A DNA stretch of 26,793 bases from an uncultured Lachnospiraceae bacterium. Its GTDB lineage: Bacteria > Bacillota > Clostridia > Lachnospirales > Lachnospiraceae. The stretch spans positions 1 to 26,793 of the forward strand of contig CATBCG010000046.1 in assembly GCA_949502025.1 (NCBI GenBank). Reading direction: 5' to 3'. Shown one piece after another: positions 1-26,793 of the stretch. The notes under the pieces are model-generated. The model did no database searches. It worked only from the letters and a program-made list of their open reading frames with translations, and was not told where the DNA came from. A program made the translations under genes and the position numbers. Numbering within the stretch: the stretch's first letter is position 1; the number at the start of each line of letters is the position of its first letter.

Positions 1-59
1 AACTTGGATACCCAACATTCACAGAGTTTTATCTGAAAGTATGTGAAAACTAAAGAACC

Positions 60-192
60 GCCGTATACGGAACCGTACGTACGGTGGTGTGGGAGGTCGG
101 TAGATAAAATAATTATCTACCTCCTACCCGATTATCATAGGGAAGTTCCCTGAACTTTCCTATGATATAAAAAATCCCACGGAAAATGGGAT
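60..192. promoter_or_regulatory. Cluster of perfect or near-perfect dyad symmetries just upstream of the rpoB promoter: CCGTATACGG (61-70), ACCGTACGTACGGT (72-85), a hairpin GGTAGATAA/TTATCTACC (91-129), a 13-bp inverted repeat TATCATAGGGAAG/CTTTCCTATGATA (133-167), and ATCCCA/TGGGAT (174-192)
   Basis: Inverted repeats read directly from the sequence. No ORF continues past nt 54 in any + frame, so the region is intergenic. Confidence 0.35.
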
Positions 193-220
193 TGACAAAT
201 TGACAAAAATATGGTAATAT
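192..220 (+). promoter_or_regulatory. Sigma-A type promoter for rpoB: TTGACA (192-197), 17-nt spacer, TGn-TAATAT (212-220)
   Basis: Consensus -35, 17-bp spacing and an extended -10, about 130 nt upstream of the rpoB start. Confidence 0.6.
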
Positions 221-352
221 GAAAAATGCACTATTGTGGTATCTTGTGCTTAAAATCCAATTTAACTGTATTATAACACAAAGTCTCAAAAAAGCAAAGC
301 TTTTTTCAAAAACTTTGTGAAGTAAAAAAAATATCAAGGGGTGAAAACGTCA

Positions 353-3300
353 ATGGAAAAAAACAGAATACGTCCGGTAAAAGCTGGCAACGGCGTAAGA
401 ATGAGTTATTCCAGACAAAAAGAAGTCCTGGAAATGCCCAACCTCATTGAAGTCCAGAAAAACTCCTACGAATGGTTTTTGCGGGAGGGACTCAAGGAGG
501 TTTTTGACGACATTTCCCCAATCGAAGACTACAGCGGGCATTTGAGCCTGGAGTTTGTCGATTTCGTATTGTGCGAGGACGATGTGAAGTATTCGATTGA
601 GGAATGTAAGGAGAGGGACGCGACCTTCGCAGCCCCACTCAAGGTCAAGGTCAGGCTTTACAACAAAGAAAATGACGAAATCAGCGAGCATGATATTTTC
701 ATGGGAGACCTGCCGCTCATGACGGAGACGGGTACGTTTGTGATCAATGGGGCAGAGCGTGTCATTGTAAGTCAGTTAGTACGTTCCCCTGGTATTTATT
801 ATGCTATCAGTCATGACAAGATCGGAAAGCGGCTGTTTTCTTCTACCGTGATTCCAAATCGCGGCGCATGGCTGGAGTACGAAACGGATTCCAACGATAT
901 TTTTTATGTACGGGTAGACCGGAACCGTAAGGTGCCGATTACCGTCTTACTTCGTGCGCTTGGAATCGGGACAAACAACGAAATTCTGGAGATGTTCGGA
1001 GAAGAGCCGAAGATCTTAGCCAGCATTCAGAAGGATACATCAGATAACTACCAGGATGGTCTCCTGGAATTATATAAAAAGCTCCGTCCAGGTGAGCCGC
1101 TTGCAGTAGAGAGCGCAAAGTCCCTGATCGAGAGTATGTTTTTTGATCCGCGCCGCTATGATCTGGCAAAGGTGGGTCGTTACAAATTCAACAAAAAGCT
1201 GGCTTTCCGCAACAGGATTGTCGGATTTCCGTTAGCAGAGGATGTCATTGATACCAATACCGGGGAAATTTTAGCAGAAAAAGGAACCATAGTGACGGAA
1301 GAGCTGGCAAATCAGATCCAATATTTGGCAGTACCGTTTGTCTGGGTACAGGCAGAGGAGCGCAACGTCAAAGTTCTTTCCAATATGATGGTGGATCTGA
1401 ACTGTTTTGTAGACGTAGATAAAAAAGAAGTTGGTGTGACGGAGGATGTTTACTATCCGGCGCTGGCAGCCTTAATGGACGCTTATCCGGAGCCGGAGGA
1501 GTTAAAGGCGGCGATTCGCAGAAGCCTTCATGATTTGATTCCAAAGCACATCACCAAAGAAGATATTTTTGCTTCGATCAATTACAATATGCACTTGGAG
1601 TATGGCATCGGTAATTCCGATGATATCGACCATTTGGGTAATCGTCGTATTCGTGCAGTCGGAGAGCTGCTGCAGAACCAGTATCGTATCGGCTTATCCA
1701 GGATGGAGCGTGTGGTACGGGAGAGAATGACGACGCAGGATTTGAGCGGGGTTTCCCCTCAGTCTCTTATCAATATCAAGCCAGTGACGGCAGCGGTAAA
1801 GGAGTTTTTTGGAAGCTCCCAGCTTTCCCAGTTTATGGATCAGCACAACCCGCTTGGCGAGCTGACACACAAGAGACGTCTGTCTGCCTTAGGTCCTGGC
1901 GGTCTTTCCAGAGATCGTGCCGGTTTTGAGGTGCGTGACGTACACTATTCTCATTATGGTCGTATGTGTCCGATTGAGACGCCGGAAGGTCCGAACATCG
2001 GATTGATTAACTCGTTAGCATGTTATGCGCGGATCAACGAATATGGCTTTGTAGAGGCTCCGTATCGGAAGCTTGATCATACTGATCCGTCAAATCCGCG
2101 GGTTACAGACGATGTGGTGTATCTGACAGCAGACGAAGAGGATAAATTTATCGTAGCGCAGGCAAATGAGCCGTTAGATGAAGCGGGTCATTTTATCAAT
2201 AATAACGTTTCCGGACGTTTCCGTGAAGAGACTTCGCAGTTTGAGAAGCGAAAGGTTGATTTGATGGACGTTTCTCCAAAGATGGTCTTTTCTGTAGCGA
2301 CCGCGATGATTCCGTTCCTGGAGAATGACGATGCAAACCGCGCCCTGATGGGTTCCAACATGCAGCGTCAGGCGGTGCCGCTTTTGCTGACCGAATCCGC
2401 TGTAGTAGGTACTGGTATGGAAGGAAAGGCAGCGGTAGACTCCGGTGTCTGCGTATTGGCGAAAAAGGCTGGTACGGTAGAAAGTTCCTGTGCGGATCGG
2501 ATTGTGATCCGTAATGAGGACGGAAGCCGTTCAGATTATAAATTACTGAAATTTGCACGTAGTAACCAGGGGACTTGTATCAATCAGCGTCCGATTGTCA
2601 ACAAAGGAGATCAGGTAGAAGCCGGACAGGTGATTGCAGACGGTCCGTCTACTTCCGGCGGTGAGCTGGGATTAGGGAAAAACCCGTTGATCGGTTTTAT
2701 GACCTGGGAAGGTTATAACTATGAGGATGCCGTTTTATTAAGTGAACGGCTGGTACAAGAAGATGTTTATACGTCTGTTCATATCGAGGAATATGAAGCA
2801 GAAGCCAGAGATACCAAGCTGGGACCGGAGGAGATTACCAGAGATGTGCCGGGCGTTGGCGACGAAGCGCTAAAGGATTTGGACGAGCGTGGAATTATTC
2901 GGATTGGCGCAGAGGTGCGTGCCGGAGATATTCTGGTGGGAAAGGTAACGCCAAAGGGCGAAACCGAGCTGACCGCAGAGGAACGGCTGCTTCGCGCGAT
3001 TTTTGGAGAAAAGGCGAGAGAGGTACGGGATACCTCCCTGCGCGTGCCGCATGGCGAGTACGGAATTATTGTGGATGCCAAGGTCTTTACCAGAGAGAAC
3101 GGCGACGAGCTGTCTCCGGGTGTCAACCAGAGCGTCCGTGTCTATATTGCACAAAAGAGAAAGATCCAGGTGGGCGATAAGATGGCAGGTCGTCACGGAA
3201 ACAAGGGTGTGGTTTCCCGTGTGCTTCCGGTAGAAGATATGCCGTTCCTGCCAAACGGACGTCCGTTGGATATCGTATTAAACCCGTTGGGCGTGCCGTC

Positions 3301-4177
3301 CCGTATGAATATCGGACAGGTTTTGGAAATTCATTTAAGCCTGGCAGCCAGAGTATTAGGGTTTAAGGTAGCGACTCCGGTATTTGACGGAGCGAACGAG
3401 ATTGATATTATGGATACGTTGGAACTTGCAAACGACTATGTAAACACGCCGTTGGAAGAGTTCCAGGGAAAATATAAAGATATCCTGGCGCCGGAGGTTA
3501 TGGAATATCTGGTAGAAAATCAGGATTACCGGAAGGAATGGGAAGGCGTACCGATTGACAGCACCGGAAAAGTACGGCTGCGTGACGGACGTACCGGAGA
3601 ATATTTTGACGGCGCCGTTACGGTCGGTTTTATGCACTACCTAAAACTCCACCATCTGGTAGACGATAAGATTCACGCCCGTTCCACCGGGCCATATGCG
3701 CTTGTTACGCAGCAGCCACTCGGCGGTAAAGCCCAGTTCGGCGGACAGCGTTTCGGCGAGATGGAGGTTTGGGCGTTGGAAGCCTATGGCGCCGCCTATA
3801 CCTTACAGGAGATCCTGACGGTAAAATCCGACGATGTGGTCGGACGTGTCAAAACTTATGAAGCCATTATCAAAGGTGACAACATCACCGATCCAGGAAT
3901 CCCAGAGTCCTTTAAGGTATTATTAAAGGAACTGCAGTCCCTGGCTTTAGACGTTACCGTCCTCGACGAAAACGGAAATGAAGTTCGTATGACCGAAAAC
4001 ATCGACTACGGCGACGAAGATCTGACGCCGTTGATCGAAGGCGACGACGCGTTCCGCTTTGACAACGCTCCAATGGAAGCCGACGGTTTCCGCTCCGGCA
4101 CCGCGGAGGAACTAGAAGACGACTCGGTAATCAGCGGCTTTGAAGAAGAACTGGATGATTTTGATGATTATGAATAA
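353..4177 (+). CDS. rpoB: DNA-directed RNA polymerase beta subunit. The ORF track begins at GTG 341; ATG 353 is better placed relative to the AAGGGG Shine-Dalgarno. It carries a roughly 100-aa acidic C-terminal tail.
   Basis: Full-length beta-subunit hallmarks (rifampicin-cluster sequence [37 protein letters not shown]-like catalytic regions) and an operon position upstream of rpoC. Confidence 0.97.
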
Positions 4178-4197
4178 GAAACATGGAAAATAAAACA

Positions 4198-4545
4198 GGA
4201 AAGAAGTTTGCGGAACTCAAAACAGTACTTGCCCGTATCAGGCACAGCTCTGTTTTCGGGCGCGTCTCTTTGCGACCGAAAACAGAGATTAGGAAAGGTG
4301 TCTGAGAAGGGCAAGTACGGAACTCAAAAAACAGTAAACTTCTGTACTAGGTGCAGCACAATTTTCGGGCGCGTCTCTTTGCGACCGAAAATTGTGCTTA
4401 GGTAAGGCGCCTAGGGAAGAAGTTTGCGGAACTTAAAACAGTACTTGCCCGTATCAGGCACAGCTCTGTTTTCGGGCGCGTCTCTTTGCGACCGAAAATA
4501 GAGATTAGGAAAGGTGTCTGAGAAGGGCAAGTACGGAACTCAAAA
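4198..4545. repeat. Three tandem long imperfect palindromic (hairpin) elements of about 108 nt in the rpoB-rpoC spacer. The outer copies (4198-4329, 4414-4545) are about 98% identical. The middle copy (about 4330-4413) is diverged but keeps an identical 30-nt apex, TTTTCGGGCGCGTCTCTTTGCGACCGAAAA.
   Basis: Direct-repeat boundaries GGAACTCAAAACAGTA at 4211, 4319, 4428 and 4535. The stems CTCTGTTTTCGG/CCGAAAACAGAG and CAGGCAC/GTGTCTG in the outer copies are replaced by AGCACAATTTTCGG/CCGAAAATTGTGCT and TAGGTGC/GCGCCTA in the middle copy, which are compensatory changes. Confidence 0.85.
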
Positions 4546-4563
4546 TAAGAAGGGAGAACCGGG

Positions 4564-7500
4564 ATGTCAGAGACAGGAATAGAAAATGTTCAGGAAATGA
4601 CATACGATGCCATTAAGATTGGTCTGGCTTCGCCAGAGAAAATCAGGGAGTGGTCGCACGGTCAGGTTACAAAGCCAGAAACGATCAACTACAGAACCCT
4701 AAAGCCGGAAAAGGACGGGCTGTATTGTGAAAAGATTTTTGGACCAAACAAGGACTGGGAATGTCATTGCGGAAAATATAAGAAAATCCGTTATAAGGGC
4801 GTTGTCTGTGACCGTTGTGGAGTAGAGGTAACGAAATCTGCCGTCCGTCGTGAGCGGATGGGGCATATTGAGTTGGCTGCCCCGGTATCGCACATCTGGT
4901 ATTTCAAGGGGATACCGAGCCGGATGGGACTGATACTGGATTTATCTCCAAGAGTGCTGGAGAAGGTTCTGTATTTTGCGTCTTATGTTGTATTGGATAA
5001 AGGAGATACTGACCTGCAGTATAAGCAGGTTTTAACCGAAAAGGAATATCATGAGGCTTATGATAAATTCGGCAGCCGTTTTCGTGTCGGCATGGGCGCC
5101 GAGTCGATCATGGAGCTGTTAGAGGCGATCGATCTGGAGGCGGAATCAGCCGAGCTAAAAAAGGCACTGAAAGATTCGAGCGGACAGAAGAGAGCGCGTG
5201 TAATCAAGCGTCTGGAGGTAGTAGAGGCGTTTAGAGAGTCCGGAAACCGTCCGGAATGGATGATTTTAACCGTGATTCCGGTGATTCCGCCGGATTTACG
5301 TCCGATGGTACAGTTGGAAGGTGGACGTTTTGCTACTTCTGATATGAACGACTTGTATCGCCGGATTATCAACCGGAACAACCGTTTGAAGAGACTGTTA
5401 GAGCTGGGCGCGCCGGACATTATTGTGCGGAATGAGAAGCGGATGCTCCAGGAGGCAGTGGATGCCTTGATTGACAACGGGCGCAGAGGGCGTCCGGTCA
5501 CGGGACCTGGCAACCGGGCGTTAAAGTCTCTGTCTGATATGTTAAAGGGAAAACAGGGACGTTTCCGTCAGAACTTGCTTGGAAAGCGTGTCGATTATTC
5601 GGGACGTTCCGTTATCGTAGTCGGACCAGATTTAAAGATTTATCAGTGTGGTCTGCCAAAGGAAATGGCAATTGAGCTGTTTAAGCCATTTGTTATGAAG
5701 GAATTGGTTTCCAGAGGAACCGCGCATAATATCAAATCTGCTAAAAAGATGGTAGAACGGCTGCAATCCGAAGTTTGGGATGTATTAGAGGACGTTATCA
5801 AGGAGCATCCGGTGATGTTAAATCGCGCTCCTACTTTGCATAGACTTGGTATTCAGGCATTTGAGCCGGTGTTGGTAGAAGGAAAGGCGATTCGCCTGCA
5901 CCCATTGGTTTGTACTGCGTTTAACGCGGACTTTGACGGCGACCAGATGGCAGTTCATCTTCCGTTGTCGATGGAGGCACAGGCAGAGTGTCGTTTCTTA
6001 TTGCTTTCTCCAAACAACCTGTTAAAGCCGTCAGACGGCGGTGTGGTAGCCGTGCCGTCTCAGGATATGGTACTGGGAATTTATTATCTGACGCTGCAAA
6101 AGCCAGGTGATAAAGGAGAAGGAAAATATTTTAAAAATGTCAATGAAGCAATTTTGGCTTATGAAAACGGAGATATTACCTTACAGGCTATGATTAAAGT
6201 ACGCTGTACAGGTCGTAACGCTGAGGGAGTACGCGAGAGCCGGACGGTAGAATCCACGTTGGGACGTTTTATTTTCAATGAAAATATTCCGCAGGATATG
6301 GGCTTTGTCGATCGTACCAAGGAGGAAAACTTCCTTAAACCGGAAGTCGATTTCCTGGTAAAAAAGAAGGAGCTGAAAAGCATCCTGGAAAAGTGTATGA
6401 ACGCACATGGCGCAACGAGAACTGCCGAGGTTATGGATGCGATCAAATCTCTGGGTTATAAATATTCTACCCGTGCGGCAATGACGGTTTCGATTTCCGA
6501 TATGACCGTGCCGGAGAAGAAAAAGCAGATTTTATCTGATGCCGAAGCGACGGTAGAAACGATTTCCAGGAACTTCCGCCGTGGATTGATGACAGAAGAA
6601 GAGCGTTATAAGGCGGTTATCGAGACCTGGAAGGAAGCCGACGATGAGATTACGGAAGCGCTGTTGTCCGGTTTGGATAAATACAACAATATTTATATGA
6701 TGGCTCACTCCGGCGCCCGTGGATCTGACAAGCAGATCAAGCAGTTAGCGGGAATGCGTGGATTGATGGCAGATACGTCGGGACGTACCATTGAATTGCC
6801 GATTAAGTCAAACTTCCGTGAAGGCTTAGACGTATTGGAATATTTTATTTCGGCACATGGTGCCAGAAAGGGATTGTCCGATACGGCTTTGCGTACGGCT
6901 GACTCCGGATACCTTACCCGTCGTCTGGTTGACGTTTCTCAGGATTTGATTATCCGGGAAACCGACTGCTGTGAGGAAAAAGACGAGATTCCAGGTATGT
7001 GGATCAAAGGCTTTATGGACGGCAAGGAAGAGATCGAAAGCCTGGAAGAGCGGATTACAGGGCGTTTCTCCTGTGAGGATATCTATGACGACGCAGGTGA
7101 GTTGATTGTAAAGAAAAACCATATGATTACGCCGAAACGCGCGGCAAGGATTGTGGCTCGGAAGGAAATGGTGGAAGCCGGCAATCATGCAAAAGTAAAG
7201 ATCCGTACGGTGCTGACCTGTAAATCGCATATCGGAGTGTGTGCAAAGTGTTATGGTTCCAATATGGCGACCGGACAGCCGGTACAGGTAGGCGAAGCAG
7301 TCGGCATCATTGCGGCGCAGTCTATCGGAGAACCGGGTACTCAGTTGACGATGCGTACGTTCCATACAGGCGGTGTAGCGGGAGACGATATTACACAAGG
7401 TCTTCCTCGTGTCGAGGAGCTTTTTGAGGCTAGAAAGCCAAAGGGACTTGCGATTATTGCAAAATTCGGCGGACGGGTGACAATTAAGGATACCAAAAAG

Positions 7501-8274
7501 AAACGCGAAGTTGTCGTCACAAATGATGAAAGCGGCGAGGCAAAGGCGTATCTGATTCCGTATGGTTCCCGAATTAAGGTACAGGATAACCAGGTAATTG
7601 ATGCGGGCGACGAGCTGACCGAAGGTAGTGTCAATCCGCATGATATATTAAAGATCAAAGGTGTCCGTGCCGTACAGGATTATATGATCCAGGAAGTACA
7701 GCGCGTATACCGGTTACAGGGTGTGGAAATCAATGATAAGCATATTGAAATGATTGTCCGCCAGATGTTAAAGAAGGTACGGATTGAAAATAACGGAGAT
7801 ACGGATTATTTGCCGGGAACTCTGGTAGACGTACTGGAATACGAAGAATTAAACGAGCAGCTTTTGGAGGAGGGCTTTGAGCCGGCAGACGGCAAACAGG
7901 TGATGTTGGGAATTACCAAGGCTTCCCTGGCAACCAACTCCTTCCTTTCTGCCGCTTCCTTCCAGGAGACGACCAAGGTTCTGACAGAGGCTGCCATAAA
8001 AGGAAAGATCGATCCGCTGATTGGCTTAAAGGAAAATGTTATCTTAGGAAAGCTGATTCCGGCTGGAACTGGTATGAAGCATTATCGTTCGATTAAACTT
8101 GACAGCGACAAGCTTGAGGAAGAGGAAATGGAAGAATTGGAGCTGATGGAAATCGAAGAAGAACCAGACGAGGATTTTCTTTCCTTAGAGGAGGAAGAGG
8201 AGCTGGACGCTCTGGATGCCATGGTGGAAACAGCCGCTATGGAAGAAGAGTTCGTTTCTTTGACAGAAGAATAA
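4564..8274 (+). CDS. rpoC: DNA-directed RNA polymerase beta' subunit, with an acidic C-terminal tail
   Basis: N-terminal Zn-finger CHCGKYKK...CDRCGVEV, the NADFDGD catalytic motif, 1236 aa, and the RBS AAGGGAGA. Confidence 0.97.
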
Positions 8275-8296
8275 TTTAGAAACAGAAGGTTGTACA

Positions 8297-8330
8297 GGGC
8301 GGCACGGCGGGAAGCTGTGCCGCCTCGTTG
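8297..8330 (+). terminator. GC-rich hairpin (GGGCGGCAC / GTGCCGCC) after rpoC with a poor U-tract. Possibly a partial terminator or an RNA processing site.
   Basis: An 8-9 bp GC stem read from the sequence. It is followed by TCGTTGTAT, which is not U-rich. Confidence 0.35.
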
Positions 8331-8350
8331 TATCATAAGGAGAAAACATA

Positions 8351-9310
8351 ATGAAGATCGTTGTATTGGAACGAAACAGTGTAGGAACAGATGTGGATAT
8401 TTCCTGCTATGAGAAGCTAGGAGAAGTAACCGTGTATCCGAATACCGTAGCGGCAAACACTGCGGAGAGGGTAAAGGACGCTGATATTATCATTGCCAAT
8501 AAGGCGCCGTTAAACCGGGAAACGCTGGCAGAGGCAGAGCAGGTAAAGCTGATTTGTGAGTTTGCTACCGGATATGACAACATTGATTTGGAATATTGTC
8601 GGGAAAAAGGGATTGCCGTAGCGAATGTGGTGGATTATTCTACAGCGGCAGTTGCCCAGCACACGTTTGCCCTGACTCTTTATCTTTTGGAAAAACTGCG
8701 GCATTACGATGAATATGTAAAATCAGGAGCATATGCAGCGCAGGAACGTTTTTCTAATTTTGATTTGGCTTATACGGAGCTGGAGGGAAAGACCTGGGGA
8801 ATCGTAGGGATGGGACATATCGGGAAGCGGGTGGCAAAAATCGCGGAAGCCTTTGGTTGTCGGATTTTGTTTTATTCTGCTTCTGGGAACAGTACTTGTA
8901 CGAAATATCAGCGGGTAGATCTGGAAACGCTTTGCCGGGAGAGCGACTTTTTATCCCTGCATTGCCCGTTGACGGACAGAACGCATCATTTGATCAATGC
9001 CGACGCGCTACGGCAGATGAAACCGCAGGCAATTTTAATCAATGTAGCGCGCGGCGGAGTCGTTGATACACAGGCGCTTTATCAGGCTCTGACGGAAGGC
9101 TGGATTGCCGGAGCCGGACTGGATGTTTTAGAGCAGGAGCCGATCGCTGGGGGCAATCCGTTAGGAACGATTCAGGACAGCAGCCGTTTGATCATTACGC
9201 CTCATTTGGCATGGGCGAGTACAGAGGCAAGAGAACGAGTAGTGGCTGAGGTGTATCAGAATATTCAGGCATTTTTAGCAGGGGAGAAAAGAAACCTGGT
9301 AAATTTCTAA
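8351..9310 (+). CDS. D-isomer-specific 2-hydroxyacid dehydrogenase (glycerate dehydrogenase/hydroxypyruvate reductase-like), NAD-binding
   Basis: Rossmann motif GIVGMGHIGKRV, and the conserved INVARG and TPHLAW catalytic regions of the 2-Hacid_dh family. RBS AAGGAGA. Confidence 0.9.
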   Translation: MKIVVLERNSVGTDVDISCYEKLGEVTVYPNTVAANTAERVKDADIIIANKAPLNRETLAEAEQVKLICEFATGYDNIDLEYCREKGIAVANVVDYSTAAVAQHTFALTLYLLEKLRHYDEYVKSGAYAAQERFSNFDLAYTELEGKTWGIVGMGHIGKRVAKIAEAFGCRILFYSASGNSTCTKYQRVDLETLCRESDFLSLHCPLTDRTHHLINADALRQMKPQAILINVARGGVVDTQALYQALTEGWIAGAGLDVLEQEPIAGGNPLGTIQDSSRLIITPHLAWASTEARERVVAEVYQNIQAFLAGEKRNLVNF

Positions 9311-9330
9311 TTTTTTCACGTTCTTTTAAC

Positions 9331-9359
9331 TTGTATGCGAAAGGCAAATATGGTAAGAT
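9331..9359 (+). promoter_or_regulatory. Candidate sigma-A promoter for the xpaC-telA pair: TTGTAT, 17 nt, TGg-TAAGAT
   Basis: -35-like and extended -10-like hexamers with 17-bp spacing. No terminator lies between the dehydrogenase and this site. Confidence 0.35.
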
Positions 9360-9437
9360 AGAATCTGTACAGACGGAAAGCGAGAAGCAGCAAGCCGATT
9401 TGTCTGAATTGTTTTATAGCAAAGAAGGGAATCGTAT

Positions 9438-10850
9438 ATGGGAAGGAATGAATTTGCCAATCTGGGAGACGAGATCAAAGACGCCGTGCAGTCGGCTATC
9501 AACAAAGGGGATTTTGCTAAATTAAGGGCAGAAATCGGAGATTCGGTGAATCAGGCGTTTGACGAAATAAAACAGTCGCTTCAGGGAACTTGGAATGACA
9601 GCAATGTAAAGCAGCCAGGAAGCAAACAAAATGAAAATCAGGAAAGACAGAGTGGACAAGCTGGGCAAAACGGACAAGCCGCTCAAAACTACCGGAGAGA
9701 ACCAGCCAGGCAGCCTGGTCAGGCGGCGCGGCAAAACCAGGCGAGGAGAGCCTACTCTCAGGCAGCCCGCCCTGCCGGTACTGCCGGCAGAAGGATGTCC
9801 GACCAGGGAAGAAGCGGCGTACGTTCCGGGACAGAGGTAGAGCGGGTAAGCGGAACGATAGTAAACGCACGGAAGTCAAATCTTCCGGCATTGCCCGTAC
9901 GTCCGGTAGGAAAGGTAGGAGGAATCCTTTTTACGATATTCGGTTCGATTCTGTTAGGCTTAGGGCTGTTGGGTCTGATGCTTTTTACCAGTCTGGGACT
10001 GGTGACGGGAGGCGGGGATTCGCTATATTTTTTGGCAATCTTTTTAGGACTGCCGACAGCCGCTGCAGGAGCGTTGATGTTAAGCGCGGGACGTCTAAAA
10101 GCCAGGCGTCTTTCCCGGATGAACCATTATGTCAAACTGATTGGCACAAAAGGATATTGCGATATCAAGGAGCTGGCTTTAAAAAGCGGGCGTTCCGTTC
10201 GTTATATGATCAAAGATTTAAGACGGATGATTCGGCTTGGGATGTTTCCGGAAGGGCATTTGGACGATAAAAAAACCTGTTTTATGTTAGATAATAAAAC
10301 GCATCAGCTCTATTTGGAAATGATGCAGGCACAGGGAAAGGTGCAGGAGGAAGCGCCGTCCCAGGAGGAAAAACCGGAAGAAACCGAAGAGGATGCAAAA
10401 CAGGCGGCAGCGAGAAAAGTAGTAGAAGAAGGAAACGCTTATATCCAGCAGATCCGCCAGGCAAATGCAGCGATTCGAGGAGAGGAGATTTCGGCAAAAT
10501 TAGACAGGCTCAGTATGATAATGGATAAAATATTCCTACATATCGAAAGGCATCCGGAAGAGGTAGAGGAACTGCATCGGTTTATGGAATATTATCTTCC
10601 GACGACGCTCAAGCTGGTCAATGCGTACCAGGAATTTGACGCCCAGCCGGTACAGGGAGCAAATATCACAACAGCCAAACGGGAAATTGAGGAGACGTTA
10701 GATACGATCAATCAGGCGTTTGAACGGTTGTTTGACAATTTTTATGCAGATGCAGCGATGGATATTTCAACGGATATTGACGTGTTGGAAACGATGCTTG
10801 CACAGGAAGGGCTGACCGGGCATTCTTTTGAGGAAAAGAAAGAAGCGTAA
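9438..10850 (+). CDS. Membrane protein with two TM helices and a C-terminal XpaC-like domain (5-bromo-4-chloroindolyl phosphate hydrolysis protein family), preceded by a Q/R/G-rich N-terminal extension of about 150 aa
   Basis: Two hydrophobic helices (ILFTIFGSILLGLGLLGLMLF and YFLAIFLGLPTAAAGALML), a C-terminal domain I recognise as XpaC-like, and a position immediately upstream of a telA/yaaN homolog, as in Bacillus xpaC-yaaN. Confidence 0.6.
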   Translation: MGRNEFANLGDEIKDAVQSAINKGDFAKLRAEIGDSVNQAFDEIKQSLQGTWNDSNVKQPGSKQNENQERQSGQAGQNGQAAQNYRREPARQPGQAARQNQARRAYSQAARPAGTAGRRMSDQGRSGVRSGTEVERVSGTIVNARKSNLPALPVRPVGKVGGILFTIFGSILLGLGLLGLMLFTSLGLVTGGGDSLYFLAIFLGLPTAAAGALMLSAGRLKARRLSRMNHYVKLIGTKGYCDIKELALKSGRSVRYMIKDLRRMIRLGMFPEGHLDDKKTCFMLDNKTHQLYLEMMQAQGKVQEEAPSQEEKPEETEEDAKQAAARKVVEEGNAYIQQIRQANAAIRGEEISAKLDRLSMIMDKIFLHIERHPEEVEELHRFMEYYLPTTLKLVNAYQEFDAQPVQGANITTAKREIEETLDTINQAFERLFDNFYADAAMDISTDIDVLETMLAQEGLTGHSFEEKKEA

Positions 10851-10927
10851 GGGAACCGGCTATTTTAACAGGATGCAAATGAGAGAGTGGAGAAAATAAC
10901 GGAGAATAGGATGGGAGGAATTTAGAA

Positions 10928-12097
10928 ATGAACGAGGAGATCTTAAACATGGAGCAGGCTGCTCCGACGTTGACGTTTGAGCCATTTGCAGAGGCTGCTC
11001 CAAAGCCGGAGTTGGTTTTTGAGACGCAGCCGATAGAAGAGGCAAAGCAGCCGGAGGTTCCGGCATTTGACGAAAGCAGTCTGACGCAGGAAGAACGTAA
11101 AATGGTAGATGATTTTGCAGCAAAGATCGAGCTGCAAAATTCCAGTCAGATTCTTCAATATGGAGCGGGGGCTCAAAAGAAGATGGCAGATTTTTCCGAG
11201 TCGGCTCTGAAAAATGTACAGACAAAGGATTTGGGAGAAATCGGAAATATGCTTTCCGGAGTAGTTACCGAACTCAAAAGCTTTGATTTGGACGAGGAGG
11301 ATAAGGGATTTTTAGGCTTATTCAAAAAAAGTTCCAACAAAGTAACCGCCATGAAGGCGCGTTATGCCAGAGCAGAATCCAATGTCAACCAGATTTGTAA
11401 AGTGTTAGAGCAGCACCAGGTACAGCTCATGAAAGATATCGCGGTACTGGATAAAATGTATGAACTGAATAAGACTTATTTTAAGGAATTGTCGATGTAT
11501 GTGCTGGCTGGAAAAAAGCGGCTTCATCAGGTAGAGCAGCAGGAGCTTCCGGCTTTGCAGGAAAAAGCCAGACAAAGCGGCTTGGCAGAGGATGCTCAGG
11601 CGGCAAATGATTTGGCAGCTCTTTGCAACCGTTTTGAAAAGAAGCTGCATGACCTGGAGCTGACGCGGATGATTTCGATTCAGATGGCGCCGCAAATTCG
11701 TCTGGTGCAGGGCAACGATATTTCGATGACAGAAAAAATTCAGTCTACGATTGTCAATACGATTCCGCTATGGAAAAGCCAGATGGTGCTGGCACTGGGG
11801 ATTACTCATTCCGGTCAGGCTGCCAGGGCGCAACGTGAAGTGACGGATATGACGAACGAGCTGCTTAAAAAGAACGCGGCAGCCTTGAAAATGGCAACCA
11901 TTGAGACAGCCAAAGAATCCGAGCGTGGCGTAGTAGATATCGAGACCTTAAAGATAACCAACGAATCCCTGATCAGTACCTTGGACGAGGTAATGAGAAT
12001 CCAGCAGGAAGGTCGTCAGAAGAGGCGCGATGCCGAGCAGGAGTTAAGCCGGATCGAAACCGAGCTAAAAGGCAAGCTGCTTAGCTTACGAAATTAA
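10928..12097 (+). CDS. telA: TelA/YaaN-family toxic anion resistance protein
   Basis: 389 aa, with the TelA family signature along its length (SQILQYGAGAQKKMADFSE..., coiled-coil C-terminus). RBS GGGAGG. Confidence 0.88.
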   Translation: MNEEILNMEQAAPTLTFEPFAEAAPKPELVFETQPIEEAKQPEVPAFDESSLTQEERKMVDDFAAKIELQNSSQILQYGAGAQKKMADFSESALKNVQTKDLGEIGNMLSGVVTELKSFDLDEEDKGFLGLFKKSSNKVTAMKARYARAESNVNQICKVLEQHQVQLMKDIAVLDKMYELNKTYFKELSMYVLAGKKRLHQVEQQELPALQEKARQSGLAEDAQAANDLAALCNRFEKKLHDLELTRMISIQMAPQIRLVQGNDISMTEKIQSTIVNTIPLWKSQMVLALGITHSGQAARAQREVTDMTNELLKKNAAALKMATIETAKESERGVVDIETLKITNESLISTLDEVMRIQQEGRQKRRDAEQELSRIETELKGKLLSLRN

Positions 12098-12134
12098 GAT
12101 ATCAAAAATAAAAAAATCACAAAATTAAAAAAGG

Positions 12135-12178
12135 AAGGGGCGACCTGGCAAACAGGCTGCCCCTTAAACTGTCTTTTT
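12135..12178. terminator. Bidirectional rho-independent terminator between the convergent telA (+) and amidase (-) genes
   Basis: Stem AAGGGGC..GCCCCTT with an inner CCTG/CAGG, flanked by A-runs on the 5' side and T-runs on the 3' side. Confidence 0.7.
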
Positions 12179-12185
12179 AAAAGGA

Positions 12186-12980
12186 TTATAACTGTATGAT
12201 GGCAGTATCAAATCCCAGACCCTGTAGGTTGTCAGCGTACTGTCTGGCTTCTGCTAACGTATCAAAGGTGCCGGAGAGTACAGCGTATAAGCCGCCCAAG
12301 GAGATAATCGTAGCAGGACGGTTATACTGCAACAGACGATCGTATTGAGCGGCTGCATTGTCGTATTGGGCAAACAGACCGACTTGCACACGATACGCTG
12401 GGGTTTCCCGTGAGGAGGTCTGCCCGGAGGTACGGACGGAACTACCGGGCGAATCCTCGATTGCTTCTAAAACACCATCTGCAATACCACGGGCAATTTC
12501 TTCAAAACGTTCATCAAATAGCTGATTGTCCTGGTCATTGTTGATAAAGCCTGCTTCTACCAAAATAGCAGGCATCCGGGTACGGCGAAGAACCGTCAGA
12601 TTGGGACGAAGATCGACGCCTAAATTAAGAAATCCAAGATCTTCCAGATTTTCGTTGATATTTTCTCCCATTTCCTCCTTGATCCCCCCGTTGTTGTATA
12701 TCAAGGACTGCACGCCGGAATATCGGTTAGGGGTGACATTGGAGTTGCGGTGAATAGAAAGAAAATAGTCTGCTCCGCTGTTATTGGCAATCCGCACCTT
12801 TTCACTAGGAGTCTGATAGATGTCGTCCGTGCGAGTATAAACAACATCCTGTCCGGCATTTTCTAACATTGCTCCAACTTCTAGCGCCAGCGCAAGGGCA
12901 TCGTCCTTTTCCATTCTGCCTCGGTAGACGGCGCCGCTGTCACGTCCTCCATGACCGGCATCTATTACGATTTTTGCCAT
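12186..12980 (-). CDS. N-acetylmuramoyl-L-alanine amidase (Amidase_3) with a C-terminal SPOR domain and no signal peptide, resembling CwlC
   Basis: N-terminal KIVIDAGHGGRDSGA...SIHRNS amidase_3 motifs and a C-terminal SPOR-like YRVQVGLF...GLYAVLSGTF. Confidence 0.88.
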   Translation of the reverse strand: MAKIVIDAGHGGRDSGAVYRGRMEKDDALALALEVGAMLENAGQDVVYTRTDDIYQTPSEKVRIANNSGADYFLSIHRNSNVTPNRYSGVQSLIYNNGGIKEEMGENINENLEDLGFLNLGVDLRPNLTVLRRTRMPAILVEAGFINNDQDNQLFDERFEEIARGIADGVLEAIEDSPGSSVRTSGQTSSRETPAYRVQVGLFAQYDNAAAQYDRLLQYNRPATIISLGGLYAVLSGTFDTLAEARQYADNLQGLGFDTAIIQL

Positions 12981-13043
12981 TCAAACACTACCTTATAATC
13001 ATAGTTGCTATAATATATGCAGACAAAGGGAGATTGGCGACAA

Positions 13044-13073
13044 CAGCCCGATGGGAAAGTACCCATCGGGCTG
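13044..13073 (-). terminator. Perfect 12-bp hairpin (CAGCCCGATGGG / CCCATCGGGCTG) between the flotillin stop codon and the amidase start codon
   Basis: Read from the sequence. The downstream U-tract is weak, so it may be a partial terminator or a stabiliser. Confidence 0.5.
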
Positions 13074-13092
13074 TATAAAGTTTAGATAACGT

Positions 13093-14502
13093 CTATTTTG
13101 GGTCGTTCTCTTCAAGAGTAGCCGCCGCCATAGCATCGGCTTCCTCTTCTTCTAAGTTTTTCCCAAGAAATTCCGGCAGCTCCATACCTGCTTGACGGAA
13201 CAAGTCGTTTAACGGCGGGATGGATTTCATCATACCAGAAAGGAAATTGGCAGTTGCCGGCGAGCCTTCCTTGCCGCCAAGGGAATCCCAGACGGTTACT
13301 TTGTCGATCTTGATATTCTTGATAGCGTCTACCTGAATCTGCATAAGATCCTGAAGCTTGTCGGCTACCATCAGCTTTACGGCGGCGTTTGGATCTCCGC
13401 CCGCAGCCTTTACCAGCTCGTGCATACCATCTGCCTGCTTTAAAAGCATTTCCTGGATACCACGCGCCTGCGCTTCCATTTTAGAGAAAATCGCATCAGC
13501 CTCACCTTTTGCCAGCCTTCTGGCTACTTCGGCTTCCGCTTCTGCCTGGATTTCCGCTTTTTCCTTTTCAATCTGTGCCTTGACGATGATATCTGCCTGC
13601 TGGGTAGCTCGTTCTAACTGCGCACGGGTTTCTTCTGCCTTTTGCTGTGCCGTATATGCCTCTTCCTGTGCTTTAGCCGCCTGTACCGCTTCTGCAGCAA
13701 CCGCAATACGCAACGCCTCAGCCTCTTTTTCACGACGGGAAGCGTCGGATTGTGCTACTTCGATTTTAGCTTCATTTTCACCCTGAATCGCAGTAGCGTC
13801 AGCCGCCGCTACCTGAATACGCTGGTCGCGTCGGGCATTTGCCTGACCGATTTCACCATCGCGATCCTTTTCTGCCACACTCTTTTTGGCGTCGTTAATC
13901 GCCTTAGCGGCTGCTTCTTTACCAAGCGCCTCTATGTAACCAGACTCGTCGTTGATATCGGTAACGTTGACGTTGATCAGCCGAAGACCGATTTTTTTCA
14001 GTTCGATTTCCACGTTGTTGGAAACGGAAATAAGGAATTTATCTCTATCTGCATTGATTTCTTCAATGTCCATAGTGGCGATAACAAGACGGAGCTGCCC
14101 TAAAATGATATCCTTTGCAAGCTCCTGAATCTCTCCTAGCTGGAGCCCTAACAGACGCTCTGCCGCATTCTGCATGACACCGGTCTCTGTAGAAATACCA
14201 ACGGTAAAACGAGATGGAACATCTACCCGGATATTCTGTTTGGAGAGGGCGTTACGTAAATCCACGTTAATGGAAATCGGAGTAAGATCCAGATACTGGT
14301 AGGATTGTATCACTGGAACAATAAAGGCAGCGCCGCCATGAATACATTTGGCAGAGCGGTTTTCTCCGTTTTTATCGGTTCCTACCTTACCATAAATGAC
14401 CAATACTTTATCGGACGGGCATTTGCGGTAACGAGAGAGAATGGCAATCAGACAGGCAAATAAAACCAGGACGGCGACACAAATAGCAATCAATATTTCC
14501 AT
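13093..14502 (-). CDS. floT: Flotillin-like SPFH/band-7 protein (FloT/YuaG-like) with a long EA-rich coiled coil
   Basis: N-terminal TM segment plus SPFH domain, followed by the characteristic alanine/glutamate-rich flotillin repeats. RBS AAAGGAGAA. Confidence 0.9.
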   Translation of the reverse strand: MEILIAICVAVLVLFACLIAILSRYRKCPSDKVLVIYGKVGTDKNGENRSAKCIHGGAAFIVPVIQSYQYLDLTPISINVDLRNALSKQNIRVDVPSRFTVGISTETGVMQNAAERLLGLQLGEIQELAKDIILGQLRLVIATMDIEEINADRDKFLISVSNNVEIELKKIGLRLINVNVTDINDESGYIEALGKEAAAKAINDAKKSVAEKDRDGEIGQANARRDQRIQVAAADATAIQGENEAKIEVAQSDASRREKEAEALRIAVAAEAVQAAKAQEEAYTAQQKAEETRAQLERATQQADIIVKAQIEKEKAEIQAEAEAEVARRLAKGEADAIFSKMEAQARGIQEMLLKQADGMHELVKAAGGDPNAAVKLMVADKLQDLMQIQVDAIKNIKIDKVTVWDSLGGKEGSPATANFLSGMMKSIPPLNDLFRQAGMELPEFLGKNLEEEEADAMAAATLEENDPK

Positions 14503-14598
14503 AATAGTTTTCTCCTTTTTTAGTAGGTTTGTCAGCAGCTTGAAAAAAGACTGGCTGCTGCAAAAAAGTAGTTATGTAGCGTCTGTAGAAATACACGA

Positions 14599-15240
14599 TT
14601 ACTGCTCCGGCTCCACCAATACGGCATCCCCGCGAACATCGATAATCCGGACACGGCTGCCGGTCGGCAGCGGAACAGAGGAATCCGTGATCGCATCGTA
14701 TTCGTTAAAATGACCGCCAATCGTGATGTTGACTTTTCCATGACCATTTCCCTTGGATGGAACGGTCAGATAAACCGTACCACTATAGCCGAGCGTGGAG
14801 ACGATGGATACGCTGCCGTCGTCTGCCAGCTTGGAAAGCGCGCGGATTAGGAGGGCAACCAGGAACATAAACAAAAAGCCCAACATAATCGCCAAAGCCA
14901 TAGACAGAAACGAGGAAGCAAGTACTCGTGTAAAAGCAAGACCGCTCCAGCCAAAGACACAGAAAAATGCAATAATGCCCTGGAAAGTAAAGAGCCGCAT
15001 TGTCCCAAAATCACCAGGCGCTGTACCATCCGGAGCAAAATCTGTGCTATCTGGTGAAAACGCTCCTCCGTCTGTATCCAGATCCAGACCGGATGTATCG
15101 CTTGGGTTAAAGCTGGAACCATCCTCGCCCCAGCCTAAAAACAACAGTACCATCTGTAAAATCAGAACAAGAGTAGACGGTACGGCGATACAGTAAAGAA
15201 TTTTTTGCAACAGGGAAAGGGATTCCCAAAATACCTGCAT
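14599..15240 (-). CDS. NfeD-like membrane protein (YuaF-like) with a C-terminal OB-fold and an acidic D/S/G-rich linker. The start is probably the internal ATG at 15240 (RBS GGAGGTG) rather than the ORF-track start at 15264.
   Basis: Multi-TM region followed by a VRIIDVRGDAVLVEP beta-barrel tail. It lies directly upstream of flotillin in the same orientation, as in yuaF-floT. Confidence 0.8.
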   Translation of the reverse strand: MQVFWESLSLLQKILYCIAVPSTLVLILQMVLLFLGWGEDGSSFNPSDTSGLDLDTDGGAFSPDSTDFAPDGTAPGDFGTMRLFTFQGIIAFFCVFGWSGLAFTRVLASSFLSMALAIMLGFLFMFLVALLIRALSKLADDGSVSIVSTLGYSGTVYLTVPSKGNGHGKVNITIGGHFNEYDAITDSSVPLPTGSRVRIIDVRGDAVLVEPEQ

Positions 15241-15438
15241 AATGCCACCTCCATTGTTTCGCATTTGTTTGATAGAAAACGTTATAAGGGGAAACTATAA
15301 CGGCTTCTATGATTAAGAATCAGGGAAATTTATCTGTGTAAATTCCGCTTACAATAAGTATACCATAATCTTCAAAAAAGTCAATAAAGCTAATGAGATC
15401 TTAATAAAAAATTTATTGGAAAATTTATAAAAAATGAC

Positions 15439-15467
15439 TTGATTATCTTTGCAAAATCTGGTATACT
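15439..15467 (+). promoter_or_regulatory. Consensus-like sigma-A promoter: TTGATT, 17 nt, TATACT
   Basis: Read from the sequence, about 75 nt upstream of the XRE-family regulator gene. It is divergent from the nfeD-floT operon. Confidence 0.6.
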
Positions 15468-15543
15468 CTCCCTGTAAATCGTATTTACACAAGGCGAAAT
15501 ATGCCTTTGTTACAGATCTACAGATGCGAAAGGAGCGGATAGC

Positions 15544-16107
15544 GTGGGAAGGGCAGAACTAGGAAGACGCCTAAAAGAAGCCAGACTCGCCAGAAGGATG
15601 ACACAGAGCGAGGTAGTGGGGGATTTTATTACCCGTAACATGTTAAGCCAGATTGAAAGTGGCAGCGCCATGCCATCTGTCAAGACGCTGGAATACTTAT
15701 CGAAGAGGCTGGAGATACCATTTGAACAGCTGATGGCAGATGAGGAGAGAGAAGAAACGACGCTGGAGCTGCTGCTTCGTGCAAAAGAGGATTTTAAAAA
15801 AGGGAGATATGAGGAGGTTATCAATCTTTTAGAGCAGGACAATGAAAAAATAACACCTATTTATGATGAGATAGGAGCGATACTGGCACGCTGTTATCTG
15901 CAGTTGGCATTACAGATGAGGGATAAGATGGACGGTAAATGGGCTGTGGAGCATCCAAAAGAGCTGCCAGTGCTGGAACATCGCCTGACCGCCTATGCAA
16001 AAGCAGCCGGACGATATGCCAGCGAAGGAATCTATGCCAGTAAGGAAATCCGAATGGAAGCTCTTGTACTCGAACATTTGAGAGAGGATACGGAACGTTA
16101 CTTATGA
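15544..16107 (+). CDS. XRE-family (Cro/C1-type) helix-turn-helix transcriptional regulator with a C-terminal domain of unknown function. GTG start.
   Basis: HTH signature LKEARLARRMTQSEV...SQIESG...PSVKTLEYLSKRL. RBS AGGAG. Confidence 0.85.
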   Translation: MGRAELGRRLKEARLARRMTQSEVVGDFITRNMLSQIESGSAMPSVKTLEYLSKRLEIPFEQLMADEEREETTLELLLRAKEDFKKGRYEEVINLLEQDNEKITPIYDEIGAILARCYLQLALQMRDKMDGKWAVEHPKELPVLEHRLTAYAKAAGRYASEGIYASKEIRMEALVLEHLREDTERYL

Positions 16108-16149
16108 GACATCTGGAGTTTGATGCTCGTCTTTGCGAACGAATATTTA

Positions 16150-16190
16150 AGGCAGGAAAGCTTTGAAGTGGCTTTCCTGCCTGTTTCATT
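16150..16190. terminator. Bidirectional rho-independent terminator (perfect 12-bp stem AGGCAGGAAAGC / GCTTTCCTGCCT) between the convergent XRE (+) and glycosyltransferase (-) genes
   Basis: Perfect stem read from the sequence, followed by GTTTCATTTT. Confidence 0.75.
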
Positions 16191-16206
16191 TTAAAACGCT
16201 ATCTTT

Positions 16207-16965
16207 TTATTTTTTACGAAAGATTTTCCGCTTAGCACGGATCATAGTAAAGTATCCTACAGCTATGATTCTGCCCAGACGCTGACCGAATATCCGGTTG
16301 ATCTTCTGAATACGTTTGGTTCGTTCTTTTTGTTCCGGGGTATGCCAGGAGGCATGATACCAATGTATGCTGTATGTATTTTGGGTTATTTTCAAACGGT
16401 TGTTCGTAAAACAAAGAGGGGCAAAATATTCAGCGGGAAATATATCGATCCCTTGTATGGACTGATATTTTCCATTGAGCTGCAAGCCATAAGATTTCAG
16501 TAATTCTGTAGTATAAAAGGGAGAAGGTACAATATTTGTCGTACCGTCTTCCTTATAAAAAGAAAGTGAATGGTACAAATCCCGCATCTGTTTTAAAATT
16601 TCATTTCCCGGCTCCGCGCCAAATCCTAAGCCCAGTGCTACGAACATCTGACTTTCAAAGCCCAGAAAAGCTTTACAGTTTAACAAGCTATCCAGGCTTT
16701 TTAACAATTCCACATCTGTGTCCAGATAGATCCCGCCTTCCCGGTAAATAATATCCAAACGGGCATAATCGGGGACGAAAGCCCACATTTTGGCTTCATA
16801 TGCCTGCGCCATATAAGTGCATACGGAAAAATCATAATTAGATTCATTCCATTCTATAATCTCATAATCCGGGCAGAATTTTTTCCAGCTTTCGGCGCAT
16901 GCTTTGTTTTTCTCCGGCATGGGTTTATCGCCAACCCAGAAATAATGTATTTTTTTTGGAATCAT
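16207..16965 (-). CDS. Glycosyltransferase with a DXD sugar-binding motif (GT32-like, Gly_transf_sug family). AT-rich relative to its neighbours.
   Basis: KIHYFWVGDKPMPE...YARLDIIYREGGIYLDTDVE, including the DXD motif. RBS GAGGGAGA. Confidence 0.85.
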   Translation of the reverse strand: MIPKKIHYFWVGDKPMPEKNKACAESWKKFCPDYEIIEWNESNYDFSVCTYMAQAYEAKMWAFVPDYARLDIIYREGGIYLDTDVELLKSLDSLLNCKAFLGFESQMFVALGLGFGAEPGNEILKQMRDLYHSLSFYKEDGTTNIVPSPFYTTELLKSYGLQLNGKYQSIQGIDIFPAEYFAPLCFTNNRLKITQNTYSIHWYHASWHTPEQKERTKRIQKINRIFGQRLGRIIAVGYFTMIRAKRKIFRKK

Positions 16966-16979
16966 ATAAGGGTCTCCCT

Positions 16980-17348
16980 CTAATATCGTATTATTTTTTT
17001 TATGATTTTGCTCAGAACCTGATAGTGGTTGGGAAAAGTAAAAAACAAAATCATTTTTCCAATGCTTTTGATATCTCGTGCGTTTCGCCGGATAAATTTT
17101 TTGTCCTGGATCGTCGTCCCTTCTTGTTCAGACAGTTGACATACCCCTATCATCTGCCGAGCCAGATAACTGGTCAGGATATTGTGCTGGTATCTAGTTA
17201 AGCCAAATCTCCGGTAATAATCCTCTAATTGAAAAAGTATTTTCTTTTTTTGAAAACGACCGAAGGGAATAGACAGGCAGCAAAACTTTTCTGCGTCGCT
17301 ATTCTCTCTGGTACATAAGCCGTCCAAAGGCTTTCTAAAAAATAGCAT
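16980..17348 (-). CDS. Hypothetical 122-aa protein. Its stop codon lies 14 nt upstream of the glycosyltransferase start, and it is AT-rich.
   Basis: Only an ORF whose position suggests coupling to the downstream gene. There is no recognisable domain and no clear RBS. Confidence 0.3.
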   Translation of the reverse strand: MLFFRKPLDGLCTRENSDAEKFCCLSIPFGRFQKKKILFQLEDYYRRFGLTRYQHNILTSYLARQMIGVCQLSEQEGTTIQDKKFIRRNARDIKSIGKMILFFTFPNHYQVLSKIIKKIIRY

Positions 17349-17726
17349 GAAAAAACCGACTCTTTTTAGGAATCCTTCGTTTTAATATAGCGTTTTTTCC
17401 CGTTCTTGTCAACGGGGTGCTGCATGAGATGTCAAAAATCTGCATGAGATGCAGATCAGCAAAAGAGGAAGCCCCCAGGATGCACATTCAGCTCTATCCT
17501 TGCATATGAATTAGCTGACTTTGCTGTCATAGAATAACACTCCTACGGCGTCGTATTCCGTTTTCATTTATTCTTTTTCCATGCGGTGTGCTGGTATTTG
17601 GGCTTGCAGGGGTTCAGGCGGCATATTAAGGTCTTTTTGAGATAATCAACCATTTTCAATAACAACACAGATTAAAATCAGAAATAAAATCGGAAAAATA
17701 TAGAAAATAGCAGAAAGAAAAGACAG

Positions 17727-17770
17727 CGGATGCAACACTTTTTATAAAATGTTGCATCCGCTGTTCTATG
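17727..17770. repeat. Long palindrome CAGCGGATGCAACA-CTTTTTATAAAA-TGTTGCATCCGCTG in the ORF-free region upstream of csrA. It is copy 1 of a paired motif.
   Basis: A 14-bp perfect stem plus an AT-palindromic loop, read from the sequence. Confidence 0.6.
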
Positions 17771-18023
17771 TTATATATCGGCTGCTGTTTTTATTTCTTT
17801 AGAGTCATTTTATACTTTTTTGAAATTTTTATCTTAAAGTGCGTGAAGCCGCATTTATTCAGGTTTTTTCTATCTTATGTATCCCTATAAAAAAGTTTGT
17901 GATGAAGAAGGAGAAGCGAAACAGGATATCAGAATGAAACTAAGTGAATCGTACAAAAATCTATTTTTTCACTAAGAATTTAAGAAGCAGGACTTTAAAA
18001 AATCCTTATTTTATGCGCTTTTG

Positions 18024-18062
18024 CGGATGAATGCAACATTTTATAAAAAGTGTTGCATGACA
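18024..18062. repeat. Second copy of the TGCAACA-TTTTATAAAA-TGTTGCA palindrome (GGATGAATGCAACATTTTATAAAAAGTGTTGCATGA), about 40 nt upstream of the csrA RBS
   Basis: It shares the GGATG..TGCAACA..TTTTATAAAA..TGTTGCAT core with the 17727-17770 copy. Confidence 0.55.
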
Positions 18063-18089
18063 ACTTTTGTAAAAGGAAGGAGGCTTTTC

Positions 18090-18380
18090 ATGCTGAACCT
18101 TACGGTAAAGCCGGGAGAATACTTTGTCATTGGAGAGGATATCCGGGTGATTTTTGCAGGCGGTACGGCTAACAACGCCAGAGTCATGATCGATGCGCCG
18201 AGAAGCTACAACATTGTTCGCGGAAAGGTACTAGAGCAGTCGGAAGAGGGAAGCTACTATGTAGAGCCAGAGATTCCAAAGGAACGGCTAAAAAGCTTTC
18301 AACGGCAGCAGAAGAGACAGAGACAGCAAGCAGAACAAAAACGTCGGGAACAAAAACAGCAGGAAATATCGGCTGTATAG
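18090..18380 (+). CDS. csrA: CsrA-like carbon storage regulator (divergent) with an unusual basic and Q-rich C-terminal tail. The true start is probably ATG 18090 (RBS AGGAGG) rather than the ORF-track start at 18021.
   Basis: Alignable to CsrA: VIGEDIRV ~ IGDDIEI; MIDAPRSYNIVRGKVLE ~ GINAPKEVPVHRREVYE. It lies immediately upstream of flagellin. Confidence 0.65.
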   Translation: MLNLTVKPGEYFVIGEDIRVIFAGGTANNARVMIDAPRSYNIVRGKVLEQSEEGSYYVEPEIPKERLKSFQRQQKRQRQQAEQKRREQKQQEISAV

Positions 18381-18607
18381 CGTTTGCAAAGTAAGAGCAA
18401 TACGAAGTTGTAATAGTAGTTGGTAATATGCAGTACAATATCCGCCTGTCAATATCTGTACGGAGATATTAGGAAAGCCGCTTACAAAGCAGGAGTTTCC
18501 AGACCGGAGGGCATATCGGTACGGGGTATGCAGGGATGAGGTAGTGCTTATTATAAAGAAGCGTGTCCTGGACTCCTTATAAAAGGAAGAAAGGGCAAAG
18601 ACAAGAA

Positions 18608-18656
18608 AGCAGGAACGGATTCCTGAACAATTTAAACACATGGAGGTAAGATTATG
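18608..18656 (+). promoter_or_regulatory. Predicted CsrA-binding sites in the flagellin leader: the hairpin CAGGAA-CGGA-TTCCTG presents GGA in its loop, and a second GGA overlaps the Shine-Dalgarno (CATGGAGG)
   Basis: Sequence pattern only, by analogy with the B. subtilis hag leader, which has two CsrA sites, one of them overlapping the SD. Confidence 0.4.
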
Positions 18657-19562
18657 ATTATTCAACACAACATGCCAGCGGCAAACACAAACAGACAGTT
18701 AGGGATTACGAATGGTAATCTGCAAAAATCTACAGAAAAGCTTTCTTCCGGGTATCGGATTAACCGTGCGGGCGATGACGCAGCAGGACTTTCCATTTCC
18801 GAAAAAATGCGTGGGCAGATTCGTGGTTTGAATCAGGCTTCTACTAATGCGCAGGATGGTATTTCCATGATTCAGACGGCAGAAGGTGCTATGAACGAAC
18901 TCCATTCTGTGGTACAGAGAATGAGAGAACTGACGGTTCAGGCTGCAAATGATACAAACGTAGCAGAAGATAGAATGGCAATTCAATCGGAAATTAAGCA
19001 GTTGTCAGAGGAAATTGATCGTATTGCACAAAGCACAGAATTTAACACGATGAAGCTATTAAATGGAGATTATAGCGAGGATGGAGAACGTGGAAAGCTG
19101 ACTCTTCAGGTTGGCGCTAATAACAGTAGTACAGATGTATTAGACGATGGAGATCAAGTAATTAAATTTAGCTTGAATGCTATGACTACTGATGTAATTG
19201 GCGGGGAAACCGGAACAGTATCTGCATTATTTATGCTTACAATTGACGATGCAACAGGTTTTGAAGACGCTGACATAGCAGCTTCTATAGCAGCAGATTT
19301 GGACATTTTAGATGAAGCATTAAAGTATGTTTCTGATGAACGTTCTAAATTGGGTGCTATTCAGAATCGTTTGGAACATACCATTGCTAATACAGATAAT
19401 ACCGCTGAAAATCTGCAGGCAGCAGAATCCCGTATCCGTGACGTAGATATGGCAGAGCAGATGGTAGATTACAGCAAGGACACTATCCTTCAGCAGGCAG
19501 CGCAGTCTATGCTGGCTCAGGCAAATCAGCAGACACAGGGTGTTCTGGCGCTTCTTCAGTAA
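18654..19562 (+). CDS. fliC: Flagellin, a short form of 302 aa that lacks a large variable domain
   Basis: N-terminal IQHNMPAANTNRQL...KLSSGYRINRAGDDAAGLSISEKMRGQIRGLNQAS, and C-terminal ...ILQQAAQSMLAQANQQTQGVLALLQ. Confidence 0.95.
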   Translation: MIIQHNMPAANTNRQLGITNGNLQKSTEKLSSGYRINRAGDDAAGLSISEKMRGQIRGLNQASTNAQDGISMIQTAEGAMNELHSVVQRMRELTVQAANDTNVAEDRMAIQSEIKQLSEEIDRIAQSTEFNTMKLLNGDYSEDGERGKLTLQVGANNSSTDVLDDGDQVIKFSLNAMTTDVIGGETGTVSALFMLTIDDATGFEDADIAASIAADLDILDEALKYVSDERSKLGAIQNRLEHTIANTDNTAENLQAAESRIRDVDMAEQMVDYSKDTILQQAAQSMLAQANQQTQGVLALLQ

Positions 19563-19617
19563 GCAATTTGTCTGAAAAGGGACAGGGTTATTCTAAGACA
19601 CAACACATACAAAAAAT

Positions 19618-19653
19618 GGGGAGCTTCCGGAAAGGAGGCTCCTTATTTGATTT
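19618..19653 (+). terminator. Rho-independent terminator after flagellin (GGAGCTTCC-ggaaa-GGAGGCTCC followed by TTATTTGATTT)
   Basis: A 9-bp stem including one G-U pair, followed by a U-rich tail. Confidence 0.8.
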
Positions 19654-19870
19654 GACAGAACTTGTCGGTTGCCAGGTTATCTATTTCTGTAGATGGTAAG
19701 GCTTGCCTGTTTCGATTGGTTCCAAATCATTCACTCTTGATAGTAGCCATAACAAAAAATAAAAATCCAATTATGTAGTTTTCTGCCTCTTCTTGGAACA
19801 GTGTCACAGCAGGAATCAAAAGAATGATGAAGGACGGGCGTATAAATTTGTAAAAAATGGTGTAAAATTC

Positions 19871-19899
19871 TTGACAGAAGAAGGAATAAGTGCTACACT
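19871..19899 (+). promoter_or_regulatory. Sigma-A promoter for the str operon: TTGACA, 17 nt, TGc-TACACT
   Basis: Read from the sequence, about 70 nt upstream of rpsL. Confidence 0.65.
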
Positions 19900-19967
19900 G
19901 ATATGGCATGTCAAAAACGATGTGTTTTTGCTGCAAAAGGAAAATGAATGACAGGAGGTGAAAATTA

Positions 19968-20387
19968 ATGCCAACTTTTAATCAGCTAGTGAGAAAGGGC
20001 AGACAAACGGTAGAAAAGAAGTCAACGGCACCTGCGTTGCAGAAGGGCTTTAACTCTCTGCATAAGCGTGCGACTGACATTTCCTCTCCACAGAAGAGAG
20101 GCGTTTGTACCGCGGTAAGAACTGCTACTCCGAAGAAGCCGAACTCCGCTTTAAGAAAGATTGCCAGAGTACGTCTTTCCAATGGTATCGAAGTGACGAG
20201 CTATATTCCGGGTGAAGGTCACAACCTTCAGGAGCATAGCGTTGTCCTGATCCGTGGCGGCAGAGTAAAGGACCTTCCAGGTACCAGATATCATATCGTT
20301 AGAGGTACTCTTGATACCGCAGGCGTTGCCAAGAGAAGGCAGGCCCGTTCTAAGTACGGCGCAAAGAGACCGAAGGACGCAAAATAA
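19968..20387 (+). CDS. rpsL: 30S ribosomal protein S12
   Basis: Unmistakable S12 sequence, including the [10 protein letters not shown] and [10 protein letters not shown] regions. Confidence 0.98.
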
Positions 20388-20520
20388 AAAATAAGCGAAT
20401 GTAACGATATGGAGAGTATTCTAAGATTAAAAGTGCCGGATTAATTTTTACCTGTTAAAAATAGACGTGTAGAGTTAAACGGAACACGAACACAGCTTTG
20501 TATGGTTGTGAGTACCTTAG

Positions 20521-21030
<510 letters not shown>

Positions 21031-21160
21031 TAGGAAAAGACAGCAAAACTCCGGACAGGAGGCAGCTGGAATGACGGACGCATCTTTTTAGCGGTCGGAA
21101 TTTAAGCTTTAAGAAGTCTCATGGGAGGAATTTTGCGGAACTAAAATAGGAGGAGTAACC

Positions 21161-23278
21161 TTGGCTGGAAGAGAATATCCGTTAGAGAGAACCAGGAACA
21201 TCGGTATCATGGCGCATATCGATGCAGGTAAGACCACTCTGACCGAGCGTATCTTATACTACACTGGTGTAAATTATAAAATCGGTGATACTCACGAAGG
21301 TACTGCTACCATGGACTGGATGGAACAGGAGCAGGAAAGAGGTATTACCATTACTTCTGCGGCTACGACCTGCCACTGGACTCCACAGGATCACTGCAAA
21401 GAAAAGGAAGGCGCAGAGGAGTACCGGATCAATATCATTGACACTCCTGGGCATGTGGACTTTACTGTAGAAGTAGAGCGTTCCCTGCGTGTTTTGGATG
21501 GTGCAGTGGGCGTATTCTGTGCGAAGGGCGGCGTTGAGCCTCAGTCTGAAAATGTATGGCGTCAAGCTGACACCTACAATGTACCAAGAATGGCATTTAT
21601 CAATAAGATGGATATACTGGGCGCTAATTTTTATGGCGCTGTAGATCAGATTAGAACCAGACTTGGAAAAAATGCAATCTGTCTCCAATTGCCGATCGGC
21701 AAGGAAGACGAATTTAAAGGAATCATTGATCTGTTTGAGATGGAAGCCTACATTTACAACGATGAAAAGGGCGAGGACATCTCTATCGTGCCGATTCCGG
21801 ACGATATGAAGGATCAGGCGGACGAGTATCATACCGAGTTGGTAGAGAAAATCTGCGAGTTAGACGATGATTTGATGTTAAAGTATTTAGAGGGTGAAGA
21901 ACCGACTGTAGAGGAGTTAAAAGCTGCTCTGCGGAAGGGAACCTGTGAATGTGCTGCTATCCCGGTATGTTGTGGTACGGCTTATCGGAATAAAGGAGTA
22001 CAGAAGCTCTTAGATGCAGTTATTGATTTTATGCCGGCTCCAATCGACATTCCGGCTATCCAGGGTGTAGATGAGGACGGAAACGAAGTAGTAAGACATT
22101 CTTCTGACGAAGAGCCGTTTTCTGCGTTGGCATTTAAGATTATGGCAGATCCGTTTGTAGGAAAGCTGGCGTTCTTCCGTGTGTATTCCGGTACAATAAA
22201 CTCCGGTTCTTATGTATTGAATGCGACGAAGAATAAAAAAGAGCGTGTCGGACGTATTTTGCAGATGCATGCGAATAAGCGTGCCGAGCTGGATAAAGTA
22301 TATTCCGGTGATATCGCTGCGGCTGTCGGATTTAAGCTGACAACTACCGGTGATACCATCTGTGACGAACAGCATCCGGTTATTTTGGAGTCTATGGAGT
22401 TCCCGGAGCCGGTTATCGAGCTGGCTATCGAGCCAAAGACCAAAGCTGGGCAAGGAAAGATGGGCGAAGCGCTGGCAAAGCTGGCAGAAGAAGATCCGAC
22501 TTTCCGCGCACACACCAATCAGGAAACCGGACAGACTATCATCGCAGGTATGGGCGAGCTGCATTTGGAGATTATTGTAGACCGTCTGCTGCGTGAATTT
22601 AAGGTAGAAGCCAATGTCGGCGCTCCTCAGGTTGCATATAAGGAGACCTTTACAAAGGCAGTCGATATTGACAGCAAGTATGCAAGACAGTCCGGTGGAC
22701 GTGGACAGTATGGGCATTGTAAGGTTAAATTTGAGCCAATGGATCCGAATGGAGAGGAAATATTCAAATTCGAGTCTACCGTTGTCGGCGGTGCGATTCC
22801 AAAGGAATATATCCCAGCAGTCGGAGAAGGTATCGAAGAAGCTACCAAAGCTGGTATCCTTGGAGGATTCCCGGTACTTGGTGTTCGTGCAAACGTATAC
22901 GATGGGTCTTACCATGAGGTAGACTCTAGTGAAATGGCGTTTCACATTGCAGGCTCTATGGCATTTAAAGAAGCCATGAAAAAAGGTAATCCGGTTCTGT
23001 TAGAGCCGATTATGAAGGTAGAAGTGACCATGCCGGAAGAATATATGGGCGACGTTATCGGCGATATCAACTCCCGTCGTGGTCGTATCGAAGGTATGGA
23101 CGATATCGGCGGTGGCAAGATAGTACGTGGTTATGTACCGCTTGCTGAGATGTTCGGTTATTCTACCGACCTGCGTAGTAAGACACAGGGACGTGGAAAC
23201 TACTCGATGTTCTTTGAGAAGTACGAGCAGGTTCCAAAATCTGTACAGGAAAAGGTGCTTGCTGCAAAAGCAAAGTAA
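21161..23278 (+). CDS. fusA: Elongation factor G (TTG start)
   Basis: G-domain motifs AHIDAGKTT and DTPGHVDF, and NKMD. 705 aa. RBS AGGAGG. Confidence 0.98.
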
Positions 23279-23326
23279 ATTTGCTTAGGCAAAGTAAATT
23301 CACTTATGCAAAGTAAATTTGCGTAG
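23270..23326. repeat. Three tandem copies of a 19-bp unit spanning the fusA stop codon. Each unit contains AAGTAA.
   Basis: The three units, read directly from the sequence, are CAAAGTAAATTTGCTTAGG, CAAAGTAAATTCACTTATG and CAAAGTAAATTTGCGTAGG. Confidence 0.8.
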
Positions 23327-23365
23327 GTAAAATAATACAAAATCGTTGGAATTGTTAAATTCTGC

Positions 23366-23394
23366 TTGAAAATATTTCATAGATGAAATATAAT
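23366..23394 (+). promoter_or_regulatory. Sigma-A promoter internal to the str operon, for tuf: TTGAAA, 17 nt, TATAAT
   Basis: Consensus hexamers with exact 17-bp spacing. The spacer contains the 6-bp inverted repeat TTTCAT/ATGAAA. Confidence 0.65.
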
Positions 23395-23477
23395 GAGAGC
23401 ATGTCAGGTGTTTTTCGTCAGGAAAGATACCAAAATAGAACAGAACATGATCCAAATTTAAAGGAGGAACATTAAAA

Positions 23478-24665
23478 ATGGCAAAAGCTAAGTTCGAAAG
23501 AACAAAACCACATTGTAATATTGGTACCATCGGCCACGTTGACCATGGTAAAACTACTCTGACCGCTGCTATTACCAAGACTTTAAATACCAGACTTGGT
23601 ACTGGCGAGGCTGTAGCCTTCGATATGATCGACAAGGCTCCGGAGGAGAGAGAAAGAGGTATCACCATTTCTACTGCTCACGTAGAGTACGAGACTGAAA
23701 AGAGACACTATGCACACGTTGACTGCCCAGGACATGCTGACTACGTTAAGAACATGATCACTGGTGCTGCTCAGATGGACGGCGCTATTCTGGTAGTAGC
23801 TGCTACTGACGGTGTTATGGCTCAGACCAAGGAGCATATCCTTCTGTCTCGTCAGGTAGGTGTTCCTTATATCGTTGTATTCATGAACAAGTGCGATATG
23901 GTAGACGATCCAGAGCTGTTAGAGCTGGTTGAGATGGAGATCACCGAGCAGCTTGAGGAGTATGAGTTCACAGATTGCCCAATCATTCAGGGTTCTGCAT
24001 TAAAGGCTCTGGAAGATCCGAACAGCGAGTGGGGCGACAAGATTATTGAGTTGATGCACACAGTTGACGATTATATTCCAGATCCACAGAGAGCTACCGA
24101 TCAGCCGTTCCTGATGCCAGTTGAGGACGTATTCTCCATTACTGGACGTGGTACTGTTGCTACAGGTCGTGTAGAGCGTGGTGTTCTGCATGTCAATGAT
24201 GAAGTAGAAATCGTTGGTGTGAAGGAAGATACTCGTAAGGTTGTTGTAACCGGCGTAGAGATGTTCCGTAAGCTTCTTGACGAGGCTCAGGCTGGTGATA
24301 ATATCGGTGCGCTGCTTCGTGGTGTTCAGAGAACAGAAATCGAAAGAGGACAGGTTCTTTGTAAGCCAGGCAGCATTACCTGCCACAAGAAATTTACCGC
24401 TCAGGTATACGTTCTGACCAAGGACGAGGGTGGTCGTCATACTCCGTTCTTCAACAACTACCGTCCACAGTTCTACTTCAGAACAACCGATGTTACAGGT
24501 GTGATCAACCTGCCGGAAAACACAGAAATGTGTATGCCTGGTGATAACGTAGAAATGACCATCGAACTGATTCATCCAATCGCTATGGAGCAGGGTCTTG
24601 GCTTTGCTATCCGCGAGGGTGGTAGAACAGTTGGTTCTGGTAAGGTTGCAAAGATTATTGAGTAA
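23478..24665 (+). CDS. tuf: Elongation factor Tu
   Basis: [22 protein letters not shown], 395 aa. Confidence 0.98.
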
Positions 24666-24704
24666 TCTTTGACTAGCAAGTAATTAGTAAAAAGCTGGAT
24701 TTTA

Positions 24705-24745
24705 TGGGGCTTTCCGAGGAATCGGGAAGCCCTTTTTGAAATTTT
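24705..24745 (+). terminator. Rho-independent terminator of the str operon (GGGCTTTCC..GGGAAGCCC followed by TTTTT)
   Basis: Stem-loop plus a U-tract immediately after tuf. Confidence 0.8.
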
Positions 24746-24990
24746 GTATTCGTACAGGGATATTGATAAAAGGAAAAAGTTATGCTATCATAAAATCAGT
24801 TAAAAAAATCTAATATCTTTCTGGAAATATATGCTTATCTATATAGTCATAAGTAGAAATGAAAGAAATTATCAAGAGACAGATTTTCAAATAGAAAAGA
24901 AAAAGAGTTTATATCATTTTATAGGGAAGATATAATGTTGGCATAGAAATAGAATATTGATTTGATGAATGATAGAAAAGAAGGTAAACG

Positions 24991-26187
24991 ATGTTAGATT
25001 ATATTATTGAACGTACAAATGGATATATTGATAGTATGCCCAAAAAAGAGCGAAAAAAGTATGGTCAATTTTTTACAAGTAAAGAAACCGCACGTTTTAT
25101 GACAGAATTATATAAAATTCCTGATAACAAGCCTACAATCAGTATTCTAGATGCAGGTGCGGGATCGGGAATATTATCGTGTGCATTTATAGAACGATTA
25201 GAGCAGATGTCTTCTGTTCAAACAATAAAATTGACTTGCTATGAGAATGATGACAATATTTTGGAATTACTAAAAGAAAACCTGCACATTTGTCAGGAAA
25301 ATTCTAAAAAGGATATTCAAATTTATGTTATTACAGATAATTATATTACAAGCCAGTATTTGGATTTCAATCATATGTTAGGTGGTAATCTTGAACCTGA
25401 GAAATTTGATTTTGTAATTGGTAATCCTCCTTATATGAAAATAGCAAAAGATGCACCAGAAGCAACGGCTATGCCAAGGGTTTGCTATGGTGCGCCAAAT
25501 TTGTATTTTATTTTTGCAGCAATGGGTTTGTTTAATCTTGATGTTGATGGAGAAATGGTGTATATTATTCCGCGTTCATGGACTTCCGGGGCTTATTTTA
25601 AGCGATTTAGACAGTATTTTCTGACAGAAGGGAAATTAGAACACATTCATTTGTTTGTAAGCAGAAATAAAGTGTTTGACAAAGAAGATGTTTTACAAGA
25701 AACGATTATCATTAAAGTAAAAAAAACAAACCAAATACCAGAAAAAATAACAATTTCTTCTTCGCAGTCAAATTATGATTTTGATAATCGTACTTCCTTA
25801 ACGGTACCCTATAGCCTTGTTGTGTCAGGAAGTGATTATTATGTGTATTTAGTAACAGATGAAAAAGAAGTTTCAGTTTTAGAACGATTACATAAATTTG
25901 ATAAAACATTACCAGATATTGGGTTAAAAATGAAAACAGGATTGACGGTTGATTTTCGTAATCGTGAGATACTTCGTGATGATGCAGAGGAGGGAGCGAT
26001 TCCGCTTTTCTATTCGCAGCATATCAAACAGGGAGAAGTACAGTTCCCTATTCAGAAGGAGCATGAATATGTTGTGACTGACCAAAAGGGATTAATGCAG
26101 GAAAATAGGAATTATTTGTTTGTCAAGCGTTTTACTGCAAAAGAAGAAAGACGCAGATTGCAGTGCGGGGTGTATTTGTCTGTATAA
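24991..26187 (+). CDS. Gamma-class N6-adenine DNA methyltransferase (Eco57I/TaqI-like). It is solitary and markedly AT-rich.
   Basis: Motif order FFT (GQFFTSKETARFM), then AdoMet motif I (ILDAGAGSGIL), then motif IV (IGNPPY), with a long C-terminal target-recognition region. No restriction endonuclease ORF is adjacent. Confidence 0.85.
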   Translation: MLDYIIERTNGYIDSMPKKERKKYGQFFTSKETARFMTELYKIPDNKPTISILDAGAGSGILSCAFIERLEQMSSVQTIKLTCYENDDNILELLKENLHICQENSKKDIQIYVITDNYITSQYLDFNHMLGGNLEPEKFDFVIGNPPYMKIAKDAPEATAMPRVCYGAPNLYFIFAAMGLFNLDVDGEMVYIIPRSWTSGAYFKRFRQYFLTEGKLEHIHLFVSRNKVFDKEDVLQETIIIKVKKTNQIPEKITISSSQSNYDFDNRTSLTVPYSLVVSGSDYYVYLVTDEKEVSVLERLHKFDKTLPDIGLKMKTGLTVDFRNREILRDDAEEGAIPLFYSQHIKQGEVQFPIQKEHEYVVTDQKGLMQENRNYLFVKRFTAKEERRRLQCGVYLSV

Positions 26188-26229
26188 TTCCATTAGAGAA
26201 CATATAAAGAGATACCATATATAAAGAAT

Positions 26230-26256
26230 GAGTGAGAAGCTTTTGACCTCTCACTC
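26230..26256 (-). terminator. Hairpin GAGTGAGA..TCTCACTC downstream of the minus-strand sigma-like gene. On the minus strand it is followed by an A/T-rich run.
   Basis: An 8-bp perfect stem read from the sequence. Confidence 0.4.
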
Positions 26257-26285
26257 AACATTTCACAGAAAAGCAGACTACATCA

Positions 26286-26711
26286 TTATAAAATCTTACG
26301 CAACCTCTTACGTAAATGAGCCACCCTCGCATATACAGCCCCTGCCTTCAAATGCACGAGCAGGGCAATTTCTTTTGTGGAGTAACCCTGCATTTTCAGC
26401 AAGACGATTTGTAATGTACGTCTGTCCACTGTGACTAAGGCAAGGTACAGAGTTTTGCTTTCAATCTCATCCAGTAAATCCGTTACCGTCCTTATCTCTG
26501 CCTGTTTCTCCCTGCCCACCATTTCCTCAAGGTACTCCCCGAAGTCGCTCGTCCATCGGTAAAACCTCCTGTTGGAATTAAAATCTGCCCTGTCGTCTGT
26601 GCGGATTTGCTCAATGACCGCTTCATCAACGCCGCACTCACGCAGAACCCTTTCCTCGGCTTCTTTCCAGATGCGCCATTTCCTGTCCTCCCGTCCGTGG
26701 TTATATGCCAT
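26286..26711 (-). CDS. Sigma-70 region-4 (HTH) family protein of the type carried by Firmicute conjugative transposons/ICEs (Tn916 Orf7-like)
   Basis: C-terminal LLKMQGYSTKEIALLVHLKAGAVYARVAHLRKRLRK matches the sigma-70 region 4 / LuxR-like HTH. It has a GGAGG RBS and its GC content is higher than the adjacent methyltransferase. Confidence 0.55.
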   Translation of the reverse strand: MAYNHGREDRKWRIWKEAEERVLRECGVDEAVIEQIRTDDRADFNSNRRFYRWTSDFGEYLEEMVGREKQAEIRTVTDLLDEIESKTLYLALVTVDRRTLQIVLLKMQGYSTKEIALLVHLKAGAVYARVAHLRKRLRKIL

Positions 26712-26793
26712 GTTTCTTTTCCTCCAATCGAAATTGATTGAGAGGGCAGGAAAAGCCCCCTCATTTTCCCAAAGGAAAAAACAAGGGGGCTGA

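Follow-up and report, generated by a model that had tools for sequence, protein, structure and literature searches.

The junction between rpoB and rpoC is among the most conserved and most tightly spaced gene boundaries in bacteria, which raises the question of what a long array of folded repeats represents when it lies at this very junction in an uncultured mouse-gut species of the Lachnospiraceae. The window, i.e. the whole stretch of DNA analysed (26,793 nt), carries such an array between the genes for the beta and beta' subunits of RNA polymerase, and a related single unit between rpsG and fusA. Judged by their sequences, the units are best read as a previously undescribed, lineage-restricted family of small non-coding hairpin repeats. 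To our knowledge, small interspersed repeats have been little described in gut Lachnospiraceae.

The rpoB-rpoC spacer and its genomic context

An earlier reading, made from the letters of the window alone (the sequence-only reading), had given the rpoB-rpoC spacer as 386 nt, and the borders agree with this, an rpoB-like open reading frame ending at 4177 and an rpoC-like one starting with ATG at 4564 (Table 1). In other assemblies the rpoB start is placed at window position 353, giving a protein of 1274 amino acids. Exact-sequence look-up of the window RpoC returned no record. The spacer is as unusually long as had been supposed: 19 Lachnospiraceae loci have mostly 11–70 nt (median about 18), and none of 78 loci exceeds 269 nt. 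The nearest relatives (88% RpoB identity) have spacers of 19–21 nt, from which the element is absent, and the top non-self RpoB match (P0002) comes from a high-GC organism without the element. Other long rpoB-rpoC spacers in Clostridia have unrelated sequences and are significantly structured too, as would be expected if this junction generally required structure.

No open reading frame spans the spacer and none is conserved across its units; on the plus strand no terminator is called between 3900 and 4800, and no promoter within the spacer. A coding reading can be set aside, as units A and B together amount to 216 nt (72 codons) but contain stops in all frames, with only allele-dependent reading frames of up to 65 amino acids.

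Table 1. Coordinates of the genes, spacer and repeat units discussed in the text (window positions).
Feature	Position	Strand	Basis
rpoB (RNA polymerase beta subunit) CDS	341..4177	+	Open reading frame list; Pfam RNA_pol_Rpb2 domains, identical gene in L106-L114
rpoB-rpoC intercistronic spacer, 386 nt, holding the array	4178..4563	+	Open reading frame borders
AAAATAA, left 7-nt flanking direct repeat, candidate target-site duplication	4187..4193	+	Sequence; chance p ~0.09 (local composition)
B-type unit remnant, internally deleted: AACAG + GAAAGAAGTTTG	4194..4210	+	Comparison with unit B
Unit A: linker CGGAACUCAAAACA, then hairpin 4225-4318	4211..4317	+	Fold -52.4 kcal/mol, z -7.5; covariance model 116 bits
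Unit B: hairpin 4334-4427; architecture of A, all 3 of 3 stems different yet paired	4318..4426	+	Fold -48.4 kcal/mol, z -7.4; pair counts
Unit A': hairpin 4441-4534	4427..4533	+	Fold; comparison with A
Terminal partial linker CGGAACUC, right AAAATAA (4542-4548) and rpoC Shine-Dalgarno AAGGGAG (4550-4556)	4534..4563	+	
rpoC (RNA polymerase beta' subunit) CDS, start ATG 4564	4564..8274	+	Pfam RNA_pol_Rpb1 domains, equivalent gene in L106
Type C member in the rpsG-fusA spacer (130 nt): hairpin 21043-21136, tail GGAACU 21137-21142	21025..21142	+	Covariance model R1 52.9 bits, E 1e-11

Architecture of the array

The sequence-only reading had described about 3.5 tandem units of roughly 108 nt. The tandem arrangement stands while the figures shift slightly, TRF placing the array at 4211–4545 with a period of 107 and 3.1 copies. 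It is composed of head-to-tail units A-B-A' of about 107 nt, preceded on the 5' side by a gutted B remnant and followed on the 3' side by a partial repeat; unit size ranges from 105 to 109 nt and all units share the same, plus-strand orientation. The direct repeat CGGAACTCAAAACAGTA, thought to bound the units, is found at 4211, at 4427 with one mismatch and at 4534 in truncated form. The reportedly identical 30-nt apex has three exact occurrences (4253, 4362 and 4469) where none is expected by chance. Within the remnant, which is present in all alleles, GAAAGAAGTTTG corresponds to the 3' arm of the B outer stem. At the other end, the partial repeat after A' runs into the rpoC ribosome-binding region, again as described earlier, and this terminal segment is predicted to be unpaired apart from a weak long-range contact of 6 bp, leaving the rpoC ribosome-binding site essentially unpaired in the predicted fold.

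Each unit begins with the A-rich single-stranded segment AAAA(G)ACAG, continues with a hairpin of about 95 nt and ends in single-stranded CGGAACU. In unit A the outer half of the hairpin consists of a 10-bp outer stem, a 3x3 loop (GUA/GAA) and an 8-bp middle stem, and the inner half of an 8-nt 3' bulge, a 14-bp inner stem, a G.A pair and a CGC-loop-GCG apex. The proposal that every unit forms one long three-stem hairpin is in keeping with predicted folding energies between -48 and -52 kcal/mol (z between -6.5 and -7.5); for the spacer in full the value is -172 kcal/mol (z -12.8). A' departs from A by only two substitutions, a C>U in the linker and a C>U that turns a G-C pair into G.U, and the two units are therefore a recent duplication.

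A second copy between rpsG and fusA

A further unit, type C, lies in the rpsG-fusA spacer, where its covariance-model match is full-length and in the same register and orientation as at rpoB-rpoC. It is situated directly 5' of the fusA Shine-Dalgarno sequence (21148–21155, with the TTG start at 21161), as the rpoB-rpoC array is of that of rpoC, and is flanked by AATAGGA at 21029–21035 and 21145–21151. Both loci are in this way bordered by 7-nt repeats, AAAATAA and AATAGGA, which in such A/G-rich sequence have post hoc chance probabilities of about 0.09 and 0.07. Type C keeps the non-canonical G.A/N.N/A.G 3x3 loop, and its apical G.A is swapped to A.G. With a fold of -31.7 kcal/mol, a z of only -2.5 and 6–8 non-standard pairs, the rpsG-fusA copy would be under weaker constraint. 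It is nevertheless found in 17 of 17 assemblies, with a variant C' in L091 and L092.

The term dispersed family is used here for two loci, the number seen within about 30 kb sampled of this genome. A further candidate, an R2 match at 17691–17798 (22 bits), is rejected as a member, being a generic long hairpin that lacks the CGC-loop-GCG apex and the CGGAACU tail.

Covariation and the strand under constraint

Compensatory changes between A and B had been claimed for the inner and middle stems, and pair counts bear this out, with 97.9% of cells paired, against 25–46% in slid controls, and 13 of the 36 pairs changed on both sides. Beyond the earlier claim, covariation extends to the outer stem (6 of 10 pairs between A and B, 7 of 10 across types A, B and C). 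The set of A, A', B and B' likewise has 13/36 pairs changed on both sides, and 17/36 once C and C' are added; across unit sets 96–98% of cells are paired, and none of 500 shuffles attains the observed score. A lack of stem covariation in copies elsewhere in the genome had been named as the mark of simple duplication, and the rpsG-fusA copy does covary.

Identity between A' and B is about 89% in unpaired segments and about 62% in stems, the unit being a succession of seven conserved unpaired segments with six diverged arms in between. The conserved loops comprise the apex UCUYUUU, the purine-rich 3' bulge, the 3x3 G.A loop and the GGAAC linker. Such loop conservation is left unexplained by a pure stability or insulator role and so implies a sequence-specific partner. 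When the arms were searched by short-word BLAST in the window and in all loci, nothing beyond random matches of at most 12–13 nt came up, which argues that the stems were not copied from nearby genes.

Imperfect pairs are distributed unevenly between the strands. On the plus (mRNA) strand they comprise 10 distinct G.U sites and 1 A.C site (binomial p ~0.012), the remaining mismatches there being all purine-purine, and the plus-strand fold is better than that of the minus strand by 8–12 kcal/mol in every unit type. Strain variants follow the same pattern, as A' (G-C to G.U), B' (C-G to U-A) and C' (A-U to G.U, GxA to G-C) all keep or improve the plus-strand fold. Because G.U exceeds A.C, the constraint appears to act at the RNA level on the mRNA strand, and the sequences support purifying selection on the RNA fold of that strand.

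Strain alleles and distribution

In independent assemblies the rpoB-rpoC spacer occurs as alleles of 170, 172, 386 and 495 nt, corresponding to 1, 3 or 4 units, and array copy number is thus variable. The 386-nt allele is common to L106, L107, L110, L111 and L113. A one-unit allele shared by three independent assemblies combines linker-C with stem-U, a set of variants that none of the units of the three-unit allele contains by itself, and a separate allele with a lone B' comes from a contig of 36 kb; on both grounds assembly collapse is judged an unlikely source of the one-unit alleles. Strains that are identical at the RpoB C-terminus differ in unit number (1 to 4), which means that dosage cannot be critical; a tolerated passenger would fit this as well.

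Among the spacers examined, only those of one species-level lineage contain the element; the 78 other rpoB-rpoC spacers lack it. Exact search with the apex 22-mer CGGGCGCGTCTCTTTGCGACCG gave no matches in GTDB representative genomes, IMG/VR or JGI metagenomes. A fixed-register degenerate pattern fitting A, B, B' and C found 24 metagenome loci, which are put down to chance (14 bits or less by covariance models), and had no match in viral contigs; blastn of the spacer against plasmids and phages was likewise negative. Rfam 15 contains no family matching the spacer at gathering score, and relaxing the limit to E 10 adds nothing but noise of 14–17 bits from miRNA precursors and rivX. Neither transposase nor cas genes occur in the roughly 30 kb sampled, and no empty site was found. 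Within the species, where conservation of the element had been in question, more than 15 independent assemblies carry it. Together with the covariation, the second locus and the G.U/A.C asymmetry, this upholds the view of the sequence-only reading that a structured RNA or palindromic repeat family is embedded in the rpoBC mRNA. The particular roles suggested there, among them an RNase III site, an attenuator, a coupling modulator and a decoy, are at most candidates.

Candidate function and alternative explanations

The position of the element inside operons implies that it would be co-transcribed as part of the operon mRNA, where it probably acts as a processing or stability module between cistrons. 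Small bacterial repeats are known to be co-transcribed and to change mRNA stability (PMC3184786, PMC3049150), intercistronic hairpins protect operon segments (PMC5927463), and RNase Y favours GA in unstructured, AU-rich RNA with structure downstream, the structure stabilising the cleavage product (PMC11780869). We infer cleavage, a stability effect and a mode of spread along the following lines. Sense-oriented copies in the intercistronic gaps of highly expressed operons (rpoB-rpoC, rpsG-fusA) would be transcribed with the operon, and at rpoB-rpoC an ancestral A + B array may grow and shrink by recombination between repeated linkers, giving 1, 3 or 4 units. The hairpins would keep the long untranslated insert compact and so avoid polarity and occlusion of the ribosome-binding site. 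An endonuclease, RNase Y-like or RNase III-like, might cut in the linker, which is unstructured and contains GA, or in the long duplex, and the flanking hairpins would then keep 3' exonucleases from degrading the upstream cistron and 5' exonuclease from attacking the downstream fragment. Cleavage and protection combined would leave the two cistrons partly uncoupled. Taken jointly, repeat family, selection on the RNA fold and intercistronic processing or stability module make up the best explanation as a whole, to which we assign a probability of roughly 55%.

Loops conserved far beyond the stems, and non-canonical G.A motifs that are kept or isosterically swapped in C, also speak for a dedicated cis-regulatory RNA, whose loops would bind a factor (a ribosomal or RNA polymerase-related protein, or CsrA) or pair with the downstream Shine-Dalgarno sequence and adjust how strongly rpoC and fusA are translated in comparison with rpoB and rpsG. 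Both copies adjoin, on the 5' side, the Shine-Dalgarno sequence of a cistron for gene-expression machinery, the pyrimidine apical loop is able to pair with it (-9.2 and -6.1 kcal/mol), the window contains a csrA gene, and GGA is present in every linker. However, the loop pairing is unspecific, cross combinations scoring about the same (-7.6 and -5.9 kcal/mol), for which reason loop/Shine-Dalgarno covariation is discarded as evidence. The bulge GGA is missing in types B and C, the GGA context is unlike the usual A(N)GGA CsrA motif and no Rfam family matches; relatives do with spacers of 14–30 nt, the element belonging to one species-level lineage, and 1–4 copies among strains would be unusual for a tuned regulator, all of which leaves this reading doubtful. 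Also unlikely is a mobile and functional hairpin cassette with sequence-specific loops, which would insert just 5' of Shine-Dalgarno sequences with a 7-nt duplication and without terminal inverted repeats, by an undescribed insertion mechanism, and which the host would have co-opted to set beta:beta' and S7:EF-G ratios through a dedicated partner or nuclease, with copy number as the tuning knob. The strand asymmetry speaks against a neutral repeat at the DNA level, i.e. a tolerated palindromic minisatellite made by slippage or template switching, whose arms would be matched by palindrome correction or gene conversion. DNA-level correction predicts perfect Watson-Crick arms and no strand bias, whereas the G.U excess and the purine-purine mismatches all favour the transcribed strand; moreover, conserved unpaired segments interleaved with diverged arms are beyond gene conversion, and the diverged copy at the second locus keeps register and structure. 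Lineage-specific, VNTR-like copy variation, the near-identical recent duplicates A and A' and a degenerating rpsG-fusA copy would suit such a repeat, which we nonetheless hold to be decidedly improbable.

A SPRITE-like mobile element that resembles a terminator and is active on the opposite strand would survive in essential operons only in its non-terminating orientation, in which both copies indeed lie, and could stop antisense transcription. Minus-strand tails are U-rich in all five unit types, with a U-run after the hairpin (CUGUUUU(UU)G, or CUGUCUUUU in type C), and the size of about 105–109 nt with an A-run at one end recalls SPRITE (PMC3049150). These U-runs are short and interrupted, the weaker minus-strand hairpins contain A.C and pyrimidine mismatches, a scan called only small sub-hairpins on that strand and no copy stands at a gene 3' end within the sampled region, which makes this explanation very unlikely. 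On the mRNA strand, an intrinsic terminator or attenuator is rejected since the hairpins are followed by CGGAACUCAAAA and no U-tract. Scarcely credible are processed small RNAs or self-cleaving ribozymes, with monomers of about 107 nt acting in trans like ToxI-type repeats, satellite ribozymes or miRNA-like hairpins. Head-to-tail units with a conserved single-stranded junction would be in line with this, as would the fact that the sole weak Rfam similarities are to miRNA precursor hairpins, but no known ribozyme or small RNA family matches at E up to 10, the arms have no matches above 12 nt elsewhere in the window, and one-unit alleles and the single rpsG-fusA copy show that no array is needed. 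Downstream lie rpoC and fusA and no toxin or partner gene, and type III toxin-antitoxin repeats of the ToxI kind are dismissed for want of a toxin endoribonuclease at that place. A CRISPR array is rejected, as homologous hairpins with an identical apex lie between the 17-nt repeats and cas genes are missing, and an integron attC site is ruled out on inspection of the sequence.

Implications

The rpoB-rpoC junction of this species accommodates an additional 140–465 nt of strongly folded RNA, the amount depending on the strain. These strain differences constitute a natural experiment on intercistronic structure and the stoichiometry of essential subunits, and the element adds a repeat family from a poorly characterised group, the gut Lachnospiraceae. 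Its signature of conserved loops, covarying stems and strand-specific wobble is unusually clean and allows constraint at the RNA level to be told apart from constraint on the DNA. On the practical side, the array serves as a VNTR strain marker and repeatedly causes metagenome assemblies to break. Should Shine-Dalgarno-proximal targeting and 7-nt duplications prove true genome-wide, they would point to an undescribed mechanism of insertion.

Comparison with known systems

The preferred reading, a hairpin repeat family serving as an intercistronic module, has several counterparts. The bcr1 or group A repeats of the Bacillus cereus group (about 155 bp) are lineage-specific, non-coding, transcribed and interspersed repeats of Firmicutes with short flanking direct repeats, in which compensatory changes keep the RNA structure while stability varies by copy (PMC3184786). 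Compensatory changes are found in the present element too, and its transcription would follow from operon position. In contrast, bcr1 adopts a two-stem, cruciform-like fold with 5-bp direct repeats and is restricted to the B. cereus group, whereas the present element is a single three-stem hairpin of about 95 nt with 7-nt candidate flanking repeats, located 5' of Shine-Dalgarno sequences in operons, forming tandem arrays and hosted by Lachnospiraceae. We know of no sequence similarity between the two.

Among pneumococcal repeats, RUP (107 bp), SPRITE (about 105 bp) and BOX share size, a tight RNA fold, co-transcription in operons (predicted for the present element) and restriction to one species group, BOX being modular and variable in length and SPRITE having an AAAA terminus and a long stem (PMC3049150). 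RUP and BOX differ in their conserved terminal inverted repeats and known target-site duplications, and SPRITE in its AAAA/TTTT pair and long T-tract; here the sense strand carries an A-run at each end and lacks a T-tract, and antisense U-runs are short and interrupted. In addition, the present element has asymmetric conserved ends, covarying but non-conserved stems and a GC content of about 47–50%. Correia elements of Neisseria and ERIC of enterobacteria are likewise hairpin-forming repeats co-transcribed within operons, the former creating RNase III and the latter RNase E sites, with orientation-dependent changes in the stability of flanking mRNA (PMC3049150, PMC3184786). They are distinguished by conserved terminal inverted repeats, TA or other defined target-site duplications, hundreds of copies and experimentally established cleavage, whereas the present element is known from its sequence.

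REP/BIME elements, as in E. coli malE-malF, are intercistronic hairpin repeats too and are often clustered; their hairpin keeps 3' exonucleases out of the upstream cistron and thereby determines operon stoichiometry (PMC5927463, PMC3184786). REPs are GC-rich palindromes of about 35 nt that occur in alternating orientation in BIMEs and are associated with RAYT transposases, whereas the hairpin here measures about 95 nt at 46–50% GC, all units run head-to-tail on the plus strand and no RAYT gene occurs in the roughly 30 kb sampled. RNase Y sites of B. subtilis (cggR-gapA, glnRA) have a comparable layout, with a GA-containing, AU-rich unstructured stretch after the first cistron followed by a stabilising hairpin (PMC11780869); those sites are unique, non-repeated and have mapped cleavage, the resemblance here being one of layout. 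With regard to bacterial MITEs (below 200 bp, rarely about 400 bp, and without a transposase gene), the units agree in size (105–109 nt) and in their long RNA stem-loop, and depart from them in lacking conserved terminal inverted repeats: the inverted repeat of the outer stem has an entirely different sequence in each of the types A, B and C, and those ends that are conserved do not mirror one another (5' AAAA(G)ACAG, 3' CGGAACU). MITEs also have target-site duplications and many dispersed copies; for the present element, the 7-nt repeats at both loci are candidate duplications, and the count of loci stands at two in about 30 kb. By analogy with these systems, the element is best read as functionally akin to bcr1, Correia or REP elements, while standing outside those families.

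Organisation of the rpoB-rpoC Spacer

The spacer between the rpoB-like and rpoC-like open reading frames (ORF list of the window) measures 386 nt, whereas those of 19 Lachnospiraceae loci are mostly 11–70 nt, in agreement with the sequence-only reading, which had considered it unusually long. It harbors a tandem array with a period of 107 and 3.1 copies (Tandem Repeats Finder), together with a gutted remnant of a B unit; the tandem layout previously proposed is thereby retained, while its estimate of about 3.5 units of roughly 108 nt is adjusted. The identical 30-nt apex ascribed to each unit, TTTTCGGGCGCGTCTCTTTGCGACCGAAAA, occurs three times without mismatch against a chance expectation of none. 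A' carries two substitutions relative to A, while B departs from A in each of the three stems. The last unit had rightly been described as fused to the rpoC ribosome-binding region, through the partial linker after A'.

Features of the window and of comparison loci (positions are those of the window unless a locus is named)
Feature	Position	Strand	Remark
Group II intron 3' end	1-130	+	RF00029 domains V/VI; Rfam match 56-127, 45.1 bits
rpoB promoter	about 191-220		TTGACA...TAATAT
rpoB-like ORF end	4177		
Direct repeat AAAATAA	4187-4193, 4542-4548		7 nt; flanks rpoB-rpoC insert
B unit remnant, internally deleted	4194-4210	+	rpoB-rpoC spacer
Tandem array	4211-4545		
17-nt direct repeat	4211, 4427, 4534		Truncated at 4534
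Unit A	4211-4317	+	rpoB-rpoC spacer
Unit B	4318-4426	+	rpoB-rpoC spacer
Unit A'	4427-4533	+	rpoB-rpoC spacer
Partial linker after A'		+	Runs into rpoC Shine-Dalgarno
rpoC Shine-Dalgarno	4550-4556		
rpoC-like ORF start	4564		ATG
Genes between rpoC and rpsL	8351-19562		Within an interval of ~11.7 kb
19-bp hairpin	17723-17764		ACAGCGGATGCAACA...; near-perfect
Inverted core copy of hairpin	about 18030-18060		GCAACA..TGTTGC
csrA	about 18090-18380		
Flagellin gene	18654-19562		
rpsL-rpsG spacer	20388-20559		172 nt, z -1.0
Type C match	21025-21142	+	52.9 bits, E about 1e-11
Direct repeat AATAGGA	21029-21035, 21145-21151		7 nt; flanks rpsG-fusA insert
19-nt tandem repeat GCAAAGTAAATTTGCTTAG	23270-23335		3.5 copies
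N6-adenine methyltransferase/Eco57I-like gene	24991-26187		After tuf
Structured rpoB-rpoC spacer	L004 3739-3909		
Structured rpoB-rpoC spacer	L012 1035-1142		H-type pseudoknot-like at 1060-1115
Structured rpoB-rpoC spacers	L023, L037, L058, L066, L073, L076		

Hairpin Structure and Covariation

Each unit starts at its 5' end with the single-stranded linker GGAACUCAAAA(AA)CA, after which come three stem segments. The outer stem, of 10 bp, is separated by a symmetric 3x3 internal loop (GUA/GAA or GUA/GGA) from the middle stem, of 8 bp; the inner stem, of 14 bp, begins AGC on its 5' strand and carries a purine-rich 8-nt bulge on its 3' side. A G.A mismatch then leads to the apex, a CGC/GCG stem with a UCUCUU cap. 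This architecture is fixed, since the alignment of A with B has no internal gaps. Folding returns a single long hairpin for every unit, as expected from the sequence-only reading (-48 to -52 kcal/mol, z -6.5 to -7.5), and -172 kcal/mol for the entire spacer (z -12.8). The compensatory stem changes reported between A and B were also recovered: across A, A', B and its strain variant B', standard pairs fill 97.9% of cells and both partners have changed in 13 of 36 pairs, compared with 25–46% pairing in a slid-partner control, the statistics deriving from five or six phylogenetically non-independent unit types. The covariance-model alignment is biased towards the modelled structure; the MAFFT register is identical. 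Identity between A' and B reaches 89% in unpaired columns and 62% in paired ones, demonstrating that loop sequence and stem pairing are conserved while stem sequence is not.

A Second Locus Between rpsG and fusA

These units were used to build a covariance model, which had no match in 80 other rpoB-rpoC loci; in the window, a full-length match (type C) occupies the 130-nt rpsG-fusA spacer with the register exactly kept. From its 5' end type C reads AAAAGACAGCA, then outer and middle stems of 10 and 8 bp separated by a GGA/GGA loop, then CAGC and the inner stem. The G.A mismatch of A and B is here A.G; CGC-AUCUUUUUA-GCG and the bulge come next, and the 3' tail GCGGAACU leads to AAAAUAGGAGGAG and the fusA TTG start. 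At -31.7 kcal/mol (z -2.5) this copy is the more degenerate, and nonetheless a copy elsewhere without stem covariation, which would have pointed to simple duplication, is not what was found: adding C and a strain variant of it, C', raises both-side changes to 17/36 pairs, with 95.6% of cells paired. The hairpin family is thus dispersed. Both copies are intercistronic, in sense orientation and directly 5' of the downstream ribosome-binding site, with genome-wide copy number, orientation bias and target preference judged from two loci within ~30 kb of genome. No other convincing member emerged when the whole window was scanned, filters off, with an improved model; a 22-bit match at 17691-17798 was rejected, as it lacks the family motifs.

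Each insert is flanked by a 7-nt direct repeat, and in silico removal of the insert with one repeat copy leaves spacers of ordinary length, 31 and 14 nt, in which the Shine-Dalgarno is normally placed. As a sign of insertion these repeats are suggestive only, the test being post hoc and the chance probability about 0.07-0.09 per repeat in such A/G-rich composition. No terminal inverted repeats are conserved among the copies, the conserved element ends are asymmetric, and the neighbourhood contains no transposase or recombinase gene.

Strain Alleles and Distribution

Four rpoB-rpoC alleles were identified among independent same-species assemblies, from mouse-gut metagenomes and MAGs: A-B-A' (386 nt; window, L106, L107, L110, L111, L113, and L112 with a recombinant first unit), A-B-A-B (495 nt; L084), a lone A-type unit (170 nt; L085, L088, L089) and a lone B' unit (172 nt; L108, L086 partial). 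Collapsed assembly was rejected for the one-unit A allele, because its linker and stem variants never occur together in any unit of the three-unit allele. Flanks are identical in all alleles, gutted B remnant included, which implies that A and B had already diverged in an ancestral array and that recombination between linkers later trimmed or expanded it.

The conservation sought by the sequence-only reading holds within the species, where the rpsG-fusA copy is present in 17/17 assemblies examined, and stops at the lineage: the nearest RpoB relatives (88% identity) have spacers of 19–21 nt and lack the element. Exact and degenerate pattern scans found no member in GTDB representatives (none of them close to this uncultured Lachnospiraceae bacterium), IMG/VR or JGI metagenomes, nor did blastn among plasmids and phages, and no Rfam family matches the unit.

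The hairpin repeat causes assembly breaks and artefacts. An ENA contig breaks off within the array in Illumina adapter sequence (L081 1673-1693, AGATCGGAAGAGCGTCGTGTA), while L109 and L114 carry 100-N scaffold gaps inside it.

Strand of Selection and Proposed Function

The compact fold of the insert is maintained by selection acting on the mRNA strand. Among distinct unit types the + strand carries G.U at 10 different sites and A.C at just one (binomial p about 0.012), every other mismatch being purine-purine, and it folds better by 8–12 kcal/mol in every type. Strain substitutions convert a G-C pair to G.U in A', C-G to U-A in B', and A-U to G.U in C', where a GxA is also repaired to G-C and the fold shifts from -34.1 to -40.0 kcal/mol. 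Such a pattern is what selection on the operon mRNA fold predicts, while a strand-neutral DNA palindrome mechanism would not predict the strand bias. A neutral DNA minisatellite, which would fit the copy-number variation, is likewise contradicted by the strand-biased wobble pairs, the alternation of conserved with diverged segments and the existence of a second locus, and is unlikely. Still less likely is a terminator-like element sitting in non-terminating orientation: the - strand does have U-runs after the hairpin, but they are short and that strand folds worse.

Within both operons the insert contains no sense-strand promoter, terminator or ORF, and the predicted fold leaves the downstream ribosome-binding site essentially unpaired. 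The mRNA fold would be required for the insert to be tolerated, as a long unstructured untranslated gap in an essential operon would attract polarity and nuclease attack. Consistent with this, long rpoB-rpoC spacers (86–270 nt) in other Clostridia, of unrelated sequence, reach z -3 or lower in about 9/15, and structured inserts appear to arise repeatedly at this junction.

The unit probably also serves as an intercistronic processing and stability module. RNase III uses duplexes of about this size, the unit being a roughly 35-bp interrupted duplex. The conserved linker, unstructured, GA-containing and A/U-rich, followed by a strong hairpin, shares the general shape of B. subtilis RNase Y maturation sites, where a downstream hairpin stabilises the cleavage product (PMC11780869). 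Exonucleases would be stopped by the hairpins that remain 3' on the rpoB fragment and 5' on the downstream ones; such blocking is described in malE-malF and other operons (PMC5927463), and in operons that carry Correia and ERIC repeats (PMC3049150, PMC3184786). This model does not account for the strong loop-sequence conservation, which suggests a sequence-specific partner, candidates being a protein, a nuclease or the mobilisation machinery. A dedicated cis-regulatory RNA would suit the conserved loops and Shine-Dalgarno-proximal position, and the pyrimidine apex is predicted to pair with the Shine-Dalgarno; that pairing is non-specific, however, and with variable unit copy number and restriction to one lineage this explanation is doubtful, though the least improbable of the alternatives. 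A processed small-RNA or ribozyme array, for which the tandem layout is the sole argument, is highly improbable.

Other Features of the Window

The intron 3' end is shared with L110, while in L106 and L108 its place is taken by a VTT-domain gene together with an intrinsic terminator; all are identical from about 133 onward, indicating a strain-polymorphic intron insertion, located just after a terminator and upstream of the rpoB promoter. No rplL precedes rpoB, other strains having glycosyltransferase and VTT-domain genes there. rpsL does not directly follow rpoC; the interval encodes a 2-hydroxyacid dehydrogenase, TelA, an amidase/SPOR protein, an SPFH protein, an HTH regulator, a glycosyltransferase, CsrA and flagellin. 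The 19-bp hairpin and its inverted core copy bracket the region upstream of csrA and could be an operator or terminator pair. The rpsL-rpsG spacer, long for this junction and not significantly structured, might hold an S7 autoregulatory site. A tandem repeat straddles the fusA stop codon, and the fusA-tuf spacer, 199 nt long, shows significant structure (z -4.4). The methyltransferase gene takes the expected place of the S10 operon, and many assemblies stop 0.5–1.5 kb past it, beside two sigma-70 region-4-like small ORFs.

Comparison With Known Repeats

In function and evolution the element is closest to the bacterial small interspersed hairpin repeats, including bcr1, pneumococcal RUP, SPRITE and BOX, Correia and ERIC, and REP/BIME. 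It cannot be assigned to any of these: conserved terminal inverted repeats of a MITE are absent, as is the AAAA/TTTT plus T-tract of SPRITE, and it departs from REP/BIME in size, GC content and alternating orientation. In the B. cereus group, bcr1 is transcribed, has short flanking direct repeats and keeps its RNA fold by compensatory changes, but its 5-bp direct repeat and cruciform fold are not shared by the element. While it fits none of these families, it appears, by this comparison, to work as bacterial small hairpin repeats do.

Follow-up and report, generated by a model that had tools for sequence, protein, structure and literature searches.

A probably lineage-specific gene mosaic between the rpoBC and str operons of a Lachnospiraceae bacterium, with a probable inversion switch upstream of csrA and flagellin

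The ancestral layout places rpoC and rpsL as co-oriented neighbours, as in the rpoBC-ybxF-str junction of Bacillus subtilis, and the question raised by the present locus is what fills the 11.7 kb that separate the two genes in a mouse-gut Lachnospiraceae species. In the window, i.e., the whole 26.8-kb stretch of DNA analysed here, 11 genes (8351-19562) lie between rpoC (end 8274) and rpsL (start 19968), and Pfam and NCBIfam searches confirmed the gene content and mixed orientations given in the first-pass annotation, which had proposed one or more insertions, or a lineage-specific island, in a genomic hot zone. The block order was unchanged in 10 independent assemblies (L081-L090, 99.1-100% identical), and a 969-bp contig comprising only the ORF-free gap and csrA (L202; window 17443-18411) agreed with the window over that span, which excludes faulty assembly as the source of the arrangement; altogether, the order was identical in 12 independent contigs of the species, L202 among them for its partial span only.

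Synteny of the junction was compared across the 80 best matches to the C-terminal part of the window's RpoC, a sample biased by this choice. rpsL was located <1 kb from rpoC in 30 of these 80 Lachnospiraceae loci, 12 carried 1.4-7.7 kb of unrelated cargo, rpsL was absent within 6-10 kb of rpoC in 29, and 9 were too short to score, leaving 71 genomes with 30 contiguous and 41 interrupted junctions. The cargo of other genomes was unrelated (class II RNR, CotH, GH5, MCP-PilZ, LytR, ABC transporters, and a pgm-SPFH-PspA set), and only two of the 80 loci shared any of the block, namely the sister genome L003 (the left part, from the dehydrogenase gene to nfeD) and the more distant relative L015 (xpaC-telA only). 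A tree of RpoC placed the window together with L003 in a clade in which all members were interrupted, and contiguity was widespread elsewhere. These results support the proposal of a hot zone holding an 11-gene arrangement that is lineage-specific and not ancestral to the family; the gene order conserved throughout the family that would have spoken against it was not encountered. The textbook rpoBC-str adjacency is therefore often broken in Lachnospiraceae, and the spacer likely tolerates insertions because the two operons have separate promoters. For rpsL, a promoter of its own (TTGACA-17-TACACT, 19871-19899, plus strand) retained its position in 13 relatives, both with and without an adjacent rpoC, and delimits the inserted material on the right.

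The left two-thirds of the block (8351-16107) begin with a D-2-hydroxyacid dehydrogenase gene (8351-9310, plus strand; Pfam 2-Hacid_dh_C/2-Hacid_dh; 391 bits to NCBIfam PRK08410, whose cut-off is 389), which starts 76 nt past the rpoC stop codon with no terminator between, followed on the same strand by an XpaC-like gene (9438-10850; PF10112) and telA (10928-12097; PF05816). On the minus strand, genes encoding an Amidase_3+SPOR protein (12186-12980; Pfam), a flotillin (13093-14502; Pfam, with the NCBIfam FloT match below its cut-off), and an NfeD-like protein (14599-15264; Pfam) likely form one operon (12186-15264), and an XRE-family HTH regulator (15544-16107, plus strand; Pfam HTH_3/HTH_19) completes this part. 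The amino acid identity to L003 was 85% for the dehydrogenase, 71% and 97% for XpaC and TelA, and 89-99% for the nfeD-floT-amidase products, and the xpaC-telA pair directly follows rpoC in L015 as well (51% and 70%). Genes between 8351 and 16107 had a GC content of 0.47-0.495 (0.487-0.495 in nfeD-floT-amidase, i.e., native), and both GC and GC3 were as in rpoB, rpoC, fusA, and tuf. The left 8 kb are compositionally native and probably consist of long-resident chromosomal genes concerned with cell-envelope upkeep.

Such values bear directly on the possibility that the whole 11.7 kb was acquired horizontally as one genomic island between rpoC and rpsL. The absence of the block from nearly all relatives, the mixed gene orientations, and a drop in GC to 0.37-0.40 around 16.2-18 kb would all fit this explanation, but it is rendered highly unlikely by the composition of 8351-16107, equal to that of rpoB/C, fusA, and tuf, by gene content made up of housekeeping envelope functions, and by L015, where only xpaC-telA follows rpoC, indicating stepwise build-up. 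Moreover, no integrase, transposase, or other mobility gene was detected by Pfam in the 11 block genes and their flanks, ARAGORN found no tRNA, and a repeat search of 8000-20200 returned only 14-18-nt pairs at chance level, none bridging the borders; direct repeats between 8275-8350 and 19570-19960, as anticipated in the first-pass annotation, were accordingly not present beyond chance. Promoter-like and terminator-like motifs, which it had also noted in the block, did not exceed their numbers in shuffles, with 24 promoter-like motifs against 17.7 +/- 4.6 in shuffles and 12 terminator-like motifs against 12.1 +/- 3.4. Of the insertion or island hypothesis, the lineage-specific and patchy distribution holds, but a mobile or acquired unit is not supported.

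The compositional deviation was confined to the right third, so that the uneven composition noted earlier applies to GT32, orf122, and fliC, which are AT-richer, but not to the native left 8 kb. Beyond a terminator-like hairpin with a 13-bp stem (16150-16182, unstranded), which separates the convergent XRE and GT32 genes, a GT32 glycosyltransferase gene (16207-16965, minus strand; Pfam Gly_transf_sug; GC 0.402) and the orphan orf122 (16980-17348, minus strand; GC 0.379) bear out the AT-richness reported for the glycosyltransferase segment against the 0.47-0.495 of the left part, and fliC had a GC of 0.427 (GC3 0.35). Five homologues of orf122 were found, all of them fragments adjoining truncated GT2 genes in unrelated contexts, suggesting that orf122 is probably a gene remnant; as an orphan with fragment homologues only, it was dropped as a functional clue. 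The right third (16207-19562) can be described as a flagellin module composed of GT32, presumably related to the flagellin, the gene remnant, and a cassette of a probable switch, csrA, and fliC. Taken together, the block is probably a lineage-specific mosaic, with envelope genes on the left and a flagellin module bearing a sigma-28 inversion switch on the right. It would have accreted or been rearranged stepwise, as the presence of only xpaC-telA after rpoC in L015 suggests, in a spacer between the independently promoted, co-oriented, essential rpoBC and str operons that has probably been broken open repeatedly within Lachnospiraceae.

The ORF-free stretch of 740 bp mentioned in the first-pass annotation is real (741 bp, 17349-18089) but not empty, as it contains a promoter element bounded by repeats. 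A left inverted repeat, ATGCAACACTTTTTATAAAATGTTGCAT (17730-17757, unstranded), and its exact reverse complement on the right (18031-18058, unstranded) enclose a putative invertible segment of 273 bp (17758-18030, unstranded). The repeats are complementary at 28 of 28 positions (2 matches in the window vs 0.02 expected) and have a lox-like layout, in which 8-nt arms, ATGCAACA and TGTTGCAT, flank a 12-nt asymmetric centre, each site being near-palindromic with 24 of 28 positions self-complementary. Within the segment, 17 nt from the left repeat, lies the sole match in the window (0.04 expected) to the sigma-28 (SigD/FliA)-type promoter consensus, TAAA-N15-GCCGATAT (17775-17801, minus strand), and an equivalent promoter was found at the equal position in L099, L101, L107/108, L111, and many other loci. 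The right repeat ends 32 nt upstream of the start codon of a csrA paralogue (18090-18380, plus strand, 96 aa; Pfam CsrA; gene calls in L082-L090), followed by the flagellin gene fliC (18654-19562, plus strand, 302 aa; Pfam Flagellin_N/C), with no plus-strand terminator found between the two genes. Homologous segments of 230-235 bp occur in both orientations, and the 273-bp element is a probable flip-flop DNA switch of the flagellin gene.

As judged from the motif match, the sigma-28-type promoter faces leftwards, with csrA-fliC behind it and a terminator hairpin ahead, which corresponds to the OFF state. This terminator-like hairpin (17723-17764, minus strand) has a 19-bp stem formed by the left repeat and 7-nt flanks and is followed by a minus-strand U-rich run; in the predicted OFF transcript, it has a folding energy of -31.6 kcal/mol and precedes the U-tract CUUUUCUUUC. 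The stem extension was absent from a simulated ON leader and was kept in L099. Strand exchange by a tyrosine recombinase between the two 28-nt sites would flip the 273-bp segment: in the OFF state, the promoter would fire outwards into the strong hairpin and U-tract, and in the ON state it would be placed ~45 nt 5' of the right repeat with csrA and fliC in its path, and may thereby drive both genes, after which CsrA might gate flagellin translation as in Bacillus. A toggle with two outputs, serving orf122-GT32 leftwards as seen and csrA-fliC rightwards when flipped, was considered because the minus-strand genes orf122 and GT32 follow downstream of the promoter in its OFF orientation. It is very unlikely given that the -31.6 kcal/mol hairpin and U-tract directly follow the predicted start, that orf122/GT32 have their own near-consensus sigma-70-like promoter (TTGACA-17-TATATT, 17412-17384), and that L099, L101, and L107 contain no gene oriented to receive the outward transcript. 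A switch with csrA and fliC as its targets agrees with the downstream genes being placed for drive in one orientation of the segment only.

Comparison with other genomes revealed 54 loci, including the window, in which a ATGCAACA-N12/13-TGTTGCAT repeat pair lies <=400 nt upstream of csrA, and in which a flagellin gene follows csrA wherever the contig includes one. In these loci the promoter, where called, was located <=60 nt from the segment end and pointed outwards, and a 192-aa recombinase (PF00589) was encoded inside the segment in 42 loci and just outside in 9 (51 of 54 in total). The catalytic residues R42, H140-x-x-R143, H166, and Y175 were invariant in 10 aligned members, placing the protein by its sequence in the tyrosine recombinase superfamily. 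Both orientations were detected by blastn with collinear flanks in 5 species-level groups (L107/L108; L188 vs L195/L183/L193/L200; L145/L153; L149/L169; and L197/L200), and where flipping was proven in this way the states were 33 OFF vs 5 ON. The repeat centres vary from species to species but agree between both arms of any one locus, and the asymmetric centre is always inverted between the arms.

An alternative role for the 28-nt near-palindromes, as operators for a dimeric regulator (e.g., the neighbouring XRE protein) or as two terminator hairpins, draws on the 24/28 self-complementarity of each site, the terminator-like hairpin formed by the left one, and an XRE regulator gene 1.6 kb away. 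An asymmetric core flanked by dyad-symmetric arms is equally known from loxP and FRT, the sites of other tyrosine recombinases. Considering further that the same type of site bounds segments inverted between strains in five groups, that the sites co-occur across loci with a tyrosine recombinase gene and not with XRE, and that the asymmetric centre is consistently inverted between the arms, the operator or hairpin role is extremely improbable, and recombination sites are the preferred reading.

For the window's own copy, Pfam and tblastn with the family recombinases detected no recombinase or remnant in the 26.8 kb, and 16900-17800 contained no remnant of a recombinase or other family protein at E<=50. 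The orientation was OFF in all 12 contigs of the window's species, and, with L099, L100, and L203 added, in all 15 contigs of the three recombinase-less species. An ON allele was sought in short contigs of the same and sister species (L202 and L203), both of which were OFF, and a search of metagenome contigs with the exact 28-mer for flipped alleles of this species gave 0 matches. The switch could consequently be a fossil that lost its recombinase and became locked OFF, with csrA-fliC permanently silent or served by another promoter; the lack of a recombinase or remnant nearby, the 15/15 OFF contigs, and a conserved motif 5' of fliC that might be an independent promoter are in line with this explanation, which is nevertheless judged unlikely. 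The repeats are still complementary at 28/28 positions in the window, 27/28 in L099, and 27/28 in L203, and the latter two retain both the repeats and the promoter, whereas the interior of the segment is too diverged to be aligned; such conservation of repeats, promoter, and terminator-stem flanks alongside a diverged interior argues for continued selection on the switch. Loci with proven flipping are, moreover, likewise mostly OFF, and a trans-acting recombinase serving several switches has been established for RecV of Clostridioides difficile (PMC5386303). The window's copy may still flip, in which case it would be inverted by a recombinase encoded elsewhere in the genome.

With regard to the downstream genes, most of the 54 loci have csrA placed between the switch and a flagellin gene. 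The CsrA of the window scored 60.3 bits against Pfam CsrA (gathering score 27) but only 26 against the NCBIfam equivalog (cut-off 73), and, falling below the latter, it is classed on sequence similarity as a divergent paralogue. The fliC leader contains a hairpin with GGA in its loop and a GGA at the Shine-Dalgarno sequence, both resembling CsrA sites. A sigma-28 promoter directly 5' of fliC was rejected, as no sigma-28 motif was present in the csrA-fliC spacer of 36 loci; a conserved GCTTATTATAAA motif ~100 nt 5' of fliC could act as another promoter, independent of the switch. In the B. subtilis fliW-csrA-hag system, CsrA is encoded next to flagellin and acts at GGA sites to repress flagellin translation (cited in PMC3720852). 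The window differs from that system in that no fliW adjoins csrA and csrA is divergent.

Among known inversion systems, the flagellar switch of C. difficile (Cdi4) consists of 154 bp of invertible DNA with 21-bp inverted repeats and is inverted by RecV, which can be encoded away from the switch and can serve several switches (PMC5386303); the switch is reported to occupy the 5' UTR of the early flgB operon and to exert its effect via Rho once transcription has begun (PMC7446863). Both elements are short segments (273 bp with 28-bp repeats in the window, where inversion is putative) upstream of flagellar genes in gut Clostridia, and the recombinase of the window's element, like RecV, may be encoded elsewhere in the genome and serve several switches. 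Unlike Cdi4, the segment of the window carries a sigma-28 promoter and is located upstream of a late csrA-flagellin pair, the repeats are unrelated (AAGTTRCTATWTTACAAAAAA in C. difficile vs ATGCAACA-N12-TGTTGCAT in the window), and in most relatives of the window's element the recombinase is encoded inside or beside the switch.

In Salmonella, the Hin/hix segment carries a flagellin-operon promoter together with the hin gene, which encodes a serine recombinase; its sites show dyad symmetry internally, and the co-transcribed regulator FljA represses the other flagellin. The present family resembles this system in carrying a flagellin promoter and, in most relatives, the recombinase gene within the segment, and in the internal dyad symmetry of its sites; it differs in its tyrosine-type enzyme (PF00589, R..HxxR..H..Y), in the CsrA paralogue that takes the place of FljA, and in the recombinase-less segment of the window. 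The Escherichia coli fimS element has 9 bp repeats, a sigma-70 promoter, and fimbrial targets, and is thus unlike the window with its 28-nt repeats, sigma-28-type promoter, and flagellin target, although a catalytic-domain-only tyrosine recombinase of ~200 aa and a promoter segment of ~300 bp are features in common with FimB/FimE. Only generic Xer/Fim catalytic-domain models matched the family recombinase, all below their cut-offs; that of L101 aligned nearly full length to the FimE and FimB models, but with 34.2 and 25 bits, far below the respective cut-offs of 222 and 221, and membership of FimB/FimE was rejected.

Inverton surveys have reported that flagellar and motility genes are enriched downstream of invertons (PMC11602134). 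The present loci fall in the general class of the PhaseFinder/DeepInverton invertons, with a promoter enclosed by inverted repeats and with ON and OFF forms side by side in gut populations, and individual csrA-flagellin switch loci may sit in those catalogues. The literature searched, which was incomplete in coverage, yielded no description of a Lachnospiraceae cassette in which csrA and flagellin are accompanied by a sigma-28 promoter, lox-like ATGCAACA sites, and a dedicated 192-aa recombinase.

It is conceivable, though we advance this tentatively and at somewhat less than even odds, that the 54 loci represent a widespread, so far undescribed form of Lachnospiraceae flagellin phase variation, based on portable switch-csrA-fliC cassettes with a dedicated 192-aa recombinase and locus-specific centres. 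Since the 8-nt arms are shared and the central spacers are specific to each locus, one enzyme could flip several cassettes independently, the recombinase-less ones included. If so, the cassettes would be flipped without recombining with each other, so that immunodominant flagellin antigens could be turned ON or OFF in varying combinations. In Crohn's disease, flagellins of Lachnospiraceae are dominant antigens, and they are also ligands of TLR5. A recombinase switch directly upstream of csrA-flagellin in many mouse and human gut species, mostly OFF in assemblies, would offer a concrete mechanism by which commensals switch their flagellins on and off in the gut, testable in existing metagenomic reads by relating orientation ratios to host inflammation, IgA, and diet.

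Not every family member belongs to a recognisable switch: the contigs of P0054, a recombinase homologue that shares 83% identity with the enzyme of L101, end 170-235 nt past the gene and contained neither this repeat type nor csrA. In addition, contigs L106 and L110 begin at or within ~26 nt of the repeat, and many homologues of the family lie on contigs of ~1 kb, the poor assembly of csrA-flagellin switch loci being what an invertible switch would produce.

Between rpoC (4564-8274), which follows rpoB (341-4177), and rpsL, which begins at 19968 and is followed by rpsG, fusA, and tuf, eleven ORFs were identified. The Pfam and NCBIfam searches bore out the gene list that the first-pass annotation had given for this block (8351-19562), revealing a D-2-hydroxyacid dehydrogenase (2HADH), an XpaC-like protein, and TelA on the left, an Amidase_3+SPOR protein, flotillin, and an NfeD-like protein on the strand opposite to the XpaC-like protein and TelA, and an XRE regulator. 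Next come, on the minus strand, the gene of a GT32 glycosyltransferase and the orphan orf122 (122 aa); a 741-bp gap separates orf122 from a CsrA paralogue, which with a 302-aa flagellin forms the right end. The window belongs to a Lachnospiraceae bacterium; the closest genome was L003, a wild-mouse gut MAG (98% and 96% amino acid identity in RpoB and RpoC, respectively), and the NCBI MAG contig L082 (GCA_949501885.1) was 100% identical to the window across 16.8 kb. Since 10 other assemblies of this species, at 99.1-100% identity, have the block in exactly this order, and the short contig L202, covering only the gap and csrA, agreed with the window there, the block is not an assembly artefact.

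The gap upstream of csrA and fliC, noted earlier as an ORF-free stretch, holds a pair of inverted 28-nt sites and a predicted sigma-28 promoter. The repeat search found ATGCAACACTTTTTATAAAATGTTGCAT at 17730-17757 and its exact reverse complement at 18031-18058, 273 nt apart (two occurrences in the window against 0.02 expected). Each site consists of the 8-nt arms ATGCAACA and TGTTGCAT flanking a 12-nt centre, and because this centre is asymmetric, the two copies are truly inverted. Tyrosine-recombinase sites, loxP among them, are built in this way. On the minus strand, 17 nt inside the left site, the sigma-28 flagellar promoter consensus TAAA-N15-GCCGATAT was matched for the only time within the window (0.04 expected), directed left and away from csrA-fliC, here termed OFF. 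The transcript predicted from it, with a start expected ~7 nt 3' of GCCGATAT, would at once fold into a hairpin with a 19-bp stem (-31.6 kcal/mol), composed of the left site and its 7-nt flanks, followed by CUUUUCUUUC. Flipping the 273 bp in silico placed the promoter just 5' of the right site, reading into csrA (ON), whose start codon lies 32 nt past that site, and removed the stem extension.

The existence of a family of such switches is well supported. CsrA homologues led to a sister species (L099 and L100) whose repeats are those of the window with one mismatch, whose segment measures 285 bp, and whose promoter is alike in position and orientation. In another species (L101-L106), perfect 30-nt repeats with the same arms and a different centre enclose 818 bp, directly 5' of csrA, flagellin, and flagellin-glycosylation genes, and the segment encodes a 192-aa protein of the Phage_integrase family. 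Homologues of this recombinase number in the thousands, almost all of them exactly 192 aa long, with the catalytic R, HxxR, H, and Y invariant in the alignment. The recombinase itself matched the Xer and FimB/FimE models below cut-offs only. Another 80 loci, chiefly from the human gut, came from scanning metagenome contigs with a profile. By script, an inverted ATGCAACA-N12/13-TGTTGCAT pair was located no more than 400 nt upstream of a csrA in 54 loci including the window, with flagellin downstream of csrA wherever the contig was long enough. The recombinase lay inside the segment in 42 of the 54 and just outside a promoter-only segment of 230-235 bp in nine, and was absent nearby in three (the window, L099, and L100). 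All called promoter motifs among these loci pointed outward from no more than 60 nt inside a segment end, and the state was OFF in 36, ON in five, and not called in 13; no sigma-28 motif occurred in the csrA-fliC spacer of any of 36 loci. The repeat centres varied between species and agreed between both arms of one locus.

Both orientations were also recovered between closely related contigs. L107 and L108, reached through one homologue of the recombinase, are collinear in their flanks (93-99% identity) and differ by inversion of a 2.2-kb repeat-bounded segment, with the sigma-28-like promoter facing csrA in L108 (ON) and away from it in L107 (OFF). Four additional ON/OFF cases with collinear flanks were verified by blastn (L188 vs L195, L183, L193, and L200; L197/L200; L149/L169; L145/L153), including the short promoter-only type, which is the architecture of the window. 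The contigs of L106 and L110 begin at the repeat or within ~26 nt of it, and many homologues sit on ~1-kb contigs, as would follow if assembly fails at places where the two orientations are present together. A related recombinase (P0054; L112-L121), 83% identical to that of L101, adjoins a methyltransferase and an MCP gene; these ten loci had no ATGCAACA repeats and no csrA, and all ten contigs end 170-235 nt past the gene. The sites may be of another type here, or the assemblies may have broken. A short ORF resembling a Cas12f1-like/TnpB C-terminal fragment was also observed in L101-L105 (4772-5143), 4 kb 5' of the switch locus.

No recombinase gene or remnant was found in the window, and only OFF was seen in 12 contigs of its species and in the contigs of two other recombinase-less species (L099/L100 and L203). 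A dead relic is the less favoured reading, because the repeats (still 27-28 of 28 positions complementary), the promoter, and the terminator-stem flanks are kept in the window's species and these relatives while the segment interior has diverged beyond alignment. A recombinase acting in trans is plausible, given that several switches share one recombinase, RecV, in C. difficile (PMC5386303). The window's copy is a candidate switch predicted from sequence that may flip in its own genome; its promoter may drive both csrA and fliC, and GT32 may modify flagellin.

Among known systems, the flagellar switch of C. difficile comes nearest: a 154-bp segment with 21-bp repeats, inverted by RecV (PMC5386303). 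Its repeats are unrelated in sequence to those of the present family; one account places it in the flgB 5' UTR and has it act after initiation via Rho (PMC7446863). Salmonella Hin likewise has promoter and recombinase inside the segment, but Hin is a serine recombinase. FimB/FimE share the small tyrosine-recombinase, promoter-flip design, but the present recombinase falls far below their cut-offs. The full-text literature search found no description of this csrA-flagellin switch in Lachnospiraceae, and large inverton surveys go no further than reporting that motility genes are enriched in general (PMC11602134).

A GCTTATTATAAA motif ~100 nt 5' of fliC, often preceded by CCYRGGG, is conserved in several species (18540-18555 in the window, ~2030-2050 in L099, and ~10505-10520 in L101); it may serve as a second promoter or as an RNA element. 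Read by eye, the fliC leader (18590-18653) contains the hairpin CAGGAACGGATTCCTG, whose loop includes GGA, while ACATGGAGG occupies the Shine-Dalgarno position. L099 and L101 have kept both of these putative elements, which look like the pair of CsrA sites in the hag leader of B. subtilis. The flagellin central domain (18944-19309) differs between strains otherwise >99% identical, with the L084 alignment lost in the middle of fliC and products of 300, 302, or 307 aa.

As for the block as a whole, its reading as an island, in the sense of a mobile unit, was not upheld: no integrase, transposase, or tRNA was found at the block, the repeat search detected no repeats at its borders, and the promoter-like and terminator-like motifs that had been read as its own were no more numerous than in shuffles. 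The uneven composition reported earlier holds for GT32 (GC 0.402), orf122 (0.379), and fliC (0.427, GC3 0.35) but not for the genes at 8351-16107, whose GC (0.47-0.495) and GC3 (0.47-0.54) cannot be told apart from those of rpoB, rpoC, fusA, and tuf. L003 shares the stretch from 2HADH to nfeD (71-99% amino acid identity), where its contig stops, while L015 has only xpaC-telA of the block, directly 3' of rpoC, which points to stepwise accumulation of resident genes rather than a single acquisition, the proposed order being xpaC-telA, then 2HADH and nfeD-floT-amidase, and then the flagellin module. The str operon has its own promoter (TTGACA-17-TAYAMT) ~95 nt 5' of rpsL in the window and 13 relatives, kept whether rpoC adjoins or not; rpoBC and str are separate transcription units, which would account for a spacer that tolerates insertions.

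The junction was scored in the 80 genome loci closest to the window in the C-terminus of RpoC, a sample skewed to its relatives and not giving family-wide frequencies: rpsL lay 227-947 bp from rpoC in 30 loci, 1.4-2.9 kb away in seven, 6.1-7.7 kb away in five, and not within 6-10 kb in 29, the remaining nine being too short to score. The cargo varies by lineage. Anaerocolumna, for instance, has a class II ribonucleotide reductase, and other loci have CotH with a response regulator, LytR, ABC transporters, a GH5 cellulase, or an MCP-PilZ protein. A large clade that includes Mobilitalea, Anaerotaenia, Herbinix, and numerous MAGs has a conserved phosphoglucomutase, SPFH-like, TPM, zinc-ribbon, PspA, and methyltransferase set. 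This phosphoglucomutase-SPFH-PspA set, found after rpoC in L001, L002, L005-L009, L012, L016, L017, L019, L022, and L052, thus places other membrane-stress genes at the junction that carries telA and floT in the window. In the RpoC neighbour-joining tree, the window, L003, L015, and L049 form a small clade, all interrupted, and contiguous loci are scattered over the remainder. Contents and contiguity thus differ among the 80 loci, and the gene order conserved throughout the family that would have made the arrangement ancestral was not encountered; "hot zone" is a fair label. The block is rated an ordinary lineage-specific rearrangement.

An Rfam group II intron domain V/VI match (56-127, plus strand; 45.1 bits, gathering score 40) was detected ~70 nt 5' of the rpoB promoter region, and homology to L003 starts only at 164, so the intron 3' end seems to have been inserted there in the window's strain. 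Directly 3' of tuf, a very AT-rich Eco57I/N6-methylase gene (24991-26187; GC 0.333, GC3 0.256) belongs to a strain-variable restriction-modification islet (24666-26285), the part of the window that is most clearly foreign; at the same site, L081 carries a different set, with an Eco57I-like gene and BsuBI/PstI endonuclease fragments.

What the first reader, a model, noticed from the sequence alone, without database searches (positions are those of the whole stretch)
24746..26285. Abrupt AT-rich island with an orphan gamma-class adenine methyltransferase immediately after the tuf terminator
Composition switches sharply at about 24745, and the AT-rich stretch continues through about 26290. It contains a single M.TaqI/Eco57I-like N6-adenine methyltransferase with its own promoter-like TATAAT and RBS. 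No restriction endonuclease partner is present, and the next gene converges on it. An orphan methyltransferase at a conserved-operon boundary beside a conjugative-element-type gene suggests the edge of an integrated mobile element. The methyltransferase could act as anti-restriction or epigenetic cargo, or it could be a remnant of an RM or BREX-like system whose other components were lost.
Basis: partly seen in the sequence, partly recalled or inferred. Interest (0 to 1): 0.6.

Follow-up and report, generated by a model that had tools for sequence, protein, structure and literature searches.

The report
Restriction-system methylase gene split by transposon
The "orphan" methyltransferase is the first 80% of the methylase gene of an ordinary PstI/BsuBI-type restriction-modification operon, cut off by a small mobile element, so it is a routine case of one mobile element landing in another.

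Summary
The AT-rich stretch is real: 24747-26180 has GC 0.32, against 0.46 for the rest of the window. It holds an Eco57I/N6_Mtase-family ORF (24991-26187).

The ORF is 398 aa, while nearly all homologues are 495 aa. A 99.9%-identical contig from the same species carries the intact gene after tuf. Similarity to it ends at a TC dinucleotide (26179-26180).

In 77 of 79 other species, the intact methylase gene is followed by a BsuBI/PstI/SdaI-family endonuclease gene, which often overlaps it by 8 bp. The gene is therefore the 5' part of a type II R-M operon, not an orphan.

The inserted DNA (26181 to the window end) is the terminal 613 bp of a mobile element. A complete relative is 11.1 kb. That relative has TC at both ends, about 24-bp terminal inverted repeats, a large serine recombinase next to TnpV, and at least four different insertion sites. 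This is Tn4451-like behaviour.

An element about 10% diverged sits at the same dinucleotide in an 85%-identical allele elsewhere, so this site is hit repeatedly.

In other species, the R-M genes lie in defence islands bracketed by repeats of the tuf 3' end.

All parts are known kinds, so interest is low to moderate.

The parts
23478..24665 (+). tuf (EF-Tu), the last core gene before the island
   Evidence: 395-aa ORF. GTP_EFTU domains are called on the identical gene in L001.
24679..24746 (+). 68-bp tuf terminator segment (hairpin 24706-24733 plus U-run). Copies of it bracket R-M-containing islands in other species, so it behaves like an att site and marks the left border of the island.
   Evidence: Fold dG -26.8, z -4.7. 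Copies at 87-96% identity, always in the same orientation as the methylase gene, occur in pairs in L040, L050 and L038.
24747..24990 (+). AT-rich leader of the R-M operon (GC 0.25) with promoter-like sites at 24763-24791 and 24908-24936
   Evidence: The stretch 24813-25010 is 68-77% identical to the region upstream of the methylase gene in eight other species.
24991..26187 (+). Truncated methylase ORF. Codons 1-397 (24991-26181) come from the M gene of a PstI/BsuBI/SdaI-type R-M system. Codon 398 (GTA) and the stop codon (TAA, 26185-26187) come from the inserted element.
   Evidence: Pfam Eco57I/N6_Mtase. Homologues are 495 aa. 100% identical to residues 1-397 of P0001. Window 14991-26177 matches L001 at 99.94%.
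26179..26180 (.). TC (GA on the other strand): the junction dinucleotide, shared by the target and the element end, and the inferred 2-bp crossover
   Evidence: TC is present at attL (window, L002), at attR (L102, L104), at the empty site (L001), and at both ends of the complete element in L106.
26181..26793 (-). Left terminal 613 bp of the inserted mobile element, which runs off the window. The terminal inverted repeat starts at 26181 (TGTATAATTCCATTAGAGAACATA).
   Evidence: 100% identical to element ends joined to two other flanks (L090, L092). 91.6% identical to the end of the complete 11,150-bp element in L106.
26229..26257 (-). Terminator-like hairpin after the element's last gene
   Evidence: 12-bp stem followed by a T-run.
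26286..26711 (-). Terminal gene of the element: a 141-aa sigma-70 region-4 / HTH protein
   Evidence: Pfam Sigma70_r4_2, 1e-5. The identical protein lies next to a second sigma-like gene in 17 contigs.

Best explanation
Three layers of acquired DNA are nested here.

(1) The DNA just after the tuf terminator is an acquired, AT-rich defence island. This is inferred from composition and from relatives.

(2) The first operon of that island is a type II restriction-modification system of the PstI/BsuBI/SdaI family. It has a gamma-class N6-adenine methylase gene (495 aa when intact) followed by a 305-aa endonuclease gene. This is shown in relatives. The recognition site probably contains CTGCAG (inferred).

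(3) A small integrative element has inserted into codon 397 of the methylase gene at a TC dinucleotide. A complete relative is 11.1 kb and encodes a large serine recombinase next to TnpV. The insertion is shown. Catalysis by the serine recombinase through a 2-bp staggered crossover, as in Tn4451/Tn5397, is inferred.

The insertion leaves a 398-aa methylase fragment. It keeps the AdoMet-binding and NPPY motifs but lacks the conserved last 98 residues. It also separates the endonuclease gene from its promoter by the length of the element. The R-M system is therefore most likely inactive in this strain (inferred). Serine recombination is conservative, so excision would restore the gene exactly.
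For: Truncation:
- Nearly all of the 120 best homologues are 495 aa, while the window ORF is 398 aa.
- P0001 (495 aa) is identical over residues 1-397 and sits in the same csrA-fliC-rpsL-rpsG-fusA-tuf context.
- The window and that contig are 99.94% identical for 11.2 kb, then diverge completely after the TC at 26179-26180.
- The same junction is assembled independently in three metagenomes.

R-M partner:
- In 77 of 79 assessable species loci, a BsuBI_PstI_RE gene follows the intact methylase gene (Pfam 2e-58 and 6e-42). In many loci it overlaps the methylase stop by 8 bp.
- The endonuclease matches SdaI (PDB 2IXS) end to end, E 5e-55.
- Both proteins, in the same M-then-R order, match the Stx2a-phage cassette (31.5% and 40.9% identity). 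That cassette was shown to methylate CTGCAG (PMC3893438).

Element:
- The 613-bp end is 100% identical in copies joined to two other flanks.
- The far junction was found as fusion ORFs P0121 and P0122 (FYVLKRNYTS fused to KKYPQY...). It is followed by the 3' methylase fragment and the endonuclease gene.
- The complete relative in L106 is 11,150 bp, TC to TC, with about 21 of 24 terminal inverted-repeat positions matching. Its genes are two sigma-like genes, cargo, TnpV, a 555-aa recombinase (Resolvase + Recombinase + Zn_ribbon_recom + DUF4368), AAA_25 and PIN_8.
- Published behaviour of Tn4451 and Tn5397 matches: a 2-bp GA crossover, many sites, and some preferred sites (PMC5704250; PMC4430133).

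Island:
- The methylase gene has GC of about 0.35 whatever the flanks are (0.30-0.56).
- Repeats of the tuf 3' end bracket R-M-containing defence islands in three species.
Against: - The window ends 613 bp into the element. Its size, its recombinase, the far junction and the state of the endonuclease gene in this genome are inferred from relatives.
- In same-species contigs, a group II intron reverse-transcriptase gene lies near the sigma genes (L095), so the cargo differs from L106.
- Loss of methylase activity is not demonstrated. The AlphaFold model was unreliable for residues 279-462 and no Pfam domain covers the lost part.
- CTGCAG is not depleted in the window: 7 sites against 5.2 expected. 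This gives no sign of long-term restriction pressure.
- The predicted circular joint was not found in metagenome contigs.
- Three synonymous differences from the empty-site allele lie within 11 bp left of the TC (26169, 26172, 26178). A clean 2-bp serine crossover does not explain them.
Confidence: 0.85

Rival explanations
1. It is a true orphan (solitary) adenine methyltransferase. It would be carried as anti-restriction or epigenetic cargo of the mobile element whose edge lies at the tuf boundary.
For: No endonuclease gene is in the window. The ORF is open, with a promoter-like site and an RBS. In 12 of 77 species the endonuclease gene next to an intact methylase gene is broken, and in 2 of 79 it is absent, so this methylase can outlive its partner.
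Against: The ORF lacks 98 conserved C-terminal residues that nearly all homologues have. The same species has the intact 495-aa allele. The element's end is found 100% identical without any methylase gene beside it, so the methylase is not its cargo.
Confidence: 0.04
2. The junction is an assembly chimera joining a chromosomal contig to a repeated mobile element.
For: Assemblies often break in or near this element (L090, L092, L102 and L001 all end close to it).
Against: The identical junction occurs in three independent metagenome assemblies (L091, L095, L096). The equivalent junction, with a diverged element and a diverged allele, occurs in eight more contigs (L002-L009). The reciprocal right-hand junction exists at the same codon.
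Confidence: 0.02
3. The insertion works as a reversible switch rather than a dead end. Excision by the serine recombinase would rebuild the M-R operon precisely, so the element toggles the host's restriction barrier. This would resemble the phage in Listeria comK, or the streptococcal ICEs in hsdM.
For: The crossover is a conserved 2-bp TC, so excision would be exact. The 5' fragment shows no further decay in two lineages. The reviewed literature raises the same idea for hsdM-inserting ICEs (PMC4701971).
Against: In the one lineage where the far side could be read, the endonuclease gene already carries an internal stop (L102 and L103). That argues for decay, not switching. No circular joint was found. 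The element uses at least three other unrelated sites, so the methylase gene is not a dedicated site.
Confidence: 0.1
4. The inserted DNA in this genome is a large conjugative element (tens of kb), not an ~11-kb mobilisable-transposon-like element.
For: Only 613 bp are in the window. The module of two sigma-like genes, cargo and TnpV also occurs at 80% identity inside a VirB4-encoding conjugative element of Monoglobus and on Enterococcus and Streptococcus plasmids.
Against: The Monoglobus module does not share the terminal ~100 bp (the match starts at query position 108). The only complete copy with the same termini is 11.1 kb and has no conjugation genes.
Confidence: 0.15

Closest known systems
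PstI / BsuBI / SdaI family type II restriction-modification systems (for example the M.EcoGIII cassette of Stx2a prophages)
   Same: It has a gamma-class N6-adenine methylase of about 500 aa, followed in the same direction by a ~305-aa endonuclease with the BsuBI_PstI_RE_N and BsuBI_PstI_RE domains. Both proteins align end to end with the characterised CTGCAG cassette and with SdaI (PMC3893438).
   Different: Identity to the characterised enzymes is only 31% (M) and 41% (R), so a 6-bp CTGCAG or an 8-bp CCTGCAGG-type site cannot be told apart. In this window the M gene is truncated and the R gene is not present.
Tn4451/Tn4453 (TnpX) and Tn5397 (TndX): clostridial elements moved by a large serine recombinase
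   Same: GA (TC) dinucleotide at both ends and in the target, short imperfect terminal inverted repeats, a large serine recombinase with the DUF4368 tail next to a TnpV gene, and several unrelated insertion sites together with a repeatedly used one (PMC5704250; PMC4430133).
   Different: The complete relative has no MobV relaxase (TnpZ) and no resistance gene. It carries two sigma-70-like genes, a two-component system, an AAA_25 protein and a PIN_8 protein. Identity of its recombinase to TnpX or TndX was not measured. Excision was not shown.
Streptococcal ICEs with serine integrases that insert into hsdM, rumA, mutT or the traG gene of another ICE
   Same: Serine-recombinase elements that disrupt a non-essential protein gene, including the methylase subunit of an R-M system and genes of other mobile elements, leaving 2-8 bp repeats (PMC4701971). 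Here the targets are a type II M gene, a serine recombinase gene of another element, and a TrbL-like gene.
   Different: The target here is a type II rather than a type I methylase. The element is small and has a single recombinase, with no conjugation module in the complete copy.

Membership tests
PstI/BsuBI/SdaI-type type II R-M system | Gamma-class N6-adenine methylase: AdoMet motif before the NPPY motif, with an Eco57I/N6_Mtase match | tested here: met
   LDAGAGSG at residues 53-60 and NPPY at 145-148. Pfam PF07669 1e-18 and PF02384 5e-10.
PstI/BsuBI/SdaI-type type II R-M system | Adjacent cognate endonuclease with BsuBI_PstI_RE domains | tested here: inconclusive
   Absent from the window. 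Present directly after the intact gene in 77 of 79 species loci and after the 3' fragment at the far junction in L102 and L103. The far side of this genome is outside the window.
PstI/BsuBI/SdaI-type type II R-M system | Homology of both proteins to an experimentally characterised member | tested here: met
   M is 31.5% identical over residues 18-490 and R is 40.9% identical over 4-304, both to the Stx2a-phage cassette and in the same order (activity reported in PMC3893438). R against SdaI (2IXS): E 5e-55.
PstI/BsuBI/SdaI-type type II R-M system | Full-length, functional methylase that methylates CTGCAG | tested here: not met
   Length is 398 aa instead of 495 aa. Activity and motif cannot be tested with these tools.
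Orphan (solitary) DNA methyltransferase | A complete gene that is conserved without an endonuclease partner in related genomes | tested here: not met
   The gene is truncated, and its intact alleles have a partner in 77 of 79 species.
BREX (PglX) or type IIG remnant | Match to PglX models, or a fused nuclease/long architecture, with neighbouring BREX genes | tested here: not met
   The PglX models score 22.1 and 20.3 bits against cut-offs of 500 and 900. The neighbours are tuf and the inserted element, and relatives have a separate PstI-type endonuclease gene.
Tn4451/Tn5397-like serine-recombinase element | GA/TC dinucleotide at both ends and in the target | tested here: met
   Window attL, L001 attB, L102/L104 attR, and both ends in L106.
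Tn4451/Tn5397-like serine-recombinase element | Large serine recombinase (Resolvase + Recombinase + Zn ribbon + DUF4368) encoded in the element | tested here: inconclusive
   Present in the complete relative L106, next to TnpV. It is not within the window, and the copy in this genome was not seen. Identity to TnpX or TndX was not measured; the best plasmid matches are 43%.
Tn4451/Tn5397-like serine-recombinase element | Multiple insertion sites | tested here: met
   The identical or near-identical end is joined to the methylase gene, to a serine recombinase gene, to an unrelated ORF and to a TrbL_2 gene.
Tn4451/Tn5397-like serine-recombinase element | MobV relaxase (TnpZ) with oriT, or a Tn916-type conjugation module | tested here: not met
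   None of the called genes of the complete 11.1-kb copy carries a Mob_Pre or conjugation domain.
Tn4451/Tn5397-like serine-recombinase element | Circular excised form with a joined-ends junction | tested here: inconclusive
   The exact predicted joint ATTACACATCTGTATAATTCCATTAG gave no hit in metagenome contigs. That collection may not hold the relevant samples.
Genomic island integrated at the 3' end of a housekeeping gene (tuf) | Direct repeats of the target gene's 3' end bracketing the island | tested here: inconclusive
   Met in L040, L050 and L038: repeats of 170-200 bp, 78-89% identical, spaced 5.6-10.3 kb apart. Only the left copy (24679-24746) can be seen in the window.
Genomic island integrated at the 3' end of a housekeeping gene (tuf) | Integrase associated with the island | tested here: not met
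   No integrase lies inside the bracketed islands. In L022 a tyrosine-integrase mobilisable element starts just beyond the downstream repeat.

The most novel reading that the evidence does not exclude
The element's repeated use of one TC in the methylase gene may be more than a chance landing. Insertion would switch off the host's PstI-type restriction barrier, which would benefit incoming DNA, including the element's conjugative helpers. Exact excision would switch it back on. That would make the element a reversible, horizontally spread on/off switch for a defence system. It sits in a so far undescribed defence-island hotspot at the tuf 3' end in gut Lachnospiraceae.
Probability: 0.1. Interest if true: 0.6.

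Novelty: new member of a known kind. Interest (0 to 1): 0.3.

Why it matters
This corrects an annotation trap. A methylase ORF with no partner, next to a mobile element, looks like an orphan epigenetic or anti-restriction gene. Here it is a broken half of a standard R-M operon, so no m6A motif should be expected from it. It also adds a type II methylase gene to the list of protein genes that serine-recombinase elements hit repeatedly. It suggests that a small element can knock out, and on excision restore, a restriction barrier in mouse- and rabbit-gut Lachnospiraceae. The repeats of the tuf 3' end around variable defence genes point to a possible integration hotspot that could help locate defence islands in this family.

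Tried and rejected
- AlphaFold2 model of the full-length methylase from 35 close homologues: mean pLDDT 57.9, with residues 279-462 below 50. It could not show what the lost 98 residues do, so no fold search was run.
- Pfam on the C-terminal 266 residues at E up to 10: no match.
- PDB sequence search with the methylase: no match.
- Rfam on 24600-26400: only a sub-threshold RAGATH-32 hit over the terminator (20.3 bits against 41.8).
- CTGCAG avoidance in the window: none, 7 sites against 5.2 expected. The test is weak on 27 kb.
- Exact search for the predicted circular joint in metagenome contigs, and for either element end in viral contigs: no hits.
- C-terminal fragments P0140 and P0168, looked up as possible far junctions: they are frameshifted, decayed copies of the R-M system with no element.
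- Literature search for integration at the 3' end of tuf: nothing relevant.
- tblastn of the element's recombinase against plasmids: only 'recombinase family protein' matches at 43% identity or less, so closeness to TnpX could not be measured.
- BREX or type IIG remnant: rejected on model scores and on the partner gene in relatives.
Full report
**Observation**

The composition shift is real and sharp. In 300-bp windows, GC is 0.47-0.49 across tuf and 0.25-0.36 from about 24650 to 26300. The stretch 24747-26180 has GC 0.319. No window of the same size in 1-24678 goes below 0.372, and their mean is 0.462.

The shift starts right after a strong tuf terminator: hairpin 24706-24733 plus a U-run, dG -26.8 kcal/mol, z -4.7.

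One long ORF, 24991-26187 (+), 398 aa, matches Pfam Eco57I (1e-18) and N6_Mtase (5e-10). It has the AdoMet motif (LDAGAGSG) ahead of NPPY, which is the gamma-class order. Promoter-like hexamers lie upstream, for example TTTATA-17-TATAAT at 24908-24936.

The next gene, 26286-26711 (-), is a 141-aa sigma-70 region-4 protein that converges on it.

**The gene is truncated**

Nearly all of the 120 best homologues are 495 aa.
- P0001 (495 aa) is identical to the window protein over residues 1-397 and then continues for 98 more residues.
- Its contig (L001, GCA_949502185.1) has the same csrA, flagellin, rpsL, rpsG, fusA, tuf, methylase order.
- That contig is 99.94% identical to window 14991-26177.
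- From 26181 onward the two sequences are unrelated.
- The junction reads ...GTGTATTTG-TC-TGTATAATTCCATTAGAG in the window and ...GTATATTTA-TC-AAAGAATTATCC in the intact allele.
- The inserted DNA supplies one codon (GTA) and a stop codon (TAA).
- The same junction, base for base, is present in three independent metagenome assemblies (L091, L095, L096). It is therefore not an assembly artefact.

**The gene is not an orphan**

A scan of one genome per species returned 80 loci with the intact 495-aa gene (79-91% identity), mostly in Lachnospiraceae.
- In 77 of the 79 loci with room downstream, a 305-aa ORF follows the gene. It often overlaps the methylase stop by 8 bp.
- This ORF carries both BsuBI/PstI endonuclease domains (PF06616 2e-58, PF17728 6e-42).
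- It matches the SdaI endonuclease structure 2IXS over its whole length (E 5e-55).
- About 63 of these endonuclease genes look intact, 12 have stops, frameshifts or deletions, and 2 run off the contig.
- Both proteins, in the same M-then-R order, also match the cassette in Stx2a-converting phages (31.5% and 40.9% identity).
- A published study links that cassette to adenine methylation of CTGCAG, and reports its near-identical relatives M.EcoGIII and its endonuclease as biochemically shown to act on CTGCAG (PMC3893438).

The window ORF is thus the 5' 80% of the M gene of a PstI/BsuBI/SdaI-family type II system. At these identities, the recognition site cannot be resolved between CTGCAG and an 8-bp relative.

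**What interrupted it**

The 613 bp from 26181 to the window end is 100% identical to sequences in ten other contigs. Right after the shared ...TATACAGA end (the reverse strand of TCTGTATA), these contigs continue into three different flanks:
- the methylase gene;
- a large serine recombinase gene that lacks its N-terminal Resolvase domain (L090, L093, L094);
- an unrelated ORF (L092).

The reciprocal junction was found through C-terminal methylase fragments. P0121 and P0122 begin with foreign residues (..FYVLKRNYTS) fused exactly at K398. Their contigs read PIN_8 gene...AAATTACACA-TC-GAAGAAATATCC, methylase 3' fragment, endonuclease gene.

A homologue of that PIN_8 protein led to contigs holding a complete element (L106-L108).
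- It is 11,150 bp from TC to TC.
- About 21 of its 24 terminal inverted-repeat positions match.
- Its left 615 bp is 91.6% identical to the window's.
- Its genes are two sigma-70-like genes, a two-component system, TnpV, a 555-aa large serine recombinase (Resolvase, Recombinase, Zn_ribbon_recom, DUF4368), an AAA_25 protein and the PIN_8 protein.
- In L106 it sits in a TrbL-like gene.
- In L109 and L110 its right end abuts a 105-aa Resolvase N-terminal fragment, which is the other half of the L090-type target.

**Mechanism**

The observed features are a TC/GA dinucleotide at both ends and in every target, short inverted repeats, a DUF4368-type serine recombinase beside TnpV, and several unrelated sites plus one recurrent site.

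These match what reviews describe for two elements. Tn4451 recombines between 2-bp identical sequences and is listed as using 'numerous sites (GA)' (PMC5704250). Tn5397 always has a central GA and shows strongly preferred sites in some hosts (PMC4430133).

I infer that the element entered by a conservative 2-bp crossover catalysed by its own recombinase. This step is inferred and not shown. The recombinase of the copy in this genome lies outside the window, and the predicted circular joint was not found.

Unlike Tn4451, the complete copy has no MobV relaxase. The module of two sigma-like genes, cargo and TnpV also occurs at 80% identity around tet(O) and tet(40) on Enterococcus, Streptococcus and Campylobacter plasmids, and inside a Monoglobus conjugative element. 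Those copies do not share the same termini.

**Is the methylase site a hotspot?**

A second lineage (P0120, seen on 33 contigs) has an 85%-identical methylase gene in a different chromosomal context, after an ABC transporter. It is cut at the same dinucleotide, giving the same ..GVYLSV* end. The element there is only about 89-92% identical.

The window's lineage has a 99.94%-identical empty-site relative, and its element end is identical to copies elsewhere. Its insertion is therefore recent and separate from the P0120 event.

Of the 80 species alleles, 48 have TC at codon 397 (Ser) and 32 have GC (Ala). The latter lack the crossover dinucleotide.

Streptococcal ICEs with serine integrases are known to insert into hsdM, rumA, mutT and the traG gene of other ICEs (PMC4701971). 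Insertion into a methylase gene or into another element's gene is therefore a known pattern.

**Consequences (inferred)**

- The 398-aa product keeps the catalytic motifs but loses the last 98 residues, which are densely conserved across 35 homologues.
- The endonuclease gene is separated from the operon promoter.
- The system is probably inactive.
- In the one lineage where the far side could be read, the endonuclease gene has an internal stop (L102 and L103).
- I could not support the loss of function structurally. The model was poor beyond residue 278, and no Pfam or PDB match covers that part.
- CTGCAG is not depleted in the window.

**The island at tuf**

The methylase gene has GC of about 0.35 in all species, whatever the flanks are (0.30-0.56). 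This fits horizontal spread.
- tuf lies within 10 kb upstream of the gene in 12 other species, and directly upstream in 5.
- The 68-bp terminator segment (24679-24746) recurs at 87-96% identity, always in the same orientation as the methylase gene.
- In L040, L050 and L038, a second copy lies 5.6-10.3 kb downstream. It is preceded by the last 56-66 nt of a tuf coding sequence (..GSGRVATIIE*).
- Between the copies lie the R-M genes plus variable defence genes: GmrSD with HEPN, a ResIII helicase, and SIR2 with HerA. TIR/SEFIR and SIR2-STALD genes occur in L022 and L035.
- No integrase lies inside these islands. In L022 a tyrosine-integrase mobilisable element starts just after the downstream copy.

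This looks like integration at the tuf 3' end, and it places the island's left edge at about 24747, exactly where the composition changes. The right edge in this genome is outside the window, so this layer is supported only by relatives.

**Unexplained**

The window differs from the empty-site allele at three synonymous positions (26169, 26172, 26178) within 11 bp left of the TC. There are no differences in the preceding 2.3 kb. The variant bases occur in other species' alleles. A clean 2-bp crossover does not predict this. One possibility is that the element inserted into a pre-existing variant allele. Another is that the element was imported with a little flanking DNA by homologous recombination. 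I could not separate the two.

**Verdict**

The 'orphan cargo methylase' reading is not supported. The 'edge of a mobile element' and 'R-M remnant' parts are correct in outline. Every component belongs to a known kind, so this is a new member of known kinds with modest interest. Two small leads remain: a recurrent insertion site in a type II methylase gene, and a possible tuf-linked defence-island hotspot.

Noticed in passing
window 24679-24746; L040 8678-8813 and 14319-14455; L050 4251-4411 and 14598-14747; L038 6538-6781 and 15908-16025: The tuf terminator, together with the last ~60 nt of the tuf coding sequence, occurs as 170-200-bp direct repeats (78-89% identical). They bracket 5.6-10.3-kb islands that hold the R-M genes plus variable defence genes (GmrSD/HEPN, ResIII helicase, SIR2-HerA). 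This may be a tuf-3' integration hotspot in Lachnospiraceae. No integrase lies inside the islands.
   Followed up: partly
window 26169, 26172, 26178: Three synonymous differences from the otherwise 99.94%-identical empty-site allele are clustered in the 11 bp left of the TC junction. There are none in the preceding 2.3 kb. A simple 2-bp serine-recombinase crossover does not explain this.
   Followed up: partly
L090 1834-3526; L109 9546-9863; L106 102-689 and 11853-12089: The same element also sits inside genes of other mobile elements. One is a large serine recombinase gene of a ParB/Mob_Pre/AAA_25 mobilisable element, whose two halves were found on separate contigs. Another is a TrbL-like gene.
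   Followed up: partly
L010-L089, codon 397 of the methylase gene: 48 of 80 species alleles have TC (Ser) at the insertion dinucleotide and 32 have GC (Ala). The Ala alleles are almost all in the clade below 84% identity. They lack the crossover dinucleotide and may not be usable as targets.
   Followed up: partly
L021, L023, L026, L029, L040, L044, L064, L072, L073, L075, L078, L084; L049, L063; L100, L101: The endonuclease gene is broken in 12 species and absent in 2 while the methylase gene stays intact. Two widespread contig families carry wholly frameshifted copies of the system. The R-M system decays often, and the endonuclease goes first.
   Followed up: partly
L095 200-874: In a same-species contig with the same junction, a group II intron reverse-transcriptase fragment (RVT_1, GIIM) lies next to the element's second sigma-like gene. 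The copy in this species therefore differs in cargo from the complete 11.1-kb relative.
   Followed up: no
window 8351-19562: About 11.7 kb of unrelated genes sits between rpoC and rpsL: 2-hydroxyacid dehydrogenase, TelA, an amidase with a SPOR domain, a Band 7 protein, an HTH protein, a glycosyltransferase, CsrA and flagellin.
   Followed up: no
L010-L089, about 15 bp upstream of the insertion point; window 26157-26162: Most alleles of the methylase gene contain CTGCAG, the likely recognition site of their own system, just upstream of the insertion point. The window allele and L001 have TTGCAG there instead.
   Followed up: no
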